Assembly: GCA_041651355.1 (NCBI GenBank)
Contig: JBAZJK010000002.1
Coordinates: 1-54,470 of the forward strand
Source: Patescibacteria group bacterium
GTDB taxonomy: Bacteria; Patescibacteriota; Patescibacteriia; Patescibacteriales; UBA12465
Length of the DNA: 54,470 nucleotides
Reading direction: 5' to 3'
The notes beneath the pieces were generated by a model, which was not told the DNA's origin, made no database searches, and saw only the letters and a list, made by a program, of their open reading frames with translations. How positions within the stretch are numbered: position 1 is the first letter of the stretch; every line of letters begins with the position of its first letter. Both the position numbers and the translations under genes were made by a program. Shown here piece by piece: positions 1 to 54,470 of this stretch.

Positions 1-2
1 TC

Positions 3-182
3 GTTTATCCCAGATTTCCGCTTCTGAGCGGTAAGTATTACCTCTCGATAGGTCTTTTAAAAAACAGAATAGCAGAGCCGGTATTTTATAAACACAGGGC
101 TTCTACGTTTCAGATGTCTTTTGCGGGCGATGACCACGGGACGGTTTATTTAGAGCACGGCTGGAAATATAAATTACCGTAA
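3..182 (+). CDS. wzt: 3' end of ABC transporter ATP-binding protein, Wzt C-terminal carbohydrate-binding domain (partial, runs off window start)
   Basis: Manual translation of frame 3: VYPRFPLLSGKYYLSIGLLKNRIAEPVFYKHRASTFQMSFAGDDHGTVYLEHGWKYKLP*. The pattern (L-x-G-x-Y-x-L-S-I-G ... F ... G-x-V-x-L-x-x-x-W near the C-terminus) matches Wzt_C, and the gene sits directly upstream of glycosyltransferases. Confidence 0.65.
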   Translation, partial: VYPRFPLLSGKYYLSIGLLKNRIAEPVFYKHRASTFQMSFAGDDHGTVYLEHGWKYKLP

Positions 183-208
183 CTATAAATTACATCCGGA
201 GGGCAGCA

Positions 209-3200
209 ATGAAGAATCGTTATCCAAAAGTTAGCATCATAACCGTAAATTTTAACGGCAGGAGATACCTCGGGGATTTTTTTAATTCCATAGCAAGGCT
301 GCGCTATCCCAAGAATAAATTAGAGATAATTTTAATTGATAACGTATCGGAAGACGGCTCGGTAGAGTTTGTGAGAAAGAGATACCCCAGGGTAAGAATA
401 ATCCAAAACGGTACTAATAACTACTGCAAAGCCGTTAACTTAGGAATAAAGGCAGCCCGTTCAGGATATATTGCGATAGCCAACAACGATACTAAATTAG
501 ACAAGGACTGGCTAGGAGAGTTGATAAGGGTCATCTCCAGCGATAAAAAGATTGCTGCGGCCGGAAGCAAGATACTGCATTGGAACGGCACATTGCAAAA
601 CGCCAGCCATTGTGAATTACCTAATTTTTACTGGGGGGAAAGGGGGGCCGGAAAGCATAGAGATAGCTATAATAATATTGATGAGGTACCCAGCTTATGC
701 GGGGCGGCAGTCTTGTATAGAAAAGAGGCTGTCTCGCGGGTCGGGTTTTTCGATGAGGATTTTGTTATATACGGAGAAGACGTAGATATATCTTTTAGGC
801 TGAGGCAGCTTGGTTATAAACTTATCTTTGTCCCCGATAGCGTTGTTTACCACAGGTTCCACGGCACAGCTACAGAGGAATTAGCGCGTTATTATATAGA
901 GAGAAACCGGCTGTTATTTTTGGCCAAACATTATCCCGAGAAGCTCACCAGTTCCTTGGTGGGCAGCGGTTATTTTACGGCAGAAGGTTCGGTTGACTCT
1001 TGCGGCAGGATATATTCTTTGTTCCCCGACATAATTATGAAGCTTATAAAGACCCACCCCCTAGACGTAGCCAGGAAGGCAATCTCAGACTTATTTGGAG
1101 AGGTAAGTAAAATTGTCAATTACGAAAACGACATATTAACGAAGGCATTGCGTAAAAACGAAGAAGAAAAAAACAAAGTAATACTCTCCCTAAAAGACGA
1201 AATTGAGCATGTCAATTATATCGTAGGGCAAAAAGAGGCCGAGGCGCGTTCTTTGAATAGCCAAATTACGGATATCGTGAAACGGAAAGAACAAGAGGCG
1301 CTTTCCTTAAAAGACGAAATTAAGCGCGTTGCTTCTCTTGCAGATCAGAAAGAATCCCAATCACAGTCCCTAAGAGACCAGTTAAAAGGCGTAAAGGATG
1401 AGCTTGAGAAGAAAACCGAAGAGGCGCTCTCTGGAGACGGACAGCTGATTGAGAAACTGGCAGAGCTCGGCGCCCTAAGAGACCAGTTAAAAGGCGTAAA
1501 GGATGAGCTTGCACGGAGAGCCGAAGAGACCCTGTCTAGGGGGGGGCAACTTATTGAAAAAGAGGCGGAAAACGGAGCGCTTAAAGATGAATTATCCCGT
1601 CTGGCGGAAAACCTTGCTGCTAGGCTGGTTAATCTGGAGGAGAATCAGGCGCAGTTGCTTGAAAAAGATTCTCGAATACAGCAATTGCAGATTGAGAAAG
1701 AAAAAATCGTTAAGGAGAAGGAACACGAACTGGATTGTTATAAAGAAGAATTGAGTAATATTCTGAATCAGTTACGCCGGAGGATGGATGAGGTCCTTAT
1801 CAAAGACAGCCAGATTATTGGAAAAGACGCGCAGATCGGGCAGCTCCGCATTGAAAAAGAACAACAGATAGGCCAGTTAAGAAGAGAGTTGGACGGAATT
1901 TATAACTCTGAAGGCTTCCGTTTAATATTGCGCCCCTTCTGGACAACTATATGGAATGCGAGGAAGGGCATCAAGGCAATGAAGATAAGATTAGGGAAGG
2001 CGATCTGGTTCGCCGTTACTTTGACCTTAGTGCCTTTATTTGTTTTTTTAGCAGCATCTTTTGTTTTTGAATATGCGGCATGGCTTATACTGAGGCCGCT
2101 GTTGAAAAATATCCTTCCCCGGAGGAGAGGCATTCAAAACAAAGACGCGGGAAAGATTAAAATAAGCGTAGTAATCCCGAATTACAATGGCACAGAGTTG
2201 CTTAAAGAATGTTTACCTTCTTTGTTTGCGGCTGAAGGGATTAATGAAGGGAAAAGCGAAGTCCTGGTAGTGGACGATGCCAGCACAGACGGTAGCGTTG
2301 CCTATATCAAGGAACACTTCCCGCAGGTAAAGCTGCTGATAAATAAGAGGAACAGGGGTTTTGGTTTCAGTTGCAACAGAGGCATTAAAGCGGCGAGCAA
2401 CGAGCTGGTGGTATTGCTGAATAATGATATTATTCTGACCAAGGGATTCCTGGAGCCTTTGGTCAGGCATTTCAAGAGGCAGGATGTGTTTGCGGCTACC
2501 CCCAAACTCTACGCCTGGGATAGAGAGACCTTTGCCTGGGGGATGCACATGGGCAATTTTAAGGACGGCTACGTAAGATTATGGAATGAGTCCGAAACAG
2601 GCAATGGCGACAGGCTGCGGCAGCCCGCACCTTCCGTATTTGCTATCGGCGGTGCGGCGGTGTTTCGCAAGTCCGATTTTATGTGGCTTGGGGGGTTTGA
2701 CAATATCTACAGACCGAACTGTTGGGAGGATATAGATATAGGTTACCGTGCCTGGAAGAGAGGGTTGAAGGTTATCTATGAACCGGGCAGCATCCTCTAT
2801 CATAAAGGACGGGCAACCCTGACCTATGAGCGCCCCAAGGAGATAAAAAACGAACTTCTTTTCACCTGGAAGAATATTACCGATAGCCGCATTTTAAAGG
2901 AACATTTTAATTTTCTTCCCTGGCACCTCTATCTTAACAGAATGAATTTCCTGAGAGGATTTTTATGGGCCTTGAACCATCTGCCTCAAACCCTACTGCA
3001 TCGCATTTTAGAAAGGAGGTTTGTCGTACATCCGCAAGATAGAAAAATTTTTAACAGCATCACGCTTTATTATAATAATTTCATAAATAGAGGCTCCCGG
3101 CATCTTAGCGAAAGCAAGCCGACGGTGCTATTGGTTTCACGGTTTCTGCCATATCCGCTTAATGCGGGCGGCAAGATAAGAATCCATAACCTAGTTAAAT

Positions 3201-5428
3201 CGCTGTCTGAAAAATATAATTTTATACTCCTCAGTCTCATTGACCATAAGGACGAATTGGCGTATATACCAAAAATCAAAGAATTGTTTAGCGAGGTTTA
3301 TACGGTATTGGCAAAATCCCCTCTGGATTTGAATTTTTCCTCACGTTTATTTTACCCGGAGTTGTATAAAATAGCCTATAGCTATAGCCGGGAGCTGGTG
3401 GAGAAGCTCAAGGAGCTTGAAGATACGAAAGCAGCGGATATTATACACATAGAAACAAATGAATTATTATACCTGGTTGACTATGTCAAGTCCGCCCCTA
3501 TAGTTTATACCGAGCACGATATAAGCATCCTTTCGCTGCGCAAATCTTATTATAAGAATAAAGGCAACCCGGCGAAGTCCTTTGTTGACCATTTAAAAAA
3601 GGTTAATTTCCACCACCGACAGATTAAAAAAACAGACAGGGTCATTAGCCTCTCAAGAGAGGATGATGCCGTGCTGAGGGGGCTTTTTCCCAAGAGCGCC
3701 ATTACCCTGATACCGACCGGGGTAGATCTGGGGCATTTTTCTTCCAGACGGTCTGCGGGAAAAATAAATAAATTGATATTCGTAGGGCACTATCTTCATT
3801 ATCCCAACGAGGACGCTGTGCTTTATTTTTCGAAGAAGATACTCCCGATCATCAAAAAAAGCGTTCCGGACGTTCAACTGCTGATTGTAGGTTCGAATCC
3901 GACGCCAGCTGTAGAGGCCATCGCCAAGGAAGACAGCGTAAGGCTTATAGGAGAGGTGCCTGATGTTAAGCCTTACCTGGAGGAAGCCGCCGTTTTTGTG
4001 AATGCCATACGCATAAGTGCGGGGATAAAAGGAAAAGTGCTGGAGGCGATGGCTTGCGGGGTGCCGGTGGTTTCTACCAGGAACGGGTCCTCCGGTATCG
4101 ATGCTAGGCCGGAAAAGGATATTCTGCTTGCGGAGAAACCGAAAGAATTCGCAAGACAGGTGATTCGCCTTTTAAGCGACCCACCCCTGAGAGAGCGGAT
4201 CGTAGCCAACGCTAAGCGCCTGGTTCAAGATAGATATGATTGGAAAGGAAGCGCGGATAAGCTCGATGGTGTATATAGGGGGCTATCATTTTTCCAAAAG
4301 GATATCTTCTCCTGTTTGTCTCAAGGTGCAACCGAAGAAGTCGTAAATTACACGAATAATTTCATTGAGCAAAAGATAGCGCAGACAGAAGGCGATCTGG
4401 GAATGGTCTCTGACGGCCCAGAAGAATTGCACATAGAATTGACATATAGCTGTAACAGCAAGTGTATTATGTGCGACCTATGGGATTATAACAAAAGAAT
4501 GCCGTCATCTCCGGGCAAGGAACTTTCTCTTGCAGAGATTAGGAAGTTCGTAGATGAATCCCGTCTCTTGCAGAAAACAAAAACCGTCGTGCTCTCTGGA
4601 GGGGAGCCGTTCATGCGAAACGATATAGCAGAGCTCTGCGGTTTTTTCACCAGAAAATTTCCAGACGGCTCAATCGGCATATTAACCAATGGAATGGCAA
4701 CCGACACGATAGTAGAAAAATCCAAGGAGGTCTTGGACAGGTTTTCTCCCAGATCTCTATGGCTGGGAAGTTCTCTGGACGGAATAGGAAAAACCCATGA
4801 TAAAATCCGGGGGGCCGACGGCGCATTTTTGCGTCTTTGCCAAACAATCAGCCGCTGCAAAAAAGAGTTGCCGGGGGTGGATTTATCGTTGACCTTTACC
4901 CTTACTCCGTATAACGTAGACCAGCTTGTGCCGGCAAAACAGTTTGCTGACGACGAAGGCGTAAATTTCTTTGCTCAATTTGTCGTTCCCAAGTCATCAA
5001 GACAGGAGTTTAACTGGACGCCCCAGGAGCTGAGTCTCGCAGAAAAAGAAATCGGACGCATAATGGAAGGGATATCCGATAAGATGGGTAACAATGCCAT
5101 CTGCGGCGTTAAAGGCATGCAGGATAAAGGGCTGATGGCTCAGCTTTATTTCTGGTCGCACCTTGTCAAATATCAGATTAACCCCCAGAGGTTTTTTAAG
5201 AAATGCGTTGCCGGTTATAGATTCGCGATGCTGAATCCTTACGGAGACTTATTTTTCTGCCCAACCCATAAAGATAATTCTGTCGGGAATCTAAGAGAGA
5301 ATAAGTTTGATTATCTCTGGACCTGCGATAAGGCGGAGCAACTAAGGAGATTTATTTCCAGCGGGAATTGCCATTGCTGGCTGGTTTGCATTCTTTTCCC
5401 GGTATTGGATAAGGTCTTGAGCAATTAA
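209..5428 (+). CDS. 1739-aa multidomain protein: GT2 - coiled coil - hydrophobic anchor - GT2 - GT4 - radical SAM/SPASM-like
   Basis: GT2 #1: VSIITVNFN, IDNVSEDGS, ANNDT, GEDVD. EKLQ-rich heptad region about nt 1130-1910 ending IYNSEGFRL. Hydrophobic stretch IWFAVTLTLVPLFVFLAASFVF. GT2 #2: ISVVIPNYNG, VDDASTDGS, LNNDI, WEDID. GT4: IPTGVD, FVGHYLHYPNEDA, KVLEAMACGVPVVST. Radical SAM: CNSKCIMC (4451-4474), GGEP, C-terminal Cys cluster. GGAGG RBS upstream. Confidence 0.9.
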   Translation: MKNRYPKVSIITVNFNGRRYLGDFFNSIARLRYPKNKLEIILIDNVSEDGSVEFVRKRYPRVRIIQNGTNNYCKAVNLGIKAARSGYIAIANNDTKLDKDWLGELIRVISSDKKIAAAGSKILHWNGTLQNASHCELPNFYWGERGAGKHRDSYNNIDEVPSLCGAAVLYRKEAVSRVGFFDEDFVIYGEDVDISFRLRQLGYKLIFVPDSVVYHRFHGTATEELARYYIERNRLLFLAKHYPEKLTSSLVGSGYFTAEGSVDSCGRIYSLFPDIIMKLIKTHPLDVARKAISDLFGEVSKIVNYENDILTKALRKNEEEKNKVILSLKDEIEHVNYIVGQKEAEARSLNSQITDIVKRKEQEALSLKDEIKRVASLADQKESQSQSLRDQLKGVKDELEKKTEEALSGDGQLIEKLAELGALRDQLKGVKDELARRAEETLSRGGQLIEKEAENGALKDELSRLAENLAARLVNLEENQAQLLEKDSRIQQLQIEKEKIVKEKEHELDCYKEELSNILNQLRRRMDEVLIKDSQIIGKDAQIGQLRIEKEQQIGQLRRELDGIYNSEGFRLILRPFWTTIWNARKGIKAMKIRLGKAIWFAVTLTLVPLFVFLAASFVFEYAAWLILRPLLKNILPRRRGIQNKDAGKIKISVVIPNYNGTELLKECLPSLFAAEGINEGKSEVLVVDDASTDGSVAYIKEHFPQVKLLINKRNRGFGFSCNRGIKAASNELVVLLNNDIILTKGFLEPLVRHFKRQDVFAATPKLYAWDRETFAWGMHMGNFKDGYVRLWNESETGNGDRLRQPAPSVFAIGGAAVFRKSDFMWLGGFDNIYRPNCWEDIDIGYRAWKRGLKVIYEPGSILYHKGRATLTYERPKEIKNELLFTWKNITDSRILKEHFNFLPWHLYLNRMNFLRGFLWALNHLPQTLLHRILERRFVVHPQDRKIFNSITLYYNNFINRGSRHLSESKPTVLLVSRFLPYPLNAGGKIRIHNLVKSLSEKYNFILLSLIDHKDELAYIPKIKELFSEVYTVLAKSPLDLNFSSRLFYPELYKIAYSYSRELVEKLKELEDTKAADIIHIETNELLYLVDYVKSAPIVYTEHDISILSLRKSYYKNKGNPAKSFVDHLKKVNFHHRQIKKTDRVISLSREDDAVLRGLFPKSAITLIPTGVDLGHFSSRRSAGKINKLIFVGHYLHYPNEDAVLYFSKKILPIIKKSVPDVQLLIVGSNPTPAVEAIAKEDSVRLIGEVPDVKPYLEEAAVFVNAIRISAGIKGKVLEAMACGVPVVSTRNGSSGIDARPEKDILLAEKPKEFARQVIRLLSDPPLRERIVANAKRLVQDRYDWKGSADKLDGVYRGLSFFQKDIFSCLSQGATEEVVNYTNNFIEQKIAQTEGDLGMVSDGPEELHIELTYSCNSKCIMCDLWDYNKRMPSSPGKELSLAEIRKFVDESRLLQKTKTVVLSGGEPFMRNDIAELCGFFTRKFPDGSIGILTNGMATDTIVEKSKEVLDRFSPRSLWLGSSLDGIGKTHDKIRGADGAFLRLCQTISRCKKELPGVDLSLTFTLTPYNVDQLVPAKQFADDEGVNFFAQFVVPKSSRQEFNWTPQELSLAEKEIGRIMEGISDKMGNNAICGVKGMQDKGLMAQLYFWSHLVKYQINPQRFFKKCVAGYRFAMLNPYGDLFFCPTHKDNSVGNLRENKFDYLWTCDKAEQLRRFISSGNCHCWLVCILFPVLDKVLSN
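1368..1511 (+). repeat. 39-bp exact direct repeat (1368-1406 and 1473-1511) inside the coiled coil, spacing 105 nt = 35 aa
   Basis: ccctaagagaccagttaaaaggcgtaaaggatgagcttg occurs twice (LRDQLKGVKDEL). A looser SLKDEI repeat lies at about 1185 and 1302. Confidence 0.9.
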
Positions 5429-5439
5429 TCCTTAAGGAT

Positions 5440-6603
5440 ATGGTTGAAGCCCAAGAAAAGAGATCAAAGCGGATTGCGGAGCTTAAGCGGAATATCATAA
5501 ACACCGCAACCAAAAGAGCGCAGGAGGCATCCTATCCTATCGCCGCCCGCAATAAAAATTTGCTTCTGAATGACTTTGAATATGCAACAGGCAAGATAGC
5601 CCTAGAGTCTTCTCCCGAGGGTATCGGTATAGGGACGCATTACGCCTGCAATGGGAAATGCGTTTTTTGTTTAGGCGGAAAACCCCGGATTTTCTCGCTT
5701 GAGAGATATAGGGAATTTTTTGAGCCGAGACTGGAAAACGTTTTATCAAGAGCAAGCTATGTGAGCTTCTGCGGTTTCGGAGAGTTGTTTTTAATGCCGC
5801 GGGTAGAGGAATTCATGGATTATGTAAATAAAAAAATTCCATGGGCTAATAAGATATATACTACAAACGGAGCGCCTTTAGCCAATGATAAGATATTAAA
5901 TTTACTTACCCAGAGCCAATCCGCAGTGCAGATATCTCTTCACGCCTCTCATAGAGAGCTCCACAGGGCCTTGACGAAATTAGACTCCTTTGACGAGATT
6001 GTAGCCAGAATAAGACAAATAATCTCTATGCGTAAGTCAAAAGAGCGCCCCAGCGTGATTCTGGTTTTTCTTATCAACAGCCTGAATGTGGAGAATCTTG
6101 CGGATTTTGTGGAGTTTGCCCATCGCCTGAGGGTAGACGAGGTGCGATGTAATTATATGACGGCATTCCATCACTCCCAGCTAAAGCTTTCATGTTTCTT
6201 TAAACAAGAGTTAACCAACCGGAGCCTGGAGGAGGCCGAAGAACGCGCTGCTAAGTTGGATTTGATTTTGAAACTGCCTCCGAGATTCGGCCGGGGTAGT
6301 CAAGGAACAGGGAGCCTCCTGTGCGCCGAACCCTGGAAATACATCTATGTGGAGAATGAATCTTCGGTCCTGCCGTGTTGTTATGCAGGCAGTCACTTCG
6401 GCTATTTGGACAGGATGGACTTTCAGACTATCTGGAACGGCTCAAGTTATAGGCAGTTGCGCAAGTCCTTGGTAGAGGGGCCGCCCCATAAATGGTGCAA
6501 ACATTGCCAGAGATACCGCGCAGAAAATATAAACGACATCCGTTCGCACATAAACTTCCGCCCCGGAGGGCTTTTAAAGATCTTGAAAGGGTATAAATTA
6601 TGA
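5440..6603 (+). CDS. Radical SAM/SPASM-domain protein (module A)
   Basis: CNGKCVFC, GFGE, TTNG, SLHAS. C-terminal CAEPW...PCC...IWNG...CKHC. Confidence 0.9.
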   Translation: MVEAQEKRSKRIAELKRNIINTATKRAQEASYPIAARNKNLLLNDFEYATGKIALESSPEGIGIGTHYACNGKCVFCLGGKPRIFSLERYREFFEPRLENVLSRASYVSFCGFGELFLMPRVEEFMDYVNKKIPWANKIYTTNGAPLANDKILNLLTQSQSAVQISLHASHRELHRALTKLDSFDEIVARIRQIISMRKSKERPSVILVFLINSLNVENLADFVEFAHRLRVDEVRCNYMTAFHHSQLKLSCFFKQELTNRSLEEAEERAAKLDLILKLPPRFGRGSQGTGSLLCAEPWKYIYVENESSVLPCCYAGSHFGYLDRMDFQTIWNGSSYRQLRKSLVEGPPHKWCKHCQRYRAENINDIRSHINFRPGGLLKILKGYKL

Positions 6604-9287
6604 AAGTTGCTCTTGTGCAATGCCCGGGCTGGGGCAGGGATTGCCCTCCTTATACGCTGGCGCTTTTTGCAGCATATCTGCGTCAAAATGAACATCGTGT
6701 TTTCAGTTACGATATCAATAACGCACTTTATTGTAGCGGACCTGACAAGTACAGGAGGATGTGGGATGACAAGGATCTCTATTCCTTTTGGAGCAACAAG
6801 TCCCTCATTACAGAGTTTATCCGGGACAACGAGAGGATGGTGGAATTTCAAGTAAAACATATTTTAGACAGCGGCGCCAAAATCATCGGTTTTAGCGTTC
6901 AGTTTAGTTCTCTGCTTGTCAGTTTAGAGGTAGCTCGCAGGATTAAGGCTAAATCCAGGGATAGAATTATTGTTTTTGGAGGTCCGGACTGCTGCCGCCA
7001 TTTACGGGGCTCAGAGATAATAAAAGAGGATTGCGTAGATGTCGTAGCGCTTGGCGAAGGAGACACAACATTATTAGAGTTAGTGAATATGGTAGAACTG
7101 GACGGCAAGGTAGAAAATTGCCCGGGCGCCTTACTTAAAAAAGAAGGGAAGATTTTTGATTGCGGCGACGGGATTGCAGTGAGAGATCTTGATCTTATCC
7201 CCTTTCCAGATTATAGCGATTTCAGAAAAGATATTATGGCCGGTCATTATCGTCAGCCCGAACGCCTAGAGATATTTGACAGCCGGGGATGCATTACTCG
7301 TTGCCATTTCTGCAGCGAATGGCAGTTTTGGCAAAATTATCGTTCCATGAGCGGAGAGAGAATATTCGAAGAGGTTGCTTATCAGATAAGGCGTTTTCCC
7401 GGAACGGAATATTTTTATTTTATCGGTTCACTCTTAAACGGGAATATAAAATCATTAAACAGGTTTTGTGATTTGGTAATACAGAATAGTCTGGTGGTAA
7501 GATGGGCCGGTCAGGCGGTAATAAGGCCAGAGATGAGCGCGGAACTTTTAGGAAAAATGAGAAAGGCCGGTTGCGAATGGTTGGGATATGGCATTGAAAG
7601 CGGCTCGCAGAGAGTAGTGGACAGCATGAATAAGCACTTCTTTATTGCGGATGCCGAAAGGGTATTAAGGGATACCCATCAGGCAGGGATTGGCACCCAG
7701 GTTAATTTTATGTTCGGCATTCCCACTGAGACATTGGAAGATTTTAAGGAAACACTGGAATTCCTTAAAAGAAACAGGGAGAACATTGATTCGGTTCTAG
7801 CAAGCCAATCGTTCTGCGTTTTAGACAAAGGCACATACCTTTACAACCATGCCGAGGAATTCGGCATCAGGAATCCCGATCATCATCTGTATTGGGAGAC
7901 AGACGGCAACGATTATCCGGAGAGATTCAGAAGGTATGAGGAATTTTGTAGTCTAGCCCTGTCTTTGGGGCTTCCGGAGACATCGGGCGTACTAAGGTTG
8001 AAACCCGACAAATGGGCGCTCTTGGGGGATTATTACCTTTTCAAGAAAGACTATCCCATGGCCAAAGAGTGCTTTCTTAAATCTATGGAAAGAGAATCCA
8101 GCAACAATACGGTCTCTGCGAAATTAGAGCTATGCGTCAAAGATCCGGAGGGAGCTCCTGGCGCTGCCCAGCGGGCTGAACTGCAGATCTACCCGGCAGA
8201 AGTTGCCGGAGAGCTTAGCGGGATGCAACAGAAAATCAGGGATGCGCTTAGTCGCTTTGGCCTGGCGGGGAAATTACGCAACTTCCTTGCAATGGAAAAA
8301 GAGAAACAGGAGCGCAGGGAAGAATTGGAATCCCATCCTTACTGGTTGACCATTGATCCCGCAAATTTTTGCACCCTTAGGTGCCCTTTTTGCCCTACCG
8401 GACAGAATCGCGGCTCTAGGGAAAAAACCAAGCTTTCCTTCGATAGTTTTGAAAAGATAATAGATGAGCTAGGCCCGTATTTAATCCATATAGATTTCTG
8501 CAACTGGGGGGAGCCCCTTTTGAATAAAGACATCTATAAGATGATAAGATGCGCCAAGGGGTATGGTATCGACACAAAGATAGACTCAAACCTTAACGTT
8601 TTCAGCGAAGAGGACGCCGAGGACATCGTATCATCGGGGCTGGATAAGATAATCGTCTCGATTGACGGGGCAACTCAGGGGTCATATTCGAAATACAGGA
8701 TAGGAGGGGATTTTAACGTCGCGTTAAATAACCTCAGGTTATTGATTGAGAAAAAAAGAGAGCTCCGCAAAGCAAATCCGTATATCTGCTGGCAGTTTCT
8801 TGTCTTCAGGCACAATGAGCACGAGACCGAAAAAGCGAAATCCATAGGCAGGGACCTGGGGGTTGACGACGTATCGATCACCAAGGCGTTTATCGGTAAT
8901 AAAGATTGGATACCACTTAATGAGCACTACAGTCATTACAAAAATAGCGAGATTGGCGATGACCAGTATACCTCCGGCTATTTCAAGTCTGCCAACGAAG
9001 AATTCTGTAATTGGCCGTGGGAAGCAATAGTAATAAATTCCAACGGATCCGTTTCGCCATGCTGTTCTGTTGAAGACGAAAAATACGATTTCGCAAACAT
9101 ACTGAAGCAGCCGTTTAAAGAACTCTGGAATAACGAAAAGTATATCAGGGCAAGAAGGTTTATCGGCAAGAGAGGCGGATGCGGTAGAGATAACGCAAAT
9201 ATATGCCACGGATGCAGGCACTCAGGACTAATCAATATAGATATACTTTCTTGCCACTCGTTATTTAATCGCGATGATAATAAATAA
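6600..9287 (+). CDS. Cobalamin-binding radical SAM fused via a TPR-like linker to a second radical SAM/SPASM domain (modules E+D)
   Basis: N-terminal B12-binding-type region (MKVALVQCPGWG...PP, GFSV, FGGP, GEGD). CITRCHFC at 7290-7313, GIESGS. TPR-like WALLGDYYLFKKDYPMAKECFLKSME. Second motif CTLRCPFC at 8370-8393, NWGEP, CNWPW...PCC...CHGC. Confidence 0.9.
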   Translation: MKVALVQCPGWGRDCPPYTLALFAAYLRQNEHRVFSYDINNALYCSGPDKYRRMWDDKDLYSFWSNKSLITEFIRDNERMVEFQVKHILDSGAKIIGFSVQFSSLLVSLEVARRIKAKSRDRIIVFGGPDCCRHLRGSEIIKEDCVDVVALGEGDTTLLELVNMVELDGKVENCPGALLKKEGKIFDCGDGIAVRDLDLIPFPDYSDFRKDIMAGHYRQPERLEIFDSRGCITRCHFCSEWQFWQNYRSMSGERIFEEVAYQIRRFPGTEYFYFIGSLLNGNIKSLNRFCDLVIQNSLVVRWAGQAVIRPEMSAELLGKMRKAGCEWLGYGIESGSQRVVDSMNKHFFIADAERVLRDTHQAGIGTQVNFMFGIPTETLEDFKETLEFLKRNRENIDSVLASQSFCVLDKGTYLYNHAEEFGIRNPDHHLYWETDGNDYPERFRRYEEFCSLALSLGLPETSGVLRLKPDKWALLGDYYLFKKDYPMAKECFLKSMERESSNNTVSAKLELCVKDPEGAPGAAQRAELQIYPAEVAGELSGMQQKIRDALSRFGLAGKLRNFLAMEKEKQERREELESHPYWLTIDPANFCTLRCPFCPTGQNRGSREKTKLSFDSFEKIIDELGPYLIHIDFCNWGEPLLNKDIYKMIRCAKGYGIDTKIDSNLNVFSEEDAEDIVSSGLDKIIVSIDGATQGSYSKYRIGGDFNVALNNLRLLIEKKRELRKANPYICWQFLVFRHNEHETEKAKSIGRDLGVDDVSITKAFIGNKDWIPLNEHYSHYKNSEIGDDQYTSGYFKSANEEFCNWPWEAIVINSNGSVSPCCSVEDEKYDFANILKQPFKELWNNEKYIRARRFIGKRGGCGRDNANICHGCRHSGLINIDILSCHSLFNRDDNK

Positions 9288-9338
9288 AGGACACGCCGTT
9301 TATCTAAATAACCCCGGTTTTGATACAGAAGCAATATT

Positions 9339-12113
9339 ATGAAAATCGCACTTATTCAATGCCCGGTATGGGGCACCTATGATCCGCCGCTCGCCTTAGC
9401 CCAGCTTTCCGCCTGTCTGAAGAAAGACGGACATGAGATATGCGCTCTGGATTTGAATATCGAGCTATATCTTAGCCGCCAGGAAAATTATAAGAATACC
9501 TGGGCCTGGGAACAATCTCTTTTTTGGTACAATCAGGAGTGCGTATCAAAATTTCTTGCCGATAACAAAGACACAATAAATAAATACGTAGAACAGATTG
9601 TTGACGGCGGATATGGCGTGGTTTGTTTTTCTGTAACGGCAGCTTCAAAACTGTCCAGTCTGGAATTAGCGCGGTCAATCAAGAAACGCAACAAGGGTAT
9701 CATTATAATATTCGGAGGTACCCTATTTTTTGACAGGAATTTTATAAAAGTAATATTAAGCGACGCATCCGTAGATATCGTAGCATGCGGAGAAGGAGAA
9801 GTAACATTATCTGAATTGGCAAGGCTCATAGAAAATAAAGAACACTTAGATGCCTGCCGCGGGATAGCTTTTAAAAATAAAGGCATACGGGTTAACCCCG
9901 AACGGCCTTTAATCGGAGATTTGGATGATCTACCGTTTCTGGATTTTTCCCAATTGCCGCTATCCAACTATGACGATAAAGGCCACGTCGCATTTCTATC
10001 CAGTCGCGGTTGTTGGCAACAATGCGTATTCTGCAGTTCCCGGACATTCTGGGCCGGCTACCGCAGGATGAGCGCTAAGAGGATTTTTGATGAAATACAC
10101 TTCCACTATAAAAATAATGACGAGGTTAGGCATATTGACTTCTTGGATTTGATGTTTAACGGAGATATAGAAGAGCTTAATTCATTCTGCGACCTGATGA
10201 TTGGTTCTGAGTTAAAGGGGAGGATATGTTGGGCAGCTAATGCTATTATCAGGCCCGAGATGACCCCTGCGTTATTAAACAAGATGAAGGCGGCAGGCTG
10301 TAAGCATCTCATCTATGGCATCGAATCAGGGTCGCAGAAGGTATTGAATTTAATGAAAAAACGATACAGGATAGAAGATGCCGATATCGTAATCAAGGCT
10401 ACCCATGAGGCCGGCATAGTAGTGACCGCTAATTTTATGTTTGGTTTCCCCGGAGAGAGCGAAGAAGATTTCGGGCAGACGCTTGGTTTTCTCAAGAGAA
10501 ATGCCAGGTATCTGGATAGGGCTTATCCCAGCCGCACCTTTTGCGCCCTGGAGGAAGACAGTTATTTACACGCGCATTTAGAAGAATTCGGTATCAAGCC
10601 CAATCCGCCCAATCATTTATATTGGGAGTCGCTCGACAGCCAAAATACCTACCCCGAGCGACTGAGGCGATGCGAGGAATTCTGCAATCTCGCATCTTCC
10701 TTGGGGATCGAAGTAGCCAGCGGCGTACAGACATCCGTAGAGCTAGACCGCTGGTTTAATCTGCTGCATTACTACGAACAGAAAAAAGACATAAAGAACA
10801 TGCTTCAGTGCTGCCTGAACTATTATAAATCAGAGCCCGATAACGAGTTCGTTGTGGGAAAAATTGAAAAATATTTTTATGGATTACAAGAAGAAGAAAG
10901 AGAAAAAATTCTCGGAGCGAGGTTATTCTCCGAATTGCAGATAGTTGTCAATAAGATAGGCTCCAAATGTTCTGCCCTCGCCTTAGTGTCAAATCAACAG
11001 GTAGAAAAGATTGGCAGAGAAAAAAGCTTTGCTTTAGCGATAGCCGAACAGCGGGACAATAAACAGCTCACCGAGACGGAATATCATAATAATGAGAGTA
11101 GCCTTAATTCCTGGCCAAGGGTTTTGTTCATTCAAGCCTCCGGACCATGCAATTCAAGTTGCGTATTTTGCTCCCGCGGCGATAATTACAAGATGTTTGA
11201 CTTGGAGGAATTTAAGAAAGGTTTTGTTGAAAATTTCTACTTTTTGTTTTATATAGCGGAAAAGATTGTTTTAACGGGTTCAGGCGAATTTCTTCTTTTG
11301 CCCGAGGCAGAAAAAATATTGGATTATTTCGATGAAAATTTTCCGCATATAGAGAAGATGTTTGCGACCAACGGCTCGGGTCTCCTCCCCAGCATAGCTA
11401 AAAAAATCGTAGATAGTAAAAGCAGGTATACAATTCATTTTTCTTTACACGCTTCCAATCACAAGCTGCACAAAACCCTTACCCGGATGGATAATTTTTA
11501 TAAGATATTAGGTCAATTGAAGTATTTACTTGATATCAGGAAAGACAAGGAGAGGCCAGCCGTCCACCTTACCTTTGTAGCTACAACCTTGAACATCGAG
11601 GACCTTCCTAACTTCGTCAGGTTGGCTTCCAACCTGGGAGTCGATAAGGTCGTATGTTATTATAACTATATATATGTACCTGCCCAGAAGTATCTCTCAT
11701 GTTTTTTTAAACAGGATATTACCAACAGCGTGCTGGATGAAGCCGAAGATTTAGCAAGGAGTCTAAAGGTACAACTTGAGCTCCCCCCCAGGTTTAAACA
11801 GAAGGAATATCCCAAATTAGATATCTGCCGCGAGCCGTGGACGCAGGTAATGTTTGATATCGACGGTAATGTTTTGCCATGTGATGCCTCGGAAGACTTC
11901 CGAGGCAATCTCAAAAATGCCAAACATTTCCATGAGATTTGGAACGGGCAGCATTACCGCAGGTTAAGGGAGTCTTTAATTAATGGCACCAGCGATTGTT
12001 TTAAGTATTGTTTTAGGGCAAATCCGGCGGCGGTTAATGATTTTCGCTCCCATGTCATACGTAGAGGCAGGGAGGCGTCAGAAATAGATGTTTATTGGGG
12101 GGATAACTTTTAG
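9339..12113 (+). CDS. Cobalamin-binding radical SAM fused to a second radical SAM/SPASM domain (modules E+A)
   Basis: MKIALIQCPVWG...PP, FGGT, GEGE. SRGCWQQCVFC at 10011-10034, GIESGS. Second motif CNSSCVFC at 11148-11171, SLHAS, LSCFF, LPPRF, CREPW. Confidence 0.9.
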   Translation: MKIALIQCPVWGTYDPPLALAQLSACLKKDGHEICALDLNIELYLSRQENYKNTWAWEQSLFWYNQECVSKFLADNKDTINKYVEQIVDGGYGVVCFSVTAASKLSSLELARSIKKRNKGIIIIFGGTLFFDRNFIKVILSDASVDIVACGEGEVTLSELARLIENKEHLDACRGIAFKNKGIRVNPERPLIGDLDDLPFLDFSQLPLSNYDDKGHVAFLSSRGCWQQCVFCSSRTFWAGYRRMSAKRIFDEIHFHYKNNDEVRHIDFLDLMFNGDIEELNSFCDLMIGSELKGRICWAANAIIRPEMTPALLNKMKAAGCKHLIYGIESGSQKVLNLMKKRYRIEDADIVIKATHEAGIVVTANFMFGFPGESEEDFGQTLGFLKRNARYLDRAYPSRTFCALEEDSYLHAHLEEFGIKPNPPNHLYWESLDSQNTYPERLRRCEEFCNLASSLGIEVASGVQTSVELDRWFNLLHYYEQKKDIKNMLQCCLNYYKSEPDNEFVVGKIEKYFYGLQEEEREKILGARLFSELQIVVNKIGSKCSALALVSNQQVEKIGREKSFALAIAEQRDNKQLTETEYHNNESSLNSWPRVLFIQASGPCNSSCVFCSRGDNYKMFDLEEFKKGFVENFYFLFYIAEKIVLTGSGEFLLLPEAEKILDYFDENFPHIEKMFATNGSGLLPSIAKKIVDSKSRYTIHFSLHASNHKLHKTLTRMDNFYKILGQLKYLLDIRKDKERPAVHLTFVATTLNIEDLPNFVRLASNLGVDKVVCYYNYIYVPAQKYLSCFFKQDITNSVLDEAEDLARSLKVQLELPPRFKQKEYPKLDICREPWTQVMFDIDGNVLPCDASEDFRGNLKNAKHFHEIWNGQHYRRLRESLINGTSDCFKYCFRANPAAVNDFRSHVIRRGREASEIDVYWGDNF

Positions 12114-12940
12114 TGGTCGAAAATAGCGTTCCTTTACGGTTTACCTGGGATATCCATTATAAGTGCAATTTCCGCTGTCCTTACTGCTGGTTTTATAAAA
12201 AATGGATAAGCGAAGGCAGGCGGTATCTTCTTCTTTCCCCCGACGAATGGCTTAAGCACTGGTTAAAGGTTCGCAATCGCTATGGAGAAGCAGATATCGC
12301 TATTACCGGCGGGGAACCGTTTCTTTATCCGAATTTTATCGAGATAATAAAAATACTGTCTTTGATACACAGGATAAAGATTACCACGAATATGTCAGGT
12401 GATATCGATACCTTTGTTAAGCAGATAGCCCCCAGCAGAGTAACGTTAGACCTGAATTTCCATCCGCTCTTTTCTGAAATAGGAAGTTTTATAGAAAAGA
12501 CCCTTCTTTTAAAAAAGGCGGGTTTCCGGGCCGGCGTATGTTATTTGGCCTATCCTCCTCAAATGGGGCAGATAGATATTTTTAGAAGGCGTTTTGAGGA
12601 AGCGGGGATTAACTTTGCCCTTGCCGCTTTCTGGGGTGAATTTGAAGGCAAGAGATACCCGCAGAGCTACACTCCACAGGAGTTGGATTTTATACGTCCG
12701 TTTTTAGGAGACATCGACAGGATTGTTTATCATCTGGGCGCCGAAACCCCCCGCGGAAAACTCTGCAATGCGGGGTATACCTACGCAATTGTTCAAGGGG
12801 ATGGTTATGTAGTAAGATGCGGTCAGTTAGCAGATAAGTTCATAGGAAATATTACGGATGAAGATTTTAATCTCTTTGATTCGCCAAAGGCCTGCGAAGC
12901 GGAGTTTTGCCCGTGCAATGAATACGTTAATTTAATCTAA
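12113..12940 (+). CDS. Compact radical SAM protein with short C-terminal Cys domain (module B)
   Basis: GTG start overlaps the upstream TAG. FTWDIHYKCNFRCPYC, GGEPF, TTN, YPP, C-terminal C...RC...CEAEFCPC. Confidence 0.88.
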   Translation: MVENSVPLRFTWDIHYKCNFRCPYCWFYKKWISEGRRYLLLSPDEWLKHWLKVRNRYGEADIAITGGEPFLYPNFIEIIKILSLIHRIKITTNMSGDIDTFVKQIAPSRVTLDLNFHPLFSEIGSFIEKTLLLKKAGFRAGVCYLAYPPQMGQIDIFRRRFEEAGINFALAAFWGEFEGKRYPQSYTPQELDFIRPFLGDIDRIVYHLGAETPRGKLCNAGYTYAIVQGDGYVVRCGQLADKFIGNITDEDFNLFDSPKACEAEFCPCNEYVNLI

Positions 12941-12967
12941 AGAAAACTCGAGCCCCGGGTAGCCATC

Positions 12968-14845
12968 ATGAATGAGACGTCTAAGTATTTCAGAAAAAAC
13001 ATATTTCCCAAGAGGGTATTTTTAAACTGGGAGGTTACTCATCAGTGCAATTATAATTGTTTGTACTGTTCAATTCATAAGCCATTAACGACTGAATCTC
13101 TGCCCCGCCTGTCTATGGGAAAAATGAAGGAGATAAGCTGCGGGATATATGAGAGCTACGGAAGTTGTCATATAAGATTTTCAGGAGGGGAGCCTTTTGT
13201 TTGCCCGGATTTTATCCAGTTTCTTCGGGTGCTTTCAGAGTATCATACCCTGGAAGTCTCGACCAATCTCTCTGCGGATGTAAATAATTTAAAGGAACGA
13301 CTGTGTCCGGAGGGCCTGCTTTTATCAAGCAGTTTTCATCCGCAGTTCATTGATATCCACGAATTTCTAAAGAAGGTCCTATTTTTAAAAAATAGCGGGT
13401 TCGATATTTCGGTTACCTTTGTAGCATATCCTCCATTTTTGGCGCAACTAAAATATTATAGAGAGACCATAGAGAATAATGGAATACAATTCATCATTCA
13501 GCTTTTTAGCGGCGCATTCAACGGCCTAAGGTATCCGGAGTCATATACAGATGAGGAAAAAATGTTACTTAAAGAGCAGGCCGGCCTTTCTTTGCACAAA
13601 GATGCTAATAAGCAGATATACGAATCAAAGATGGATATCGGGAGAATCCACGCTCGCATTTGCCGCATGGGCCAGATGTATGCCAAGATCGACAATAATG
13701 GCGATGTATTCCGCTGTTGCGCATCAGGTAGCCCCAAATTGGGTAATATATTTAATGGTGGCTTGCAATTGTTGGATAAACCCCAGGCGTGCGAAATTAA
13801 CCCTTGCCCGTGTTGGAAGGCTATGATAGTAGGAGAAGAAGAGGTCTGGCTTAAGAATTGGGAATATCAAAAGCATCGGAAAGAAGGTAATTCCATTGAG
13901 GGAGGTGGTAACTTGGAGTCGTCTCTTAATATCAAGGAGACCATCCCGAGAGAATCAATTCCTCCCCACCGCGTATTTTTTACTTGGGATATCCATTATA
14001 GATGCAACTACAGGTGCACATATTGTAATGCCCCAAAGCCGGGGCAGGGAGGCTTTATTGAGGCGCGATACCTGCCGATTGATAAATGGTTAGCTATTTG
14101 GGGAGATATTTATGAAAGGTACGGCAGGTGCCAGATACAGTTATCGGGAGGCGAGCCGTTTATTTATCCCGGAGCCATGGATTTAGTAATACAGCTTTCT
14201 AAAATACATACCTTGGAATTTTCAACTAACTTTTATTGGGACATCGAGCCTTTTATACAAAATGTTAGTCCGGACAGAGCGCGGATAGGCGTAAGTTTTC
14301 ATCCCGAATTTGCTGATTTCGGTTCATTCTTAGACAAAGCCTTAAGGTTAAAAAGAAACGGGTTTGAAGTGTGGGTAAATTACGTAGCTTATCCCGCCTT
14401 ACTAAAAGACATGCCGGGATATAAACTTGAAATAGAGAGAGCGGGGATGCATTTTTCAATTTTGCCGTTCACGGGGCAATTTGAAGGGAGGGTATTTCCC
14501 GGGGGATATACTGAGCGCGAAATGATGGTTATAAATGAGGGGTATGTGGCGGCCGACGAAGTCAATAAAAAAACAATAGATTGGAATATGGGTGAACAAA
14601 AGAACAAGACCAAAGGAAAATTATGCCGCATGGGGCAAATGTACGGAAAGATCCGTCCTAATGGATTGGTGCATAGGTGTTGCGGCACCCCGGCTAGTGA
14701 GTTGGGCAACATAATCGATGGGACGTTTAAGTTATCGGAGGAACCCCTGGCTTGTGAGTCAGAGCAGTGTCCTTGCTGGCGATGTATGCTTGTATCGGAT
14801 GAAGGGCAGTGGTCAACCCATTGGGTTATACCTCATAAGCGCTAG
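12968..14845 (+). CDS. Tandem double radical SAM protein (modules B+B)
   Basis: Two homologous halves, CNYNCLYC and CNYRCTYC. Each half has GGEPF, STN, SFHP, CRMGQMY, and a C-x4-CPCW ending. Confidence 0.9.
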   Translation: MNETSKYFRKNIFPKRVFLNWEVTHQCNYNCLYCSIHKPLTTESLPRLSMGKMKEISCGIYESYGSCHIRFSGGEPFVCPDFIQFLRVLSEYHTLEVSTNLSADVNNLKERLCPEGLLLSSSFHPQFIDIHEFLKKVLFLKNSGFDISVTFVAYPPFLAQLKYYRETIENNGIQFIIQLFSGAFNGLRYPESYTDEEKMLLKEQAGLSLHKDANKQIYESKMDIGRIHARICRMGQMYAKIDNNGDVFRCCASGSPKLGNIFNGGLQLLDKPQACEINPCPCWKAMIVGEEEVWLKNWEYQKHRKEGNSIEGGGNLESSLNIKETIPRESIPPHRVFFTWDIHYRCNYRCTYCNAPKPGQGGFIEARYLPIDKWLAIWGDIYERYGRCQIQLSGGEPFIYPGAMDLVIQLSKIHTLEFSTNFYWDIEPFIQNVSPDRARIGVSFHPEFADFGSFLDKALRLKRNGFEVWVNYVAYPALLKDMPGYKLEIERAGMHFSILPFTGQFEGRVFPGGYTEREMMVINEGYVAADEVNKKTIDWNMGEQKNKTKGKLCRMGQMYGKIRPNGLVHRCCGTPASELGNIIDGTFKLSEEPLACESEQCPCWRCMLVSDEGQWSTHWVIPHKR

Positions 14846-14852
14846 GATATTA

Positions 14853-15692
14853 ATGGAAAAACTGAATAACAAACGGATTACATTCTCTTGGGATATACAT
14901 TATGCCTGTAATTATCGTTGTCCGTATTGTTGGTATGCGGCGGACGGGACGTTTTTAAAAAATAAAAATAAATACCTACCATTTAAAAAGCTGATAGATA
15001 TCTGGACCGACATGCATAGAAAACACGGTTCCTTATGGATTGATATAATCGGAGGCGAGCCGTTTATCTATCCTGATTTTAACGAGATAATCAGAGAGCT
15101 TTCCAAAATGCATTTCATAGAGATTACCTCTAATCTGTCAACTGATCTATCAAGCTCTCTAGGCGGGATAAACCCCGAAATGGTGCGCATCGCAGGGACG
15201 CTGCACCCCCTATTCGCAGACCTGCGCGTTTTTATCAGGAACTTACTGGCGCTTAAAGAGCATGGGATAAAAACCTTTGCGCTCTATTTGGCATATCCGC
15301 CTCAAATCCCTCTCATTCCGTATTACAGGGAGAAATTCGCTTATTGCGGGATAGACTTCTCGGTAATAACCTTCTGGGGGGAATATAGGGGTGTCAGGTA
15401 TCCTGAAGGATACAGCCAGGAAGAAATAAATATTATCGAGCCTTTTTTGGGAGAGCGAGGGGAGGAAAAATATCAATTGCGTCCTAAAGAGGTAAAGAGA
15501 AAAATATGCCGTGCCGGGCAAATTTACGTAAATCTAAAAGCCGACGGGTCTGCGTATAGATGTGGTTCCCATAAATCCCAATCATTGGGGAACCTGTTTG
15601 CGGGTAACTTTCAGTTGCTGGATAAGCCCATGCCGTGCGATTCAGACTTTTGTCCCTGCAATGAATGGGCCGGCTTGTTAGTCGAGACGTGA
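14853..15692 (+). CDS. Compact radical SAM protein (module B); start moved from 14718 to ATG 14853
   Basis: MEKLNNKRITFSWDIHYACNYRCPYC, GGEPF, YPP, CRAGQ, CDSDFCPC. ATG 14853 lies 8 nt after the upstream stop and aligns with the paralog starts. Confidence 0.88.
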   Translation: MEKLNNKRITFSWDIHYACNYRCPYCWYAADGTFLKNKNKYLPFKKLIDIWTDMHRKHGSLWIDIIGGEPFIYPDFNEIIRELSKMHFIEITSNLSTDLSSSLGGINPEMVRIAGTLHPLFADLRVFIRNLLALKEHGIKTFALYLAYPPQIPLIPYYREKFAYCGIDFSVITFWGEYRGVRYPEGYSQEEINIIEPFLGERGEEKYQLRPKEVKRKICRAGQIYVNLKADGSAYRCGSHKSQSLGNLFAGNFQLLDKPMPCDSDFCPCNEWAGLLVET

Positions 15693-15719
15693 TGCGAGGT
15701 TAATCAAAGGACAGACTGA

Positions 15720-16349
15720 ATGAGTAAAATGCTAAGCGGACTTGGAAGGGTCTTTGTGATCCTGACCGATGAACAAAATAAAATCTTGAGGCGCTCCGTT
15801 CTTATTGTGGATAACGGTTATTACCCGCAGGAGCACCTGCGCAGCGTTGTAGCGGAAACACAGAGGCGCATTCCGGCTTCCGAGGTCGCAATCCTTTCTT
15901 TTGAACATAGAAGAGGCTATCTTCAAGAAAATTTTCCAGATATCAAAGCTGTCTTTCCGGGAAAATGGATTAGGCCGCAAAGATATAGTTTAGCCATTAA
16001 GTTGTTAATCCTAAGCAGAAGGGGTTACGATTTTGTGGTTGTAATGTCTTTGGACAAGACGCCGATAATAGTTGCGTTATTGTTCATGAATGCACAGCTC
16101 TTTTTATATAATAGATGGAACGAATGGTATCTTTTGAGATTCAGGAACCCTTGGGAGTTTTTAACATTCAGGGAAGGACAGGATATAGCTAAATATAGAT
16201 CTCGAAACAGCCGGTTTATAAATTTATTTTTATTTATACCCAGACTCATTCTTCATGTTCTCGTATTCATATATTTAGCATCCTATAGTTTATTTCTTCT
16301 CTTTTATAGACTTTACAATATTATTAAAATCAGGTTATTGAAGAAATAG
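15720..16349 (+). CDS. Hypothetical protein with C-terminal hydrophobic segment; possibly a lone GT-B (GT9-like) N-terminal Rossmann domain
   Basis: In-operon ORF. VLIVD...FP.SEVAIL...YDFVVVM pattern resembles the GT9 N-domain. Hydrophobic FLFIPRLILHVLVFIYLASYSLFLLF near the end. Confidence 0.55.
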   Translation: MSKMLSGLGRVFVILTDEQNKILRRSVLIVDNGYYPQEHLRSVVAETQRRIPASEVAILSFEHRRGYLQENFPDIKAVFPGKWIRPQRYSLAIKLLILSRRGYDFVVVMSLDKTPIIVALLFMNAQLFLYNRWNEWYLLRFRNPWEFLTFREGQDIAKYRSRNSRFINLFLFIPRLILHVLVFIYLASYSLFLLFYRLYNIIKIRLLKK

Positions 16350-16365
16350 AACAAGAGAAGCGACT

Positions 16366-17424
16366 ATGGAAACCGATGTCCGGCAGTTTAGCTCCGATAA
16401 AATATTAAAGCATCTGGATCGCGTTAATGAATGGCTCGAGGGACTTAATCCCCCGCCGGTTACCGTTGAGCTGGACATGACAAATTTATGCAACCATAAG
16501 TGCCCCGAGTGCGTAGTTAACTATTTCAGAGTCGCCGATAAAAGCGCGCTTTCAGGCGTTACCGCTAAATCCATCATTAGACAATTAGCGAGAGCCAAGG
16601 TGAGGGGGTTGATATTCACGGGAGGCGGAGAGCCGCTTTGCAACCCCCATACCTTATCGGCCGTGGAATTGGCGAAGGCTAGCGGGTTAGACGTAGGCTT
16701 TATCACCAACGGCGCGCTCTTAAATCAAAAGATAGCAGGGGCTTTATTAGAGAGCTGCACTTGGATTAGGGTATCTCTGGATGCCGGCTCGCCGCGGGCG
16801 TTCCAGTCTACCCACGGCATGAATGATAGTGAGTTCCGTAAGGTCGTTGATAATATCGGGGTTTTGACAGGTCTCAAGAGAAAAATGAAAAACAGATGCA
16901 CCGTAGGCGTCGGTTTTCTTACCTGTGATTATACGACTACCGATATGGAGAAGGCGGCGGCATTGAGTAAAAGGATGGGCGTTGATTACCTGCAGTTTAG
17001 GCCGATGCAGATCCATAGAGGTGGAAAATTTGGGTATCATTGGTTAGACGTGCAGGCCAATATAAAAAAGTGCCTAAGATATTCCGGAAATGGTTTCCAG
17101 GTGCTTTATTCCAAACACAAATATGATATGGCCCACGACCCGCGTTTCGGCAGGCATTATCGGAAATGTTACGGGCATCAATTCGCGACGGTAGTAGCTG
17201 CGGATGCCAAGATGTATCTTTGTTGCCACACCCGCGGATACAAAAAATACTGTATCGGAGACCTGAAAAAAGATTCTTTTAAGAAAATCTGGAATTCCAA
17301 GAGGAGAAAAACGGTAGCCAAAAGGATTGATTTTAAGGACTGCATTCCTTTATGCCGCGATAATACTTTTAATCAGATACTGTGGAATATAAAACAAAAC
17401 AGGGAGCACGTGAATTTTCTATAG
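16366..17424 (+). CDS. Radical SAM/SPASM-like protein (module C)
   Basis: PVTVELDMTNLCNHKCPEC, GGGEP, ITNG, SLDAG. C-terminal CYGHQF...CC...IW...C...CR. Confidence 0.9.
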   Translation: METDVRQFSSDKILKHLDRVNEWLEGLNPPPVTVELDMTNLCNHKCPECVVNYFRVADKSALSGVTAKSIIRQLARAKVRGLIFTGGGEPLCNPHTLSAVELAKASGLDVGFITNGALLNQKIAGALLESCTWIRVSLDAGSPRAFQSTHGMNDSEFRKVVDNIGVLTGLKRKMKNRCTVGVGFLTCDYTTTDMEKAAALSKRMGVDYLQFRPMQIHRGGKFGYHWLDVQANIKKCLRYSGNGFQVLYSKHKYDMAHDPRFGRHYRKCYGHQFATVVAADAKMYLCCHTRGYKKYCIGDLKKDSFKKIWNSKRRKTVAKRIDFKDCIPLCRDNTFNQILWNIKQNREHVNFL

Positions 17425-17431
17425 CAATCTC

Positions 17432-18649
17432 ATGAAACGGCATAGTAACCCAGGAAATAAATTCTTGGTTATCAAGACAGTATCGGGTTATGTATTAAAA
17501 GGGTTTATTAGCGCAGCAGTTTTTTTAATAATTTTAGAAGCGGCACTGCAGATAACCGGGACAGCATATCTAAGATTAAAATATACAATTAAAAACCCGG
17601 AAGCGCTAAAGGACGATTCTTTACGCATAATGTTTATAGGGGATTCCTGGACGCAGGGGGCTGACGCAGCCCCGGGGCCGGGATATGTAATGCTGGTGAC
17701 GCAAGAATTGAACCGCCTTTACCCTGTTAAAAGCATCCAGGTATATAATTTTGCCTTAGGCAGCACGAATTCATCGCAGGCAATACATCAGTTTTTAGAC
17801 AACTATCGCAATATAAAACCCGATATATTGGTGGTTTTGACAGGGGCAAATAACGGATGGAATACCCAAGATATTATAACCGCCCGCAAGCGCATTAGAA
17901 ACGGGATAATTAATTATAATGAGCTGGAAAACACTAGTTTTGCCGAACAGTCCGCCAACTTTTTTAAAAAATTGAAGATCGCAAAGTTATATAACTTGAT
18001 TTCGTACAATATATTTTATAAATCCCAGGAAATCAAGATTCCCCTGCCCGACAATGAATACCTTCTTGGTTACCATAAAATTTTTAATGCTACCAGGGAT
18101 CCAGAAAAAGCAAGATTATATTTAATAAATAACTATAAGGAAAATACGACTGATTACAATGATCTTTATAAAGCAACGCGGCATTCCTTTGGAGGCGACA
18201 TAGAAAAAACCTTAAATTATTTAAAAAATAAAAACATGCTCAAACTTAATTTGATTAGCGAGAAAATAGATATAAAGAAGGATAGAACCAGTCGGTCTCT
18301 TCATTTGAAAATCCTGGAAGAGAATCTGACGGATTTGAAAGACCTGTGCGACCAGGAAGGCATAATAATGGTTGTAGAGAATTATCCTTATAATAGTATG
18401 CAGTTTAGAGCTGTCAACGATGCCCTCGGCAGAATATCTTCAAGGATAAATGCAGTCTATGTAAATCATTACGGGTATTTCAAGGATAAAGTTGGCTATG
18501 AAGAATGGGATAAGGTTATGACTAAGTCGCACGTTAATTATAAAGGTCACGAGTATATGGCGGACAATCTGGTTGAGATATTGAGCGCTGCTATTGCTAC
18601 TCAAGAGAGAAGCAAAAAAGATAGGGAGAATATGAATTCTGAAAAATGA
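17432..18649 (+). CDS. Membrane-anchored SGNH/GDSL-family protein (putative esterase or O-acyltransferase)
   Basis: N-terminal TM segment. Block I FIGDSW, block II NFALGS, block III TGANN, block V TKSHVNYKGH. Confidence 0.8.
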   Translation: MKRHSNPGNKFLVIKTVSGYVLKGFISAAVFLIILEAALQITGTAYLRLKYTIKNPEALKDDSLRIMFIGDSWTQGADAAPGPGYVMLVTQELNRLYPVKSIQVYNFALGSTNSSQAIHQFLDNYRNIKPDILVVLTGANNGWNTQDIITARKRIRNGIINYNELENTSFAEQSANFFKKLKIAKLYNLISYNIFYKSQEIKIPLPDNEYLLGYHKIFNATRDPEKARLYLINNYKENTTDYNDLYKATRHSFGGDIEKTLNYLKNKNMLKLNLISEKIDIKKDRTSRSLHLKILEENLTDLKDLCDQEGIIMVVENYPYNSMQFRAVNDALGRISSRINAVYVNHYGYFKDKVGYEEWDKVMTKSHVNYKGHEYMADNLVEILSAAIATQERSKKDRENMNSEK

Positions 18650-20523
18650 AACGCGGCCCCCTGAACAATAGATTGCATGCGGCTTGGGAGATTTTTTATA
18701 GGTGTAATTATAGGTGTCCCTATTGTTTTTTCTACGAGAGTTGGGCAGACCGCAGGATAAGCTATAAGCATGTACCAGCTGAGAAATGGATTGAATGCTG
18801 GGACAGAGTTTATGATAGATACGGGAGTGTAAATATCTGTATATCCGGCGGAGAGCCGTTTATCTATCCCGGCTTTATGAAGATAGTCGCCGAGCTGTCC
18901 AAGAGACACGCGCTGACGATTGTGACCAATTTATCATGGGAAACCGAGATATTTGTTAATACAGTATTTCCTCAAAGAGTGGCTATTCATCCGAGTTTGC
19001 ACCCCTTGTTTGCCGATTTAGGAATTTTTAAGAGTAAATTAAGACGCTTAAGAGAGAAGGGATTTGATGCTACGCCGACATGCGTAGGCTATCCTCCCCT
19101 ATTGAAAAAAGCCTTAGATATTAAGAAAGAATTAGAAAACGATAGATTTGGCTTGGTGGTTTCTCCGTTTTCTGGGGTGTACAATGGGATTCTGTATCCC
19201 CAGGGATATACTGATGAGGAGAGGCGTCTTGTAGGCATGCTCTCTGCAGATGACCCTAAGATGAAAAAATACCAGTTGGAAAAAGCTCCTACTAAAGGCA
19301 AATTGTGCAGTGCCGGGCAGGCATATATAAGGGTTCATCCGGATGGTGACATTTTCCGTTGTGCGCATGCTATTAAACCGATGGGCAATATTCTAACTGA
19401 TGATTTTAGCCTTTTGAAAGAACCGCAACCTTGTGAAGCGAATTCCTGTGAATGCGGGAATGAGCTGGTACACATTATCGACGATAAAACGACTAAATCA
19501 GAGAACATTTTAAGCGTTGACTCCTCATTTGTCAGGAAAGAACTAATAGTCGGTGGATACCCCTATCGTTTGCGCGTGGAAATATCTAATGCCTGCAATT
19601 TAAGATGTACGTCTTCAAAAGAGGCTTTCAGCAGATGTCCGCAGTGGGAGATTAACAATGCGGCTCCTGTTTTGATGTCATTTGATTTTTTTAAAAAGAT
19701 TGCGGATGAGACTGGACGGTATCTTACCCATGCCGAACTTTATAATTACGGCGAGCCTTTCATGAATCCCCGCGCCGTTGATATGATACGTTACCTTAAG
19801 CAGATAAATCCAGAGGTTATTATTGAGATGCATACGAACGGGCATTATTTTAAGACTGAGAAGAAAAGAGAAGATATTATCAATTCAGGTTTAGATATTT
19901 TGTCGTTTTCTGTAGACGGTATCACCCAAGAGGTATATGAGAAGTATCGTATCGGCGGGGATTTAGAGACGGTGCTTAGAGCTATCAGGGGAATCTGCGC
20001 TTTGAAAAAATCGATGAATATGCTGAAACCAAGGGTGATTTTTCAATTTATCGTATTTGAGCATAACTTCCATGAAGCGCCGAAGGTCGAAGAATTTGCC
20101 AAAGAGTTAGGGGCGGATGAGGTGGCTTTAAAGACCGATATCTTTAACCTCAGGCCCGAATTGAAGATTTCGCACGCGGATATCTATAGCGCCGTCGTCG
20201 GCCTTCAAAGCAAGGATAGCAGAGACAATTTTTTTAAGAAGGACGAAGATGCCGGCCGTCAGTTTTGCGATTTTCCTTGGGTTTATCCGACTATTCTTGC
20301 GGACGGCCGGGTAGTTATCTGTTGCCGGGATGGGCGTTATGAAAGTCTTGTCGGGGCAATCGGGGGTAGAACTTTAATCCAGGTATGGAATAACGAGGCA
20401 GCCCAGGAATTCCGCAGGAGATTCTTGGAAGAAGATACCAAACCCTACCCCTGTTCTCTATGCGAATGTAGGCCGAAAAATAATAGTATCACTGTGGGTG
20501 AAAAATGCAGTTGCCGGAATTGA
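18646..20523 (+). CDS. Double radical SAM protein (modules B+D); second domain has an atypical CX3CX9C motif
   Basis: CNYRCPYC, GGEPF, CSAGQ, CEANSCEC. Then SNACNLRCTSSKEAFSRC, NYGEP, SVDG, YRIGGD, CDFPW...CC...CSLC. Confidence 0.88.
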   Translation: MKRGPLNNRLHAAWEIFYRCNYRCPYCFFYESWADRRISYKHVPAEKWIECWDRVYDRYGSVNICISGGEPFIYPGFMKIVAELSKRHALTIVTNLSWETEIFVNTVFPQRVAIHPSLHPLFADLGIFKSKLRRLREKGFDATPTCVGYPPLLKKALDIKKELENDRFGLVVSPFSGVYNGILYPQGYTDEERRLVGMLSADDPKMKKYQLEKAPTKGKLCSAGQAYIRVHPDGDIFRCAHAIKPMGNILTDDFSLLKEPQPCEANSCECGNELVHIIDDKTTKSENILSVDSSFVRKELIVGGYPYRLRVEISNACNLRCTSSKEAFSRCPQWEINNAAPVLMSFDFFKKIADETGRYLTHAELYNYGEPFMNPRAVDMIRYLKQINPEVIIEMHTNGHYFKTEKKREDIINSGLDILSFSVDGITQEVYEKYRIGGDLETVLRAIRGICALKKSMNMLKPRVIFQFIVFEHNFHEAPKVEEFAKELGADEVALKTDIFNLRPELKISHADIYSAVVGLQSKDSRDNFFKKDEDAGRQFCDFPWVYPTILADGRVVICCRDGRYESLVGAIGGRTLIQVWNNEAAQEFRRRFLEEDTKPYPCSLCECRPKNNSITVGEKCSCRN

Positions 20524-20542
20524 ATTACAAATTTAAACGATA

Positions 20543-21628
20543 ATGAGGTCCGGGCAATCAGAAAACAAGGCGCTTAACGAAAAAGAATATGTTGCCCGAA
20601 AAGACATTCTGCAATCCGGTCCTAGCAACATAATTTTATGCTCAACTTATAAATGTAATATGAGTTGTATTTTTTGCTTGGGGAGAGGTCAAGACCCCGA
20701 TTTCAACTGCGATATTTATAAAAAAATTTTCGAAAATAAATTACGCCGGTTTTTAGAAAATGCTACGGATATCTGTTTTACGGGATGGGGAGAATTCCTA
20801 TTATGGCCCGGGGCAGCGGACTTCTTAGGTTATCTTAACGAGCATTTCCCCGAAGCAAACAAGATTCTTACCACTAACGGCACCCCCTTGTCGGAAGCCA
20901 TGGCGAGCAAGATGATAATCGGAAATTATACGGTACAGGTCTCCTTACATACATCTGATGCGCTTATCCATAGGTCGCTTACGCAGTCTGATTTTTTTGA
21001 GCAGATTGTCATGAATCTGGACAATTTGATTCTGCTAAGAAACGAGAACAGTTGCCATTCAAAATTATGGATAGTCTTGATGTTCCTTGTAACCTCATTA
21101 AATATTGAAAATTTACCTGATTTTGTGGATTTTGCAGGATTGCGCGGGGTAAACGAGGTATTTTGTAACTATATAACTATTTTTTTGCCTGAGCAGATTG
21201 GGTTGTCATGTTTTTTCTCGCCCCAGAACACTAACCGGATATTTGATGAAGCGCAAAAGAGGGCTCAAAGATATAATATGCGTTTAAATCTGCCTCCTCG
21301 GTTTGGCCTAACAGACGGCATGCAGCGAGAAAGCGTATGCCAAGACCCCTGGAACACTGTTTTTATAGACGGGTTAGGGAATATCCACCCCTGCTGTTTT
21401 TCCGGCAGACCTATAGGCAATATTAACATGGATGATTTTGGGGCGATATGGAATGGAGAAAATTACAGGGAATTGCGCAATTGTTTAACCGAGAATAGGT
21501 CACATGAAAGATGTAAAAATTGCTATAAGTTTTCTCCGGTAAACGTTAACGATATAAAGTCACACGTTACCTTTCGCGACATTCGCGCCAAAGAAGATAT
21601 TTTTAGAAGATTAAACCTAGAAGCTTAA
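20543..21628 (+). CDS. Radical SAM/SPASM-domain protein (module A)
   Basis: CNMSCIFC, GWGE, TTNG, SLHTS, LSCFF, LPPRFG, CQDPW...PCC...CKNC. Confidence 0.9.
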   Translation: MRSGQSENKALNEKEYVARKDILQSGPSNIILCSTYKCNMSCIFCLGRGQDPDFNCDIYKKIFENKLRRFLENATDICFTGWGEFLLWPGAADFLGYLNEHFPEANKILTTNGTPLSEAMASKMIIGNYTVQVSLHTSDALIHRSLTQSDFFEQIVMNLDNLILLRNENSCHSKLWIVLMFLVTSLNIENLPDFVDFAGLRGVNEVFCNYITIFLPEQIGLSCFFSPQNTNRIFDEAQKRAQRYNMRLNLPPRFGLTDGMQRESVCQDPWNTVFIDGLGNIHPCCFSGRPIGNINMDDFGAIWNGENYRELRNCLTENRSHERCKNCYKFSPVNVNDIKSHVTFRDIRAKEDIFRRLNLEA

Positions 21629-21648
21629 TTTTAATATAAGAGTTAAAG

Positions 21649-22833
21649 TTGAAAAAGGCACCCCCCATAGATTTATATAAGATGCTTAATGGCAGAGAGA
21701 TAAAATTTGATTGTTGTTATTTCAATGGTGCCAAGCCATGTCAATTCAGCTCCGTATGTAATAGTTGCGATTCCTATCGCCCAATGGGGAAAAGAATACT
21801 GGTTATAAAACTAGCTTCTGCGGGAGATGTTTTAAGGACTACAGCTTTATTGCCTGCTTTAAAAGTGAAATTCCCGGACAGTTATGTAACCTGGCTTACT
21901 AAAGAACCTGCCAATGAGCTATTAGAATTAAGCCCTTATATAGACCGTATCCTTACATACGGGTTAGAATCCGCAACTTTGCTACAGGTTGAAAGCTTCG
22001 ATCTGGTTATTTCTTTGGATAAGGCTTCCGAGGCAGCCTCTCTGGCCGAACTAGTTAAAGCGGCAGCGAAGTGCGGATACGGCTTAAATGAAAAAGGGAA
22101 AATCTACCCTTTTAACAAAAAAGCCGAATACTCTTTCCTGCTTGGTTTAGATAATGAATTGAAGTTTTCCATCAATAAAAAAACTTATCAGGAGATTATG
22201 TTTGAGGCGGTCGGGTTGCCTTATAATAATGAACGATACGAATTAAGACTAGGCCCCCGGGAATTAGATTTTGCAGCGGAATTTTTTAAAAGACAAAATC
22301 TCAGTAGCAGCGATTTTATAATTGGGATAAATACAGGGGCAGGGAAAATCTTCGCCAATAAAAGTTTGAAGCCGGCGAGGATAGTCGAATTAATAGGCTT
22401 GCTATATGAACGGTTGAATACGAATATAAAGATATTATTATTAGGGGGCCCCCTTGAAAAAGATATTAATGGAACCATATTAAAAAAATTGACAGATCAT
22501 AAAATAATAGATAGCGGTCATGAAAATACTATCCGTGAATTCTGCTCTTTGGTTAATCTTTGTTCCGCCGTTATCAGCGCTGATACCCTGGCGTTGCATA
22601 TAGCCGTCGCCCTTAATAAGGCAGCCATAGCGTTGTTCGGTCCTACCTGCCCCCAAGAGATAGACCTCTATAACCGCGGCCGCAAAATAATTACAAAATC
22701 AGAATGCGCCCCTTGCTATAAGAATATATGCGATAAGAACGTCACATGCATGGACAGGATAGACCTTAATGAAGTTGTGGGAGCGATAAAAGAGTTGGAG
22801 CCGATTTGTTCTAAAGGCCATGAGAGATATTGA
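21649..22833 (+). CDS. GT9 family glycosyltransferase (ADP-heptose heptosyltransferase-like) with Cys-rich N- and C-termini
   Basis: RILVIKLASAGDVLRTT, IGINTGAG, ADTLALHIAVA, LFGPT. TTG start as given; the true start may be the downstream ATG. Confidence 0.85.
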   Translation: MKKAPPIDLYKMLNGREIKFDCCYFNGAKPCQFSSVCNSCDSYRPMGKRILVIKLASAGDVLRTTALLPALKVKFPDSYVTWLTKEPANELLELSPYIDRILTYGLESATLLQVESFDLVISLDKASEAASLAELVKAAAKCGYGLNEKGKIYPFNKKAEYSFLLGLDNELKFSINKKTYQEIMFEAVGLPYNNERYELRLGPRELDFAAEFFKRQNLSSSDFIIGINTGAGKIFANKSLKPARIVELIGLLYERLNTNIKILLLGGPLEKDINGTILKKLTDHKIIDSGHENTIREFCSLVNLCSAVISADTLALHIAVALNKAAIALFGPTCPQEIDLYNRGRKIITKSECAPCYKNICDKNVTCMDRIDLNEVVGAIKELEPICSKGHERY

Positions 22834-23743
22834 GATATCAGTGGTTATGCCGGTAAAAAACGGAGAAAAGCGCCTCGCAACGGTATTGGACTCCGTATTT
22901 GCTCAGGAGATTGATGTCGGATTTGAGGTTATCATTGTGGATTCGGGATCAAATGATACCAGCCTAGAGATAATAAAAAAATATCCGGTTGAGGTCTACC
23001 ATATTCCCGAGCATAAATTCAACCATGGGCTTACGCGTAATTATCTTATATCCAAAAGCCGAGGGGAGTTTATAGTTTTGCTTACCCAGGATGCCGTACC
23101 CCGCGATAATTATTGGATGAAAAAGCTCGTAGATGAACTAAAACAGGATAGCATGGTAGCCGGGGTTTATTCCAGACAGATTCCTCACCGCGATGCGAGC
23201 ATAATTACCCGCATGAGGTCGCAAAGATTTTATGCAGCTTCCGGGGAGAGAAGAGAGAGTTGTATTAGAACGCGGGGGGATTACGACAATCTATCTGCGA
23301 ACCAAAAACACAAATTCTGTAACTTTGAAAACGTCTCTTCCTGCATCAGGAAAGCAGTCTGGAAAAAGTATCCCTTTCCCAAAACAGACTTTGCCGAAGA
23401 CCTGCTCTGGTCAAAAACAGTTTTAGAAAACGGCTTTAAGGTTATCTATAAGCCGGAATCCGTGGTTTATCATTCACACGATTTTTCAGCATGGGGATGG
23501 TATAGAAGGAATCTTATAAATTATAGCGCCCTCCACGCAATTTTTGGGATGAATACAGCAGAGAGTTTGCGTAAATTGCCAAAAATATTTTTCTTTTATG
23601 CACTAAGAGATTTATGCCAGCTTATTAAGGAAGGAGGGTGCCCCAGGAATATCATTTCAAATATCCACCTAATTCCTATTTTTTCCTTCACGGGGGTACT
23701 AGGGCAGCACTTAGGTATAAAAAATTCTAAGCGTCGAAGGTGA
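22820..23743 (+). CDS. GT2 glycosyltransferase (rhamnosyltransferase-like)
   Basis: ISVVMPVKNG, VDSGSND, FNHGLTRN, LLTQDAVP, FAED, VYHSH. Confidence 0.88.
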   Translation: MRDIEISVVMPVKNGEKRLATVLDSVFAQEIDVGFEVIIVDSGSNDTSLEIIKKYPVEVYHIPEHKFNHGLTRNYLISKSRGEFIVLLTQDAVPRDNYWMKKLVDELKQDSMVAGVYSRQIPHRDASIITRMRSQRFYAASGERRESCIRTRGDYDNLSANQKHKFCNFENVSSCIRKAVWKKYPFPKTDFAEDLLWSKTVLENGFKVIYKPESVVYHSHDFSAWGWYRRNLINYSALHAIFGMNTAESLRKLPKIFFFYALRDLCQLIKEGGCPRNIISNIHLIPIFSFTGVLGQHLGIKNSKRRR

Positions 23744-23750
23744 CTCTCGT

Positions 23751-25115
23751 ATGAAGATATTGCAGGTAGTACATAGTTTGCCTTTTCTAACTCAGGCGGG
23801 CACGGAGATATATGCATACGAGCTGTCTCTGCGCCTGGCCGGAAAGCACGAAGTTTATTTATTCTCCAGAAAATCTGATATCAGGCAAGAGGAGTACCTG
23901 GTTACAGATAAGAAACACAATCAGGTGAGCATCTGTCTGCTGAATAATACGTTTAGAGAATGCACGTCATTCGAATATTATTATGCCAATAAGAAGATAG
24001 ACATTCAATTTGCGCTTTTTCTCGATAAGGTCAAACCAGATATAGTGCATATTCACCACCTTATATTTTTATCGGTGGGCATGATACAGGAAATAAATAA
24101 AAGGAAGATACCCGTTGTTTTTACGCTACACGATTATTGGCTCATGTGTCCGGGCTGGCACCTTTTAAAAAAAGACTGCCGTCCATGCACAAAGGCTCAA
24201 TATGGAAAGTTCGATGAGGAATGCATAATTTGTTTAAATGATTTACTTGCTGTCAAAAAAACAGCCAAGAGGACCTATCTTATTATTAGAAGTATTACCC
24301 CGAAGTTTCTTTCCGATTATCTCAGAAGAAAATACTTTCAATTCATACCAAGGATGCCTGGCGATAACGCCGCCTTGATTAGGCTCGAGGAACGGCGCCA
24401 CAAAATTCGCGGTCTCTTGGATAGGATAGACATGTTTATCGTTCCTTCGAGGTACGCAAGGGATAGATTTATGGAGTTTGGCATTTCGCAGAGAAGAATG
24501 AGAATATTGTCCTCCGGAGTGGATGCCGGACTGTTTGAGGTAACAGATAAAATTCCTAGCAGGAAACTCAGGTTTGGTTTTATCGGTACTCTCCTGCCGG
24601 CAAAAGGGATTCATGTTTTACTTGAGGCTTTCCATAAAGTTAAAGGCGAGGCAGAATTGAAGATTTACGGGAAGTTAAAACAATATATCGGCTTTGAATA
24701 TTATTTACCGTATTTAAAAAGAATAGCAAAGGATAAGAGAATAAGGTTTATGGGAGAATTTAAGCATGCAGAGTCCCAAAAAATTTTTAAAGAATTGGAT
24801 GTATTAGCGGTTCCTTCCATCTGGAATGAAAATGCACCCCTGGTTATACAGGAAGCCTTTGCTTCCAAGACTCCCGTGATTGCGTCTAGAATCGGCGGAA
24901 TACCCGAATTGGTTTCTGACGGCGTGGATGGGATATTGTTTCAACCCGGAGATATAGAAGGCCTCTATCATAAAATGCAATTATTGGTGTCTCAGCCGGA
25001 TATAATAGATAAGCTAAAGAGAAACATATCGCAGGTAAAGAACATATCTGACCACGCGAAAGAGATAGAAGAAATTTACAGCGGTTTATTAACTGCCAAG
25101 AGTTATTTATCATAA
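23751..25115 (+). CDS. GT4 glycosyltransferase
   Basis: MKILQVVH, GTEIY, PDIVHIHH, TLHDYW, KGIHVLLEAF, PSIWNENAPLVIQEAFASKTPVIASRIGGIPE. Confidence 0.92.
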   Translation: MKILQVVHSLPFLTQAGTEIYAYELSLRLAGKHEVYLFSRKSDIRQEEYLVTDKKHNQVSICLLNNTFRECTSFEYYYANKKIDIQFALFLDKVKPDIVHIHHLIFLSVGMIQEINKRKIPVVFTLHDYWLMCPGWHLLKKDCRPCTKAQYGKFDEECIICLNDLLAVKKTAKRTYLIIRSITPKFLSDYLRRKYFQFIPRMPGDNAALIRLEERRHKIRGLLDRIDMFIVPSRYARDRFMEFGISQRRMRILSSGVDAGLFEVTDKIPSRKLRFGFIGTLLPAKGIHVLLEAFHKVKGEAELKIYGKLKQYIGFEYYLPYLKRIAKDKRIRFMGEFKHAESQKIFKELDVLAVPSIWNENAPLVIQEAFASKTPVIASRIGGIPELVSDGVDGILFQPGDIEGLYHKMQLLVSQPDIIDKLKRNISQVKNISDHAKEIEEIYSGLLTAKSYLS

Positions 25116-25163
25116 AGCCATTCAATTTAGATTAAAGATGCCGTTAACCCTCAGTTTTTCAAG

Positions 25164-26855
25164 ATGCGAAATAAAACAGTAGTTGCTATCCTGCTATCAT
25201 TATTTTTGTTCCATGCCGTCTGTAATTATTTTTGGATAAAAAAAGATTACTTTTCTTTTTCTCCCGAAAAATTTACGACGCTTTCTTTTGAACACGAACT
25301 ATACCTCCGATTGCAAAAAAAGACAGACAATTTAAAAAACTTTTTGAATAAATGTAAAGGCATAATAGAATTTACTTTTGAGGCTAAGCGCTCCCAATTC
25401 AAAATTATTCCTCTCTACACGGCGGTCTTTAACTATTATTTTGGGGAGAATATCACTAACGCCGTTTTTTCCAATATCCCCTTTCTTTTGCTTGCTATCT
25501 TATTTGTTTTTTTATTAGGCAGAGACCTTTTTTCAAGGGAAGCCGGTTTATTGGCAAGTTTTATAATTTCTTTTTATCCGAGTTTTTTCGGAGCCTCACG
25601 CGGCTACGGAGTTGATTTTGCCGAGATAGCCATAGTGGCAATGACATTTTATTTTTTGGTAAAAGCAGCTAATTCTGTAACGATGAAGGATTTAGCCACC
25701 TTCGTCGTTATGTTTTCGGTCGCTGTTCTTGTTACCCCACGGGCAGCAGTTTTTTTAATAGGCCCGCTATTTTATTTAATATATAAAGTCATACAAAAAA
25801 AATCCTCCATGCATATTTTGAAAATTCTGGTTGTTTTTGTTTTCCCGCTGATAATCACATCCCTATGGTGGTTCCCCAGGAAGGATCTATGGTGGTGCGT
25901 GGCTCCTCAAGTCTATATTTCACGCCTATCAGGACTTTTTAAACTACCGTTGGCGGATACCTTTTCTTATGTCGTAAAGAATTATTTTATTAGAGCAGCA
26001 GGGCATATCTCGCTGCTATTCACTTTGGCTTTTATTGTTGCTTTGCTTTTTTTTGCAATGATGAAAATGCGCCGCAGAGCAATCTTGACCATATTTTTGT
26101 TAACCCCCTGCCTCGTTCTGCCGTTTTTTATTAATAATTTTAACAGATACTTTTTCCCGCTTTTTATCGGATTCGCCTTGGTGACTGCAGCGTGGTTAGC
26201 GGGGATAAAAAGGCGGGCCGTGAAATATGCTTCTATTTTTTTGATAATTTTGCTATCTACCTTGCAATTTTTTGACTTATCTTTTGGAAGCCATTTCCTT
26301 CCTTACCCGCTCAGAAAGGCCAATAAGGCGGTAGAAGATTCCATACCTGAATATGAAGACTGGGCCCGTCCTCCAGATTTCTACGATGAAGGGATAGCTG
26401 CGCAGCGCTTCTTTGATAACGTATACGCCTATAAAGAAGGTAACCTTCAGGATACAAGAGTTCTTTTAACGGGGAGGTGTTTTGACATCAAAAGAGGGGT
26501 ATTCGAGTATGTATTTTTTGTTAGGTCTAACAGGGATATGATTAAAAGCTTATCTATCTGTAGTGTGCCTGATTATGAAGATTATGATTTCCTGATTGTG
26601 ATGACATATAGGCCGCAGAGCGATGTTGATTGCGATACCCCAGATGTGGAATTTTTCAAATGGTTTGATTGCAGGAAACAATTTGTTCTCTATCGTCATT
26701 GTCCCGGCCCGCTTCATTTTTCCGCTTCTAAGAGAGAGCAGATGTGTGAGTTTTTCAAAAGGGCGCCGGTATTAGATTACCATATAGGGAAAAAATACGC
26801 ATATTATCTATGCATAAATCCTAAGATGAAAAGCAAAAAAGACGCTAGCCGATGA
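25164..26855 (+). CDS. Polytopic membrane protein, ArnT/PMT-like (GT-C fold) glycosyltransferase
   Basis: About 10-11 hydrophobic segments. LGRDLFSREAGLLASFIISFYPSFF and NRYFFPL match ArnT-like patterns. Soluble C-terminal domain. Confidence 0.72.
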   Translation: MRNKTVVAILLSLFLFHAVCNYFWIKKDYFSFSPEKFTTLSFEHELYLRLQKKTDNLKNFLNKCKGIIEFTFEAKRSQFKIIPLYTAVFNYYFGENITNAVFSNIPFLLLAILFVFLLGRDLFSREAGLLASFIISFYPSFFGASRGYGVDFAEIAIVAMTFYFLVKAANSVTMKDLATFVVMFSVAVLVTPRAAVFLIGPLFYLIYKVIQKKSSMHILKILVVFVFPLIITSLWWFPRKDLWWCVAPQVYISRLSGLFKLPLADTFSYVVKNYFIRAAGHISLLFTLAFIVALLFFAMMKMRRRAILTIFLLTPCLVLPFFINNFNRYFFPLFIGFALVTAAWLAGIKRRAVKYASIFLIILLSTLQFFDLSFGSHFLPYPLRKANKAVEDSIPEYEDWARPPDFYDEGIAAQRFFDNVYAYKEGNLQDTRVLLTGRCFDIKRGVFEYVFFVRSNRDMIKSLSICSVPDYEDYDFLIVMTYRPQSDVDCDTPDVEFFKWFDCRKQFVLYRHCPGPLHFSASKREQMCEFFKRAPVLDYHIGKKYAYYLCINPKMKSKKDASR

Positions 26856-28000
26856 AGAGGGTCTTGATAAGCAACATTTTTAGCTACATTATATTATCTC
26901 TGGTGCTGCTGGGAGGATCCCTGTATTTTTTATATAGAGCCGATACCGGCATCAAGAGAACGCCGTGGATTAAAACAGAAAATACGGCGTTCATCAAGGA
27001 AGGCAAACCTTTTAGGTTCATTGGGGCAAATGCCGTAAATATTGTTTTTTATGATGATTGGGGCCTAGATATCGAAAAAGCCATACGTGCTTCCAGGAAA
27101 AATAACATTTCTGTCTTAAGGATCTATCTGGATTGGGGATGGGCCAAGGACGAGGATATCGATAGAATTATAGATATATCCCGGAGGAACCGCACCCACC
27201 TTATATTAACATTAACCGATTGTTGTTGCAGCGGCGATCACGCTAGTTTAGAAAAATATTTTTATGTACATGCCCCCTTTTGCAACCTGACTAATAAACA
27301 ATGTATTTTAGCTTTTAAGAGGAGGATTAAGCAGATAATTACCAGGAGAAATTCCGTAAACGGCATAATTTATCGCGATGACCCGACAATATTAGCTTGG
27401 GAGATTGCGAATGAATTGGAATATCGAAGGTTTTCTCATGGCGAAGTAAAACATTGGATAGAGGAGATATCGAACTATATCAAATCATTGGATGGGAGGC
27501 ATCTTTTAACCATCGGCTTATCGATTGGCGAGTCCGATCTTAAGAATTACCCTCGGTTACCCCAGTTATTCGATGCCTTTAATATTGATTTTTTTTCGGT
27601 CCATTTCTATGCCTCTTCCCGTCAACAGGGGGAGCCCGTATATAGACTAAAGGATAATTATCCAGAGCAGCTCAGGTCCCTGGTAGATGCTTTTCTTATG
27701 ATTGGCAAGCCGGTTATAATCGGTGAATTCGGCCTAAGTGATTCGGGGGATTTCAATTATAAGATGAGAAAAGATCCCCAATCCAAGAGCCGGTATAGTT
27801 TAGTATTTAAAGAAGCCATGGATGCCGCTTTTTCAGCAGGGGCTTCAGGAGTAATGTTCTGGGGGTGGGGCATTCCGGAGGAGGAATGCGTTCCCATGTG
27901 GTGGAATAATGAAAGCCACAATCAGGACGATAAAGAGTTCTGTTTTTTGTTAAGAAATTACGTTATGCCGCAGACCAAATATTATAATGGCAGACCATAA
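26852..28000 (+). CDS. Glycoside hydrolase family 5 (beta-mannanase/cellulase-like) with N-terminal membrane anchor
   Basis: GKPFRFIGAN, VLRI, YRDDPTILAWEIANE (acid/base Glu), SVHFY, KPVIIGEFG (nucleophile Glu), GVMFW. Confidence 0.9.
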   Translation: MKRVLISNIFSYIILSLVLLGGSLYFLYRADTGIKRTPWIKTENTAFIKEGKPFRFIGANAVNIVFYDDWGLDIEKAIRASRKNNISVLRIYLDWGWAKDEDIDRIIDISRRNRTHLILTLTDCCCSGDHASLEKYFYVHAPFCNLTNKQCILAFKRRIKQIITRRNSVNGIIYRDDPTILAWEIANELEYRRFSHGEVKHWIEEISNYIKSLDGRHLLTIGLSIGESDLKNYPRLPQLFDAFNIDFFSVHFYASSRQQGEPVYRLKDNYPEQLRSLVDAFLMIGKPVIIGEFGLSDSGDFNYKMRKDPQSKSRYSLVFKEAMDAAFSAGASGVMFWGWGIPEEECVPMWWNNESHNQDDKEFCFLLRNYVMPQTKYYNGRP

Positions 28001-29717
28001 GAAAAAACTTCGCTATCTGTTATTGCTATTTATAATTTATAATTCGTTTTTTCTCAATAAGGCCTTTCATATTGACGACCCGTTTACTATCGGTATCGCA
28101 GAGGCAATAAATAAGAATCCGGTCATTGTGCCGTTTGAAGGAGATTCCATTGCCAGGATTATTGAAACCATACCCGTTGACCTTCTGGATAAGCCGCTGG
28201 CATTAGGAAATAATCCTTTGCTGATAGGGTATTATTATGCGCCTATAATCAGATTTCTCGGTGAGCGTGAGTTCTGGTTGCACCTTTTTCTTTTGCCGTT
28301 TTCCGTATTAGCAATCATATCAATGTACTTTCTTTCATCGAGATTCGTCGCTAGACCATTCCTGCCTACACTCCTTTTGGTTATAAGCCCGGTTTTCTTA
28401 ATTATGTCCCAGAGTATTATGTTAGATATACCGCTTTTGTCTTTTTTTCTTCTTTCCGCCACAGTATTTATCTACGGAGTGGATAAAGACAACATTCCCT
28501 TGCTGTTTTTATCGGGCCTTCTGGCAGGATTGGCAAGCTTGATTAAATATTCCGGGCTCCTGCTTATTGCGCTCATGGCGCTTTATATCTTGATAAAACG
28601 TAAACAGAAACGCTATTATCTGTTTCTGCTTATACCTCTAGCGATATTTATCGTATGGTGCGGCCGCGACTTTTTATTTTACGGGAAGATATATTTTCTC
28701 GAAGTATTATCAGGGAAACTGCAAGCGATAAGACACCCGCCGCAAGGCGCATTCACGATGAGGATATTTGCCTTCCTGAGCTTTCTTTCCGGGGTGACAA
28801 TCACTCCCGTATTTTTTCTTCCTTGGCTAACCAAGGTTAAGAGAAGAAAGGCGATATTATTGGTTTCTCTGGTAGCAGGATTCTTGCCAGTCTTGTTAAA
28901 AAATATTTTTATGGAATATACCGCCGTTGAAAAGACGTTTCTGGCGATGCTTTTTATATCGTCAACTTTCATAATATGCATTATGATTGAAGCCGGGATT
29001 AATTCCCTCTCGCGAAAATCACAGGATAATGATAAGGCATTCCTGGCTTTATGGTTTTTACTGGTATTGGTTTTTACCGTTGTTATCCAGTTCGTTGCAG
29101 CGAGATTCCTGCTTTTATTATTGCCACCCATGTTTATAATTATTTATCAGCAAGCAGAATCATCCGATGGGTTTTTAAGACCACTCTTTAAAAACACCTT
29201 CAAGATAGCGGTCTTATTTACGCTAGTCATTTCTACTGTTTTGGCGGCCGGGGATTATTACTCTGCCGGTTTATATCGAGACTTTATCGTTTCTTTGAAG
29301 AATGGCAACCGCCCATACAGGGAGATCTATATTTGTCCCGCCTCTTATTACTTCCATTTGGCCTGGGGATACGCATATTACGTATCTAAATATTATCCCG
29401 GGCTTTTATATTTAGATCCAGAACCGGCCTTAGATAAAAATAAAGAGCTTGTCTTTGTCGCTCCGACCCGGGGGGTGCTGCCCGTAGCCATCAATAAGAT
29501 CTGTTGTAAGAAGATGAAGGAAGAAGATTACTCCAGGCATTTAATAAAGAGGGTTTGTTATAAAGGGAATGTAACGCTTCATCATCGTAATTTTCGAGCT
29601 GGCTTTTATTCTCATGACTGGGGACTTCTGCCGTTTCATCTATCGTTTTGCGAGGTGCCGCTGGAGGCGTTTGAGATCTACTCCCTTAACCCAAAAACAA
29701 GGTCAACCGGAGAATGA
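27987..29717 (+). CDS. ArnT/PMT-like GT-C membrane glycosyltransferase
   Basis: Acidic HIDDP in the first loop, NPLLIGYYYA, MLDIP, GLASLIKYSG, ARFLLLLLPP. Many TM segments. Confidence 0.8.
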   Translation: MADHKKKLRYLLLLFIIYNSFFLNKAFHIDDPFTIGIAEAINKNPVIVPFEGDSIARIIETIPVDLLDKPLALGNNPLLIGYYYAPIIRFLGEREFWLHLFLLPFSVLAIISMYFLSSRFVARPFLPTLLLVISPVFLIMSQSIMLDIPLLSFFLLSATVFIYGVDKDNIPLLFLSGLLAGLASLIKYSGLLLIALMALYILIKRKQKRYYLFLLIPLAIFIVWCGRDFLFYGKIYFLEVLSGKLQAIRHPPQGAFTMRIFAFLSFLSGVTITPVFFLPWLTKVKRRKAILLVSLVAGFLPVLLKNIFMEYTAVEKTFLAMLFISSTFIICIMIEAGINSLSRKSQDNDKAFLALWFLLVLVFTVVIQFVAARFLLLLLPPMFIIIYQQAESSDGFLRPLFKNTFKIAVLFTLVISTVLAAGDYYSAGLYRDFIVSLKNGNRPYREIYICPASYYFHLAWGYAYYVSKYYPGLLYLDPEPALDKNKELVFVAPTRGVLPVAINKICCKKMKEEDYSRHLIKRVCYKGNVTLHHRNFRAGFYSHDWGLLPFHLSFCEVPLEAFEIYSLNPKTRSTGE

Positions 29718-31168
29718 AAACTCTGTTTATGTTTAAAAGCGAGAATTTTCTAGCCCCCATCGGATTATGCACCATTTCAGCGGTTGCAAAAAAATACGGC
29801 CATCAGACGTATCTGTGCGAGACGAATTCAGAGAATACAATGCAGCGCATAGCCGATATCAAGCCCGATGTTATCTGTTATAGCTCCTCTACCGGAGAGG
29901 CCAAGCATTATTTTCGGTTAAATACCGAGATCAAAAATGAATTCCCGCAGGTATTTACGATTATGGGCGGGCCCCACCCCACATTTTACCCTGAGGTTAT
30001 CTCTGAGGAGAAAGGCCTGGATGCACTTTGCATCGGGGACGGCGAGATAGCTTTTGTAAGCTTGCTTTCGGCGCTCTCCAGAAAGGAATCCATCGATGCC
30101 ATCCCGGGGATTGTCACCAGGAATAATAGAAACATATTTACGGCCGGCGAGCTTACGGAAAACCTGGATATGCTGCCGCATCCAGATTTTTCATTAATTT
30201 ACGATAATACCCCTTTGGGCAAATACCCCCTCAAGAGTTTTATTGCCTCCAGAGGCTGTTCTTACGATTGTACATATTGTTTTAATAAGGCCTGGCGTAA
30301 TATCTATGTCGGCAAAGGAAAGATGGTGCGGCGCAATAGCGTAGATTACGTTATTGACCAGATTAAGCATGTGCAAGAGAAGTGGCCTTTAAGTTGCATT
30401 AAGTTCTATGATGACATTTTTTCGTACACCGCAGACGAATGGCTTGAGGAATTTTCCAAGAAATACAAGGAACGCGTGAACCTGCCGTTTTTTATCCTGA
30501 CGAGAGCAGATCTGCTTACGGAAGAAATGGTAAAATTACTCAAATACGCCGGCTGCCGCACAATCAGCATGTCAATAGAATCGGGGGATCAAGGCATCAG
30601 GGCCCAGATGCTCGGGCGGCGCATGTCCGATAAACAGATTGTTAACGCCCATCGCCTGTGCGATAGATACGGGATTTACACCTTTGCTAACTGCATATTA
30701 GGCCTGCCGGGGACATCCGTTGGCGATGATATTAAATCGGTCGATCTGGCAATTAAGGCTAAAGCTACCTGGTCGGAATTCCCGATATTTTATCCATACC
30801 CAAAAACAGAACTCGGCAGGTATGCAATAGAGAAAGGGTTTTATAAGCCAGTTTATAAACAGATGCATACCTCCTATCAATATAGATCGCTTCTCAGCTG
30901 TTTTTCCGATAGAGAAAAAAACGCCCAGATGAATTTATCCGTATTGGGAGCGGTGGCCGTAGTTTTTCCTTATTTCCGGAGCCTGATTGTACGTTATTTA
31001 ATATATCTGCCCCACAATCCAGTTTTTACATTGATTTATCATTTGGCAAAGACACATACATTCAGAAAAAAGATATATGTTACCAAAACGAATTTTTTAA
31101 GCTCGTTGCATATATTCCTGAGAAGCTTGAGGCAGGAGTGGTTTAGGCACGAGGATAAAAACGGATAG
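29714..31168 (+). CDS. Cobalamin-binding radical SAM protein (class B methylase-like)
   Basis: PIGL, GGPHPT, GDGE, SRGCSYDCTYC, DDIF, SIESG, ILGLPG. Confidence 0.9.
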   Translation: MKTLFMFKSENFLAPIGLCTISAVAKKYGHQTYLCETNSENTMQRIADIKPDVICYSSSTGEAKHYFRLNTEIKNEFPQVFTIMGGPHPTFYPEVISEEKGLDALCIGDGEIAFVSLLSALSRKESIDAIPGIVTRNNRNIFTAGELTENLDMLPHPDFSLIYDNTPLGKYPLKSFIASRGCSYDCTYCFNKAWRNIYVGKGKMVRRNSVDYVIDQIKHVQEKWPLSCIKFYDDIFSYTADEWLEEFSKKYKERVNLPFFILTRADLLTEEMVKLLKYAGCRTISMSIESGDQGIRAQMLGRRMSDKQIVNAHRLCDRYGIYTFANCILGLPGTSVGDDIKSVDLAIKAKATWSEFPIFYPYPKTELGRYAIEKGFYKPVYKQMHTSYQYRSLLSCFSDREKNAQMNLSVLGAVAVVFPYFRSLIVRYLIYLPHNPVFTLIYHLAKTHTFRKKIYVTKTNFLSSLHIFLRSLRQEWFRHEDKNG

Positions 31169-31178
31169 AATTATTACG

Positions 31179-32099
31179 GTGAGAAATAAAAAACAGGCAT
31201 GCGCTATTAATGCAAGACAAGAAATGCTTAAAAGGCTGCAGTTGCCCTTAAGATATAATTATATAGCCTGTTTCTTGACCTTGGATTGCAACTTTAATTG
31301 TGATTACTGCATTAACTGGTTTAACGGCAGGAAGAAATATAAAGAAACAGGCATTTCCGGTAAAGAGTGGGTAGAGGGCCTAAATCGTCTCGATTGCCCC
31401 GACGACCTACCCGTTACCATCCAAGGCGGAGAACCGGCCATGCATCCGGATTTTATATGGATAATCAAAAATATCAGGATGGGTTTAAACATCGACATCC
31501 TAACCAATCTCTCATTTAATGTCGAGGAATTCATTAAGAGCGTTAATCCTCTCCGCTTGCGCAGGGAGGCGCCTTATCCCAGCATCAGGGTAAGCTATCA
31601 TCCTTCCCATGCCGATTTAGACGTACTTATGACAAAGGTTTTAAAGATGCAGCATGCCGGGTTTTCCGTAGGGATTTTCGGTATTTTGCACCCCGGCTTC
31701 GAAGAAAATATTCTAAAGGCGCAACAACGCTGCAGAGAGGCGGGAATAGACTTTAGGACAAAAGAGTTCTTGGGTGAGTTTAGGGGGCGCATATACGGCA
31801 CTTATCTGTATCCCGAAGCCATAGGAGGCAGTCGGCAGAAGAGTTGTTTTTGCAGAACGTCCGAACTTATTATCGGACCGGAAGGAAACATTTACCGGTG
31901 TCACCATGACCTCTATGAAGATTCTTCTAAGATAGGCAACCTTTTAGACCCGAACTTCGAAATTATAGATATATTTAGAGAATGTAGCCGGTTCGGAGAA
32001 TGCAATCCTTGCGATATGAAGGTTAAGACGGACCGTTTTCAAGTTTATGGATATACTGCGGTTGAGGTAAAAGATATCCAGGGTAAAGGGGCGCAGTAA
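31179..32099 (+). CDS. Radical SAM protein with short C-terminal Cys domain (distantly related to module B)
   Basis: GTG start. CNFNCDYC, QGGEP, LTNL, VSYHP, CFCR...RC...CNPC. Confidence 0.88.
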   Translation: MRNKKQACAINARQEMLKRLQLPLRYNYIACFLTLDCNFNCDYCINWFNGRKKYKETGISGKEWVEGLNRLDCPDDLPVTIQGGEPAMHPDFIWIIKNIRMGLNIDILTNLSFNVEEFIKSVNPLRLRREAPYPSIRVSYHPSHADLDVLMTKVLKMQHAGFSVGIFGILHPGFEENILKAQQRCREAGIDFRTKEFLGEFRGRIYGTYLYPEAIGGSRQKSCFCRTSELIIGPEGNIYRCHHDLYEDSSKIGNLLDPNFEIIDIFRECSRFGECNPCDMKVKTDRFQVYGYTAVEVKDIQGKGAQ

Positions 32100-32111
32100 A
32101 TTAATCCAAAG

Positions 32112-33875
32112 ATGACGCATAGGCTCAAATCAATAAATAAGAATGGCATAGCAGTTCTTTTGCTTCTGGCGGTATTTACCTATCTTTTTTCGGTTTATGA
32201 TATAAACTTTTACGGCCCTGATGACGCCATATATTTTGCTTATATTTCAAGCGTAGCCGAAGACGGGGATTTAAACGCCGCCGACGACATAGGCCAGCGC
32301 TATCCTTATTATCTTGATTCTGGCAAGATAGGGGTGTCCGGGACGTATAACCTGCCGGATTTCCATAACCACGGCGGGGTAGTTCTCTGGGTTCCTTTTT
32401 ACGCCTACGCCAAGTTTATATATCGGGCCGCCTCAAAATTTAAAGTATCGAGTTTAAGCAGTGAAGGTTTATCGCGGATTATCAGGTGCGCCCTGTCATT
32501 CAGTACGGTTATCTTTGGATTTTGCGCCGTCATCCTTACCTATTTTTTATGCCGCAGTTTTTTTAATAAAAGTAATTCCTTGTTTTCTATTGCAGCAATA
32601 ACTTTAGGGACCCCCTATCTTTATTTTATGTTGGCAGAGCCCGGAAATGCGAATATACTGGCGTCTTTGCTTTCGGTTGTTTCTATCTTGTTTTGCTGTT
32701 ATTTAGTCAACGGAAGAAAGTCGGATTGGTTCTTGTACGGACTATTTTTTTCAATCTGCATAGCGGTTAAACTGGATTTATGGTTTCAACTGATATTCAT
32801 CGGCTTGTTCTTTAGCGCTTTGATTTTATTAAAACAGGCGCCGCCTAGAAACATATTATATTTTATCTTAGGCATCTTGCCGGGCGCGGCATTGATTTTT
32901 ATAAATAACTATATAAAATACGGAACGTTCCATATAGGTGAACTTGGAGTTCTAAATCTCAGAGAATCTTATTTTTTTGAGCAGCTATTTTCATCTTACC
33001 GCGGGATTTTTTATACCTCTCCCATCATTTACCTTTGCTTCTTAGGGGGCATCTTTATAATCGCGGATTTAGTAAAGAATAAGATTAACGCAGCAGGAGG
33101 CCGGTTTGATAGCAAGGGTAGAGAGGTAGACGCCGATTTGTTTTTTGTTATTCTGATTTTCTATGTCCTTATCAAGATATTTGTTATGTCAAAAAATTAT
33201 GCCTGGGGAGGAGGAACTACCTCCGGCAGGCTGTTGCTTACAGAATTTCCTGTATTCGTACTGTTATTTAGCAGGGTATTAGAAATTAAAAATAGACGCT
33301 TGCGTTACGCAATCATTATTGCAGTTATCCCGTTCATCGCCTGGAATCTCCTTGCGCTTTCCGAATATATGACGGGGGTCGACTTTAAATACATTGTTAG
33401 GATGCCTCCGCTAAACATACGGATACCGATTATCAAAAGCGCTTTTTACGCCTTGTTTTATCCCAAGGAACTATATATAAAAATTCAATCGTGCTTTTCT
33501 TTGTTGATAATTGTTTTGGCCGGAATTTTTTATTTAGCTCCTATTTTATCAAGAGATAGGTCCTTGTCTTTTACAAGGCATAAGGCCGTGATGACAAGAT
33601 TGCCTACGCCGCTTATTATATTCACAGTTTGTCTGTTTACGGGCTATACCGCTGTAACCTCTTCAAATATAATAAATAACTCGCGCAACTTAAGATTGCT
33701 AAAGAAGGACGGTTTCTTTGAAAAGACCAAGATAATAGCTCCGTATGAATTCGAAAAAGAGGAAAATATAGGCTCGATGAACGATATGATAGAATACTTC
33801 AGATTAAAGGGCGACCCGGAAAGGGCGGAAGGCATCAAGAGGCATAAAGAAGAAATCTATGGCAGCCCTAGATAA
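32112..33875 (+). CDS. Polytopic membrane protein, probable GT-C-fold glycosyltransferase
   Basis: GPDDAIYFAY acidic motif after TM1, GIFYTSPI, WGGG...GRLL. Many TM segments. Confidence 0.68.
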   Translation: MTHRLKSINKNGIAVLLLLAVFTYLFSVYDINFYGPDDAIYFAYISSVAEDGDLNAADDIGQRYPYYLDSGKIGVSGTYNLPDFHNHGGVVLWVPFYAYAKFIYRAASKFKVSSLSSEGLSRIIRCALSFSTVIFGFCAVILTYFLCRSFFNKSNSLFSIAAITLGTPYLYFMLAEPGNANILASLLSVVSILFCCYLVNGRKSDWFLYGLFFSICIAVKLDLWFQLIFIGLFFSALILLKQAPPRNILYFILGILPGAALIFINNYIKYGTFHIGELGVLNLRESYFFEQLFSSYRGIFYTSPIIYLCFLGGIFIIADLVKNKINAAGGRFDSKGREVDADLFFVILIFYVLIKIFVMSKNYAWGGGTTSGRLLLTEFPVFVLLFSRVLEIKNRRLRYAIIIAVIPFIAWNLLALSEYMTGVDFKYIVRMPPLNIRIPIIKSAFYALFYPKELYIKIQSCFSLLIIVLAGIFYLAPILSRDRSLSFTRHKAVMTRLPTPLIIFTVCLFTGYTAVTSSNIINNSRNLRLLKKDGFFEKTKIIAPYEFEKEENIGSMNDMIEYFRLKGDPERAEGIKRHKEEIYGSPR

Positions 33876-34932
33876 GTTCAAAATAGACAGTCACAAGCTC
33901 ATTTATCATGTCCCTTCTCTGTATGCCTGGTTAAGGGGAGAAGATATCTATCCCATTTACATGGAGATAGGTCTTTATGGAGGTTGTAACCACCGCTGCA
34001 TATTTTGCGCTTTTGACTTCTTGGAATATAAACCCCTGAGCCTTGATGCGGACGTGGCAAAAAGGTTTATATGCATGGCTGGCAAGAAAGGGACGAAATC
34101 CATTCTCTATTCGGGGGAAGGAGAACCGCTTCTTCATAAGGATATCGCGGATATTATTGCTTTTACAAAGAAAAGCGGTATTGATGCAGCCCTTGTGACC
34201 AATGGGGTTATGCTTGATGAGGAAAAGGCCGAAAAAACCTTAAGGCACCTGACATGGATGAAGGTAAGCTTAGATGCAGGCACCAAAGATACATATGCAC
34301 TTATACACGGGACAAAAAAGGAAGACTTTGCTAAGGTAATCGGGAACCTTGAAAATGCCGTCAGGATTAAGAGAAAAAACAAATACGGTTGCAGCATAGG
34401 CGCACAGTATCTCTTATTGCCGCAGAATTACAAAGAGGTTAAAACAGCAACTAAGGTACTGCGCGATGCGGGGATAGATTATATGGTCATAAAACCATAT
34501 TCTCAACATCCCTTTAGCAAAAATAGAATAGACTCCAGATTAAATCTTAAGAGGCTGGACTGTTTAGAAAAAGAGCTTGAGAAATGCTCGAATAACCGCT
34601 TTCAGATAATATTCCGCCGTCACACCATGGAAAGGCTCAAGGCAGACAGGCCGTATAAATATTGTATCGGTGCGCCGTTTACGGCGCTTATAACTACGGA
34701 GGGTAACATTTATCCCTGCAACATTTTTTTAGGGAAAAATGAATTTTCACTCGGGAATATTTACGAAAATAACCTTACTGAAATCTGGAAAGGGAAAAGA
34801 CGCAAGGCGGTAATGGATTTTATCTATAAAAGATGGAAGATATCCAAATGCAGAAAGGCCTGCAGGATGGATGCAATTAACACTTATCTCTGGGAGCTTA
34901 GACATCCTGACAGCCATATTAATTTCATATAA
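33859..34932 (+). CDS. Radical SAM/SPASM-like protein (module C)
   Basis: DSHKLIYH...PIYMEIGLYGGCNHRCIFC, GEGEP, VTNG, SLDAG. CIGAPF...PC...IW...CRKACR. Confidence 0.9.
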   Translation: MAALDKFKIDSHKLIYHVPSLYAWLRGEDIYPIYMEIGLYGGCNHRCIFCAFDFLEYKPLSLDADVAKRFICMAGKKGTKSILYSGEGEPLLHKDIADIIAFTKKSGIDAALVTNGVMLDEEKAEKTLRHLTWMKVSLDAGTKDTYALIHGTKKEDFAKVIGNLENAVRIKRKNKYGCSIGAQYLLLPQNYKEVKTATKVLRDAGIDYMVIKPYSQHPFSKNRIDSRLNLKRLDCLEKELEKCSNNRFQIIFRRHTMERLKADRPYKYCIGAPFTALITTEGNIYPCNIFLGKNEFSLGNIYENNLTEIWKGKRRKAVMDFIYKRWKISKCRKACRMDAINTYLWELRHPDSHINFI

Positions 34933-34938
34933 CAGCCG

Positions 34939-35628
34939 ATGATGACTGACATAGCTGTTTCAATTTGCGTGCCTGCGTTTAACGAAGAAAAAACCCTGAG
35001 GGGAGCCGTTGAGGATTTATTAGAGACTCTGCACTCGAAGGTCGGGGGATTAGATATTATTATCGTTGATGACGGGAGCACGGATTCTACCACGCAGGTT
35101 TCCGTTCAGCTAATGAGGATGCATAAAAATATCAGGGTTATCCGGCATGCAAAAAGAATGGGCATCGGGGCAAGCTACAGAGATGCCTTAAAAATAGCCC
35201 GGGGGGATTATTTTACATGGTTCCCCGCAGACCATGAGAATTCAGCTCAGGAATTTATCCTCTGCCTGCCATATTTAAAAAAAGGCGCGATAGCAACATG
35301 TTATCATCGCGGACAGGACCCCCGGACATATTTGCGGCGTTTTATTTCCCGCGGTTATACCGTTCTTTTAAATATCGTTTTCCGCTTAAATCTAAAATAT
35401 TACAACGGCTTGACAATATTCCCGCTATCGGCCTTGTCTCCGTCCGTTTCTCTTTGCGACGGCTTCTTTTTTACCGCCGAAAATATCATCAAGGCAGTCC
35501 GGAGAGGTTACAAGGTAATAGAACTACCGGCTCCGTTAAAGGGGCGCGCATCCGGAAGCTCCAGTGCGTTGACATTTTCATCTTTCAGACAGGCGATAAG
35601 CGATATCCTGCGTATTTTAAGGGGATAA
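34939..35628 (+). CDS. GT2, polyprenol-phosphate glycosyltransferase (DPM1-like)
   Basis: VSICVPAFNEE, VDDGSTD, GIGASYRDA, FPADHE, R...SSA. Short single domain. Confidence 0.85.
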   Translation: MMTDIAVSICVPAFNEEKTLRGAVEDLLETLHSKVGGLDIIIVDDGSTDSTTQVSVQLMRMHKNIRVIRHAKRMGIGASYRDALKIARGDYFTWFPADHENSAQEFILCLPYLKKGAIATCYHRGQDPRTYLRRFISRGYTVLLNIVFRLNLKYYNGLTIFPLSALSPSVSLCDGFFFTAENIIKAVRRGYKVIELPAPLKGRASGSSSALTFSSFRQAISDILRILRG

Positions 35629-35639
35629 GGATACATCGG

Positions 35640-36701
35640 ATGGGTTTTAAGAGTTCAATACGCTACCTTAGAGTTATAGGCGCACTGTTAAAATCTAATT
35701 TTTTTAAACAGCGCTTACCCATTATCACGATCCTTGGGGTTACTAACCGCTGCAATCTTAGCTGTTGGTATTGTTATGGAGAGCATCCTTACCGTAGCCG
35801 ATGTTGCGATTTCGGCACCGGTGAACTCCTTGAGATAGTAAGGGTTATGCGACAACTAGGCACGCAGCTATTACAACTGCAGGGAGGGGAGCCTCTCCTC
35901 CGCGAAGACTTGGATATCGTTATCGATGAGGCCCATCGTTTTGGGATGGCCTGCGACATGGTCACTAACGGCACTTTGGTTTTGAAGAAAACAGATATAG
36001 TCAGAAGGTTGGATAGAATCTGTATCAGTTTAGACGGGAGGCCGGGTCTGAACGATGCCAACCGCGGAGAAGGCGCATATGGGCGGGCCCTGGAAGGGGT
36101 AGAGTTTGCTTGTTCTTGCGGTTTAGCGGTTCGCCTTAGCGCTGTATTGACCGACAAAACCGCTGCTGAGGACATCGATTGGCTGATAGGTTTAGCGCGC
36201 AGGTATAAAATAACGGTTAATTTTTCACCGCCGTTTTATTTCCGCCCGCAGTTTAGTAAGAATGAAATGACTCCGCACCTCATGGCCGATGTCAAGCTAA
36301 AGTCTCTCCTCCAACATATTATATATCGCAAGAGAGAAAAAGCGCCCATACAATTTAGCCTTGCCAGTTATGGCCTCGCCTTAAACTGGCCGTTTACATA
36401 TAAAAAACGCACCGCAACCCAACAGGAGCTTCCTGCCGGTACCGGATATCCTAAATGCTACCACGGTGACCGTGTTGTATTTATTGACAGTGACGGTAGC
36501 GTTTATCCGTGTTGTAATTTTTGGGGCAGGGCGTATGGCAACATTCGCAACGACGGCATTAAAGCAGCGGTCGGGAATATAAGCAGGGATAATTGCAGAG
36601 CTTGCTATATACCGGCTTATATAGACAGGAACCTTATCTTTGGAATAAATTTTAATGCATGCGGGAATTATGTAAAATACATTATAAGGGGACAGATATG
36701 A
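35640..36701 (+). CDS. Radical SAM protein; start moved from 35298 to ATG 35640
   Basis: GVTNRCNLSCWYC, GGEPLL, VTNG, ISLDG, CYHG...PC...CRAC. The longer ORF overlaps the upstream GT2 by 330 nt. Confidence 0.88.
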   Translation: MGFKSSIRYLRVIGALLKSNFFKQRLPIITILGVTNRCNLSCWYCYGEHPYRSRCCDFGTGELLEIVRVMRQLGTQLLQLQGGEPLLREDLDIVIDEAHRFGMACDMVTNGTLVLKKTDIVRRLDRICISLDGRPGLNDANRGEGAYGRALEGVEFACSCGLAVRLSAVLTDKTAAEDIDWLIGLARRYKITVNFSPPFYFRPQFSKNEMTPHLMADVKLKSLLQHIIYRKREKAPIQFSLASYGLALNWPFTYKKRTATQQELPAGTGYPKCYHGDRVVFIDSDGSVYPCCNFWGRAYGNIRNDGIKAAVGNISRDNCRACYIPAYIDRNLIFGINFNACGNYVKYIIRGQI

Positions 36702-38098
36702 TTGATAAAGGCAATTGGTATAAACTGGAAGACGCAGAAAAGCTACCGCCTCGGGCGAAGAACCTTTTAATGCGCAGATACGTAAATCCGGGTATGGTGA
36801 AGTTATTCGGGTTGCTGGGTTTTGAGGAGGTGTGGGCTTCCTCTGCAGAAGGGATGTACATTACCCTAAACGATGGAAGGCGCATATTGGATATGACGGG
36901 AGGTAACGGCGTCCTGGGGTTAGGGCATAATCATCCCAGGATATTGTCTGTTCGCGAAAAGATAGCCAGGGAAAAAAGACTGGAAATCTGTAAGGCCTTT
37001 CTCTCTCCCTATGTCGCTGCTTTGGCAGCTGATATCTCGAGTCTCTTGCCGGAAGATTTAGACTATTCATTTTTTTGCAATAGCGGTGCCGAAGCAGTGG
37101 AGGGCGCATTAAAAACAGCCGAGAAGTGTTACGGGGGCTCGCGTAAAGGTTTGATATACACGGATCACTCCTTTCACGGCAAGACGCATGCGGCCATGTC
37201 CGTATCAAGCCTTGATGAATCACGCAGCTATTTTCAATTGTTAGAGCAGTGTTACCGGGTGCCCTACGGTAGCATCAACGCCTTTAAGGAAATGATAGAG
37301 AAGCATAGACAGGATGTCTGTGCCTTTATAGTTGAGGCAATTCACGGAACACGCATTATTTTCCCTCCGGAGGGATATATGCGGGAAGTGCGCGACATCT
37401 GTACGAAAAACGAGGTGGTGCTGATACTCGATGAGATATATACGGGATTCGGAAGAACGGGATACTGGTTTGCGTTTGAGGCCGAAGGAATTGTCCCAGA
37501 TATAGTATGTTACTCTAAGGCCTTCGGAGGGGGCAAGGCGAGTATAGCCGGTTATACTGTGCGACGGCCGATATTCTTACGAGCCTACGGTAGCACAAAA
37601 GACTGCATGATGCATTCCTCTACTTTTAGCGGTATGACAGAAGAATGCGCTACCGCGATCGAGGCGTTAAACATATTCAAAGAAGAGGGATTGATAGAAA
37701 AAAGCAGGAAACTCGGCGGGTACCTCGGAGAGCGCCTGTCCGCCCTTAAAATAAAATACCCGGAGCGCGTTAATGACGTGAGGGGTAGAGGTCTATTGTG
37801 GGGAATCGAGCTTAAACCCGTTTTTGGGTTAAATAGGATATCTAAGAATATTTTTTCTGAAGATAATCAGACATTGGCTAGCCTAACCGGAGCGATTGTT
37901 TTGGCAGCCCTGTTCGGCCGGTATAATCTTCTGGCCTATCTGGGATTTACCAGGCGTAACCTCATTGTTTTTTCTCCCGCCCTGATCGTCAACAGGGAAG
38001 AGTTAGACAAAGCAGTTTCCGTCCTGGAAGAGGTCCTTAAGACCCCCTGGCCGGTTCTTATAAGTTCATTTTTAACAAAGCGAACCATAAAGCCATGA
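36698..38098 (+). CDS. Class III PLP-dependent aminotransferase (PatA/HpnO/acetylornithine-AT-like); start moved to ATG 36698
   Basis: LGLGHNHP, NSGAEAVEGALK, SFHGKT, FIVEAIHG, LILDEIYTGFGRTG, PDIVCYSKAFGGG (PLP Lys), RGRGL. ATGA overlap with the upstream stop. Confidence 0.92.
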   Translation: MIDKGNWYKLEDAEKLPPRAKNLLMRRYVNPGMVKLFGLLGFEEVWASSAEGMYITLNDGRRILDMTGGNGVLGLGHNHPRILSVREKIAREKRLEICKAFLSPYVAALAADISSLLPEDLDYSFFCNSGAEAVEGALKTAEKCYGGSRKGLIYTDHSFHGKTHAAMSVSSLDESRSYFQLLEQCYRVPYGSINAFKEMIEKHRQDVCAFIVEAIHGTRIIFPPEGYMREVRDICTKNEVVLILDEIYTGFGRTGYWFAFEAEGIVPDIVCYSKAFGGGKASIAGYTVRRPIFLRAYGSTKDCMMHSSTFSGMTEECATAIEALNIFKEEGLIEKSRKLGGYLGERLSALKIKYPERVNDVRGRGLLWGIELKPVFGLNRISKNIFSEDNQTLASLTGAIVLAALFGRYNLLAYLGFTRRNLIVFSPALIVNREELDKAVSVLEEVLKTPWPVLISSFLTKRTIKP

Positions 38099-39477
38099 AG
38101 GTACTGTTGACAGTCCCTGCCGTTGATACTTGCTATGAGCGCGTCCCGAGCATTGGGCTTATGAACCTCTACCTTATAGGCAAGAGGCTTGGGTGCGATA
38201 TTGAATTATTGGATATATCCGACCTGCCTTATCAGAGAGGACTACGCAGGCTTTTGGCAAAGCGATATGATGTGATCGGCATTTCGTGCAACTTTACTAA
38301 CGCCGCCCCCTACTGTATGCAATATGCCAGAGAGATAAAAGAAAAATACCCCGATACGCTCGTCATCTCCGGAGGTAATCATGCCACCCTCGTTCCGGAA
38401 GACCTTTTATTTAACAAATACGATTATATTCTCTATGGGGAAGGGGAGTTGGTCTTTGCAGATTTTATAGGCAGGATTCTAAAGGGCAAGCCCGCAGATG
38501 ATATGAGCGGGATCTTCTATTTAAAGGGGGGCAAAATAATAAGGAACGCCCCCCGCCAGCCCATAGAGGACCTGGATACCCTGCCGTTTAATGATTATTC
38601 TGATTTTGACCTGGAGTATTATTTCCGGCGTTCAGGCCTGCGCTACATAAGCATGGAAACCTCTCGCGGTTGTATCTATAATTGCTCGTTTTGCTCTACC
38701 GTGAAGATGTGGGGGCATAGATATAGACATAAGAGCCCGGAGAGGGTGCTTAGCGAATTCAGGGTTGCCGGGAAGCTAGGACTTGACTTCATATTTGTAG
38801 AAGACGATGACGCGGCACTTGACGAAGATAACCTGCGCAGCTTCTGCGGACTGCTGGCTCGCGAAGATATAGGCGTGCCCTGGGGGATGGGGGTAGGCTC
38901 CGCGTCCATCAAGAAAGAATCTACGTTTGACCTTATAGCGAAAGCAGGATGCGTTAAGGTTAATGTAAACATAGAATCGGCTAATCCGCGCATTTTGAAG
39001 GAATACCGCAAGCCTTATGCCATAGAAGATAACAGGGCCTTATGCGAAAATTTAAAGAAGAGGAAAATCCTAATTCATAATCATGGTATAATTGGCTTGC
39101 CTGGCGAAAGTATAAAAGAAACGCTTAATACCTATTTTTACCTTATCAAGACATCTCCGCTTTGGCATATCAGTATCTTGGAGCCGAGGCCCGGATCCGA
39201 TTATTGGAGAAGATGGGATAAAAAGGGAGACGTTAGGCAATATAGGCTTTTTGGCAAGGCCAATGTTATACTAGGCCGAAAGAAATTAGCTAGTTATTTA
39301 TTATACAGGATTTTTGCTCTATTTTATTTTTTGAATCCCGCCCGAGTTTACAAGGCGCTCTTCGGAGCTGATAAAGGCACAAGATACAGTTATCGTGTGC
39401 AGTATTATGTCGCTTACAGAACCGTAAAGGCGAACCTTTTTAACCTTTTTTCGGCTAAGATCAACGATGTTAAATAG
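38095..39477 (+). CDS. Cobalamin-binding radical SAM protein (class B methylase-like)
   Basis: PSIGL, GISC, SGGNHAT, GEGE, SRGCIYNCSFC, IES, IIGLPGE. Confidence 0.9.
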   Translation: MKVLLTVPAVDTCYERVPSIGLMNLYLIGKRLGCDIELLDISDLPYQRGLRRLLAKRYDVIGISCNFTNAAPYCMQYAREIKEKYPDTLVISGGNHATLVPEDLLFNKYDYILYGEGELVFADFIGRILKGKPADDMSGIFYLKGGKIIRNAPRQPIEDLDTLPFNDYSDFDLEYYFRRSGLRYISMETSRGCIYNCSFCSTVKMWGHRYRHKSPERVLSEFRVAGKLGLDFIFVEDDDAALDEDNLRSFCGLLAREDIGVPWGMGVGSASIKKESTFDLIAKAGCVKVNVNIESANPRILKEYRKPYAIEDNRALCENLKKRKILIHNHGIIGLPGESIKETLNTYFYLIKTSPLWHISILEPRPGSDYWRRWDKKGDVRQYRLFGKANVILGRKKLASYLLYRIFALFYFLNPARVYKALFGADKGTRYSYRVQYYVAYRTVKANLFNLFSAKINDVK

Positions 39478-41263
39478 TTTTTATAAAAGCACAGAAAAAA
39501 AATATTTTTTGTTTTTTTCTTTTGTATTATTCGCCTCGCTGTTTATTATTTATTTTCCTTGCGTTCATTATCCCCCTCTGAGCGATTACTGGGAAAACTT
39601 TTATTTTTATCAACATCTCGATAAGCTCCCCGGAACAATAAAATGGCTCCATGTTTTAAACCATGATCCTTTTGAGCATATGCGTTATCAGCCCTTATCG
39701 CGCATATTCTCTTATTTTTTATATCTGACATTCGGCTCCAACTTCATCTTTTACAATATTTTAAACTTCATCTTTTATTTTTTGAGCCTCTTGATCCTCT
39801 ACAGGTTCGCCCTTTATTTTATCAAGGATAAGATTCTCATCGCAGCATTCATCTTTCTCTACGCTTTTCTATTCAATCACTTTGATATCCTGCTGTGGTC
39901 CTGTCATATACATATCATCGCGGGCTTCTCTTTATTTCTGCTGGGATTTATTGCCTTCATGGAATACCTTAAAAAGGGGGGGATGCATTTAGTTTTAGCG
40001 AGCGCGCTACTTTTCTTAATAGGAATGTTCTGTTATGAAAGTTTCTTCCTCTGGCCCCTCGGGATTGTCATATTGTCCTCTATAAAAAGCCTTAGAACAC
40101 AAGGAAAGCACGCGGCCAAGCCGCTTAAAAAGCCCATTTTCTTAATATTGGCAAGCGTTTATATTTTTTATTTTCTCGCCTTTCTTTTCACACGCTCTTT
40201 AAAAACATACATTAACCCCCGCTATAGTTTCTACGATTTTTTACAACCGCATGTCTTTGTTCTATCTGCCCTCTCTGTAATTTTTAATATTTACAACAAT
40301 CTCGCTGTAGCTATCCTTCCCATAATCGTTTTCCCCCTTAAGGTGGCAGAAAATATATATATGGCCGGTCCGTTGATTAATTATATCAACCGAGGTAATA
40401 ATTGGTTTGTTTATTCGATGGGCGGCTTATTTAGCTTGATCGTAGCAGCGCTCTTTGTTTATCTCTATAAAAAAAGATACGTTGAAGAATGGAAGATAAT
40501 AGTTTATTTCTTATTTTTGCTAACCGCAGAACCTTATATAATTTTTTTCTGCAGGCTTCTTGATAACGCCTTAGGATATTGCCTCAGCGAATTCAGGTAT
40601 CAGTATATACCCAACGCCTTTATTATCTTAACTGTTGCTTTTATCATTGAAAGGTTCGTTAAGCCATCCAGGCGCAGGAAGAAATTAATATTTGCCTTTT
40701 TGGCGCTAATCTTTTTCTTAAACATTGTTTGTATCCACAGGGTCATGAACATATATAATTACCATCTTTCCGGGCTTCAGAGGATGATCTCCAGCATCAA
40801 AAGAGGCATAGGCCAAGGGTATATAAACAGCAGTAACAGGTTGTATATAGATGAGGACCTGCCGGATTACCTGCCGCATTTATGTTGGAACATTGAAATG
40901 GGGGAATTATTTATTCCCAATGGCAATTATAAATGGATGTTTTCAGAGAAAGAGATGGAGAATTTTACAGATGCCCCTCAGAATGCCAGATGGGTTATCA
41001 GCAAAGAAAACTTCGGTGTTATTGACAAAAGCCAGGAGAGCCTTTCCGGAAAAGGTAGGAAGATAAATACTATCAGAGATAAATACTATATTACGCCAGG
41101 CAAGGACTACGTCTATATTGAATTAGGGTATCGCTACCGGAGGGAGGGGCGCCATGACCGCGAGAGAAGGATGTTTGAGAAGGCGCTGGAGTTGAATCCG
41201 AGAAATGAAGAAGCTAGGGGAGAACTATACCGCTGCCAGAGTAAGGGAACAGCGCTGTTTTAA
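39467..41263 (+). CDS. Polytopic membrane protein with C-terminal TPR, probable GT-C glycosyltransferase
   Basis: PPLSDYWE acidic first loop, YQPLS, about 11 TM segments, FRYQY. Terminal TPR YIELGYRYRREG...FEKALELNP. Confidence 0.7.
   Translation: MLNSFYKSTEKKYFLFFSFVLFASLFIIYFPCVHYPPLSDYWENFYFYQHLDKLPGTIKWLHVLNHDPFEHMRYQPLSRIFSYFLYLTFGSNFIFYNILNFIFYFLSLLILYRFALYFIKDKILIAAFIFLYAFLFNHFDILLWSCHIHIIAGFSLFLLGFIAFMEYLKKGGMHLVLASALLFLIGMFCYESFFLWPLGIVILSSIKSLRTQGKHAAKPLKKPIFLILASVYIFYFLAFLFTRSLKTYINPRYSFYDFLQPHVFVLSALSVIFNIYNNLAVAILPIIVFPLKVAENIYMAGPLINYINRGNNWFVYSMGGLFSLIVAALFVYLYKKRYVEEWKIIVYFLFLLTAEPYIIFFCRLLDNALGYCLSEFRYQYIPNAFIILTVAFIIERFVKPSRRRKKLIFAFLALIFFLNIVCIHRVMNIYNYHLSGLQRMISSIKRGIGQGYINSSNRLYIDEDLPDYLPHLCWNIEMGELFIPNGNYKWMFSEKEMENFTDAPQNARWVISKENFGVIDKSQESLSGKGRKINTIRDKYYITPGKDYVYIELGYRYRREGRHDRERRMFEKALELNPRNEEARGELYRCQSKGTALF
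39730..41214 (+). repeat. 1485-bp direct repeat, copy 1 (copy 2 at 41552-43036)
   Basis: attcggctccaacttcatc ... agaaatgaagaagc recurs at a constant offset of 1822 nt. The translated proteins are identical over this span and no mismatch was seen in spot checks. Confidence 0.92.
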
Positions 41264-41288
41264 TCCTGAAACAGGAGGCCGGGGTTAA

Positions 41289-43070
41289 GTGTTAAAGATG
41301 GTTTTAAGGGTAATAAACGCTAGGGGGAATCTAATATTTTTTTTTCTGCTTCTTGGAGGCCTATTCCTGGCAGCTTATCCCTCATTTTTCTATCCGCCCT
41401 TAAGCGATTATTGGGAGATGTTTTATTCTTTTCATAATCTAGGGCGTTTCCCCGGACAGATAAAATGTCTGCATATTCTGGGCTTTGACCCGCTAGAGCA
41501 AGTAGGATTCCGTCCGCTTGCAAACTTATTCTACTATATTTTTTATCTTTTATTCGGCTCCAACTTCATCTTTTACAATATTTTAAACTTCATCTTTTAT
41601 TTTTTGAGCCTCTTGATCCTCTACAGGTTCGCCCTTTATTTTATCAAGGATAAGATTCTCATCGCAGCATTCATCTTTCTCTACGCTTTTCTATTCAATC
41701 ACTTTGATATCCTGCTGTGGTCCTGTCATATACATATCATCGCGGGCTTCTCTTTATTTCTGCTGGGATTTATTGCCTTCATGGAATACCTTAAAAAGGG
41801 GGGGATGCATTTAGTTTTAGCGAGCGCGCTACTTTTCTTAATAGGAATGTTCTGTTATGAAAGTTTCTTCCTCTGGCCCCTCGGGATTGTCATATTGTCC
41901 TCTATAAAAAGCCTTAGAACACAAGGAAAGCACGCGGCCAAGCCGCTTAAAAAGCCCATTTTCTTAATATTGGCAAGCGTTTATATTTTTTATTTTCTCG
42001 CCTTTCTTTTCACACGCTCTTTAAAAACATACATTAACCCCCGCTATAGTTTCTACGATTTTTTACAACCGCATGTCTTTGTTCTATCTGCCCTCTCTGT
42101 AATTTTTAATATTTACAACAATCTCGCTGTAGCTATCCTTCCCATAATCGTTTTCCCCCTTAAGGTGGCAGAAAATATATATATGGCCGGTCCGTTGATT
42201 AATTATATCAACCGAGGTAATAATTGGTTTGTTTATTCGATGGGCGGCTTATTTAGCTTGATCGTAGCAGCGCTCTTTGTTTATCTCTATAAAAAAAGAT
42301 ACGTTGAAGAATGGAAGATAATAGTTTATTTCTTATTTTTGCTAACCGCAGAACCTTATATAATTTTTTTCTGCAGGCTTCTTGATAACGCCTTAGGATA
42401 TTGCCTCAGCGAATTCAGGTATCAGTATATACCCAACGCCTTTATTATCTTAACTGTTGCTTTTATCATTGAAAGGTTCGTTAAGCCATCCAGGCGCAGG
42501 AAGAAATTAATATTTGCCTTTTTGGCGCTAATCTTTTTCTTAAACATTGTTTGTATCCACAGGGTCATGAACATATATAATTACCATCTTTCCGGGCTTC
42601 AGAGGATGATCTCCAGCATCAAAAGAGGCATAGGCCAAGGGTATATAAACAGCAGTAACAGGTTGTATATAGATGAGGACCTGCCGGATTACCTGCCGCA
42701 TTTATGTTGGAACATTGAAATGGGGGAATTATTTATTCCCAATGGCAATTATAAATGGATGTTTTCAGAGAAAGAGATGGAGAATTTTACAGATGCCCCT
42801 CAGAATGCCAGATGGGTTATCAGCAAAGAAAACTTCGGTGTTATTGACAAAAGCCAGGAGAGCCTTTCCGGAAAAGGTAGGAAGATAAATACTATCAGAG
42901 ATAAATACTATATTACGCCAGGCAAGGACTACGTCTATATTGAATTAGGGTATCGCTACCGGAGGGAGGGGCGCCATGACCGCGAGAGAAGGATGTTTGA
43001 GAAGGCGCTGGAGTTGAATCCGAGAAATGAAGAAGCGGTTTTTGTATTGGAAGAGTTAAGGATGAGGTAA
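41289..43070 (+). CDS. Paralog of 39467..41263: polytopic GT-C-like membrane protein with C-terminal TPR
   Basis: GTG start. PPLSDYWE, FRPLA. Identical to the upstream gene from FGSNFIF to NPRNEEA. Confidence 0.7.
   Translation: MLKMVLRVINARGNLIFFFLLLGGLFLAAYPSFFYPPLSDYWEMFYSFHNLGRFPGQIKCLHILGFDPLEQVGFRPLANLFYYIFYLLFGSNFIFYNILNFIFYFLSLLILYRFALYFIKDKILIAAFIFLYAFLFNHFDILLWSCHIHIIAGFSLFLLGFIAFMEYLKKGGMHLVLASALLFLIGMFCYESFFLWPLGIVILSSIKSLRTQGKHAAKPLKKPIFLILASVYIFYFLAFLFTRSLKTYINPRYSFYDFLQPHVFVLSALSVIFNIYNNLAVAILPIIVFPLKVAENIYMAGPLINYINRGNNWFVYSMGGLFSLIVAALFVYLYKKRYVEEWKIIVYFLFLLTAEPYIIFFCRLLDNALGYCLSEFRYQYIPNAFIILTVAFIIERFVKPSRRRKKLIFAFLALIFFLNIVCIHRVMNIYNYHLSGLQRMISSIKRGIGQGYINSSNRLYIDEDLPDYLPHLCWNIEMGELFIPNGNYKWMFSEKEMENFTDAPQNARWVISKENFGVIDKSQESLSGKGRKINTIRDKYYITPGKDYVYIELGYRYRREGRHDRERRMFEKALELNPRNEEAVFVLEELRMR
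41552..43036 (+). repeat. 1485-bp direct repeat, copy 2
   Basis: See copy 1. Both boundaries were checked by eye. Confidence 0.92.
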
Positions 43071-43127
43071 CGAGAGTCGGGCGCAGCGGGGTTTAGAAAT
43101 ATTTTTCTATGACATATATTTATAGAG

Positions 43128-43133
43128 TATAAT
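43128..43133 (+). promoter_or_regulatory. Possible sigma70 -10 element (TATAAT) in the longest intergenic gap, upstream of the SGNH-TPR genes
   Basis: Perfect TATAAT in an AT-rich 140-nt gap (43071-43210). No convincing -35 at 16-18 nt spacing. Confidence 0.25.
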
Positions 43134-43210
43134 TATTAAAATGCGATTGATTAGAGCTAAGGTTGAGAGATCAGTAAATATGAGGTGGTATTCAGTAAGG
43201 AAAACATATT

Positions 43211-45070
43211 GTGTATAAAACAACCTTTCTCCAGAAGATAGGCCTGATTCTTGTAGGGATATTTTTATGCGCTTTGATTATTGAAGTAAGTTTACGTACC
43301 GCAGGATTTTTAATTATATTAATGCGGGAACGCGATAATGCCGCATCTTTGAGAGATAAAGGGGCTTATCACATTCTATGTTTAGGAGAGTCTACTACCG
43401 CCTTGGGGGGGGAATCGTCTTGGCCCGCGCAGCTGGAGACTGTTTTGAATGAACGTAACAGCGGCATTAGATTTAAAGTAATAAATGGCGGGAGAGAGGA
43501 TATTGATACCGCTACCATTTCCTCAACATTAGAAAATACGCTTGTTAAATATCATCCCGATATGGTTATATCCATGACAGGCATCAACGATGGTCCCCGT
43601 ACAGTGCCCCACGAATACCTCGTACTCGTAAATAAAAAGCCATTTTTTTCGAGACTTAGAGTCTATAAATTAGCGAAAGCGATTTTTTTGCATATTATGA
43701 ACAAAGCGAGGGAAATGGGTATTTATAAAACCCGGGTTTCTCTGAATAATCGGGTTTCTAGTTATGCTGATGCGGGCTACAGGAGCAAGCGTTTTAGGAA
43801 AACAGAGAATATGGCACTTGATACTTTGAAAATCGACCCCAACAATTCCGAGGTCTATAATGAATTAGGGCATCTCTATAACAATCTTAATAGGGTCCGC
43901 GAGGCAGAAGAGATGTTCAAGAAGGCCTTGAAGATCTCTCCGGTGATGTTTAGTGCATATGACGGACTGGGGGCTTGTTATGCTAGCCAGAGCAGGTACG
44001 GCGAGGCAGAAGAGATGTTCAAGAAGGCATTGAAAATCGACCCCAACAATTCCGAGGTCTATAATGAATTAGGGAGGCTCTATAGCAAAACAAAAGACTA
44101 TCATCAGGCAACAGTGATGTTTAAAAAAGCAATGAGCTTAACGATTGCCGAGTCTTCTCAGGATAATGAAATTGACGCAAGGCAAGAAGAGCGCGCCTAT
44201 AGCGAAACAGAAGAAGCATATAGAAAAGCAATAGAGCTTACGCCGCTCGACTATAATAAATACATAGTGCTAGGGTCTTATTACCGAGAGCAAGAAAGAT
44301 ATGCCGAATCGGAAAAAATTCTTAAAGAGGCCATTCGTATAGCCCCAGATAATGCAAGGGCCTATTTTGAATTAGGAACTTGTTATATTAACCAGCATAG
44401 ATATAAGGAACAAGAGAAAATGTTCAGGAAGGTAATCGAGATTAACCCATCTGACAGTGCTGCCTATTGTGAATTGGGTCATCTTTATAGCAGTCATCAG
44501 AGATACGGCGAGGCAGAAGAGATGTTCAAGAAAGCAATAGAGCTTGCCCCGTACGAAATTGAGGCCTATCTAGGATTAGCCACTTGCTATAGAGAGCAGG
44601 GCAAGCTTGAAGGAGTAGAAGAATTAGCCAATTTGCTCAGGAAAAGAGAGATACAGCACGACCGCATTTACGGCATCATAGCCCTCTCTTATTTAGATGA
44701 GGGGCAATTCAAAAAGGCAGAGATTTTTATTAAGAAAGCAAACGAATTCAGGGCCAAGTATTACAATCCCGTAACTTACTATAACTACAGAAGAATCAAG
44801 AAGATTGTTACAGAAAGAGGAATTAAATTTGTCTGTATGCAGTATCCGATGCGCAGCATAGAACCTTTGAAAAAGATTTTTGACTCTAACGAAGACATCA
44901 TCTTCGTAAGCAACGAAAAGATCTTCAAGGAAGAGCTAAAAAAAGCCAGATACGAAGACCTCTTTGTAGACAGTTTTGGTGGCGAGTTTGGTCATGCTAC
45001 TGCCCGCGGCAATAGGCTTATTGCCGAGAATCTCGCGGATACCATAATCAAAGAGGTCATCAGTAAATAG
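43211..45070 (+). CDS. Membrane-anchored SGNH-family protein with inserted TPR array
   Basis: TM LQKIGLILVG.... Block I LGESTT, INGG, TGIND. About 8 TPRs (VYNELG...AEEMFKKAL.I.P). Block V DSFGGEFGHAT. Confidence 0.85.
   Translation: MYKTTFLQKIGLILVGIFLCALIIEVSLRTAGFLIILMRERDNAASLRDKGAYHILCLGESTTALGGESSWPAQLETVLNERNSGIRFKVINGGREDIDTATISSTLENTLVKYHPDMVISMTGINDGPRTVPHEYLVLVNKKPFFSRLRVYKLAKAIFLHIMNKAREMGIYKTRVSLNNRVSSYADAGYRSKRFRKTENMALDTLKIDPNNSEVYNELGHLYNNLNRVREAEEMFKKALKISPVMFSAYDGLGACYASQSRYGEAEEMFKKALKIDPNNSEVYNELGRLYSKTKDYHQATVMFKKAMSLTIAESSQDNEIDARQEERAYSETEEAYRKAIELTPLDYNKYIVLGSYYREQERYAESEKILKEAIRIAPDNARAYFELGTCYINQHRYKEQEKMFRKVIEINPSDSAAYCELGHLYSSHQRYGEAEEMFKKAIELAPYEIEAYLGLATCYREQGKLEGVEELANLLRKREIQHDRIYGIIALSYLDEGQFKKAEIFIKKANEFRAKYYNPVTYYNYRRIKKIVTERGIKFVCMQYPMRSIEPLKKIFDSNEDIIFVSNEKIFKEELKKARYEDLFVDSFGGEFGHATARGNRLIAENLADTIIKEVISK
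43826..44074 (+). repeat. 45-bp exact repeat (43826-43870 and 44030-44074), spacing 204 nt = two TPR units
   Basis: ttgaaaatcgaccccaacaattccgaggtctataatgaattaggg occurs twice. Confidence 0.85.
44711..45065 (+). repeat. 355-bp gene-tail repeat shared with 47724-48078; inner 247 bp (44812-45058) also at 46253-46499
   Basis: Offsets 3013 and 1441 nt. One silent mismatch seen (ggcaat vs ggcaac at 45013). Confidence 0.9.
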
Positions 45071-45089
45071 CCCTGCAGTATATATACAA

Positions 45090-46514
45090 ATGCCGATTAA
45101 GCAAAAAGTAAGCCTGGTATTATTTGGGATATTGCTGTGTTGTTTTATTCTTGAGTTGGGGCTGCAATTGTCGTCTTTCGCATTCCTGTCATTAAGAAAG
45201 CATAAAAATAAAACACCACTTAAATCTTTATCTAATGGTGTCAGCTACTGTATTTTATGCCTGGGTGAATCAACCACAGCCTTAGGAGAAGATAGCTCTT
45301 GGCCTACGCAACTCGAAAAGATATTAAATGAGAATAAGAACGGAATAAGTTACAAGGTTATAAATATGGGTAGAATGGCGGTTGAATCCTCAGCTGTGCT
45401 GTCGCTCCTAAAAGCAGACTTGGATAAATACAATCCTGATATGGTAATTACTATGATAGGCGTGAATGACTGGGTAGGGACCATACCGTATCAAGATTCT
45501 CGGGTTTTTAGAATCAAGTTATTTATAAGCAGACTGAAAAGCTACAAATTAGCAAGATTAGTTTGGCTGCATACGATAAATAAGGTTAATCAGGCGGCGC
45601 AATCTAAGAAGCAGAAGGATGGGGGGTCTCTTAGAATTTCATCTATTTCTAGCGGCGGAAAGCAGTTAGGTGCAGAAGCGGCTTTATCTAACGGGCAGGC
45701 ATTCGTTGAGTTAGGGTATTATTATTATGAGAGAGGGGAATATAAAGAAGCAGAGCATGCTTTTAAGAAAGCAATAAGTGCGGATTCCCAGGATGCAGCT
45801 GGGCATATCGGCTTAGGGCAATGTTATAGAGAACAGGACAGGAATAAAGAGATGGAGAAGGCGGCAAAACAAGCGATTAGGCTTGACCCCGGCAACGCAG
45901 ATGCCTATATCCTGCTTGGAAATGCCTATCAGGATCGGGAAGATTACCGGAGTGCGGAAGAGGCGCTGAAACAGGCCGTCGAACTTAATCCGAGGTGGGA
46001 ACCCGCTTATACAGAATTAGGAAGTTGTTATAGGAAACAAGGAAAGGTAAAAGAGGCGCACGACCTAGCTAAAAGAATTATAAAGGAAGGGCTGGTTAAT
46101 GATCGTCTTTATGGTTTTGTGGCTACTTCTTATGTGGAGGAAGGCAGATATTATGAAGCCGGCGAATATTATAGAAAGGCAGAAGAATTTCGGTTGAGAT
46201 ATTATAATCCTGCTACGAGGCACAATTATAATAAACTCAGAGAAATCCTGGTAGAAAGAGGAATTAAATTTGTCTGTATGCAGTATCCGATGCGCAGCAT
46301 AGAACCTTTGAAAAAGATTTTTGACTCTAACGAAGACATCATCTTCGTAAGCAACGAAAAGATCTTCAAGGAAGAGCTAAAAAAAGCCAGATACGAAGAC
46401 CTCTTTGTAGACAGTTTTGGTGGCGAGTTTGGTCATGCTACTGCCCGCGGCAACAGGCTTATTGCCGAGAATCTCGCGGATACCATAATCAAAGAGGTCT
46501 CTTGGAAGGAGTAA
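45090..46514 (+). CDS. Membrane-anchored SGNH-family protein with inserted TPR array (paralog 2)
   Basis: LGESTT, INMG, IGVND, about 4 TPRs, identical C-terminal GEFGHAT block. Confidence 0.85.
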   Translation: MPIKQKVSLVLFGILLCCFILELGLQLSSFAFLSLRKHKNKTPLKSLSNGVSYCILCLGESTTALGEDSSWPTQLEKILNENKNGISYKVINMGRMAVESSAVLSLLKADLDKYNPDMVITMIGVNDWVGTIPYQDSRVFRIKLFISRLKSYKLARLVWLHTINKVNQAAQSKKQKDGGSLRISSISSGGKQLGAEAALSNGQAFVELGYYYYERGEYKEAEHAFKKAISADSQDAAGHIGLGQCYREQDRNKEMEKAAKQAIRLDPGNADAYILLGNAYQDREDYRSAEEALKQAVELNPRWEPAYTELGSCYRKQGKVKEAHDLAKRIIKEGLVNDRLYGFVATSYVEEGRYYEAGEYYRKAEEFRLRYYNPATRHNYNKLREILVERGIKFVCMQYPMRSIEPLKKIFDSNEDIIFVSNEKIFKEELKKARYEDLFVDSFGGEFGHATARGNRLIAENLADTIIKEVSWKE

Positions 46515-46517
46515 TTC

Positions 46518-48083
46518 ATGCGACATGCCAGGCTTCGTTATAAGATAGCAGTGGTATCCTTGGCGATCTTTTTTTCTTTTTTTGCGCTTGAGGCGGTGAT
46601 GCGTCTCGAAGAATCTATAACTATTTCATTAAAACACTACAAAAATATACAATTTCCCAAAAATGAAGGTGTATATTGCATTTTGGCCCTCGGTGATTGC
46701 ACTACTGCATTGGGAGGAATGGATTCTTGGCCAGCGCAGTTAGACAAAGTATTAAATGCACAGAATACAGGCGTAAGATTTAAAGTAATAAATAAAGGCA
46801 GAACAGATACGGACACCTCGGTCATCGTTTCAAAGCTGGATGACCTGCTAAATAAAATTAAGCCAGATATGGTTGTCGTAATGAGCGGTATCAACGATGG
46901 CATACGCGATACACCTTATGATAATTTAGAGATTCCTAATAAAAAGAGGTATCCTCCCCAGTTAAAGATATATAACTTAACGAGAAAAATTTACTTAGCA
47001 ATTGTTAAAAATATTAAAAGAACAAGATATAGCCGCAAGAGCAATATTTCTAAAAACTGCGAATCCGGAATTATTAATAATGGTAATTCTTATGCATTTG
47101 GGAAGCAATACAATAGGGCGGAGGCGATATTTAAAAGAAAAATAGAGATTAATCCCCGGGATGATGAGGCATATCTTAGGCTGGCGCGTTATTATAAAAA
47201 GAACGGGGCTTATTCTCAGGCAGTAGAAGCACTTAAAAAAGCTATAGCCTTAGACCCTAAGAATTACAAGGCCTATATCGAACTGGGAGATTGTTATAGT
47301 TCTCATGATGCATTTGTCGAAGCAGAAGAGACATATCAAAAGGCGATAGAGTTAGCACCTGAAAATCACGTAACTTATATGATGCTCGGCTATTGTTATA
47401 GAGATCAAAGAAAACATCAACAGGCAGAGGCAATGTTTAAGAGAGCCATAGTAATAAACCCTAGAAGCGACTGGGCATATGGGGAGCTTGGAAATCTTTA
47501 CGCTGGTTCTAAGCGATGTGCTGACGCAGAAAAAATGTATCAAAAAGCAATAGAGCTTGATCCGAGGCACATCAGCGTTTATGTTGAATTGGGCAGTTGC
47601 TATATGCAGGAAAATAAAATCAGCGAGCTGGAAGAGTTGCTGGAGCAGGCCAAAAAAAGAAATATTTACAATGACCGTTTATATGCGCTTGAGGCCCTGT
47701 ATTATAGGGCCCAAGGAAATGATAAAAAGGCAGAGATTTTTATTAAGAAAGCAAACGAATTCAGGGCCAAGTATTACAATCCCGTAACTTACTATAACTA
47801 CAGAAGAATCAAGAAGATTGTTACAGAAAGAGGAATTAAATTTGTCTGTATGCAGTATCCGATGCGCAGCATAGAACCTTTGAAAAAGATTTTTGACTCT
47901 AACGAAGACATCATCTTCGTAAGCAACGAAAAGATCTTCAAGGAAGAGCTAAAAAAAGCCAGATACGAAGACCTCTTTGTAGACAGTTTTGGTGGCGAGT
48001 TTGGTCATGCTACTGCCCGCGGCAACAGGCTTATTGCCGAGAATCTCGCGGATACCATAATCAAAGAGGTCATCAGTAGATAA
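46518..48083 (+). CDS. Membrane-anchored SGNH-family protein with inserted TPR array (paralog 3; Cys at the nucleophile position)
   Basis: LGDCTT, INKG, SGIND, about 6 TPRs, identical C-terminal GEFGHAT block. Confidence 0.85.
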   Translation: MRHARLRYKIAVVSLAIFFSFFALEAVMRLEESITISLKHYKNIQFPKNEGVYCILALGDCTTALGGMDSWPAQLDKVLNAQNTGVRFKVINKGRTDTDTSVIVSKLDDLLNKIKPDMVVVMSGINDGIRDTPYDNLEIPNKKRYPPQLKIYNLTRKIYLAIVKNIKRTRYSRKSNISKNCESGIINNGNSYAFGKQYNRAEAIFKRKIEINPRDDEAYLRLARYYKKNGAYSQAVEALKKAIALDPKNYKAYIELGDCYSSHDAFVEAEETYQKAIELAPENHVTYMMLGYCYRDQRKHQQAEAMFKRAIVINPRSDWAYGELGNLYAGSKRCADAEKMYQKAIELDPRHISVYVELGSCYMQENKISELEELLEQAKKRNIYNDRLYALEALYYRAQGNDKKAEIFIKKANEFRAKYYNPVTYYNYRRIKKIVTERGIKFVCMQYPMRSIEPLKKIFDSNEDIIFVSNEKIFKEELKKARYEDLFVDSFGGEFGHATARGNRLIAENLADTIIKEVISR

Positions 48084-48121
48084 GAGCAGCGGCAGTATGG
48101 ATAGGAAAAGTCGAAAGGTAT

Positions 48122-48946
48122 ATGGATAAAAAACGCGGAATAGATTATTTGAAATTTAAAGCGAGCTGGATTAGGAAAAAAATATTGGAAATGGCAGTTA
48201 AAAGCGGCGGGGGGCATATCGCTCCCTCCTTTTCATGCGTCGAAATACTGACGGCGCTTTATTATTGCGGAATATTAAATGTTGATCCTAAACGTCCGCG
48301 ATGGCCAGGGCGTGATAGGTTTATTTTAAGCAAAGGACACGCGGCTTTAGCTCTCTATGCTATCCTGGCGGATAAGGGATTTTTCCCCAGGTCAAAATTA
48401 ATGACTTTTACCCAAGCAGGAAGCAGTTTGGGCGGGCACATTGAGAATAATGTGCCCGGCGTTGAGGCCTTGAGCGGTTCACTCGGCCACGGTTTATGCA
48501 TCGCAGCCGGAATATCCTTAGCGGCGAAGATGGACCAAAAGAAACATTTTGCCATAGCCTTGCTGGGAGACGGGGAATGCCACGAGGGTGCAGTATGGGA
48601 AGCGGCAATGTTTGCGTCTCAGCAGCGTTTAAATAATTTAGTTGCTATCATCGACCATAACGGCCTCTCGGCTACGGATTTTCTTAATAATTATCTAAAA
48701 GTTGAGCCGTTGGACGGAAAATGGAAATCTTTCGGATGGGAAGTCAGAATAATAGACGGTCATTCTTATCGCGAGATCCTTTCGTCGTTTAGTGATATCA
48801 GGAGGAGAAAATCCGAAAGACCCCTGGCAATAATAGCTTTAACCACAAAAGGCAAAGGTATTTCGTTTATGGAAAATAAGCCTATCTGGCATTTCCGCGT
48901 ACCCACGGGCAAGGAATTAAGGATGGCGAGAGAGGAGTTGTTTTGA
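48122..48946 (+). CDS. Transketolase, N-terminal (ThDP-binding) subunit
   Basis: GGHIAPSFS, DRFILSKGH, GSLGHG, GDGECHEGAVWEA...DHN, KGKG...WH. Confidence 0.95.
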   Translation: MDKKRGIDYLKFKASWIRKKILEMAVKSGGGHIAPSFSCVEILTALYYCGILNVDPKRPRWPGRDRFILSKGHAALALYAILADKGFFPRSKLMTFTQAGSSLGGHIENNVPGVEALSGSLGHGLCIAAGISLAAKMDQKKHFAIALLGDGECHEGAVWEAAMFASQQRLNNLVAIIDHNGLSATDFLNNYLKVEPLDGKWKSFGWEVRIIDGHSYREILSSFSDIRRRKSERPLAIIALTTKGKGISFMENKPIWHFRVPTGKELRMAREELF

Positions 48947-49914
48947 ATCGGCGAGAGAAGAGAGGAATGAAATACTGGATTAGAGGAATGAGAGATGCCT
49001 TTTTCGAATCTCTTTATAGCATAGCCCAAAAAGATAAAAAGGTAATTTTGGTTACCGCCGATACCGGAGCGATATGTCTCGACAGATTCAGGAAGAATTT
49101 AAATAAACAATACATTAATGTAGGCATAGCGGAGCAGAACATGGTCGGCTTAGCCTCGGGATTGGCCTTATCAGGCAAGACCGTATATGTTTATGCCATA
49201 TCTCCTTTTGTGACAGCGCGTTGCTTTGATCAGGTAAAGATAGATTTATGTTGTATGGATCTTCCGGTCACCGTCGTAGGGATAGGCGCTGGATTCGATT
49301 ACTCTACGTTAGGACCAACGCATCATGGAACGGAAGATATCGCATTGATGAGGACGTTGCCAGGGATGACAATTTATAGTCCGAGCGACAGCCTGAGCGC
49401 AAGCTTATTTGCAAAAATAAGTCATAAACATAAAGGGCCGGCGTATATCAGGCTCGATAGGGAAGGTCTTCCGGCAGTGTATAAAAAGAAAGAAGACATT
49501 GATGCTAACGCCGGGTTTTCTTTATTGAAAAAAGGCGGAGATTTATGCATTATCAGCACGGGCAGGATGGTTTATAATTCGCTGGAGGTCTCCAAAAGAT
49601 TATCCCAGAAGGCGATTAGCGCAAGCGTAATCGATTTATTTAGAATCAAACCCCTTAATGCAGAAGAGATATTGAGGAAAATCGAACATAACAAGCATAT
49701 CGTGACAATAGAGGAACATTTTACTACTGGGGGGATCGGGAGCGCCATGGCCGAGGCATTATCCAGCGCGAGGGGCGCAGGGCATTTTTTGAAATCTATC
49801 GGTATACCGGATAAGTTTTGCAGAAGGTATGGTTCGCGAGAATATCTGAAATGTTTAAATAAACTTGATACCGATAACTTAGTCAAGGTTATTGAGAGAT
49901 GGGTGAGGGGCTAG
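48943..49914 (+). CDS. Transketolase, C-terminal (pyrimidine-binding + C-terminal) subunit
   Basis: VGIAEQNMVG, GPTHHGTED, PAYIRL, DLFRIKPL, TIEEHFTTGGIGS. TTG start; the ATG at 48967 is an alternative. Confidence 0.95.
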   Translation: MNRREKRGMKYWIRGMRDAFFESLYSIAQKDKKVILVTADTGAICLDRFRKNLNKQYINVGIAEQNMVGLASGLALSGKTVYVYAISPFVTARCFDQVKIDLCCMDLPVTVVGIGAGFDYSTLGPTHHGTEDIALMRTLPGMTIYSPSDSLSASLFAKISHKHKGPAYIRLDREGLPAVYKKKEDIDANAGFSLLKKGGDLCIISTGRMVYNSLEVSKRLSQKAISASVIDLFRIKPLNAEEILRKIEHNKHIVTIEEHFTTGGIGSAMAEALSSARGAGHFLKSIGIPDKFCRRYGSREYLKCLNKLDTDNLVKVIERWVRG

Positions 49915-49954
49915 GGTTTTTGTTGAACGATAAAAGTTTTTTAAAAGCCGCAAA

Positions 49955-50698
49955 TTGGAACTAAAGTTGTTGTCTCTTGTTATCCCGGTGTACAATGAAG
50001 AACCCAATATGGCAGAGGTTTGTTCGGGCTTAAGGACAACATTGGATTCCTTGTGTTTTCCTTACGAGATTATTGTCGTAGATGACGGCAGCAAAGATAG
50101 GACGTTTTCAATTCTGCGAGGCATCCAAGCCAACGATAGTCGCATAAAGGTTGTAAGGCTTGCTAAAAACTGCGGTCAGGCATATGCGTTCTGGGCAGGT
50201 TTTGATATCAGCAAGGGGGACGTCATCATAACTATGGATGGTGATTTACAGAATGATCCGGCAGATATCCCTTTGTTCTTAAAAGAGATTGAGAAGGGCT
50301 TTGAGGCCGTAAACGGATGGAGGCATGCTAGGAATGATAGTTGCGTAAGAAAATCTATTTCCTGTCTTGCAAACTGGTTTATTGGATTAAAGACAGGTGT
50401 CAAATTGCATGATTACGGATGCGCCTTTATGGCAATAAGGAGGAGTTTAATGGATCGCCTCCTAAGCCGAGGCAGAGGGTGTCGTTTTATCAAGCCTTTG
50501 ATTGCTTGCTTAGCTCAATCAATAGGCGAGATTAGAATAAGGCATCATCCGCGTAAACACGGCAATTCAAAATACAGTCTTTTAAAGATATTTAAAACAG
50601 GATTACATTTCGCGCTCAGTTTTAAAGCAAGGCTGTTCAAAAGACAGGCGTCCCGTTTTATCATCGAAAATCCTAGGTATTTAGGTTCAAAAACGTGA
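49955..50698 (+). CDS. GT2, ArnC/GtrB-like polyprenol-phosphate glycosyltransferase lacking the C-terminal TM hairpin
   Basis: LSLVIPVYNEE, VDDGSKD, NCGQAYA, MDGDLQNDP, DYGC, H..R..G.SKY. Confidence 0.88.
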   Translation: MELKLLSLVIPVYNEEPNMAEVCSGLRTTLDSLCFPYEIIVVDDGSKDRTFSILRGIQANDSRIKVVRLAKNCGQAYAFWAGFDISKGDVIITMDGDLQNDPADIPLFLKEIEKGFEAVNGWRHARNDSCVRKSISCLANWFIGLKTGVKLHDYGCAFMAIRRSLMDRLLSRGRGCRFIKPLIACLAQSIGEIRIRHHPRKHGNSKYSLLKIFKTGLHFALSFKARLFKRQASRFIIENPRYLGSKT

Positions 50699-50822
50699 AT
50701 AATCCTGCAACTTCAGAAAAAGAAGATTCTAGGTACCCTGAGTTTTTTAGATTTTAGCAATCCCAAGCAAGCCGTCAACTTGTTTAATGATGAAAGGGCC
50801 CAAACTGCTATCGGATTAGGTT

Positions 50823-53681
50823 ATGAATAAAGCTCAACGGTACGCTTTATTTTCGGTGCTTTTCATAATCCTTGTTACCGCGATTCTATTCCTGCCGGCC
50901 ATGCTCGGTCTAAAAGGCATATTCCACGATGATTTAGCATTAGAGGTTTTCCCAAGGCATTTTTTTCTTGCTACCAACCTTCAAAAAGGTATCCTCCCGT
51001 TGTGGAACCCGCATATATGGTGCGGGGCCATTCCGTTTTGCGCGCGTTACTACGCCGATACCTATTACGTAATACTCTGGCCGTTTTATTTAATGGCCAA
51101 TTTAAAGAATATAAATCATGCCTATTGGTTTCTTTATTTGATACCGCTTTTGCTGCATTACATATTAGCTGCCAGCGGAATGTTTTTTTTGCTGAGAAAA
51201 GCGCTAAGATGCGATTTCTTCCCGGCGATACTCGGAGCGCTTGCATACATCTATAGCCCGACATTTGTTTACGCATATGTCTGGCTAAAAATAGTAATAT
51301 TGCAGGCATGGCTTCCCTGGTTTCTGCTTCTTTACATAAAAACAATTGAGGACTTTAGGCCGTGGAAACTTATATTAACGGCGCTTATTTTTGTTTTTAT
51401 GTTGACGGTGGGCGCCCCAAATTATATGCCATTCGTAATATTTATCTGGATAGCCGTCATTATTATATATTTTTTACAGGCCGTTAAGCAAAGGCAATTA
51501 AAGCGGGCCTTCGGTTATCTTTTTATAGCAGGAGGCATAATAGTCTTAGGGCTGGCGCTGAGCGCAGTTTATCTCCTGCCTGTGGCAGATGGGGTTAGTT
51601 ACACTCTTGCCCATATGAGGCTTTCGCCCGAGGAGGCGCTTTTGTCTCCCGACAGCGTATTGCCGCCTTTTTATCTCGCCACTCTTTTTGCCCCTAATCT
51701 ATTCGGTAATATAACGGGGTCAAATTTTACCGTCCCCCCATTAAAATTCTATGATGCCAATATGAGCGGCGGGTTAGCGGTGATGTTTCTCGTAACGCTC
51801 GCCTTCTCGCTGTCCTTTATAGTCCCAAACGATAAACGGCGCTATTGGGTTATAGCAATGGCGGGCTTGTGTTTTTTTGCCGTTATTTGCATGTTAGGAG
51901 ATCACCTGCCGTTTTATCGTTATGTAATCGGGTCGCTCCCCCTGGTTAATATTTTTCCTTATCCCATTCGCTATAGGATGATTCAGTGTTTTGCGGTGGC
52001 GGTATTGGTCGCCTTGGGTGCAGGATTTTTGGTCGGAGATAAGAGTTTCAAATCAATCTCACTTATAAAAAGATGGGCTTGGTTGTACCTGCTTATTTCT
52101 TTCTTTATTGTTGGCTTGGCCTTAATCCAACCTCAAAAAAGCATCTATTCTTCGGCCTGGACAGGAGAAGGCGCTAATATAGTTGACGGGTATCTGCTTT
52201 CAAGAGAGCCGGTAGGAATTTATTCTCCTGACACGGCAAGAGTCAAGAAGGTGGGAGTGTTTTTTAGCGGTCCCTCGAGCGGAGAAATAAGATACAGCAA
52301 CGGACCTATAGATGGTCTCGGAGAAAAATGGAAAAGGGTTTCTAGTTACAGCGTTCCAGCTAAAGGCTGGTTTGAATTTGAGGTAGATGTCGGACCCGGC
52401 AAGTTTATTTATATTTATCCCGAGAGGGGTAACGGCGCCATAGGATACAAATTACAGAAGGGAGACCCCACCTCTTTTGTTTATCAAAAAGTATGGAGGG
52501 AAGAAATAAATAAGACAATCCTTTATCTATATCTCGAGCCGGATGACATCCTGCCAGCTTCATTACTTTCAAGGTTGCAAAGAGGCTCTATAGTAAAATT
52601 TCCGATTTTTTCGTCTTTACTGTATTTATTGGTAGCGGCTATTTTAATTATATGCGTGACGCTCTTATGTCATTCGCAGAAGGCCGGTTACCTGTTATCG
52701 TGTTTAGCGGCAACAGAATTTTTTGTTTTCGGAGCAGTCGCTTTTTACGGGACGAATTTCAGCCAGGATTATCTGCCAGGTCAAGCCCGTGCTAAGTCTC
52801 CCCTCGAATACAGCATGCTTCGGCGCCAACTGCTCGAGCTGCCTCCCTTGACCGGAAATTCGATATTACGGATAGCAAGCGACCAGCCATTTCATGACAA
52901 TTTTGCCCAGCTTAATAAGCATTTTTCATTTATGGGATACGAGATGCACCCCTTAGAAAGGCGTTTTAAGTATGCCATTGAAGTTGCCTATGCCAGGGCG
53001 ATGGATTGGCCATTTTACGAAGGAGATAATTCTTTCCCGCTTAGCAGAGCCTTTTTGGATAACTTTTCTGTAGGTTATTTGTTGACTACGACAGAAAGGC
53101 TTCCTTTTTTACAAAGTAATGGCATACCTTTATCCGGAGATCCGGGATTTTTTATGCATATTAACCCCGGGGCGCTGCCGCGCGCGTATACCGTTACAAA
53201 TATAATCTCTGTTCCTGAACAGGAGCAGCTTAGTCAATTGATAATTGGAGATTTAAGAAATGCAGTTTATATGGATCCCGGAGACTATTCTTTATTTTCC
53301 CGGGGCGATAAGGGTTATTCAGAATCAGAATCCCAGTTTGCTATTTTACAGAAAAAAAACCCGATCACAAAAACAGATTTTTCAGATCCCAACCGTATTT
53401 ATATAAATATAGAGGTAAGCGTTCCTTCAATGTTAGTATTAACAGAGGTATGGTATCCTGGCTGGAGGGCTACAATAAATGGACGTTATGCCAAAATATT
53501 CCGTGTAAACTATTGTCAGAGAGGAGTATGGTTAGAGAAGGGGAAACAGACGGTTATTTTGAGCTTCCGTCCATTATCCTGGGCGTGCGGATTAATCATT
53601 TCATGTGTAACGCTACTGGGCGCATTTGCATTTCTTATATTAAATTATCTTCGGGATAAAAAGGTCTGTTTTAAAAAATAA
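50823..53681 (+). CDS. YfhO-like polytopic membrane protein (GT-C fold) with inserted soluble domain
   Basis: FHDD, PLWNPHIWCG.PF, AYIYSP, PRAY. C-terminal LVLTEVWYPGWRATING...RGV...G...V.L.F.P followed by a final TM, as in YfhO. Confidence 0.85.
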   Translation: MNKAQRYALFSVLFIILVTAILFLPAMLGLKGIFHDDLALEVFPRHFFLATNLQKGILPLWNPHIWCGAIPFCARYYADTYYVILWPFYLMANLKNINHAYWFLYLIPLLLHYILAASGMFFLLRKALRCDFFPAILGALAYIYSPTFVYAYVWLKIVILQAWLPWFLLLYIKTIEDFRPWKLILTALIFVFMLTVGAPNYMPFVIFIWIAVIIIYFLQAVKQRQLKRAFGYLFIAGGIIVLGLALSAVYLLPVADGVSYTLAHMRLSPEEALLSPDSVLPPFYLATLFAPNLFGNITGSNFTVPPLKFYDANMSGGLAVMFLVTLAFSLSFIVPNDKRRYWVIAMAGLCFFAVICMLGDHLPFYRYVIGSLPLVNIFPYPIRYRMIQCFAVAVLVALGAGFLVGDKSFKSISLIKRWAWLYLLISFFIVGLALIQPQKSIYSSAWTGEGANIVDGYLLSREPVGIYSPDTARVKKVGVFFSGPSSGEIRYSNGPIDGLGEKWKRVSSYSVPAKGWFEFEVDVGPGKFIYIYPERGNGAIGYKLQKGDPTSFVYQKVWREEINKTILYLYLEPDDILPASLLSRLQRGSIVKFPIFSSLLYLLVAAILIICVTLLCHSQKAGYLLSCLAATEFFVFGAVAFYGTNFSQDYLPGQARAKSPLEYSMLRRQLLELPPLTGNSILRIASDQPFHDNFAQLNKHFSFMGYEMHPLERRFKYAIEVAYARAMDWPFYEGDNSFPLSRAFLDNFSVGYLLTTTERLPFLQSNGIPLSGDPGFFMHINPGALPRAYTVTNIISVPEQEQLSQLIIGDLRNAVYMDPGDYSLFSRGDKGYSESESQFAILQKKNPITKTDFSDPNRIYINIEVSVPSMLVLTEVWYPGWRATINGRYAKIFRVNYCQRGVWLEKGKQTVILSFRPLSWACGLIISCVTLLGAFAFLILNYLRDKKVCFKK

Positions 53682-53692
53682 GAGGAGAGCCG

Positions 53693-54470
53693 ATGAAATT
53701 ATTATTTTTAATATTTGCGGCATTAATATCAGCGGATATAATTGGGCATTGCGAAGCAGTTGATGATACGCAGATATCAGCTACTGCTAATGTAAAGTCT
53801 TCATCTGATTCGGGCAAGACAACTGTTGGCGAAGCGTTTAATTATTATCGTATTTACTATGAAAATGGCCAGCAGTTTAATCCCTATTATTTGTCTGGTG
53901 CTTATTTTAATTTAGCCCAATCCTACTCTACCCAAGGCAATTACCCCAAGGCGCTGGAATACCTGCAAAAGGCGCTGGGGCTTAATCCCAATAATGTTGA
54001 TGTATATGTTGGCCTGGCACAGATCCATTCCACCCAAGGCAATTACCCCAAGGCGCTGGAATGCCTGCAAAAGGCGCTGGGGCTTAATCCCAATAATGTT
54101 GATGTATATGTTGGCCTGGCACAGATCCATTCCACCCAAGGCAATTACCCCAAGGCGCTGGAATGCCTGCAAAAGGCGCTGGGGCTTAATCCCAATAGCG
54201 CTGATTATTACTCCAGGGTGGCTGAGATCTATTCTACCCAAGGCAATTACCCCAAGGCGTTGGAATGCCTGCAGAAGGCGCTGGTGCTTAATCCCAATAA
54301 TGTTGATGTATATGTTGGCCTGGCACAGATCCATTCCACCCAAGGCAATTACCCCAAGGCGCTGGAATGCCTGCAAAAGGCGCTGGGGCTTAATCCCAAT
54401 AGCGCTGATTATTACTCCAGGGTGGCTGAGATCTATTCTACCCAAGGCAATTACCCCAAGGCGTTGGAAT
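53693..54470 (+). CDS. Secreted TPR-repeat protein (partial, runs off window end; absent from the ORF track because it has no stop)
   Basis: AGAGGAG RBS, ATG 53693. MKLLFLIFAALISADIIGHCEA signal-like peptide. Then repeated TQGNYPKALECLQKALGLNPNNVDVYVGLAQIHS (34 aa), open to the window end. Confidence 0.9.
   Translation, partial: MKLLFLIFAALISADIIGHCEAVDDTQISATANVKSSSDSGKTTVGEAFNYYRIYYENGQQFNPYYLSGAYFNLAQSYSTQGNYPKALEYLQKALGLNPNNVDVYVGLAQIHSTQGNYPKALECLQKALGLNPNNVDVYVGLAQIHSTQGNYPKALECLQKALGLNPNSADYYSRVAEIYSTQGNYPKALECLQKALVLNPNNVDVYVGLAQIHSTQGNYPKALECLQKALGLNPNSADYYSRVAEIYSTQGNYPKALE
53930..54470 (+). repeat. 102-bp tandem repeat array encoding TPR units (at least 5.3 copies)
   Basis: acccaaggcaattaccccaaggcg starts at 53930, 54032, 54134, 54236, 54338 and 54440. 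Confidence 0.95.

Follow-up and report, generated by a model that had tools for sequence, protein, structure and literature searches.

Ancient radical SAM/Twitch paralogs in a multi-gene array and their possible role in sugar tailoring

The locus described here raises the question of why one stretch of DNA should carry five copies of the same compact radical SAM domain, and what these copies might do. The window, that is the whole stretch that was analysed, comprises 54,470 nucleotides of contig JBAZJK010000002.1. A first-pass annotation, made from the sequence alone, had proposed that an uncharacterised subfamily expanded in place and that its products perhaps work as hetero-oligomers. We arrived at a different reading, to which we assign a probability of about 0.6: the five domains would be old, separate paralogs with an SkfB/STM4011-type Twitch domain, acting as independent units in the radical tailoring of sugars. 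Sugar-acting radical SAM enzymes are known mainly from single tailoring steps of antibiotic pathways. The contig differs in composition and codon usage from the other contigs of its bin, and no sequence is shared between them that would provide an assembly link. It is probably an Omnitrophota contig placed in the wrong (Patescibacteria) bin, and annotations that credit the array to the Patescibacteria bin need further proof. An Rfam scan of the 54-kb window returned no RNA family.

One radical SAM subfamily with a Twitch tail

Membership in the radical SAM superfamily was clear from Pfam PF04055 (36-83 bits, cut-off 29.5) and from the CN(Y/F)xCxYC and GGEPF motifs, which are invariant in all five domains. 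The domains picked out earlier (A, B1, B2, C and D1, ~275 aa each; Table 1) were found with all the motifs that had been listed for them, except that the proposed terminal CExxxCxC holds in four domains and reads CDxxxCxC in C. As had been described, A, B1, B2 and C lie back to back, spanning 3,580 bp with gaps of at most 28 nt. Pairwise identity among the five is 32-40%, and because each domain scores 437-469 bits with their joint profile, chance resemblance can be excluded. They form one subfamily rather than falling into separate well-known families, and since no curated model names them (above cut-off only the generic Pfam Radical_SAM model matched), the earlier description of the subfamily as uncharacterised stands. 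In the numbering of A, the residues invariant in 5/5 domains are W12, C18-N19, C22, Y24-C25, GGEPF and H117-P118 on the N-terminal side, Y147-P148, G175, P183, Y186 and E190 in the middle, and C218, G221, G231, R235-C236, G245-N246, C261, C266 and C268 on the C-terminal side.

Table 1. Radical SAM genes, domains and motifs of the array, with adjacent genes (window coordinates).
Feature	Position (strand)	Length	Description
Two upstream genes	6600-12113 (+)		Directly upstream of A; each a fusion of B12-binding radical SAM and SPASM radical SAM
A	12113-12940 (+)	275 aa	Compact Twitch radical SAM
A, cluster motif	12164-12187		CNFRCPYC
A, tail	12893-12916		C261-x4-C266-x-C268
B	12968-14845 (+)	625 aa	Two family domains (B1, B2)
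B1	12968-13867 (+)		N-half of B; WKAMIVGEEE-W...W extension past its CPC
B2	13946-14845 (+)		C-half of B
C	14853-15692 (+)	279 aa	Length counted from ATG at 14853
209-aa gene	15720-16349 (+)	209 aa	No family match; hydrophobic C-terminus
SPASM gene	16366-17424 (+)	352 aa	Radical SAM/SPASM enzyme
Hydrolase gene	17432-18649 (+)	405 aa	GDSL/SGNH hydrolase
D	18646-20523 (+)	625 aa	Two domains (D1, D2)
D1	18646-19524 (+)		N-half of D; fifth family copy
D2	19546-20523 (+)		C-half of D; radical SAM/SPASM domain of other type
Downstream SPASM gene	20543-21628 (+)	361 aa	Radical SAM/SPASM enzyme
E	31179-32099 (+)	306 aa	Radical SAM core; Twitch-like tail C-x5-C-x2-C

Gene boundaries affect how the domains are read. 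The public gene call for B begins at M50, with which B1 would lose its CxxxCxxC motif. An alternative, longer open reading frame of C starts at 14718 and runs into B. Gene E had been called a more distant relative, which its 23-29% identity to the five domains and its differing tail bear out; its match to the joint profile (97 bits) is confined to the N-terminal two thirds.

A Twitch domain was recognised by a C-x9-15-G-x4-C motif spanning a beta-hairpin, then a helix and no more additional cysteines than a single cluster needs, and a SPASM domain (PF13186/TIGR04085) by seven cysteines, including CX2CX5CX3C, for two auxiliary clusters. The family has C218-x12-G231-x4-C236 and then C261, C266 and C268, and the AlphaFold2 (AF2) model of A (pLDDT 94.5, pTM 0.91) places strands at 224-227, 232-234 and 243-246 and a helix at 270-273, with pLDDT above 90 in this region. 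PF13186 matched none of A, B, C or the N-half of D, in agreement with the proposal of a Twitch-like rather than a SPASM domain; within gene D the match is restricted to the C-half (residues 541-606). Across 225 domains from 78 loci, C218, C236 and C261 are conserved at ~100%, C266 at ~99% and C268 at 85%, and the same conservation was seen in 138 domains from 50%-identity representatives. The C-x4-C-x-C tail is present as described. It is not unusual, being of a known type that also occurs in SkfB and in two STM4011-annotated proteins, and annotations should take it as an SkfB/STM4011-type Twitch domain.

Ancient, separately conserved paralogs in a recurrent set

The phylogeny of the domains that the first-pass annotation had called for did not bear out expansion in place. 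Each of A, B1, B2, C and D1 falls in a clade of its own, in which its counterparts come from 18-40 other loci, most of them in Omnitrophota and Elusimicrobiota (18 loci in the B1 clade; 34 rows from 31 loci in the C clade, FastTree support 0.996). A tree forcing the five window domains together was rejected by the AU test (delta lnL 344, p 1.9e-60). Identity to counterparts elsewhere is 49-80% (50-74% for A in Omnitrophota and Elusimicrobiota), against the 32-40% found among the window paralogs. On this sequence evidence, the five domains are ancient, separately conserved paralogs and not the product of a local expansion. At E<=1e-30 the family counts 725 representatives, and many of these contain two or three domains; 5-9 copies per locus are common, with varying fusions, and five genomes of 1.1-2.1 Mb hold 7-11 copies each.

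The hetero-oligomer proposal likewise found no support. In the AF2 model of B, a natural fusion of B1 and B2, two well-folded domains are joined by a linker of ~25 residues that is predicted to be disordered (pLDDT below 50 at residues 309-323), and the domains take no fixed relative position (pTM 0.54, in a run made without multimer modelling, for which transient hetero-complexes lie out of reach). The B1-B2 fusion is maintained in full-length homologues of 58-80% identity, and fusion partners vary by genome (A with A, C with B2, A with B1, C with B1). The fusion model, the changing partners and a stand-alone counterpart of D1 in the nearest relative suggest that the domains are probably independent catalytic units, often on one chain, rather than fixed heterodimers. 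If a single gene had recently expanded in place to give obligate hetero-oligomers, the adjacency of the genes, the pairing of two domains on one chain and the retention of all catalytic motifs would be readily explained. The grouping of the domains with those of other genomes, the lower identity within the window than between loci, the variable fusion partners and the lack of a fixed interface in the fusion model make such an origin very improbable.

The five paralogs are part of a recurrent Omnitrophota/Elusimicrobiota set in which Twitch arrays occur together with SPASM and B12 radical SAM enzymes. Homologues of the upstream B12/SPASM fusions lie near 31/35 multi-copy arrays, and those of the downstream SPASM gene (20543-21628) occur no more than 10 kb from the array in 27/35 multi-copy loci. 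Three loci (L002, L081 and L082) share the gene order of the window array, including a SPASM radical SAM gene in the position after the A-B-C run. The 209-aa gene keeps its position in the nearest related clusters (a 209-aa gene in L081 and L082), and in the nearest relative nothing corresponds to the GDSL/SGNH hydrolase at its place in the array. In L081 the counterpart of D1 is a stand-alone gene (277 aa, 49% identity), and D2 shares just 22% identity with the SPASM gene that stands apart from it there. The best-conserved partners within 10 kb of the arrays are other radical SAM enzymes, not glycosyltransferases.

A possible role in sugar tailoring and its alternatives

In the loci that we examined, the recurrent radical SAM set lies amid glycosyltransferase and other sugar-handling genes. 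The very large cluster in the window encodes GT2, GT4, GT9, GT-C, GH5, SGNH, aminotransferase and transketolase-like proteins. The family is accompanied by a GT2, a carbamoyltransferase and an ABC-2 exporter in an Elusimicrobia locus, by a GT8, a GT2 and a sulfotransferase in a Pacearchaeota locus, and by an FkbM methylase, a GT28-like protein, a GT4 and a YdjC protein in a Desulfovibrionaceae locus. Surroundings rich in glycosyltransferases recur in several phyla and suggest that radical chemistry tailors a surface glycan, although this link draws on a context that varies between loci, because the best-conserved partners are themselves radical SAM enzymes. The first-pass idea that the copies may act on successive sugar positions is compatible with such a setting.

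Each paralog would be expected to bind two Fe-S clusters, the auxiliary one probably ligated by C218, C236, C261 and C266, with C268 as a spare or alternative ligand. If the domains do act on sugars, the 5'-deoxyadenosyl radical would take a hydrogen from a sugar unit, each paralog having its own position or residue, and this unit may be nucleotide-linked, lipid-linked or already within a polymer. The substrate radical could then be oxidised via the Twitch cluster to a keto sugar, a dehydrogenation comparable with those of BtrN, SpeY and anSME, or it could be quenched to give an epimer. The products would be passed on to the adjacent aminotransferase, methylases and glycosyltransferases. A more far-reaching version of this scheme, which we put forward tentatively and consider doubtful, is that a surface polysaccharide or lipid-linked repeat is rebuilt by a whole radical SAM battery (at least five Twitch enzymes with SPASM and B12 enzymes, some fused to a glycan polymerase), its residues being oxidised, epimerised, deoxygenated or C-methylated at many positions without oxygen or NAD. 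Were this the case, it would be radical chemistry on glycans on a scale undescribed in any polysaccharide pathway, and it would give the STM4011-like clade its first function.

The enzymes might instead mature peptides or proteins in the manner of RiPP pathways, cross-linking, epimerising or otherwise modifying them, with the B12 partners as proteusin-like C-methyltransferases. Of the solved structures, that of the peptide-modifying SkfB matches best by sequence, and its tail is likewise CX4CXC. For the adjacent B12 domains, the NCBIfam models that come first, though below cut-off, are those of RiPP C-methyltransferases, and it is radical SAM enzymes and not glycosyltransferases that are conserved as neighbours. 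A leader-binding (RRE) domain, however, would have no space in these proteins, where the cluster motif begins at residue 18-27 in four domains and follows a linker of ~25 residues in B2. The SkfB-type model TIGR04403 gives 35 bits, far from its cut-off of 300. The genes are separated by gaps of at most 28 nt, and all small open reading frames in 11900-21700 overlap a large gene. The 54-kb contig yielded no precursor-like gene, whereas it is well stocked with sugar-handling genes. We therefore regard a peptide substrate as unlikely, yet as the most serious competitor of sugar tailoring.

Two further readings fared worse. An Elusimicrobia preprint describes up to 13 radical SAM genes adjoining group VI nitrogenase paralogs (10.1101/765248), and GWA2_69_24, a genome named there, carries the window family (L046), as would be expected of cofactor or tetrapyrrole enzymes linked to nitrogenase-like paralogs. 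In that genome, however, family members and NifH-like genes do not share a contig; a second genome has seven copies on another contig, plus one partial copy at ~36 kb from a NifH-like gene. No NifH-like gene was present in 3/5 family-bearing genomes searched, and the window proteins that were scanned gave no match to the NifH family, which leaves this reading highly improbable. Viperin-like (pVip) antiviral enzymes making chain-terminating nucleotides came up through weak pVip/viperin model matches and through viperins among the fold matches. These matches are limited to the first 70-100 residues, that is the shared radical SAM core, at 28-76 bits against the NCBIfam cut-off of 180, with 36-65 bits over roughly the first 100 residues for the prokaryotic viperin models (NF038283/PADLOC pVip) and no full-length match; viperins have no Twitch cluster, and the surroundings are glycan genes rather than defence genes. 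As only the shared core matched, we rejected the defence reading, the least probable of all.

In this family a compact Twitch enzyme has diversified into several long-lived, co-travelling paralogs, which uncultivated anaerobes carry within probable cell-surface glycan clusters. Should the link to glycans prove true, the arrays would be a source of new sugar chemistry and would open a way to the function of a whole clade, which comprises at least 700 sequence clusters and takes in the STM4011 family. We know of no substrate on record for any member of the window family or the STM4011 family. Literature searches on radical SAM enzymes in Omnitrophota/Elusimicrobia and on Twitch enzymes with polysaccharides found no description of these arrays, and a search on STM4011 found one paper, which was unrelated.

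Comparison with sugar-acting enzymes, SkfB and STM4011

BtrN, SpeY, BlsE and anSME abstract a hydrogen and then oxidise or decarboxylate sugar-like substrates. A fold search with the AF2 model of A returned SPASM/Twitch enzymes as its best matches (BlsE, anSME, SuiB, MoaA and SpeY), led by BlsE (7VOB) and anSME (4K37) with E ~1e-9 and TM ~0.6. Because no structure is close (TM ~0.6), the search assigns no chemistry, and its matches leave dehydrogenase, epimerase, dehydratase and decarboxylase chemistry undistinguished. Like the window domains, BtrN (4M7T), SpeY (7WZV), BlsE and anSME combine a partial TIM-barrel radical SAM core with a C-terminal auxiliary-cluster domain, but sequence identity is 15-20%, the TM-score of SpeY is only 0.38, and BtrN is faint by sequence (E 0.007). 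To our knowledge, none of the four occurs in multi-paralog arrays.

SkfB is the sporulation killing factor sactisynthase of Bacillus subtilis. A profile search of the PDB ranked it first (6EFN), with all five Twitch cysteines aligned: C333-x17-C351...C380-x4-C385-x-C387 in SkfB corresponds to C218-x17-C236...C261-x4-C266-x-C268 in the window. The TIGR04403 score of 34.8 bits stems from the core only. The SkfB paper names Cys333, Cys351, Cys385 and Cys387 and calls the motif CX4CXC/CXC (PMC6231123). In the crystal, the cysteine preceding the CXC is no ligand, whereas in the window family this position is ~100% conserved and the last cysteine just 85%. SkfB also carries at its N-terminus an RRE domain for peptide binding and acts on a peptide, and the window proteins have no RRE.

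No NCBIfam model matches A, B and C better than the STM4011 model NF038073, which ranks second for D; the four genes score 76, 121 (two domains), 70 and 89 bits in that order, below its cut-off of 200. A six-frame search of the window gave 24-91 bits, whereas a true STM4011 member, the one of the two annotated proteins that was scanned, scored 400 bits. The cassette partners other than STM4013/NF038075 were sought in the window's genome with three models, and none was found: NF006067 gave just a 38-bit match on another contig, NF038074 gave none, and NF038076 gave none, a weak negative given that control genomes returned no match either. STM4011 was not found in 400 sampled Pseudomonadota genomes, its members coming from a plasmid collection, and the cassette was seen in two loci (L079 and L080). 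STM4011 proteins resemble the window domains in size (~280 aa) and in end-to-end architecture. The two annotated proteins share with them the N-terminal CNYxCxYC, the TNLS and HP motifs, C..G....C and the C-x4-C-x-C tail (PCRMKECGC and SCKRKVCDC). Identity, in contrast, is only 24-27%, and STM4011 proteins have GE where the window family has GGEP. The two also differ in their setting: STM4011 occurs singly, in an invariant cassette of five genes whose other members are STM4012 (HemN-like), STM4013, STM4014 and STM4015, whereas the window family forms arrays of 5-11 copies among glycan genes.

Descent of the five domains

The first-pass annotation described five copies of a compact radical SAM domain, and alignment bore this out. 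A, B1, B2, C and D1 are 32-40% identical in pairwise comparison and share 47 invariant columns, which include every motif named there. Common to all five are WD/EI...CN(Y/F)xCxYC, GGEPF, HP, YP, G..(Y/F)P..Y, C..G, RC and a C-x4-C-x-C tail. The terminal CExxxCxC proposed in that annotation holds for four of the domains, but C begins its tail with CD. Genes A to C, said to hold four copies back to back in 3.6 kb, indeed span 3,580 bp with intergenic gaps of at most 28 nt. The ORF at 31179-32099 was rightly called a more distant relative: it is 23-29% identical to the five, matches their profile over two thirds only, and ends in C-x5-C-x2-C. The C-terminal half of D is a radical SAM/SPASM domain distinct from the family. 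The public gene call for B is 576 aa long and starts at Met50 (window 12968-13115), which would delete the CNYNCLYC cluster motif of B1; the ATG at 12968 yields a complete B1 domain, and homologues measure 625-639 aa.

Genes carrying the compact domains, with the clade of each domain in the FastTree phylogeny
Gene	Position	Strand	Product	Clade
A	12113-12940	+	ORF, 275 aa	A: 59 rows, 40 loci
B	12968-14845	+	ORF, 625 aa; two homologous halves, B1 and B2	B1: 18 rows, 18 loci; B2: 29 rows, 22 loci
C	14853-15692	+	ORF, 279 aa	C: 34 rows, 31 loci
D	18646-20523	+	ORF, 625 aa; N-terminal half D1 is the fifth family copy	D1: 26 rows, 20 loci

It had also been proposed that the copies expanded in place. 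A FastTree phylogeny of 225 domains places each window domain in a separate clade (SH-like support 0.81-0.996). An IQ-TREE analysis (LG+C20 PMSF, quick search) was confined for speed to 88 rows from the window and 19 loci, and every nearest neighbour listed for A, B1, B2 and C was a domain of another genome. Constraining the five to one clade cost 344 log-likelihood units (AU p 1.9e-60), and counterparts elsewhere outdo the in-window paralogs in identity (A up to 74%, B 80%, D1 49%). Because of these separate clades, the AU rejection and the closer counterparts in other genomes, expansion in place is wrong. The five are old and were passed down, or transferred, together.

Gene order in the nearest related cluster (L081) matches that of the window: a giant glycosyltransferase, a SPASM gene and two B12-SPASM fusions, followed by A, B, C, a 209-aa protein, SPASM, D1 and SPASM, and then by GT9, GT2, GT4, GT-C and GH5. 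There D1 stands alone as a 277-aa gene (49% identical) with a separate SPASM gene behind it (window 17432-20523 against L081 14584-16562). Unlike that stretch, the window has a GDSL hydrolase gene upstream of D1, and its D1 shares a chain with a SPASM domain just 22% identical to the L081 SPASM gene. Fusions are frequent in the family and their partners vary (A-A, C-B2, A-B1 and C-B1, with B1-B2 in the window). AlphaFold2 predicted A alone with pLDDT 94.5 and pTM 0.91. Modelled with 77 didomain homologues, the natural B1-B2 fusion gave halves of pLDDT ~95, a disordered linker (residues 309-323) and a pTM of 0.54, with no confident mutual arrangement of the halves. The suggested hetero-oligomers found no support in the model, in the varying fusion partners or in the separate D1 gene of L081. 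The fusion model fits independent catalytic units on a string; transient complexes would also be compatible with it.

Spread of the family and host of the contig

An exhaustive profile search gave 725 representative clusters with E<=1e-30, rising to 2,989 with E<=1e-10; many of the representatives carry the family domain two or three times or are fused to other modules. Named records are mostly from Omnitrophota and Elusimicrobiota/Endomicrobia, with scattered single copies in Desulfovibrionaceae, Bacteroidota, Clostridia and some CPR bacteria. Arrays are common: they comprise 5-9 full-length domains in a 20-kb locus, and five genomes of 1.1-2.1 Mb have 7-11 each. A contig of a Pacearchaeota-labelled bin (L062 3194-15551) carries seven copies, of which six are uninterrupted tandem genes encoding 304-317 aa; provided that this contig was binned correctly, the family would also occur in archaea (DPANN). 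In a Desulfovibrionaceae MAG (L067 9974-11197) the one family domain has TPR repeats fused to its C-terminal side, and its gene is flanked by an FkbM methyltransferase gene on one side and GT28-like and GT4 genes on the other, with a chemoreceptor gene adjoining. In Elusimicrobia GWA2_69_24 (L046 12318-13868) the fusion partner is a metallo-beta-lactamase-fold domain, and the neighbours include a 1,094-aa beta-helix (NosD-like) protein as well as additional radical SAM genes of SPASM and B12 type.

The window is a complete contig of a 1.07-Mb bin, and no full-length family member was found in 150 sampled genomes of the bin's phylum (all 0.7-1.2 Mb). The tetranucleotide correlation of all five 10-kb pieces with the bin's main contig is 0.82-0.88, below the 5th percentile of that contig's own distribution (0.887; median 0.96). 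Codon frequencies correlate at 0.78, against at least 0.947 for equal-sized random gene sets of the main contig, and the Cys content is 2.2% versus 0.9%. The contig shares no sequence with other contigs of the bin, and the contigs closest to it, which keep its gene order, come from Omnitrophota. Mis-binning of an Omnitrophota contig is the likeliest explanation; a recent foreign island is less likely. The 3' end of the window (53920-54470) falls within a TPR gene built from ~102-bp tandem DNA repeats, 83-95% mutually identical, which is probably why the assembly stopped there.

Sugar-handling neighbours and a proposed role

All 54 kb of the contig form a single plus-strand cluster. It encodes about a dozen glycosyltransferases (GT2, GT4, GT9, PMT_2-type GT-C, YfhO-like), one GH5, several SGNH hydrolases, a class III aminotransferase, a split transketolase-like pair and over a dozen radical SAM domains. 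Neighbours that handle sugars are seen again in distant hosts: GT2/YdjC, a carbamoyltransferase and an ABC-2 exporter at an Elusimicrobia locus; GT8, GT2, a sulfotransferase and a methyltransferase at the Pacearchaeota-labelled locus; and FkbM methylase, GT28-like, GT4 and YdjC at the Desulfovibrionaceae locus. Across 35 multi-copy loci, the neighbours kept most consistently within 10 kb are further radical SAM enzymes (27 loci with the SPASM type, 30-31 with the B12 type), and particular glycosyltransferases are not among the consistently conserved ones. Fold matches are SPASM/Twitch enzymes, including BlsE, SpeY and anSME. BlsE and SpeY act on sugars or cyclitols, and anSME oxidises its substrate radical via an auxiliary cluster.

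On the best reading, the paralogs would perform position-specific radical tailoring of a sugar unit. Each would abstract hydrogen from its own position, and the Twitch cluster would then accept an electron, resulting in dehydrogenation; alternatively, the substrate radical may be quenched, giving epimerisation. Similarity to the Twitch enzyme SkfB suggests instead a peptide (RiPP) substrate, but the window family proteins lack an RRE domain, no free small ORF was found between 11900 and 21700, and the contig yielded no precursor-like gene. A tie to the nitrogenase-like paralogs of groundwater Elusimicrobia (preprint 10.1101/765248) was not borne out, the NifH-like genes being on other contigs or absent. 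Viperin-like defence enzymes matched in the shared radical SAM core only.

The Twitch tail and its known counterparts

Across 225 domains (78 loci), C218, C236 and C261 (numbering of A), like the three cysteines of the SAM cluster, are kept in ~100%, C266 in ~99% and C268 in 85%, and 138 domains from 50%-identity representatives gave the same picture; the tail cysteines are conserved in homologues. Since four Twitch cysteines are near-universal, a fully ligated auxiliary cluster is suggested, in which the last cysteine would be optional. The SPASM/Twitch signature opens with CX9-15GX4C. C218-x12-G231-x4-C236 forms this first half and just three further cysteines follow, so that the C-terminal domain is Twitch rather than SPASM, as first annotated; Pfam SPASM likewise had no match in A, B, C or D1.

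When a profile of 115 family members was compared with all PDB sequences, the top match was SkfB (6EFN), in an alignment covering both Twitch parts, including pCesekCpc against KCEAKNCKC. In the SkfB structure, Cys333 precedes and Cys351 follows a hairpin, CX4CXC comes next, and its CXC pair, Cys385 and Cys387, binds the auxiliary cluster (PMC6231123); this is the layout of the window domains. Among NCBIfam models, NF038073 (STM4011 family radical SAM protein) ranks first for A, B and C and second for D, with scores of 70-121 bits where the cut-off is 200. Membership of that family is ruled out by these scores, by 24-27% identity to two STM4011-annotated proteins taken from plasmid records, and by the absence of the partner genes STM4012, STM4014 and STM4015 from the window's genome (the STM4015 search was also silent in control genomes). 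We found no paper on the window's family or on STM4011 function. Both annotated proteins, of which the Paenibacillus one scores 400 bits against NF038073, nevertheless carry CNYxCxYC, TNLS, HP, C..G....C and the C-x4-C-x-C tail. Because SkfB and the STM4011 proteins share it, the tail, initially regarded as unusual, is a known type of a wider clade and not peculiar to this locus.

Follow-up and report, generated by a model that had tools for sequence, protein, structure and literature searches.

Few enzyme superfamilies are as large as the radical SAM enzymes, which are usually defined by the motif CX3CX2C. The locus considered here raises the question of whether a domain whose second and third cysteines are held well apart can still be a working member of that superfamily. 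The window, by which we mean the whole stretch of 54,470 nucleotides that was analysed (Patescibacteria group bacterium, GCA_041651355.1, contig JBAZJK010000002.1, positions 1 to 54,470 of the forward strand), holds about 18 radical SAM motifs, and the sole exception to CX3CX2C among them is a CX3CX9C at 19594-19638. A first-pass annotation of the DNA had picked out this motif, and the translation of 18646-20523 matches it exactly, residues 314-334 reading SNA-C317-NLR-C321-TSSKEAFSR-C331-PQW.

Layout of the fused protein and its variant motif

18646-20523, forward strand: 625-aa fusion protein with two radical SAM domains (open reading frame and translation; Pfam Radical_SAM twice, plus SPASM).
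18646-19485, forward strand: N-terminal radical SAM domain (STM4011-like "module B"), with a canonical C20-NYR-C24-PY-C27 at nt 18703-18726.
19480-19506, forward strand: fusion junction DDKTTKSEN, placed by comparison with the gene boundary in locus L140.
19513-20520, forward strand: C-terminal radical SAM/twitch domain with the variant motif (AlphaFold2 mean pLDDT 91.4, pTM 0.90; best Foldseek matches DesII, BtrN and BlsE).
19594-19638, forward strand: variant cluster motif C317-x3-C321-x9-C331, read from the translation and conserved as CX3CX9C or CX3CX11C in 20/20 clade members.
19612-19614, forward strand: Ser323 (TCT) two residues after the second cysteine; Phe, Tyr or Leu in every other clade member, and Phe or Tyr (e.g. 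TTT) in the X9 relatives.
19639-19647, forward strand: P-Q-W directly after the third cysteine; the clade as a whole conserves x-[Q/H]-W, Q44 and W45 are invariant in alignment A1, and the model has a short helix here.

Pfam finds PF04055 as two stretches in the 625-aa protein (E 4.8e-23), and NCBIfam radical SAM models match residues 308-495, so the suggestion that pattern searches would miss the domain is true of literal patterns but not of these profiles. The N-terminal half matches NF038073 over residues 19-277 at 88.9 bits, under that model's 200-bit cut-off. The two halves are separate in the syntenic locus L140, which matches the window in gene order: there module B is a gene of 280 aa and the variant domain is a gene of its own, the upstream gene ending in IKEKS-stop and the next beginning 4 nt on with MKSENIS. 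At the window's junction the stop is missing and ACT replaces ATG. Most members of the variant clade are likewise stand-alone proteins of 328-404 aa in which the variant motif is the only cluster motif. One relative, P0203, has a B12-binding radical SAM domain followed by the variant domain, an architecture shared with ORF 6600 of the window, where the C-terminal domain is canonical.

Position and conservation of the extra residues

The spacing had been read as an in-frame insertion between the second and third cysteines, by comparison with the paralog in ORF 6600-9287. That paralog does have CTLRCPFC at the aligned place, but it is a distant one, 35% identical and on a different branch. Our first MAFFT alignment suggested a different history, in which the canonical third cysteine had changed to serine and a chance cysteine lay downstream. 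Distances to the glycine of the downstream GE(P) motif rule this out: from the third cysteine there are 37 residues in the variants vs 39 in 235 canonical relatives, and from the second cysteine 47-49 vs 42, therefore the extra residues, a net 5-7 by these counts, sit between Cys2 and Cys3, and the insertion reading holds. The cysteine-to-serine history is also ruled out by P0205, which has alanine where the serine occupies the old Cys3 column. Cys451 (Cys162 of the domain) was considered as an alternative ligand, being invariant in the first 7-sequence alignment, and was rejected: two X11 members have Ala there and canonical relatives have Val, Ile or Leu, a pattern that marks a buried helix position. 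Apart from the motif itself, we found no other conserved cysteine available as a ligand in the variant clade.

A related claim, that the insertion displaces an aromatic residue, was overstated. Within the domain family the residue before the canonical third cysteine is usually Leu (88 of 237; Glu 36, Phe 19, Met 14), which is not aromatic. Relatives keep Phe, Tyr or Leu two residues after Cys2, and serine occurs there only in the window's lineage, where it could weaken the window's own copy.

The insertion is not private to this protein. A search for homologs of the window's domain returned 13 with CX3CX9C and 6 with CX3CX11C, in a clade of about 20 clusters (90% identity) among 5.8 billion proteins, with a clear edge at which the bit score drops from 463 to 226 at the next relatives. 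The third cysteine, followed by x-[Q/H]-W, is invariant in 20/20 clade members, counting those in which the motif region is present. In a tree built without the loop columns, SH-aLRT support was 95 for the X9 branch, 99 for X11 and 99 for the two together, with the window inside X9. The inserts themselves have recognisable forms: the X9 consensus is T-[FY]-[SA]-K-[ED]-x-[FY]-[SG], and X11 carries a GG-C turn. Neighbouring branches show CX3CX3-5C (X3, X4 and X5), and one unrelated member has CX3CX8C. Among 40 searched genomes from the same taxonomic family or order, none showed the variant; two gave a match at E <= 1e-20, of which one could be read as a canonical relative and the other is a partial match.

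A CX3CX9C pattern by itself is trivial by chance. Chance does not account for the motif's homologous position or for its invariance in 20/20 clade members at saturated synonymous divergence. Between relatives pN is 0.16-0.23 and pS 0.65-0.85; we compare only these proportions of differences and give no dN/dS, because synonymous sites are saturated. Residues of the loop are kept across relatives while their codons change synonymously, and by this measure the variant domain is still under strong purifying selection. Since some 20 related enzymes, a small family, all keep the unusual spacing, the enzyme with the stretched loop is probably a working variant, neither a broken copy nor a sequencing error.

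Core residues, predicted fold and comparable enzymes

Beyond the cluster loop, the C-terminal domain has the following features.

19741-19761, forward strand: YNYGEPF (residues 366-372), the "GGE"-type SAM-binding motif; its G and E are present in 19/19 rows of the variant clade, and about 99% of canonical relatives have them too.
19831-19851, forward strand: HTNGHYF core motif, with the conserved T-N (Thr or Ser, then Asn, in all variant-clade rows).
19903-19959, forward strand: SFSVDG (residues 420-425) and YRIGG core motifs; S, D, G, Y and R are present in all variant-clade rows.
20266-20469, forward strand: twitch/SPASM-like cysteines C541, C559, C560, C603, C606 and C608 (PF13186 over residues 541-606, E 1.2e-13).

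The literal CX3CX2C triad after the first beta-strand is absent, and three cysteines are nonetheless present at the homologous loop. The SAM-core residues (GE, TN, SxDG, YR, Q and HN) are retained at 100% in the variant clade. The model of the domain matches radical SAM structures at a Foldseek probability of 1.00, led by DesII (8hzv, E 7e-12), BtrN (4m7t, E 2.7e-11) and BlsE (7vob, E 5.6e-11) at TM-scores of about 0.5-0.6. Both AlphaFold2 models are confident in the fold except at the tip of the insert, Ser324-Phe328, where pLDDT is below 50, and a short helix is modelled at domain residues 43-47.

The first-pass annotation had called the rest of the domain intact. This is so for the NYGEP and SVDG motifs, but in the SPASM part no more than five to six cysteines are conserved. 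The layout present is C541-x12-G-x4-C559-C560 and C603-x2-C606-x-C608, and five cysteines (C252, C270, C271, C314 and C317 in domain numbering) are invariant in alignment A1; the seven-cysteine SPASM signature, CX9-15GX4C - gap - CX2CX5CX3C - gap - C, is absent. By cysteine count the region agrees with a twitch domain, the type in which the C-terminal domain is shortened, keeps three to four conserved Cys and binds one [4Fe-4S]. The CC and CxxC of the clade's profile align to the twitch (auxiliary-cluster) region of BtrN, the profile's sole sequence-level match in the PDB. Judged from this layout, the five to six cysteines (C-x12-G-x4-CC ... CxxCxC) fit a twitch-type domain with a single predicted auxiliary cluster, not a full SPASM domain.

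How does this loop compare with known departures from the canonical motif? It had been proposed that known variants mostly expand the first interval, and two published lists bear this out. RadicalSAM.org lists only CX4-11CX2C variants, with the CX2C half unchanged in each (PMC9477430), while a second list gives QueE (7-carboxy-7-deazaguanine synthase, CX14CX2C) and HmdB (CX5CX2C) as first-interval variants and ThiC (CX2CX4C) and PhnJ as enzymes with motifs near the C terminus (PMC4389238). Searches of the literature library for expanded Cys2-Cys3 spacings (X4, X5, X7, X9, X10 and X11) turned up no paper on a radical SAM enzyme. QueE, HmdB and the CX4-11CX2C proteins resemble the window's domain in having an ordinary barrel, an insertion in the cluster-binding loop and all three cysteines kept. 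They differ in where the insertion lies: theirs is between Cys1 and Cys2, with CX2C intact, whereas the window's clade keeps Cys1-x3-Cys2 and lengthens the Cys2-Cys3 interval from 2 to 9 or 11 residues. According to the title of a 2019 report by Grell et al., modifications near the QueE cluster reportedly engender flavodoxin specificity.

The twitch enzymes BtrN, DesII and BlsE, which act on sugars and aminocyclitols, are the best structural matches, and the carbohydrate gene context of the window also fits them, but they are only about 15-17% identical to the window's domain and their own motif is a canonical CX3CX2C. Closer in sequence (30-35% identical) is an uncharacterised family annotated as "radical SAM/SPASM domain-containing protein", with the motif CNLxCPxCPTG, to which the C-terminal domain of ORF 6600-9287 and P0009 belong. 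It shares the same core motifs and twitch cysteines; its members have CX3CX2C followed by P-T-G, whereas the variant clade has an insert of 7-9 residues followed by x-Q/H-W. Glycosyltransferase, cupin or B12-radical-SAM domains are common fusion partners in the CNLxCPxCPTG family. The best NCBIfam match, over the radical SAM core at residues 308-495, is TIGR04317 (tungsten-cofactor oxidoreductase radical SAM maturase), at 116.2 bits vs a cut-off of 380 bits, which places the domain outside that family. TIGR04347 ("pseudo-SAM/SPASM") and the second domain of P0053 are SPASM-type folds that also depart from the canonical cysteine motif, but there the triad is lost, whereas in the window's clade the three cysteines are strictly conserved.

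Readings of the stretched loop

We think it likely that the C-terminal half is a functional twitch-type radical SAM enzyme whose cluster loop has been expanded; cluster binding and SAM cleavage are inferred for it. A SAM-binding [4Fe-4S] cluster would be held by Cys317, Cys321 and Cys331, and one auxiliary cluster would be bound in addition. The conserved insertion of 7 residues (9 in the sister branch) between Cys2 and Cys3 of the usual CX3CX2C loop would leave the third cysteine in its normal place relative to the barrel, and the conserved x-Q/H-W turn would then start the short helix. Most probably the insert folds into a flap that covers the cluster and SAM site, and this flap may aid the binding of adenine, substrate or an electron donor. 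The surrounding syntenic gene cluster, with glycosyltransferases, GT-C/PMT-like enzymes, a GDSL esterase and many radical SAM enzymes, is one for the modification of glycans (sugar polymers). Here the enzyme would probably act on a sugar of a surface polymer, by radical chemistry like that of BtrN, DesII or BlsE (oxidation, dehydration, epimerisation or decarboxylation), the substrate and reaction being guessed from context and fold. The variant domain would work alongside the canonical radical SAM domain, encoded by a neighbouring gene in relatives and fused to it in the window.

It is also conceivable, though unlikely in our view, that the three cysteines bind a cluster while the stretched loop alters the role of the site. 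The loop might change SAM geometry or the regiochemistry of cleavage, a conserved Lys, Glu/Asp or Ser/Thr of the insert might cap the unique iron until substrate or a partner arrives, or the site might serve pure electron transfer. Conservation of the insert itself, in the X9 consensus and the X11 GG-C turn, speaks for such a change, as do the new invariant Trp after Cys3 and the breaking of the CX2C half, intact in every variant listed by RadicalSAM.org (PMC9477430). Had SAM binding changed or been lost, however, one would not expect the SAM-core residues of canonical relatives to be fully retained, and the stand-alone members need a catalytic site of their own. A bolder form, which we hold to be quite improbable, is that the stretched Cys2-Cys3 loop defines a SAM-cluster site of a new class, in which the CX2C half is broken for the first time and the insert gates or redirects the chemistry. 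If this were true, the unique iron could, for example, stay capped by a loop residue as long as substrate or partner is absent, or and the insert could reposition SAM and so change the bond that is cleaved; the X3, X4, X5, X9 and X11 lengths would be a record of the site's stepwise evolution.

We consider it very unlikely that the domain, in the window's copy or in the whole clade, has degenerated, binds no cluster and survives by lending the canonical N-terminal domain structural support or help with substrate binding. Such decay has precedents in the second domain of P0053, nearby in the family, which has lost its cysteine motif, and in NCBIfam's "pseudo-SAM/SPASM" family TIGR04347, a weak match; the unique Phe-to-Ser change at Cys2+2 in the window's lineage and the fusion to an intact radical SAM domain point the same way. 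But decay would not hold a fixed cysteine spacing in two branches, nor does it sit well with a third cysteine invariant in 20/20 members under strong purifying selection, with SAM-core and twitch residues that are all intact, or with a clade made up mostly of stand-alone genes. An error of assembly or sequencing was also raised at the outset and, whether taken as a spurious insertion of 21 nt or as a chimeric join, is effectively refuted: an independent assembly (L057; GCA_028718265.1, contig JAQUMG010000116.1) aligns to window positions 15534-21328 without gaps at 99.76% identity, with none of its 14 mismatches in the motif and the same sequence at the Ser323 stretch, and the insert recurs in divergent homologs from other samples.

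Having weighed these alternatives, we return to the probable working enzyme with an expanded loop and to why it matters. Published variant lists suggested that the tight CX2C turn by the SAM adenine is fixed in the ordinary N-terminal loop. A conserved CX3CX9-11C clade under selection, with CX3CX3-5C sister branches, shows that the second half of the loop can be remodelled too, which bears on motif-based annotation, on the loop's part in SAM binding and electron delivery, and on the choice of structural targets. The practical weight of this is moderate at present. For the uncultivated bacteria that carry it, the variant enzyme marks one step in a large, uncharacterised glycan pathway rich in radical SAM enzymes.

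The CX3CX9C motif and the protein that carries it

Window 18646-20523 (+) translates as a single open frame of 625 codons, and the CX3CX9C motif reported in the first-pass annotation at nt 19594-19638 has exactly the position and sequence claimed. The encoded protein has two radical SAM domains. Of the approximately 18 cysteine motifs of radical SAM type that the window encodes, this one alone departs from CX3CX2C.

Features of the 625-residue protein
N-terminal radical SAM domain (+): canonical C20-NYR-C24-PY-C27; top profile match the STM4011 family, under the cut-off
C-terminal domain, approximately aa 290-625 (+): radical SAM/SPASM model matches; Pfam SPASM at 541-606
Variant motif C317-C331, nt 19594-19638 (+): within residues 314-334, SNA-C317-NLR-C321-TSSKEAFSR-C331-PQW

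Our reading upholds the earlier interpretation with minor corrections: the C-terminal domain is likely a twitch-type radical SAM enzyme, functional in a glycan-modification pathway, in which a conserved insert of 7-9 residues lies between Cys2 and Cys3 and Cys331 serves as the third ligand. AlphaFold2 modeled it from 76 aligned sequences with a mean pLDDT of 91.4 and a pTM of 0.90. The pLDDT is below 50 only at the insert apex (Ser324-Phe328) and in the C-terminal tail, and a short helix begins immediately after Cys331, at P-Q-W-E-I; a shallower alignment left the fold unchanged and lowered loop confidence. The top Foldseek matches in the PDB are DesII, BtrN and BlsE, twitch-type radical SAM enzymes whose substrates are sugars or aminocyclitols, followed by SuiB, PqqE, CteB, SkfB and anSME. 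By sequence, a profile of the variant clade described below matched only BtrN in the PDB, at the auxiliary-cluster region. The SPASM cysteines had been called intact, and all five twitch cysteines are indeed invariant in the clade, but their pattern (C-x12-G-x4-CC ... CxxCxC) suits a single auxiliary cluster, whereas full SPASM domains have two.

A stretched second interval shared by a clade

A naive alignment, in which a Ser falls in the canonical Cys3 column, suggests that Cys3 was lost to Ser and that the downstream Cys is there by chance. The distance counts rule this out.

Distances to the G of GE(P), from the third Cys and from Cys2
235 canonical relatives: 39 and 42
CX3CX4C: 39 and 44
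CX3CX8C: 38 and 47
CX3CX9C: 37 and 47
CX3CX11C: 37 and 49

On these counts the third Cys is the homolog of Cys3, with extra residues inserted ahead of it. The Ser is not a ligand candidate either, because it is Ala in the clade member P0205. C451, the only other clade-typical Cys, was also rejected as a ligand: Ala replaces it in two CX3CX11C members and V/I/L in canonical relatives, the signature of a buried helix position.

A two-step search of 5.8 billion clustered proteins, queried first by the domain itself and next by a profile built from the initial matches, recovered a variant clade of approximately 20 clusters (P0002-P0008, P0049, P0050 and P0197-P0207), sharply set apart by a bit-score drop from 463 to 226 before the next relatives, which are canonical. 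The homologs sharing the stretched interval that the first-pass annotation proposed to look for are thus there: every clade member having the region carries the variant motif, 13 as CX3CX9C (C-NL[KRF]-C-T[FY][SA]K[EDT]x[FY][SG]x-C-x[QH]W) and 6 as CX3CX11C (C-NL[FY]-C-[TS][FLY]S......GG-C-xQW), one of the latter, P0206, from an Elusimicrobia MAG (locus L011). Among 1,508 matches below 1e-30 in 1.84 billion 50%-identity representatives, 4 were clade sequences. In a maximum-likelihood tree with the loop columns left out, SH-aLRT support was 95 for X9, 99 for X11 and 99 for X9+X11 (X with the number of residues between Cys2 and Cys3).

Second-interval lengths among approximately 270 domains of the family recovered in the searches
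X2 (canonical): 237 domains
X3: 2 domains
X4 (e.g. CNLRCPQPAC): 9 domains
X5: 1 domain
X8 (P0169, CNLRCMSEEPYLVCPAG): 1 domain
X9: 13 domains
X11: 6 domains

In the tree the X3-X5 group, with three X2 rows nested inside it, is the sister of X9+X11 (support 93), and the X8 sequence sits elsewhere beside an X2 sequence (support 98). By these placements the family has undergone two or more expansions of the second interval, and in one lineage growth was probably stepwise. The C-terminal part of the X3-X5 group aligns poorly to the twitch domain. Handles for other interval lengths are the proteins P0077, P0083, P0093, P0096, P0115, P0125, P0141, P0150, P0186, P0169 and P0053 and the loci L013 and L020.

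Known motif variants and alternative readings

Published variants include PhnJ CX2CX21CX5C, HmdB CX5CX2C, QueE CX14CX2C and ThiC CX2CX4C (PMC4389238). The RadicalSAM.org survey of approximately 616,000 sequences names CX4-, CX5-, CX6-, CX7-, CX8-, CX9- and CX11-CX2C clusters, first-interval variants in every case (PMC9477430), in agreement with the earlier statement that known variants mostly expand the first interval. A full-text literature search for CX3CX4/5/7/9/10/11C returned zero radical SAM papers, and within the literature searched a conserved second-interval expansion has no prior description. The nearest analogy is QueE, in which the insert lies in the other interval and the barrel is normal; judging by its title, Grell et al. 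2019 reports that modifications near the QueE cluster affect flavodoxin specificity.

It is conceivable, if rather unlikely, that the insert alters SAM chemistry or gates the site. The suggestion that it displaces an adenine-stacking aromatic is weaker than claimed, because the residue preceding the canonical Cys3 is mostly Leu among canonical relatives. The SAM-binding core, defined by marker residues of those relatives, is intact in 19/19 variant rows: G-E (YNYGEPF), T-N (HTNGH), S-x-D-G, Y-R, Q and H-N.

We consider it improbable that the domain is degenerate. In seven X9-branch genes pS is 0.65-0.85 (saturated) versus a pN of 0.16-0.23, and loop amino acids stay constant while their codons vary (TGT/TGC, ACG/ACA/ACT, AAA/AAG, GAG/GAA, TTT/TTC). 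The majority of the clade are stand-alone proteins of 328-404 aa, with the variant motif as their sole SAM-cluster motif. In P0203 the variant domain follows a B12-binding radical SAM domain, an arrangement matched by ORF 6600 of the window but with a canonical domain; P0203 (1158 aa) also includes a methyltransferase. The window lineage alone, including the second assembly described below, has Ser at Cys2+2 (TCT, window 19612-19614), where other clade members have Phe, Tyr or Leu and X9 relatives F or Y (TTT). A truly degenerate copy, in contrast to the variant clade, is seen in the double-domain relative P0053 (674 aa), whose second domain lacks the cysteine triad (TGSRSCPFMHGG) and keeps the remaining fold.

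That the motif is an artefact has a negligible chance and is untenable because divergent homologs share the insert. Nor does an assembly error explain it: the protein is also recorded in a second, independent assembly (GCA_028718265.1), where contig JAQUMG010000116.1 (5,795 nt) matches window 15534-21328 at 99.76% identity with zero gaps and the motif unchanged. Of its 14 mismatches, 5 lie within the gene for the 625-aa protein and 0 in the motif, and the single difference in the C-terminal domain is synonymous.

Gene neighborhood, fusion and host

The window genes form one + strand run encoding GT2, GT4 and GT9 glycosyltransferases, PMT/GT-C-like enzymes, a GH5 and GDSL/SGNH esterases, as well as numerous radical SAM enzymes. 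Two pairs of listed ORFs overlap (34939-35628 and 35298-36701 by approximately 330 nt; 12968-14845 and 14718-15692 by 128 nt), probably through over-long start calls, or possibly as frameshifted or fused genes. Metagenome contig L140 (JGI Ga0194126_10002434) encodes P0202, 68% identical, in the gene order of window 16366-25115.

Gene order in L140
Gene 1: radical SAM/SPASM
Gene 2: GDSL
Gene 3: module-B (STM4011-like) radical SAM, 280 aa
Gene 4: variant domain, 328 aa
Gene 5: radical SAM/SPASM
Further downstream: GT9, GT2, GT4

There, at 3560-3620, the module-B and variant-domain genes are distinct, spaced by 4 nt, and at the junction in the window (19480-19506) the stop is lost and ACT stands where L140 has ATG. 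The 625-aa protein is accordingly a fusion particular to this lineage that joins functionally linked neighbors. Other clade members adjoin B12-radical SAM, PMT_2, GT2, polysaccharide deacetylase and amidase genes, and X11 members are fused with a canonical paralog (P0005, 750 aa) or a 2OG-Fe(II) oxygenase (P0007/P0008, 832/872 aa).

The window is the entire contig C2 of a 1.07-Mb, 98% complete genome in 11 contigs, and resembles the main contig C1 in GC (42.5% vs 42.3%) and tetranucleotide use (r = 0.88). A search for LpxC and Omp85/BamA found neither in this genome, although the cluster has a GT9 (heptosyltransferase-like) gene. As a predicted enzyme with a CX3CX9C motif, the variant domain offers a clean and testable exception to the textbook motif.

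Follow-up and report, generated by a model that had tools for sequence, protein, structure and literature searches.

The Arn pathway (ArnA, ArnB, ArnC, ArnD, ArnE/F and ArnT), which places L-Ara4N on lipid A, proceeds through a carbonyl, its amination, loading onto an undecaprenyl-phosphate carrier by a GT2 enzyme and transfer outside the cytoplasm. In mycobacteria (PpgS (Rv3631) and Rv3779) a GT2 that is short and soluble supplies an amino sugar on polyprenyl phosphate, and a GT-C uses it to decorate arabinogalactan with galactosamine; there the amino group comes from UDP-GalNAc, with no transamination on the pathway. Tailoring at C6′ of gentamicin involves the cobalamin radical SAM (rSAM) methylase GenK, the dehydrogenase GenQ and the class III aminotransferase GenB1, with NeoQ/NeoB and KanQ/KanB as further examples, and anSME converts an alcohol or a thiol into an aldehyde. 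Among three-component periplasmic glycosylation systems, the Citrobacter youngae O1/O2 pentofuranose system comprises PPPRS, a flippase, the GT-C GT136 and an SDR epimerase (Kelly et al. 2024, PMC11127046).

The module described here (Table 1) would share with Arn the carbonyl, the amination, the GT2-loaded carrier and the transfer outside the cytoplasm. It differs in that the window lacks an ArnA-type NAD dehydrogenase/decarboxylase, a DegT-type ArnB, ArnD and ArnE/F, its aminotransferase belongs to class III, a radical SAM enzyme would supply the carbonyl and amination would probably follow lipid loading rather than precede it. The proposed three-step chemistry at an exocyclic sugar carbon, with a class III aminotransferase and a cobalamin rSAM, is that of gentamicin tailoring, whose enzymes, however, use soluble pseudo-oligosaccharides and a flavin dehydrogenase. 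As in the three-component systems (C. youngae O1/O2 and GtrA/GtrB/GtrC), the backbone is an ABC-transporter (Wzm/Wzt) O-polysaccharide, a synthase is proposed to load polyprenyl monophosphate, cytoplasmic enzymes would tailor the sugar while it is lipid-linked, and the candidate transferase is large and polytopic, with a soluble domain at its C-terminus. Unlike them, the module has no small flippase gene, and neither candidate transferase matches a GT-C family that is known. Its loader is a GT2 and not the UbiA enzyme of C. youngae, and its tailoring would rely on radical SAM and class III aminotransferase chemistry, whereas PMC11127046 describes no aminotransferase. No paper describing the module was found in the literature. 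We tentatively propose, with somewhat less than even confidence, that it produces a tailored amino-sugar donor carried on polyprenyl phosphate, with which a Wzm/Wzt-exported surface polysaccharide is decorated after polymerisation.

Organization of the locus

A WecA-like protein, Wzm, Wzt with a Wzt_C domain and a WbbB-like polymerase are encoded upstream of the module, and PMT_2, YfhO-like and further 12-TM proteins are encoded in the window (the whole stretch analysed, 54,470 nucleotides). As a cluster, the locus is of the Wzm/Wzt O-polysaccharide type. The contig resembles Omnitrophota DNA and was apparently mis-binned into a small-genome MAG.

The preliminary description of five consecutive, tightly spaced or overlapping genes was borne out: all five are co-directional, Pfam assigns them the domains given there, and they are separated, in order, by +6, +11, −4 and −4 nt, so that rSAM2 and the aminotransferase, and the latter and B12-rSAM, overlap by 4 nt each. 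The set also overlaps its flanking genes (−17 nt upstream, −11 nt downstream). It forms part of a longer gap-free array (209–43070, largest gap ≤51 nt) with no excess of terminator-like sites, and is not a separate unit. The gene for rSAM2, listed as an ORF at 35298–36701, is called on an identical contig from window position 35640. The lack of an NAD-dependent sugar dehydrogenase and of a DegT/DnrJ-type aminotransferase in the window, noted previously, was confirmed, as the Pfam scan of + strand ORFs of at least 100 aa returned no Epimerase, UDPG_MGDP_dh or GFO-type dehydrogenase and no DegT_DnrJ_EryC1 match.

Table 1. Genes of the module and its surroundings (window positions)
Feature	Position	Strand	Assignment
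Small rSAM, upstream neighbour	31179-32099	+	Pfam
12-TM protein, different unknown family, upstream neighbour	32112-33875	+	TM count
rSAM1	33859-34932	+	Radical_SAM + SPASM, 357 aa
GT2	34939-35628	+	Glycos_transf_2 (PF00535), 229 aa
rSAM2	35640-36701	+	Radical_SAM + SPASM, 353 aa
Class III aminotransferase	36698-38098	+	Aminotran_3 (PF00202), 466 aa; ORF from 36659
B12-rSAM	38095-39477	+	B12-binding (PF02310) + Radical_SAM (PF04055), 460 aa
12-TM/TPR membrane protein	39467-41263	+	candidate transferase, TM count
12-TM/TPR tandem paralogue	41289-43070	+	sequence identity to 39467-41263
Three GDSL/SGNH-TPR genes	43211-48083	+	Pfam
Split transketolase	48122-48946 and 48943-49914	+	Pfam
Second short GT2	49955-50698	+	Pfam
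YfhO-like membrane protein	50823-53681	+	Pfam

Conservation in Omnitrophota

The gene order was found again in 15 independent Omnitrophota loci in which the aminotransferases are only 53–69% identical, and for this reason the arrangement is far beyond chance; the earlier concern that the genes might not co-occur elsewhere is thereby removed. Together the five genes make up the core of a module conserved in uncultured Omnitrophota. Among the 15 loci with upstream DNA, rSAM2 lies immediately 5′ of the aminotransferase in 14 and is never more than 2 kb away, GT2 is present in every locus having 10 kb of upstream DNA (8/8), and rSAM1 is without exception paired with GT2. B12-rSAM, which 10 of the 13 assessable loci carry and three lack, is the best-conserved member (orthologues 65–69% identical), yet facultative.

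The surroundings recur as well. Orthologues of the upstream pair of small rSAM and 12-TM protein precede the module in L004, L005, L022 and L052, and also in L002, L016, L019 and L020. GDSL-TPR genes are often interleaved in the module, between GT2 and rSAM2 (L004, L020) or adjoining rSAM2 (L017, L021, L024). Downstream of the module, a transketolase TK_N gene is found at a distance of up to 10 kb in L004, L005, L019, L022, L025 and L052; five of these six also carry a neighbouring TK_C (the L019 locus ends there). In L023 a TK_C homologue precedes rSAM1. In L005, L025 and L052 the transketolase is followed by a YfhO homologue. The split transketolase, the second short GT2 and the YfhO-like protein are a recurrent companion set.

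The aminotransferase and its relatives

The aminotransferase (omega-type, PLP-dependent; Pfam E-value 7e-78) shows the aligned motifs SK..GG, with the lysine, DEIxTGxGRTG and VRGRGL. Its nearest PDB chains are PigE (4ppm, 8e-61) and the putrescine aminotransferase YgjG (4uox, 2.5e-57), no NeoB/KanB/GenB-type chain being found at E≤1e-40 in the PDB sequence search. The analogues first put forward, NeoB/KanB and BtrN, are therefore a loose fit, the latter being outside the top 50 Foldseek matches of rSAM2.

The idea that this is a housekeeping putrescine or ornithine enzyme placed in the cluster by chance, which had been raised as an objection to the pathway, deserves hardly any credence. Some databases do name its homologues 'putrescine aminotransferase', and YgjG is among its best solved relatives, but it scores 252.7 bits against a putrescine aminotransferase cut-off of 612 and lies below every other NCBIfam cut-off, those for ArgD and ornithine aminotransferase included. 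Moreover, the 4-nt overlaps tie its gene to both neighbours and the glycan context is kept across phyla, with all 74 relatives in the tree (38–69% identity to the window's enzyme) placed among glycosyltransferase, rSAM or sugar genes. It is the sole copy in its genome (G000); argD is reported in 176 of 176 complete Omnitrophota genomes (preprint), and the housekeeping role is therefore probably filled by a different enzyme.

Within the tree the enzyme falls in a clade of 16 rSAM2-partnered sequences (support 100/100), and in other anaerobe clades rSAMs of different types are encoded no more than two genes from the aminotransferase. In cultured Bacillota, Reinekea and Actinomycetota, homologues have as neighbours an NAD-dependent SDR and a polyprenyl-phosphate phosphoribosyltransferase of the UbiA type, a pairing like the PPPRS and SDR of C. 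youngae O1/O2. The adjoining SDR is of the extended type (Ruminiclostridium, Paenibacillus, Anaerobacterium, Reinekea, Streptosporangium, Nonomuraea, Streptomyces and Micromonospora), the UbiA protein scores 230 bits with the model for decaprenyl-phosphate phosphoribosyltransferase, whose cut-off is 234, and an Exo_endo_phos protein and Wzx are usually also present. There, the SDR and the UbiA protein take the parts that would fall to rSAM2 and GT2 in the module. Identity to these relatives is only 38–44%, and the substrate class may therefore differ; the direction of any replacement between SDR and rSAM depends on where the tree is rooted.

Because the sugar is never nucleotide-linked in the UbiA setting, oxidation and amination must there take place on the lipid. 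In C. youngae, knockout and complementation of orf13 switch the side-chain sugar, in line with an SDR acting on UndP-ribofuranose (PMC11127046). The tie between this aminotransferase family and enzymes that load sugar directly onto polyprenyl phosphate suggests on-lipid tailoring, with GT2 acting first. The preliminary description had adopted the opposite, Arn-like order, in which the rSAMs, the aminotransferase and B12-rSAM tailor a soluble nucleotide sugar before GT2 loads the lipid and a GT-C transfers the product. The classic Arn pathway runs in this way, all five module proteins are predicted to be soluble, and DesII and BlsE, the solved enzymes nearest to rSAM1 and rSAM2, act on nucleotide-linked sugars. 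Against this stand the UbiA-type synthases, which involve no nucleotide-sugar stage, the lack of a nucleotidyltransferase or dedicated NDP-sugar supply gene in the window and the 10 kb upstream, and the GT2 gene itself, which precedes rSAM2, the aminotransferase and B12-rSAM instead of coming after them. We consider this order rather unlikely: loading as the last step is probably wrong, while the lipid-carrier GT2 and the membrane transferase of that scheme suit the context.

The glycosyltransferase

The GT2 (PF00535, 1.1e-25) is probably a short, soluble polyprenyl-phosphate sugar synthase, as judged from its alignments. With the orthologue profile, the only full-length PDB alignments are to DPMS (5mlz, 4–226) and ArnC (9hwj, 6–227), GtrB aligning over 3–151 only. 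Among NCBIfam models, PpgS and AglJ align full-length, both far below cut-off; for PpgS the alignment covers nearly the whole model (7–197 against 2–193 of 226) at 33.8 bits against a cut-off of 370. No TM helix is predicted, unlike in DPMS, GtrB and ArnC, and two cationic amphipathic helices are found (134–151 and 212–229).

The highest scores belong to polymer builders (chondroitin synthase, PgaC), and the locus carries a large polymerase and several more glycosyltransferases. This would fit an ordinary Leloir GT2 that extends the growing chain by a residue and a modified NDP-sugar consumed by cytoplasmic main-chain enzymes, with neither a lipid-monophosphate donor nor a periplasmic step. 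However, the polymer-builder matches are restricted to the N-terminal nucleotide-binding half, while DPMS and ArnC align over the full length. Large polytopic proteins, expected only where lipid-monophosphate donors are used outside the cytoplasm, follow the module in nine loci, and five more are encoded in the window. Such a route is accordingly judged improbable.

The radical SAM enzymes

Both SPASM-type enzymes resemble the sugar-acting, single-auxiliary-cluster enzymes DesII, BlsE and BtrN, and anSME, in having CX3CX2C and a short C-terminal cysteine set, but identities are only 17–20% and TM-scores about 0.55–0.6. For rSAM2, the invariant cysteines are C38/C42/C45, C128, C273, C291, C292, C319 and C322. 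It has a Twitch-like domain, and its AF2 model (pLDDT 87) finds BlsE, SuiB, SkfB, anSME and MoaA as best Foldseek matches, at the level of generic fold. Translationally coupled to the aminotransferase, rSAM2 is the candidate carbonyl-forming enzyme. The earlier proposal that an rSAM supplies the carbonyl gains indirect support from the constant proximity of rSAM2 to the aminotransferase and from the SDR found there in cultured relatives. Some relatives, however, have an oxidoreductase as well as an rSAM2-like gene beside the aminotransferase (GFO_IDH_MocA in L005, SDR in L036), so rSAM2 may have a function different from oxidation.

The same proposal left the second non-B12 rSAM without a role. 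In rSAM1 (Radical_SAM 1.9e-20; SPASM 1.7e-9, abridged and Twitch-like), the cysteines invariant among 11 orthologues are C43/C47/C50, C178, C269, C287, C331 and C335. BlsE and DesII are its best PDB sequence matches, and the six top Foldseek matches are DesII, followed by SuiB and BlsE (model pLDDT 69, with a poor C-terminus). By analogy with these enzymes, rSAM1 probably pre-modifies the sugar by deoxygenation, decarboxylation or oxidation, acting on the nucleotide sugar or on the lipid-linked form.

B12-rSAM (PF02310 8e-15, PF04055 3e-20; class B) has TokK, CysS, OxsB and AprD4 as best PDB matches, and BchE, HpnJ and P-methyltransferase as best NCBIfam matches, all below cut-off; BchE, HpnJ and AprD4 are as near as the methylases. 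Hopanoid side-chain genes mirror the enzyme types of the module (rSAM, GT2, class III aminotransferase, B12-rSAM), HpnJ is the second-best NCBIfam match of B12-rSAM and rSAM2 weakly matches HpnH in NCBIfam. A non-glycan product, i.e. a hopanoid-like side chain made by HpnH/HpnI/HpnO/HpnJ analogues, a polyamine or a matured peptide, is nevertheless very improbable: the scores are far under cut-off (127 bits against 578 for HpnJ), no squalene-hopene cyclase, precursor peptide or polyamine gene turned up in the window or the neighbouring loci, and each neighbour is a glycan-assembly gene.

Proposed pathway

In the on-lipid scenario that we favour, GT2 would first move a common sugar from an NDP-sugar to polyprenyl phosphate, as its DPMS/ArnC-like full-length similarity suggests. 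rSAM2, with its single auxiliary cluster, would then abstract a hydrogen atom and convert a sugar hydroxyl into a carbonyl, a step proposed because of its invariant coupling to the aminotransferase and of the NAD-dependent SDR in cultured relatives. The PigE/putrescine-type aminotransferase would turn this carbonyl, which is probably an aldehyde or at an exocyclic position, into an amine at the expense of an amino-acid donor. Where present, B12-rSAM would add a radical modification, C-methylation being the default guess. Finally, in the periplasm, a 12-TM/TPR protein may transfer the completed sugar to the glycan, a role suggested by topology. If so, oxygen-sensitive radical chemistry would replace the ordinary NAD enzyme of cultured bacteria and yield an unusual amino sugar.

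The downstream membrane proteins

The two proteins encoded after the module, previously described as GT-Cs, do have a GT-C-like topology, in which 12 predicted TM helices are joined to a soluble TPR tail and the first loop carries an invariant Asp, but sequence comparisons gave no support. No sequence relation was detected to the PMT_2 proteins that the window itself encodes (hhalign probability 0.5%) or to YfhO, and outside the TPR they match no PDB chain; the sole Pfam hint, Glucos_trans_II, is below threshold (E=0.019). No gene in the window fits a GtrA/SMR-type flippase. Homologues lie downstream of the module in the nine loci mentioned above. In the first protein, P36, P37, S39, D40 and W42, following TM1, are invariant, and the second is 94.6% identical to it over 554 residues. 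A public assembly of the same DNA stops right after the B12-rSAM gene, beside this repeat.

Gene content and setting of the module

Inspection of the open reading frames and their Pfam domains bore out the preliminary description of five tightly spaced or overlapping genes, coding for a radical SAM enzyme (rSAM1), a family 2 glycosyltransferase (GT2), a second radical SAM enzyme (rSAM2), a class III aminotransferase (AT) and a B12-binding radical SAM enzyme (B12-rSAM), together referred to here as the module. The start of rSAM2 was placed at 35298 in the ORF list; the start called on a public contig of identical sequence falls later in the window and was adopted (see the table). Successive genes are spaced by +6, +11, -4 and -4 nt, and the module overlaps its upstream and downstream neighbours by 17 and 11 nt, respectively. 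The reported lack of an NAD-type sugar dehydrogenase and of a DegT-type aminotransferase also held, none being found by Pfam among the + strand ORFs of at least 100 aa in the window. The largest gap in the co-directional array running from 209 to 43070 is at most 51 nt, and a promoter/terminator scan of the window found terminator-like sites in the array no more often than in shuffled sequence; the module is therefore a stretch of a longer operon-like array and not a unit of its own.

Positions of the module genes, neighbouring genes and related loci (plain coordinates refer to the window, those with the prefix L014 to the longer public contig of the same DNA, those with other prefixes to loci holding AT relatives)
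Feature	Position	Strand	Description
rSAM1	33859-34932	+	Pfam Radical_SAM and SPASM
GT2	34939-35628	+	Pfam Glycos_transf_2; 229 aa; without TM helix
rSAM2	start 35640	+	Pfam Radical_SAM and SPASM; 353 aa
AT	36698-38098	+	Pfam Aminotran_3 (7e-78)
B12-rSAM	38095-39477	+	Pfam B12-binding and Radical_SAM
12-TM/TPR gene, first	39467-41263	+	12 predicted TM helices, TPR tail
12-TM/TPR gene, second	41289-43070	+	12 predicted TM helices, TPR tail
12-TM protein	32112-33875		587 aa; 12 predicted TM helices
Transketolase/YfhO region	48122-53681		split transketolase, then YfhO-like membrane protein, with a short GT2 between them
Upstream glycan genes	L014:3991-9974		10 kb upstream of window start; GT4, WecA-type initiating transferase (Glycos_transf_4), Glf-like flavoenzyme, Wzm, Wzt with Wzt_C
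Oxidoreductase	L005:7899-8903		GFO_IDH_MocA
SDR	L036:8992-9939		
UbiA/SDR/AT sets	L043:5563-13363; L054:7897-12419; L042:8017-11392; ~30 more loci		UbiA, extended SDR and class III AT, often Exo_endo_phos

The window is an entire contig (C2) of a 1.07-Mb bin of 11 contigs. Relatives of the AT were found in three of 400 genomes of the bin's own phylum (genomes all 0.7-1.2 Mb), and these few weak matches (34-41% identity) are of no use for synteny. The close homologues (58-69%) are all either named Omnitrophota or labelled 'uncultured Planctomycetia' by NCBI. A longer public contig (ENA ERZ27247363 k141_2772170, 81,335 bp) carries identical genes and 41.5 kb more DNA upstream, and the named best matches of its HypE gene are Omnitrophota only. 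Since the closest named relatives of AT and HypE are Omnitrophota only and the genomes of the bin's phylum are nearly devoid of the AT, C2 most likely stems from Omnitrophota and was mis-binned into a small-genome MAG. The binning may be explained by a tetranucleotide composition similar to that of another contig of the bin (C1, r=0.88).

On the longer contig the glycan genes directly upstream of the window (L014 in the table) are succeeded by the window's 1,739-aa GT2-GT2-GT4-rSAM polymerase-like protein. These upstream genes indicate that the 54-kb window is the tail of an ABC-transporter-dependent O-polysaccharide-type locus, whose content comprises about 18 radical SAM domains, GT9, GT2 and GT4 enzymes and two PMT_2 proteins, together with GH5, GDSL-TPR proteins, a split transketolase and a YfhO-like protein (Pfam).

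Conservation of the module

Two sources supplied the loci: contigs coding for AT homologues, and species-representative genomes scanned with an alignment as query (the AT protein alone had drawn no match from the genome contigs). Orthology was assigned by BLAST of all locus ORFs against the window proteins. This gave 15 further independent loci with an AT 53-69% identical to that of the window, L003 being excluded as a second assembly of the L002 locus. The genes thus co-occur elsewhere, the lack of which had been named at the outset as a refutation of the cassette, and four loci (L002, L015, L016 and L018) have all five genes contiguous and in the same order as the window. Of the 15 loci with upstream DNA, 14 have an rSAM2 orthologue (47-57% identity) immediately 5' of the AT; in the remaining one it lies 1.9 kb upstream. 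rSAM1 and GT2, as a pair, are found just 5' of rSAM2 or are set apart from it by intervening genes, either one to three GDSL-TPR genes (L004, L020) or an rSAM and an oxidoreductase gene (L005), and a GT2 orthologue is present in all eight loci with the full 10 kb of upstream DNA. B12-rSAM, the best-conserved member (65-69% identity), directly follows the AT in seven loci and is at most three genes away in three more; it was not found within 10 kb in L005, L008 and L052.

Several other genes accompany the module. Proteins of the 12-TM/TPR type are encoded downstream in nine loci, the split transketolase is a companion in seven, and a YfhO-like gene lies 3' of the latter in L005, L025 and L052. 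Upstream, the recurrent companions are a GT9, a small rSAM like that at 31179, a 12-TM protein like that at 32112 and a 30%-identical rSAM1 paralogue, while the flanks outside these companions vary from locus to locus. Conservation thus extends beyond the five genes, with rSAM2-AT and rSAM1-GT2 together as the invariant core.

The aminotransferase and its relatives

The AT is a class III enzyme (262.5 bits against PF00202, cut-off 30.5) in which the Schiff-base lysine (S/A-K-x-x-x-G-G) and the PLP motif DEIxTGxGRTG align with those of PigE and YgjG, its nearest solved relatives; K274 and D245 are invariant among 28 homologues. Since both of these enzymes catalyse the interchange of terminal amines with aldehydes, the putative substrate is, on weak grounds, more likely to be an aldehyde or exocyclic carbonyl. 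A housekeeping ornithine/putrescine enzyme, which the preliminary description had named as the finding that would undo its reading, is extremely improbable. The protein falls below every NCBIfam cut-off, both for putrescine aminotransferase (NF008570, 252.7 against 612; TIGR03372, 203.7 against 658.7) and for PigE, its best match there (NF053554, 302.1 against 850), and all its relatives down to 38% identity sit among glycan or rSAM genes, a setting in which a non-glycan product of the module also appears very improbable. According to a preprint, argD is present in 176 of 176 complete Omnitrophota genomes, so a separate housekeeping enzyme is probably at hand.

Homologous ATs (38-44% identity) occur in the cultured Ruminiclostridium papyrosolvens, R. 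josui, Anaerobacterium chartisolvens, Paenibacillus athensensis, Chengkuizengella and Reinekea, and also in Streptosporangium, Nonomuraea, Streptomyces and Micromonospora. In these relatives the AT adjoins an extended NAD-dependent SDR of about 350 aa and a protein of the UbiA family (230 bits with the model for decaprenyl-phosphate phosphoribosyltransferase, whose cut-off is 234), and the clusters usually also carry an Exo_endo_phos protein, Wzx and GT2s. In Bacillota and Reinekea the SDR takes the place just 5' of the AT that rSAM2 occupies here; in actinomycetes it lies just 3' of the AT. The product of this UbiA/SDR/AT set, which many actinomycetes share with cultured Bacillota and Reinekea, is probably a lipid-linked amino-pentose; a literature search found no paper on the set. 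UbiA-type synthases transfer ribose-5-phosphate from PRPP straight onto polyprenyl phosphate. The sugar in the SDR/UbiA clusters is thus never a nucleotide sugar, and its oxidation and amination must occur on the lipid. In all these clusters UbiA has the lipid-loading role proposed for GT2 in the module.

A full-text literature search found no paper describing the module and a single relevant one (Kelly et al. 2024, PMC11127046), in which an O-antigen of the Wzm/Wzt type receives pentofuranose side chains in the periplasm through a UbiA-type synthase, a flippase and a GT-C. An SDR sets which pentofuranose is added, as seen with a mutant and its complementation, and the authors argue for cytoplasmic epimerisation of the lipid-linked sugar by this SDR; no aminotransferase is described there.

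In a maximum-likelihood tree of 74 sequences (midpoint root), the window AT belongs to a fully supported clade of 16, every member of which is partnered by rSAM2. This clade joins a group made up of a second rSAM-partnered clade (Omnitrophota, Nitrospiraceae and Myxococcota), with other rSAM families or B12-rSAMs at most two genes from the AT, and the Bacillota/Reinekea SDR-UbiA clade, the join between these two being weaker (91/64). Across the midpoint root from these is the SDR-UbiA clade of the actinomycetes. Such a pattern is as expected if the AT depends on an oxidoreductase encoded beside it and if in anaerobes that enzyme is a radical one, with no claim as to the direction of replacement. 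At two loci (L005 and L036) an NAD-type oxidoreductase is found beside an rSAM2-type gene and the AT (see the table), which complicates the reading that the rSAM replaces a dehydrogenase and counts against the mechanism proposed below.

GT2 and the radical SAM enzymes

A profile of the GT2 orthologues aligned over its full length only to dolichol-phosphate mannose synthase (DPMS, 4-226) and ArnC (6-227) among PDB entries; polymer synthases outscore both but cover only the N-terminal nucleotide-binding half. Invariant residues are D44, D45, D98 and E100. None of the NCBIfam scores comes near its cut-off. Whereas DPMS/GtrB/ArnC/PpgS-type synthases usually have C-terminal TM helices, this protein has none and shows two cationic amphipathic helices (134-151 and 212-229). 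The full-length alignment suggests that GT2 is probably a polyprenyl-phosphate sugar synthase. An ordinary Leloir enzyme serving a cytoplasmic building block, with which the higher-scoring polymer synthases would be consistent, seems improbable beside that alignment.

All three radical SAM enzymes belong to the superfamily by their PF04055 scores (74 bits for rSAM1, 51 for rSAM2 and 73 for B12-rSAM, cut-off 29.5) and hold an invariant CX3CX2C motif (C43/47/50, C38/42/45 and C193/197/200, respectively). Although Pfam matches SPASM in rSAM1 and rSAM2, neither has the seven conserved C-terminal cysteines of a full SPASM domain (CX9-15GX4C ... CX2CX5CX3C ... C, with two auxiliary 4Fe-4S clusters). 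The conserved cysteines past the core are C269, C287, C331 and C335 (plus C178) in rSAM1 and C273, C291/C292, C319 and C322 (plus C128) in rSAM2, and these four or five are enough for one auxiliary cluster, in a Twitch-like arrangement. By sequence and fold rSAM1 is nearest to DesII and BlsE (model pLDDT 69); rSAM2 is nearest to BlsE, SuiB, SkfB, anSME and MoaA (model pLDDT 87). The fold matches are generic to SPASM/Twitch proteins (TM ~0.55-0.6) and do not separate dehydrogenases from other chemistries. The alcohol dehydrogenase BtrN, previously offered as an analogue, is absent from the PDB sequence matches and the top 50 Foldseek matches of both proteins; by similarity neither is of the BtrN type.

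B12-rSAM combines an N-terminal B12-binding domain with the rSAM core, the domain pair of class B enzymes. Among solved proteins it is closest to the methylases TokK and CysS, with the non-methylases OxsB and AprD4 scoring close behind. Methylation is a default guess only. The best NCBIfam matches are BchE and HpnJ, all far below cut-off. A hopanoid (Hpn) analogy was rejected on context and on scores against TIGR03470/TIGR03471 (B12-rSAM with HpnJ, 127.2 against 577.6; rSAM2 with HpnH, 47.6 against 225), and no squalene-hopene cyclase was found in the window or the neighbouring loci. A phosphonate reading, raised by P-methyltransferase-like B12-rSAM matches, was likewise discarded, as the window holds no PEP mutase or related gene.

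Membrane proteins next to the module

The two genes that follow the module had been taken for GT-C genes. Their topology and an invariant Asp (D40) after TM1 agree with that assignment, but no sequence link to a known GT-C family was seen: hhalign gave a probability of 0.5% against the window's PMT_2 proteins, matches in a PDB profile search were confined to the TPR part, and the best hit of a lenient Pfam search was sub-threshold (Glucos_trans_II, E=0.019). BLAST among the window's large membrane proteins likewise showed no relation across families. That these transferase candidates match no known family counts against the proposed mechanism. The two proteins are 94.6% identical over 554 residues and differ at their N-termini, and the other public assembly ends just 3' of the B12-rSAM gene, beside this repeat. 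The window contains no small flippase gene, a further point against the mechanism. The 12-TM protein encoded upstream of the module, found there in six loci, has no Pfam, NCBIfam or BLAST relation to the window's other large membrane proteins and could be the missing flippase or another transferase.

A possible pathway on the lipid carrier

Gene content, enzyme classes, the conserved order, the glycan setting and the match with the SDR/UbiA clusters are shown by the data; we infer from them every substrate and chemical step of the pathway. GT2 would put a common sugar on polyprenyl phosphate, and rSAM1 would pre-modify the sugar, either as a nucleotide sugar or on the lipid. A hydroxyl of the lipid-linked sugar would then be converted into a carbonyl by rSAM2 and this carbonyl aminated by the AT; where present, B12-rSAM would introduce a further radical modification, possibly a C-methyl group, and the 12-TM/TPR protein would move the product onto the exported polysaccharide. 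Taken whole, from loading to transfer, this mechanism stands in our judgement at slightly under an even chance.

In its logic the module is akin to decoration pathways of the three-component or Arn type, and in this sense the Arn-like scheme first proposed, with GT2 loading last, retains part of its value. Membership in the Arn (L-Ara4N) system itself fails, since the window has only a weak ArnC-like GT2 and PMT_2-type proteins and lacks homologues of ArnA, ArnB, ArnD and ArnE/F. Tailoring at the nucleotide-sugar level in the Arn order would keep that likeness; set beside the SDR/UbiA clusters, in which no nucleotide sugar is formed, it is unlikely. The proposed chemistry of the module also resembles the C6' tailoring of gentamicin by GenK, GenQ and GenB1.

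Periplasmic decoration of surface polysaccharides via lipid-monophosphate sugar donors gives rise to antigenic diversity, and the systems of this kind known to us use plain sugars or NAD-dependent tailoring. A broader and more tentative reading, rather unlikely to hold in full, is that the rSAM enzymes act at the membrane on polyprenyl-phosphate-linked sugars, rSAM2 having taken over the SDR's carbonyl step in strict anaerobes to feed a dedicated class III AT, and that these enzymes and the cobalamin enzyme would jointly yield a lipid-linked amino (possibly C-methyl) donor as yet unseen in surface glycans, delivered by a new 12-TM/TPR transferase family. Should the module work as proposed, a class III aminotransferase family present in six or more phyla would be dedicated to lipid-linked sugars, the chemistry of radical SAM and cobalamin enzymes would extend to lipid-linked glycan donors, and it would be seen how anaerobes swap NAD-dependent envelope-sugar steps for radical enzymes. 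A tractable route to the AT substrate is offered by cultured carriers of the SDR/UbiA version (Ruminiclostridium, Paenibacillus, Reinekea and actinomycetes), and what is learned there could be transferred to the uncultured Omnitrophota version.

Two minor features of these loci were also seen. The recurrent pair of split transketolase and YfhO-like membrane protein, with the short GT2 between them in the window, may form a second lipid-carrier decoration system or may supply ketose or heptose precursors. In one Omnitrophota-type genome a single contig (CAZSDJ010000004.1, L052 and L035) encodes two paralogues of the AT, which share 61% and 44% identity with that of the window. Some 26 kb separate them and each has rSAM and glycan genes of its own around it, the second paralogue lying directly 3' of a PMT_2 gene.

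Follow-up and report, generated by a model that had tools for sequence, protein, structure and literature searches.

Tandem GT-C-like membrane protein genes with diverged N-terminal heads and an identical core, probably homogenised by gene conversion

Two adjacent genes, g1 and g2, in the window (the whole stretch of 54,470 nucleotides analysed here) raise the question of how a pair of paralogs can look both ancient and new, since their first codons are strongly diverged while a long core of each is the same to the last base (Table 1). Direct comparison of the two core copies bore out the initial annotation: in the assembly all 1485 positions are identical, at an offset of 1822, and residues 89–583 of the two proteins agree at 495 of 495 positions. 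This core is the longest exact repeat of the 1.07-Mb bin; the next longest, of 302, 247 and 201 nt, all lie inside the adjacent SGNH-TPR genes. Identity falls off abruptly at both ends of the core. The 240 nt on the 5' side of its first copy (39470–39709) are about 55% identical to their g2 counterpart, and 3' of 41214 and 43036 the sequences of g1 and g2 are unrelated. Base composition shows nothing distinctive at the repeat, and a promoter and terminator scan of 38900–43400 gave nothing exceeding shuffled expectation. Three neighbouring SGNH-TPR paralogs, located downstream, also carry a homogenised 3' tract of the same kind.

Table 1. Features of the g1/g2 locus, in positions of the window
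Feature	Position	Strand	Content	Basis or counterpart
g1	39467..41263	+	598 aa; GT-C-fold membrane protein (putative), periplasmic alpha/beta domain, short TPR end	ORF, AlphaFold, Foldseek
g1 variable head	39467..39729	+	TM1, first external loop, start of next helix; D40 codon 39584-39586	
Core copy 1	39730..41214	+	Codons 89-583: remaining TM domain, periplasmic domain, first TPR helices	Exactly 41552-43036
g1-type patch	40368..40493 (also 42190-42315)	+		Resembles sister contig L003 (g1-tail copy), not L002 (g2)
Bridge B, unique	41215..41551	+	g1 tail (16 codons), 25-nt spacer, g2 variable head	
g2	41289..43070	+	593-aa paralog of g1, GTG start	ORF, AlphaFold TM-domain model, Foldseek
Core copy 2	41552..43036	+		Exactly 39730-41214
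g2-specific tail	43037..43070	+	VFVLEELRMR, stop	Kept in ortholog P0002 as ASVLEELNKR

The first 11 nt of g1 overlap the upstream B12-radical-SAM gene, and public gene calls shorten g1 to 493 or 434 aa, although the N-terminus that they omit is conserved across the family. An AGGAGG motif is present at 41273–41278 inside the spacer between the two genes, and P0002, the ortholog of g2, likewise has 593 aa and a GTG start. Differences between g1 and g2 are confined to the first 88 codons and the last 10–15. As had been proposed, the heads are homologous but diverged, with 37 of 88 residues identical (about 42%; approximately 55% at the nucleotide level), distributed as 9/32 in TM1, 22/43 in the first loop and 6/13 in the start of the next helix; synonymous divergence between them is saturated (pS 0.74), with a dN of 0.50. 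The final codons also differ, the C-terminal tails having 1 of 15 residues in common. The further proposal that the two enzymes differ only in the acceptor/catalytic loop was roughly right, but the variable part also takes in TM1, the start of the next helix and the C-terminal tail, and the putative catalytic residues P36, P37, S39, D40 (codon 41406–41408 in g2), W42, D67 and P76 do not differ between the copies. Every family-invariant residue is retained in both heads, so neither copy looks decayed.

The proteins were initially described as GT-C enzymes. The AlphaFold model of g1 (pLDDT 91.6, pTM 0.92) contains about 11–13 long helices in residues 2–449, then an alpha/beta domain and then TPR helices, which is the layout of a polytopic membrane protein with an extracytoplasmic soluble part; the TM domain of g2 was modelled with a pLDDT of 90.1. 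In Foldseek the best 15 full-length matches were all GT-C proteins (probability about 1.0, E 2e-3 to 9e-2, TMq 0.29–0.37), as were the best 14 obtained with the TM domain only (TMq 0.35–0.47), and matches other than GT-C had a probability of about 0.1. The top GT-C matches of the two models were STT3/PglB, DPY19, PMT and ArnT, every TM-score being below 0.5, and those of the g2 TM domain were STT3, DPY19 and PglB. The pattern described for GT-C proteins (PMC6801728) consists of an acidic residue after TM1 and, in the external loop that belongs to the C-terminal TM cluster, an Arg or Lys with a Pro after it. In this family D40 takes the place of the acidic residue, lying shortly after TM1 in a motif of the form DxxE as against the classical DxD; it is invariant in 42 family sequences, within PPxSDxWE directly after helix 2–32, and is present in both g1 and g2. 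An Arg followed by Pro was found as R377, which is invariant within EFRYQYIPNAF and opens helix 377–398, a resemblance at the level of pattern only.

Neither Pfam nor NCBIfam contained a model matching g1 or g2 outside the TPR region, so the proteins fall in no curated sequence family there, and a profile search against PDB sequences returned TPR proteins only. Ten distant relatives from a profile search of 1.8 billion proteins had no Pfam family either, and therefore provide no sequence bridge to any named GT-C family. The GT-C designation has support only from the consistent ranking of fold matches, with TM-scores of 0.31–0.47, and from the motif pattern, not from a sequence-family model; at that level g1 and g2 appear to represent an uncharacterised, putatively glycosyltransferase-like membrane family with a GT-C-like fold. 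With the solved GT-C(A) enzymes STT3/PglB (GT66), DPY19 (GT98), PMT (GT39) and ArnT (GT83) they have in common a polytopic membrane architecture, the acidic residue after TM1, the late Arg-Pro and a C-terminal soluble domain, but they differ in having an SDxWE motif rather than DxD or ExD and in lacking detectable sequence-family membership. The eukaryotic GT-C O-mannosyltransferases TMTC1-4 (GT105) end in C-terminal TPR repeats (PMC6801728) and are similar in that a GT-C membrane domain is followed by TPR, long arrays of which are borne by many g1/g2 homologues. Unlike TMTC1-4, g1 and g2 are bacterial and have only about 1.5 TPR units, placed after a separate alpha/beta domain; they gave no match to the Pfam TMTC domain, and no TMTC structure was among the Foldseek matches.

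The age of the two-headed arrangement can be judged from three contigs of a sister population, L002, L003 and L009, which are approximately 90–93% identical to the window at the nucleotide level; L003 comes from a different sample than the other two, the samples of this sister lineage being 3300029288 and 3300037067. The g1–spacer–g2 arrangement recurs in these contigs, with head, tail and spacer in the same order. Since the bridge is contiguous in two further assemblies, L002 and L003, the tandem arrangement is real, and positions 1–86 of L002 equal 1823–1908, a period of 1822 nt as in the window. The g1 head of the window is about 98% identical to that of L009, and dS is 0.085 between window g1 and L009 and 0.25 between window g2 and L002. 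At head sites the comparison gave 103 orthologous patterns and no concerted ones, whereas the core flanks (core-left and core-right together) gave 62 concerted patterns and no orthologous ones. The window copies differ from each other at no core position, as against about 7–10% from the sister population. Because the order of the parts and the head sites are orthologous in the sister, the two-headed arrangement predates the split of the lineages, and the cores are younger than it.

These observations bear on the idea that a recent tandem duplication had one head and one tail replaced by foreign sequence through horizontal transfer. The identity between the two heads (44% aa) is indeed on a par with that to homologues of other genera, and a head-only tree of 80 residues, without support values, does not group those of g1 and g2. 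However, a recent foreign replacement does not account for both heads, both tails and the spacer occurring in the same order in the sister, with head sites split 103 to 0 in favour of orthology, and with both heads orthologously conserved there we rejected this explanation as highly improbable.

The sister copies are also informative about the extent of homogenisation. Their core flanks are 100% identical, but a central segment of approximately 440 nt is only 50–70% identical, which means that tract boundaries differ between the lineages. Counting against conversion, the core-left part of L009 g1, compared with L002 g2, is not identical (75–96%). The window core itself has a 2/1/2 mosaic layout of g2-type and g1-type segments, being g2-like everywhere outside the g1-type patch. 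Its string of informative sites forms 25 runs (runs-test permutation p ≤ 1e-5), and the best mosaic block is at 40388–40443. The marks of concerted evolution are therefore present as paralogs closer than orthologs, synonymous sites included, as a duplication older than the lineage split (by synteny and by the 103 to 0 division of the head sites), and as discrete, mosaic tracts with differing boundaries. The earlier suggestion of an old duplication with recent homogenisation, drawn from saturated heads beside an identical core, gains further support from these related contigs, with their orthologous heads, concerted core and shifted boundaries.

We consider it likely that g1 and g2 are ancient tandem paralogs whose bodies have been homogenised by recurrent interlocus gene conversion. 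Codons 89–583 would be kept alike by repeated non-allelic conversion between the two direct repeats, and the latest event or events in this lineage would have equalised the whole 1485 bp, for the most part to g2-type sequence. On the 3' side the tract would end where homology ends, as the tails are unrelated, and on the 5' side at the border with the strongly diverged head. There conversion may have halted owing to too little identity for heteroduplex extension, selection for two heads, or both. Two enzymes would result, co-transcribed and with a common body but with different versions of TM1 and external loop 1, each with the putative catalytic Asp. In the bin RecA was found on contig C1 only, which was counted against gene conversion; C1 is probably another organism, and for that reason we rejected its RecA as evidence about the host of the window. 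In 49 loci from named MAGs the family also occurs as tandem or multiple paralogs (e.g. L052), none of them with a homogenised core.

It could also be that the tandem pair is real but that the cores differ in the organism, a de Bruijn assembler having merged them and written one edge twice. In a de Bruijn graph a tandem A-R-B-R-C becomes a single edge R walked twice, such that the two occurrences are necessarily identical and any sparse differences disappear by merging. The bin bears the marks of such an assembly and looks like short-read de Bruijn work: the ends of contig C4 are 127-nt reverse complements, contigs end in repeats of approximately 100 nt, and C1 breaks within the 23S rRNA. The 1485-bp repeat far exceeds any other repeat that the assembler resolved. 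The hidden differences could be scattered SNPs or same-length diverged patches as in the sister population, whose copies truly diverge in their central segments; an assembler that picked g2-type and g1-type branches alternately would likewise yield a mosaic core and possibly mimic the one seen here. However, patches of approximately 440 nt with 30–50% divergence are poor candidates for bubble merging and gave contig breaks in two sister assemblies, which broke at the g1/g2 locus, diverged centres included; the window contig is unbroken. Nor was an alternative central segment left over as an orphan, either in the contigs of the bin or, at fragment length, among 5.8 billion proteins. We consider such an artefact of degree unlikely. 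Since the two core copies were possibly written from one graph edge, the perfect identity and the copy number of exactly two hold for the assembly, and since most of the core would be homogenised even so, the flanks being 100% identical in the sister too, gene conversion would stay the underlying biology.

Copy number raises a related alternative, which we regard as somewhat less probable again: there may be more than two copies, or a number that varies by unequal crossing-over between the 1485-bp repeats, with the contig as the minimal traversal. Perfect direct repeats of 1.5 kb lend themselves well to unequal exchange. The length of L003, 1735 nt, is very nearly one period (1822 nt); its first bases are g2-like and it stops in the g2 head, which would suit a middle copy or a loop contig. 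It may thus be a third copy or another strain, but this short contig ranks low and derives from another sample, and it is perhaps a g1 from a strain whose tract extends slightly further.

The host of these genes is probably not the organism named for the bin. The window contig, C2, probably comes from an Omnitrophota genome and owes its place beside the closed Patescibacteria chromosome C1 to mis-binning; g1 and g2 belong to a very large surface-glycan gene cluster, that of a probable Omnitrophota bacterium. Genes of the lipid-carrier GT2 type are present in the same cluster. The 40 nearest relatives of the bin gave no family matches; as they are relatives of C1 and not of the window contig, we rejected this absence as evidence of any kind.

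Gene conversion among tandem paralogs is itself well known. Concerted evolution of this sort has been described in bacteria for tufA/tufB, tandem flagellin genes and mtrA (PMC6053082), and g1 and g2 resemble those cases in that paralogs within a genome are closer than orthologs, also at synonymous sites, and that duplication precedes the split; like fla and mtrA, they are tandem. While homogenisation in that survey covers the full length, in g1 and g2 it covers the body only, beside heads at saturated divergence, and tract boundaries differ between two close lineages, giving a mosaic. Mosaic divergence of tandem paralogs by interlocus gene conversion is also seen at HMA4 of Arabidopsis halleri (PMC3749932, bioRxiv 10.1101/2025.10.29.685298), where homogenised tracts of tandem copies lie beside regions that escape conversion, but HMA4 is eukaryotic and dosage-driven, and g1/g2 is prokaryotic, operon-borne and has a diverged functional module. 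UGT1-type loci combine variable first exons with a constant body (PMC1885805), so that several glycosyltransferases share a body and vary in the N-terminal, substrate-facing part. There splicing joins first exons to common ones, whereas g1 and g2 are two full genes with bodies that recombination would have equalised, and the likeness is one of analogy only.

In metagenomes, homogenised tracts in tandem paralogs lead to broken assemblies or to copies written from one graph edge, and the public calls for g1 are truncated, so that such loci are under-reported. TM1 and external loop 1 shape the substrate cavity in solved GT-C enzymes. A speculative possibility, to which we attach a low probability, is that the state of two heads on one body is maintained, with selection preserving two different modules of TM1 and external loop 1, whether for two specificities towards acceptor or donor or as the halves of a heterodimer like that of PMT, and recurrent conversion keeping the body and any oligomer interface in step. 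If true, such a locus would be the bacterial equivalent, built on recombination, of glycosyltransferase loci with variable first exons, and copy number and the surface glycan could in addition be varied by unequal exchange between the 1.5-kb repeats. With one body and two heads, the locus serves as a clean natural experiment on a GT-C-like family not studied before, and points to TM1 and external loop 1 as a candidate determinant of substrate choice.

Two adjacent genes, g1 and g2, are identical over residues 89-583 of their products (495/495), while the first 88 residues, the head, agree at 37 positions and the tails resemble each other in neither sequence nor length. Base-by-base comparison at an offset of 1822 showed that the two copies of the core form a single unbroken exact run of 1485 bp, flanked by about 55% identity over the 240 nt 5' of the run and by noise-level identity 3' of it. 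The heads are saturated at synonymous sites (pS 0.74, dN 0.50). The initial annotation had described an identical 1485-bp core with divergent N-termini, and the offset comparison and protein alignment show this to be correct for the assembled sequence. In a repeat comparison covering the whole 1.07-Mb bin this run was the longest exact repeat; the next longest (302, 247 and 201 nt) all lie within three SGNH-TPR genes directly downstream. The exact 3' tracts shared by these paralogs (302+52, 247 and 201+45 nt) carry a single difference, at 45013, and are a second case of partial homogenisation at the same locus.

Coordinates of the tandem genes, shared tracts and sister-population contigs
Feature	Position or sample	Length	Description
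g1	39467-41263	598 aa	ORF, same strand as g2
g2	41289-43070	593 aa	ORF, same strand as g1, adjacent; GTG start
Core copy 1	39730-41214	1485 bp	exact run
Core copy 2	41552-43036	1485 bp	exact run
SGNH-TPR paralog, 3' tract	44711-45065		exact tracts in common
SGNH-TPR paralog, 3' tract	46253-46499		exact tract in common
SGNH-TPR paralog, 3' tract	47724-48078	201+45 nt	exact tracts in common
L002	3300029288	36 kb	starts 86-91 nt before a core end
L009	3300029288		ends within g1 at residue 215; g1-type head
L003	3300037067	1735 nt	core, g1-type tail, spacer, start of g2

Co-transcription of g1 and g2 is likely, given the AGGAGG found 10 nt upstream of the GTG of g2, the 11-nt overlap of g1 with its upstream gene, and a promoter and terminator scan around the pair that gave no signal above shuffled expectation. 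Public gene calls place the start of g1 far inside the gene (493 aa at NCBI and 434 aa at IMG, against the full ORF; window 39467-39782), with loss of TM1 and of the loop carrying the invariant Asp; the calls for g2 are 550 or 593 aa long.

Within the head, identity between g1 and g2 is 9/32 in TM1, 22/43 in the first external loop and 6/13 at the start of the next helix. Both proteins retain all of the invariant head residues (P36, P37, S39, D40, W42, D67 and P76). They differ from the consensus of the family by W60C and N65G in g2 and by F48Y and H49Q in g1, and judged by sequence neither gene looks decayed. In solved GT-C glycosyltransferases, the module corresponding to this variable head lines the substrate cavity.

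Pfam and NCBIfam models matched only a weak C-terminal TPR in g1 and g2, and a search of PDB sequences with the family profile returned TPR proteins only. A word-indexed search found 71 full-length relatives, which where named belong nearly all to Omnitrophota/PVC MAGs, and an exhaustive profile search gave 128 clusters at E<=1e-30; the 49 family loci in named MAGs often occur several per genome. A confident AlphaFold model (pLDDT 91.6, pTM 0.92, from an alignment of 42 sequences) places a long helical membrane domain (residues 2-449) ahead of a small alpha/beta domain and some 1.5 TPR units. Its top 15 Foldseek matches in the PDB are all GT-C enzymes (DPY19, STT3, PglB, PMT) at a probability of about 1.0, but the E-values are modest (2e-3 to 9e-2) and the TM-scores lie at 0.29-0.37. 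When the g2 membrane domain was modelled alone (pLDDT 90.1), STT3, DPY19, PglB, PMT, ArnT and AftA came out on top at TM-scores of 0.35-0.47, with transporters at about 0.12. The GT-C motif pattern includes an acidic residue after TM1 and a late Arg followed by Pro (PMC6801728), and the invariant residues of this family fit it: D40 in PPxSDxWE lies right after TM1, and R377 in EFRYQYIPNAF, followed by Pro, starts a late TM helix. Conserved polar residues (H138, D140 and E191) occupy later external loops. We therefore accept a GT-C-like predicted fold and motif pattern for g1 and g2; the GT-C label of the initial annotation stands to this extent, and no match to any named GT-C family was found, distant relatives included. 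A second, larger group of profile matches (P0142-P0203; about 650-1300 aa, E 1e-43 to 1e-25, no Pfam family, one member with a Laminin_G_3 domain) aligns over the membrane domain only (profile ~10-450); the GT-C-like superfamily that lacks a curated model thus extends beyond the TPR-ended family.

A sister population is represented by three contigs, from two JGI samples, that match the window at about 90-93% identity. Beyond the core end, L002 reads through a tail of the g1 type and the spacer into a full-length g2 ortholog. The first 86 nt of this contig reappear at a distance of exactly 1822 nt, which is also the period of the window, and L002:1-326 is identical to the last 326 nt of L003. 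Three independent assemblies thus contain the bridge from the core to the g2 head without a break, and the tandem duplication is real. A third copy of the gene is possible in some strains, as the length of L003 falls just short of one period and its first bases are g2-like.

Comparison with these related sequences, which the initial annotation had proposed as a check, separated the two parts of the genes. In the heads, 103 sites are shared by the orthologs and distinguish g1 from g2, with no concerted sites (copies alike within each lineage, lineages different); in the core, to the left and right of its centre, 62 sites are concerted and none is orthologous. Orthologous dS is 0.085 for the g1 head, 0.25 for the g2 head and 0.23-0.35 for the core. 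The sister copies are 100% identical in the core flanks and only 50-70% identical over the central ~440 nt, and g1 of L009 differs from g2 of L002 over part of the left flank. The shared core of the window is g2-like over most of its length, with a patch (~40368-40493) closer to the L003 type, and is mosaic (125 informative sites fall into 25 runs; p<=1e-5 by permutation). Strong homogenisation of the cores is real, and the proposal of an old duplication with a homogenised core is supported by the saturated, orthologous heads and by flanks that are concerted in both lineages. The simplest reading of the site patterns is an ancient duplication followed by repeated conversion, with boundaries differing by lineage, the latest event in the window lineage having spanned the whole 1485 bp. 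At the 3' end the tract limits of the two lineages lie no more than 5 nt apart, since homology runs out at that point.

Collinearity of the sister cluster with the window is limited to 34958 to ~43054, where identity is 90-93%. Upstream of 34958 there is no match in L009:1-1491, and in L002:2068-5791, compared with window 43211-48083, the SGNH-TPR genes are fewer and much more diverged (73-82%); the glycan cluster thus varies as a mosaic between close lineages.

Several features of the bin point to short-read de Bruijn assembly: the two ends of contig C4 are reverse complements over 127 nt, C2 (the window) and C3 terminate in tandem repeats of ~100 nt, and C1 is broken inside a 23S rRNA gene. 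These assemblers represent a tandem A-R-B-R-C locus as a simple loop, with R as one edge that is walked twice; both printed copies are then necessarily identical, sparse differences would be merged, and how often the edge is walked has to be estimated. The perfect identity over 1485 bp and the copy number of exactly two are unverified and hold for the assembled sequence. A gross artefact behind the identical cores, however, is argued against, since diverged patches of the sister type broke the contigs in both sister assemblies while the window contig runs through, and no leftover fragment with another central segment was found in the bin or among 5.8 billion proteins. The window ends (53913-54470) within a TPR tandem repeat of 102-nt period, which contains exact repeats as long as 185 nt; this end is therefore a repeat-induced assembly break and no biological end.

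The first base of C1 (881,714 nt) corresponds to position 2539 of the 23S model, with 5S following the 23S, and its last base to position 2640 (G000:C1:1-528 and G000:C1:878965-881714; L064, L065). With this flush 102-nt overlap it closes on itself into an 881.6-kb circle, apparently a complete Patescibacteria chromosome. C2 contains a glycan cluster only, and all of its named homologues come from Omnitrophota/PVC. Two named Omnitrophota MAGs have a 73% identical counterpart of an ATP-grasp gene carried by the sister contig, against at most 36% identity in relatives of the bin. C2 is therefore probably a mis-binned Omnitrophota contig; tetranucleotide composition gave no clear signal. For this reason, absence of the family from 40 "relatives" of the bin and a RecA gene on C1 were discarded as evidence concerning C2.

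Gene conversion is a well-documented cause of concerted evolution among bacterial paralogs, tandem pairs included (PMC6053082), and for tandem paralogs under conversion a mosaic pattern of divergence has been both described and modelled (PMC3749932, bioRxiv 10.1101/2025.10.29.685298). Three features are particular to g1 and g2: the abrupt change from an ancient head to a homogenised body, tract boundaries that differ between two close lineages, and a variable part that coincides with the cavity-lining module of solved GT-C enzymes. While the mechanism itself is already known, this last correspondence makes a functional hypothesis testable.

Follow-up and report, generated by a model that had tools for sequence, protein, structure and literature searches.

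We identified three co-directional ORFs on the forward strand of the window (the whole 54-kb stretch of DNA that was analysed), g1 (43211–45070, 619 aa), g2 (45090–46514, 474 aa) and g3 (46518–48083, 521 aa), separated by gaps of 19 and 3 nt. All three follow one plan, in which a transmembrane (TM) anchor (residues 10–28 in g1) is followed by the N-terminal half of an SGNH domain, an array of tetratricopeptide repeat (TPR) units and the C-terminal SGNH half. An N-terminal TM helix is present in each, and the Pfam matches and block alignment place blocks I–III before the TPR units and block V after them in all three genes, both as proposed in a first-pass annotation made from the sequence alone. 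The N-halves (all on the plus strand) lie at 43364–43615 in g1 (beta1–beta3), 45243–45494 in g2 (strands 52–58, 87–92 and 118–122 in its model) and 46671–46922 in g3 (delimited by Pfam match and block alignment). Block I reads LGESTT in g1 and g2, with the nucleophile Ser61 at 43391–43393 and 45270–45272, respectively, and LGDCTT in g3, which has a Cys and not the block I Ser at the nucleophile position (46698–46700). Block II is G94 and block III is G124-x-N126-D127. GDSL/SGNH Pfam models cover residues ~55–160 only, i.e. the N-half (PF00657 profile positions 1 to ~94–132), and PF00657 scores 24.9 bits for g1, 36.4 for g2 and 29.0 for g3 at a cut-off of 23.6 (Pfam). TPR families (TPR_1, TPR_2, TPR_8 and others) match far above their cut-offs in the middle of each protein, and the last ~105 residues have no Pfam match. 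These ~105 residues form the C-terminal module that bears block V (GEFGH). In g1, the C-half (44759–45067, plus strand) comprises a YYNP neck, a helix, beta4, beta5 and block V with His595 at 44993–44995; in g2 it spans 46200–46511 (plus strand, residues 371–474), with strands 393–397 and 417–420, Glu446 and His449 (46434–46436), and in g3 47772–48080 (plus strand), with His497 at 48006–48008. In an alignment of 40 homologs, S61, G94, G124 and H449 are invariant and N126 and D127 are kept in at least 90%.

Counted with an HMM built from the units of g2, the TPR arrays (plus strand) comprise nine units in g1 (43844–44758, residues 212–516), five in g2 (45690–46199, residues 201–370; ten helices with a 34-residue period) and seven in g3 (47076–47771, residues 187–418). 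One unit of g1 is half-replaced by an acidic linker and the first unit of g3 is weak. The first-pass annotation had rightly seen that the number varies between the paralogs, but its counts of 8, 4 and 6 were too low because the final degenerate unit leading back into the SGNH fold was missed each time. The array of g2 is preceded by stalk helices and a linker (45501–45689, plus strand; stalk residues 138–177, low-confidence linker residues 178–199; pLDDT 37–73). Foldseek searches of PDB and BFVD with the g2 model gave, among the matches listed, TPR proteins only, headed by a consensus TPR, OGT and MamA.

A search with the C-terminal module recovered 2,477 clusters at 50% identity (2,025 at E ≤ 1e-10), in which this module was invariably C-terminal. 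The family occurs mostly in Omnitrophota and also in other small-celled lineages, and its full architecture with intact catalytic residues was present in hundreds of independent assemblies. Insert lengths in the homologs, whose TPR counts the original annotation had suggested checking, correspond to 1–14 TPR units with a mode of 5–6, and other genomes likewise carry tandem arrays of 2–9 copies that differ in arm length. Insert lengths are not quantised in steps of 34 residues (mean residual 0.25, the uniform expectation), because the length of stalk and linker also varies. Short members of 123–347 aa, considered as TPR-less forms, proved to be N-truncated fragments. Public databases name the family merely "tetratricopeptide repeat protein", JGI names of relatives include 'lysophospholipase L1-like esterase', and our literature searches found neither a TPR-inserted SGNH protein or esterase nor a paper describing the family.

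Among the 238 members with a recognisable motif, block V reads GDFGH in 201, GEFGH in 24 and GNFGH in eight. The ExxH form of block V singled out in the first-pass annotation is real in g1–g3, but it is a minority variant of roughly 10% in a family whose norm is DxxH (201/238); Glu in the acid position of block V is an accepted variant (PMC8760489). The three ExxH copies here represent one event and are not independent, because the 3' ends of the genes are identical. A shared 3' cassette in g1 (44711–45065, plus strand) is identical to g3 47724–48078 except for one mismatch at 45013, and its inner ~247 nt (g1 44812–45058) are identical to g2 46253–46499 as well as to g3. Outside the cassette, the three genes are ~50–64% identical in DNA. 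The cassette reflects either recent gene conversion or a collapse during assembly. No exact match to g2 turned up in other assemblies. Two genes upstream of the trio share a 1.5-kb exact repeat, and in another genome (locus L068) a 179-nt exact run is shared between tandem copies.

Strong but indirect evidence from profile alignments and structure models indicates that the N- and C-halves of g1–g3 would form one SGNH domain. The true TPR insertion within the catalytic domain put forward in the first-pass annotation is supported by the g2 model and the profile alignments, which place it after block III and ahead of the module of helix, beta4, beta5 and block V, and we regard a TPR superhelix inserted in a membrane-anchored SGNH domain as the very probable architecture of g1–g3. 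The AlphaFold (AF2) model of g2 (pLDDT 84.1, pTM 0.74) has three strands in the N-half, two in the C-half (393–397 and 417–420, pLDDT ~90) and short bridges at the base of the insert (132–133 and 371–372). In the predicted path, the chain would exit the alpha/beta/alpha core after beta3, run outward through a helical stalk of ~40 residues and a flexible linker, and return through the TPR array, whose last helix would be fused directly to the conserved YYNP neck. The following helix, beta4, beta5 and block V would then complete the five-stranded sheet begun by the N-half, and this closure would place the His (and Glu/Asp) beside the block I nucleophile.

A fourth membrane-anchored SGNH gene of the locus, P0121 (17432–18649, plus strand, 405 aa), bears on this closure. 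Its family, a sister to that of g1–g3, shares with them the TM anchor, the SGNH halves, the insertion site and the locus, but differs in its shorter insert (helical, ~110–150 residues, with two TPR-like hairpins in P0121), in block I (GDSW), in the block V region (SHVN) and in its small size (16 members). A profile of the g1–g3 family from which the TPR region had been excised aligned to the P0121 family with colinear blocks I–V (hhalign 97.7%, E 1.5e-12, 190 columns), and the P0121-family insert fell exactly on the excision junction. P0121 spans PF00657 end to end (1–207/208), and its model superposes across the insert on whole compact SGNH esterases, namely EstA (3hp4, TMt 0.75), TesA (4jgg, 0.73), 1yzf (0.71) and Axe2/EstL5 (0.60–0.67), in alignments of 326–355 columns to targets of 174–219 residues. 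Searched with HMMER against PDB and Pfam, the TPR-excised profile was significant in the N-half only, with the block V region in register and below threshold; the C-half alone had no significant match among Pfam and PDB SGNH models.

A TPR-less relative and coevolution give weaker support for a closed domain. The excised profile aligned with colinear blocks II–V to a TPR-less neighbour gene in locus L005 (hhalign 91.6%, E 8e-7). In a direct coupling analysis (DCA) of 183 members, the strongest coupling overall was between the halves (I123–L383, 4.24, compared with a maximum of 2.03 in 12 half-shuffles); it is the single coupling clearly above the shuffles and owes most of its signal to 16 I/I sequences, possibly a single clade. 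Five of the top 15 pairs joined beta3 to the pre-beta4 helix and beta4 (0–2 in the shuffles), and the other inter-half pairs V119–L387, M118–V395, I120–M397 and T121–F394 were individually at noise level. The inter-half couplings fit a predicted packing of beta3 on the pre-beta4 helix and its parallel pairing with beta4.

The whole window forms one continuous glycan locus. It carries GT-C/PMT_2, YfhO-like, GT2, GT4, GT9 and GH5 genes together with a split transketolase, an aminotransferase and numerous radical SAM enzymes; g1–g3 adjoin TPR-bearing GT-C proteins, which are encoded at 39467–43070. GT-C, radical SAM and aminotransferase genes are neighbours of the homologs in loci L008 and L009 as well, the surroundings of homologs being glycan-like in a minority of loci only; in L005 the neighbours are UppS, CdsA and isoprenoid genes and in L006 OmpA-like genes. 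B12-radical SAM genes were present in 16–24 of 83 loci, in counts uncorrected for background. We found an MBOAT or AT3 partner neither in the window nor in five further annotated loci (±10 kb) nor in the 98%-complete bin. The short N-terminal tail is rich in Lys/Arg, with 174 positive charges before the TM helix versus 100 after it in 43 sequences, a moderate bias suggesting that the catalytic head is probably on the outer face of the cytoplasmic membrane. A diderm omnitrophotal host was rejected for the bin, whose ribosomal protein S3 is 90% identical to that of Candidatus Falkowbacteria and which lacks LpxC, BamA and L30. The contig itself may have been wrongly assigned to this bin, and absences in the 'own genome' are therefore uncertain.

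O-acylation and de-O-acylation of bacterial surface polymers are mainly the work of SGNH enzymes, and envelope machines usually use TPR arrays as docking platforms. In extracytoplasmic O-acetylation systems (AlgX/AlgJ–AlgK, PatB/PatA, OatA), an SGNH enzyme acts on a polysaccharide outside the membrane, as g1–g3 probably do, but the TPR and SGNH parts there belong to different proteins and the acyl group comes from an MBOAT or AT3 partner. Such an adjacent or fused partner, as in the two-component extracytoplasmic O-acetyltransferases PatA/B, AlgI/J/X, OatA and DltB/D, was not found with g1–g3 in the window, the five other loci or the bin. Ape1, the peptidoglycan O-acetyl esterase of Campylobacter, also acts on a glycan outside the cytoplasmic membrane. 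Its SGNH domain is, as in g1–g3, interrupted by a foreign domain, a CBM35 beta-sandwich located between alpha2 and beta14 in the numbering of that paper and proposed from mutagenesis and a docking model to be part of the substrate-binding groove (bioRxiv 10.1101/2021.09.23.461501); Ape1 is not known to have a variable-length repeat array of the kind seen in g1–g3. AlgX, an SGNH protein of alginate synthesis, binds to AlgK, which is a TPR protein (PMC9734138). The first-pass annotation described TPR scaffolds of polysaccharide-modifying enzymes as separate domains or proteins, but TviD, the Vi-antigen O-acetyltransferase of Salmonella Typhi and Bordetella, unites SGNH and TPR in one polypeptide encoded in a surface-glycan locus and, like the g1–g3 family, varies in TPR unit number among orthologs; it has a DxxH block V and, as in g3, a Cys nucleophile (PMC8760489). 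In TviD, however, the TPR units are C-terminal and follow a complete SGNH domain, there is no TM anchor, and the protein acts at the cytoplasmic face (PMC8760489); g1–g3 have the TM helix and their TPR units between blocks III and V. The solved structures closest in sequence to the N-half of g1–g3 are TesA/TAP (1ivn, 4jgg), EstA (3hp4), Axe2 (3w7v) and EstL5 (8ik1) (E 1.5e-5 to 3e-2), which are also the closest in fold to the P0121 family (TMt 0.60–0.75). These esterases share four catalytic blocks with g1–g3, but are soluble, have 175–220 residues without insert or anchor, and carry DxxH in block V.

We consider g1–g3 to be paralogs of a large uncharacterised family of single-pass membrane-anchored, TesA/Axe2-like SGNH serine hydrolases with a TPR superhelix in the loop that follows block III (probability about 0.55 for the explanation as a whole). 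At slightly less than even odds, they would be de-acylating enzymes of a surface glycoconjugate that are equipped with a recognition arm. Most likely the head would remove, or possibly trans-esterify, O-acyl groups of a surface glycoconjugate that the glycan genes around g1–g3 would produce, and the TPR arm, which varies between the paralogs while the catalytic halves are conserved, would recognise the substrate or a partner. The analysis shows the architecture, the conservation of the catalytic residues, the size of the family and the variation of the arm; topology, substrate, hydrolysis in preference to transfer and the role of the arm are what we infer here. The first-pass annotation had named acyltransferases and esterases together; an esterase is favoured over a classical acetyltransferase because no MBOAT or AT3 partner was found, and small esterases are the nearest solved relatives in sequence and fold. 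An arm that sets the choice of substrate or partner would make the family a natural series of 1–14 repeats, in many cases with neighbouring members in a single genome, in which the positioning of an active site by a repeat scaffold could be studied. The fusion itself is unusual in that an elongated repeat array is threaded through a catalytic domain; if our reading is right, the envelope biology of Omnitrophota and of uncultured lineages related to them would gain an enzyme class so far unrecognised, and at the least annotation pipelines could give these proteins a correct name.

A different activity, with the SGNH head of an O-acyltransferase transferring acetyl or other acyl groups to a glycan and the TPR arm docking on the glycosyltransferase or export machinery, seems unlikely. 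The donor would be acyl-CoA in the cytoplasm, as in TviD, or an unrecognised one outside the membrane; the charge distribution favours the outside, where acyl-CoA is absent, and the MBOAT/AT3 donor partner is missing from the window, the five other loci and the bin. TviD is a precedent in being an SGNH O-acetyltransferase that uses TPR units for membrane association and partner binding and has a Cys nucleophile, as perhaps does g3 (PMC8760489), but in g1–g3 the TPR units are inserted and not C-terminal, and, in contrast to TviD, blocks II and III keep the canonical form. The complex of AlgK (TPR) with AlgX (SGNH) (PMC9734138) and the position of g1–g3 in a glycan locus beside TPR-bearing GT-C proteins would also suit an acyltransferase, the nearest relatives in sequence and fold being, against this, hydrolases. 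Decidedly unlikely is a role in lipid remodelling or scavenging as lipases or (lyso)phospholipases of the membrane surface, with the tandem paralogs reflecting interaction with other cells. Among PDB sequences, a 'lysophospholipase L1-like esterase' matches best and TesA next, and JGI uses the former name for relatives, but such names are generic to the SGNH fold; many homolog loci are non-glycan (e.g. L005 and L006) and most of the family belongs to Omnitrophota and other small-celled lineages, whereas the window, L008 and L009 have GT-C, radical SAM and aminotransferase neighbours, enzymes of the g1–g3 type are anchored and not secreted, and no lipid-binding feature was identified in them.

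The family could, quite improbably, be a cassette system that patterns a cell-surface polymer, combining a conserved catalytic head homogenised by recombination with TPR arms of differing length and sequence (1–14 units, 2–9 paralogs). Each paralog would then dock on its own partner or reach its own distance from the membrane, the TPR array would serve as a rigid ruler with one end anchored at the active site, and the enzyme array would add or remove acyl marks at set positions. Least probable of all, and very much so, are non-catalytic scaffolds with relic SGNH halves, or an artefact in which 3' ends collapsed in assembly and gene models are partly chimeric. Exact repeats of 247–355 nt in three copies and the 1.5-kb repeat upstream are hard to assemble from short reads, and g3 is without the Ser nucleophile, but all three ORFs are open with family-typical C-modules, the tandem copies in L068 likewise share a 179-nt exact run, and the same architecture with intact catalytic residues recurs in hundreds of independent assemblies.

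Within the trio, g3 stands apart in block I. Its ALGDCT motif, which has Ala where a family-invariant Cys sits four residues upstream of the nucleophile, is found once among 255 family members, and judging from this substitution of Cys for the Ser nucleophile g3 may behave differently from g1 and g2.

The genes g1 (43211–45070, 619 aa), g2 (45090–46514, 474 aa) and g3 (46518–48083, 521 aa) are co-directional on the + strand, with gaps of 19 nt (g1/g2) and 3 nt (g2/g3), and each encodes a transmembrane anchor followed by an SGNH N-half, a TPR array and an SGNH C-half. GDSL/SGNH Pfam models were confined to residues ~55–160 (PF00657 scores of 24.9, 36.4 and 29.0 bits for g1, g2 and g3, respectively; cut-off 23.6 bits), many TPR families matched the middle of each protein, and the last ~105 residues had no Pfam match. 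When g2 was aligned with 39 full-length homologs, S61 (block I, CLGEST), G94 (block II), G124 (block III) and H449 (block V) were invariant and N126 and D127 near-invariant. The ORFs, Pfam matches and conserved residues confirm the arrangement described in the first-pass annotation, namely SGNH blocks, a TPR middle and block V in three tandem genes. The block I of g3 (46686–46700) reads ALGDCT versus CLGEST in the family, which replaces the nucleophilic Ser by Cys, and the otherwise invariant Cys four residues upstream of the nucleophile is Ala; this combination was found in g3 alone among 255 family members retrieved.

With a probability of roughly 0.9, the TPR array of g1–g3 is inserted within one SGNH domain, a reading that is well supported by a g2 structure model, profile alignments, the superposition of a related protein and direct coupling analysis (DCA) taken together; the earlier proposal that the two halves close into a single domain is thus supported by indirect tests. 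The AlphaFold2 model of g2, built from the 40-sequence alignment (mean pLDDT 84.1, pTM 0.74), has strands at 52–58, 87–92 and 118–122 in the N-part, confident strands at 393–397 and 417–420 in the C-part, and two-residue bridges (132–133 and 371–372) at the exit and re-entry of the insert. Foldseek with this model returned TPR proteins only among the matches listed. A TPR-excised alignment of 25 family members (A3; residues 48–150 and 368–474 in g2 numbering) matched SGNH esterases in the PDB via its N-half (E 1.5e-5), with the block V histidine in register yet below threshold. Against a TPR-less SGNH gene (L005:9204–9974) located immediately 5' of two SGNH-TPR genes in Omnitrophota GCA_043815185.1, hhalign of A3 gave 91.6% probability (E 8e-7), with an alignment colinear over blocks II–V. 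This gene spans 8989–9977 and is split by a frameshift; its N-terminal ORF carries a TM helix and CLGESST, and blocks II–V follow, interrupted by a short helical insert and ending in a block V of the canonical form D-x-x-H-P-N.

A3 also aligned with the 16-member family of P0121 (17432–18649, + strand, 405 aa), the fourth membrane-anchored SGNH protein of the window (97.7% probability, E 1.5e-12, 190 columns covering blocks I–V). The helical insert of P0121, containing two hairpins (209–234 and 242–266) that repeat every 33 residues, maps exactly onto the TPR-excision junction of A3. P0121 aligns with PF00657 from end to end (positions 1–207 of 208), and its model (pLDDT 75.6, pTM 0.67) could be superposed, spanning the insert, on compact SGNH esterases in their entirety, with target-normalised TM-scores of 0.75 for EstA (3hp4), 0.73 for TesA (4jgg), 0.71 for 1yzf and 0.60–0.67 for Axe2/EstL5 (326–355 columns versus targets of 174–219 residues). 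Mean-field DCA of 183 family members with concatenated N- and C-halves, controlled by shuffling C-halves among sequences, gave the inter-half pair I123–L383 as the top coupling overall (4.24 versus a shuffle maximum of 2.03), the single pair clearly above the shuffles and one that rests largely on 16 I/I sequences, maybe of one clade. The further inter-half pairs V119–L387, M118–V395, I120–M397 and T121–F394 fit a pre-beta4 helix packed against beta3 and a beta3–beta4 ladder in parallel orientation, and the coupling analysis as a whole is supportive of a closed domain.

TviD likewise combines SGNH and TPR in one chain, but its TPR is C-terminal (PMC8760489), whereas that of g1–g3 lies between block III and block V. 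Ape1 has a foreign domain, a CBM35, inserted in its SGNH fold (bioRxiv 10.1101/2021.09.23.461501), and AlgX and AlgK provide SGNH and TPR as separate partners (PMC9734138). Our literature search yielded no account of a TPR array running through an SGNH or any esterase domain; this threading appears to be new, while SGNH-TPR chains and domain-inserted SGNH folds are known.

In the g2 model, block III is followed by stalk helices (138–177, moderate confidence), a ~20-residue low-confidence linker and the TPR array, whose final helix (354–370) continues directly into a conserved YYNP neck and the pre-beta4 helix. Judged by this secondary structure and the confidence values, the C-terminal end of the TPR arm appears to be joined rigidly to the catalytic head, and its N-terminal end to be tethered only loosely. 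An HMM of the five 34-residue units of g2, bounded by the model helices, counted nine units in g1, five in g2 and seven in g3; an acidic linker takes the place of half of one g1 unit, and one of the g3 units is weak. The number of TPRs thus differs among the paralogs as first described, and the by-eye counts of 8, 4 and 6 are corrected, having missed the final degenerate unit each time.

The 3' ends of the genes form shared cassettes with sharp borders: 44711–45065 in g1 and 47724–48078 in g3 (both + strand) are identical but for one base, and ~247 nt of g2 (46253–46499, + strand) are identical to both, versus 58–64% DNA identity among the N-halves. The three ExxH motifs of block V (GEFGH here, GGDFGH in the family consensus) therefore represent one event. 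Tandem copies elsewhere seldom share long exact runs (179 nt at locus L068, none at most others), and the cassettes are thus attributed either to very recent conversion or to assembly collapse. The GT-C-like gene pair upstream (39467–43070) has the same pattern of partial homogenisation, with 100% DNA identity over about 1.5 kb and diverged 5' ends (46–88% identity in 60-nt bins).

The window is one glycan locus throughout, encoding four GT-C/PMT_2-like membrane proteins (two with C-terminal TPR), one YfhO-like protein, GT2 enzymes of the lipid-carrier type, GT4, GT9 and GH5 enzymes, many radical SAM and B12-radical SAM enzymes, a class III aminotransferase and a split transketolase. Across 83 homolog loci in other genomes, B12-radical SAM homologs were the most recurrent neighbour (16–24 loci within about 6–10 kb, raw counts), followed by GT2 (4–7), PMT_2 (5) and transketolase (4). 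The bin resembles a Patescibacterium; its S3 protein shares 90% identity with one of Candidatus Falkowbacteria, and LpxC, Omp85 and ribosomal L30 were not found in it. The window makes up the whole of contig C2, whose tetranucleotide profile has a correlation of 0.847 with the rest of the bin, versus at least 0.903 for other 54-kb chunks, and neither the ~105-residue C-terminal part with block V (C-module) nor close B12-radical SAM homologs were found in 24 genomes of the same family and one of the same genus; a phylum-wide sample of 201 genomes had the C-module in only two. Because of these three observations, the contig is taken to be either an island gained by horizontal transfer or an Omnitrophota-like contig placed in the wrong bin, and the latter option weakens arguments from absence in its own genome.

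The short, Lys/Arg-rich N-tail (174 positive charges before and 100 after the TM helix over 43 sequences) suggests an N-in, C-out signal anchor, which would place the enzyme outside the cytoplasmic membrane. It is plausible that the enzymes are O-acyl esterases, or trans-esterases with an unconventional donor, that act on a glycoconjugate, with the variable TPR arm as a putative recognition or docking element. The main rival, an acyltransferase role, would follow by analogy from TviD, in which SGNH and TPR accompany a Cys-His pair (PMC8760489). Acyltransferases and esterases had both been proposed initially; the acetyltransferase option is weakened since no MBOAT or AT3 gene as acyl-donor partner was found in the window, five other annotated homolog loci or the 1.07-Mb, 98%-complete bin, and this absence, the canonical oxyanion-hole and triad residues and the esterases as nearest relatives favour the esterase or trans-esterase. 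A role as lipid esterase ranks next after the acyltransferase.

The C-module alone (107 aa) retrieved 2,477 clusters at 50% identity (E ≤ 0.001; 2,025 at E ≤ 1e-10) and, in the best 150 matches listed, sat at the C-terminus or very close to it with the single exception of P0202, the complete proteins among them having about 390–680 aa. In 192 complete members, blocks III and V are separated by the equivalent of 1–14 TPR units (mode 5–6), and none of these members is insert-free. Block V variants were GDFGH (201), GEFGH (24) and GNFGH (8), and CLGEST was present in 166 members. A scan of GTDB representatives yielded at least 243 loci, the majority from Candidatus Omnitrophota and others labelled Planctomycetia, Elusimicrobia, Firestonebacteria, Margulisiibacteriota, Sumerlaeota and one Patescibacteria MAG. 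The public name given is nearly always 'tetratricopeptide repeat protein'; although common in uncultured lineages, the family goes unrecognised by annotation. Tandem arrays are typical of it (at least two copies within about 6 kb in 15 of 82 loci), and arm lengths vary between copies inside one array, as in Omnitrophota GCA_028711865.1 (L009, 1–22043), which has nine paralogs of about 3–11 TPR units each in 22 kb. Interspersed among these paralogs are a sulfatase-fold protein, a PMT_2 GT-C, a B12-radical SAM, a DegT aminotransferase and a phosphodiesterase, and two ORFs of this locus recorded without a Pfam match are SGNH-TPR family members.
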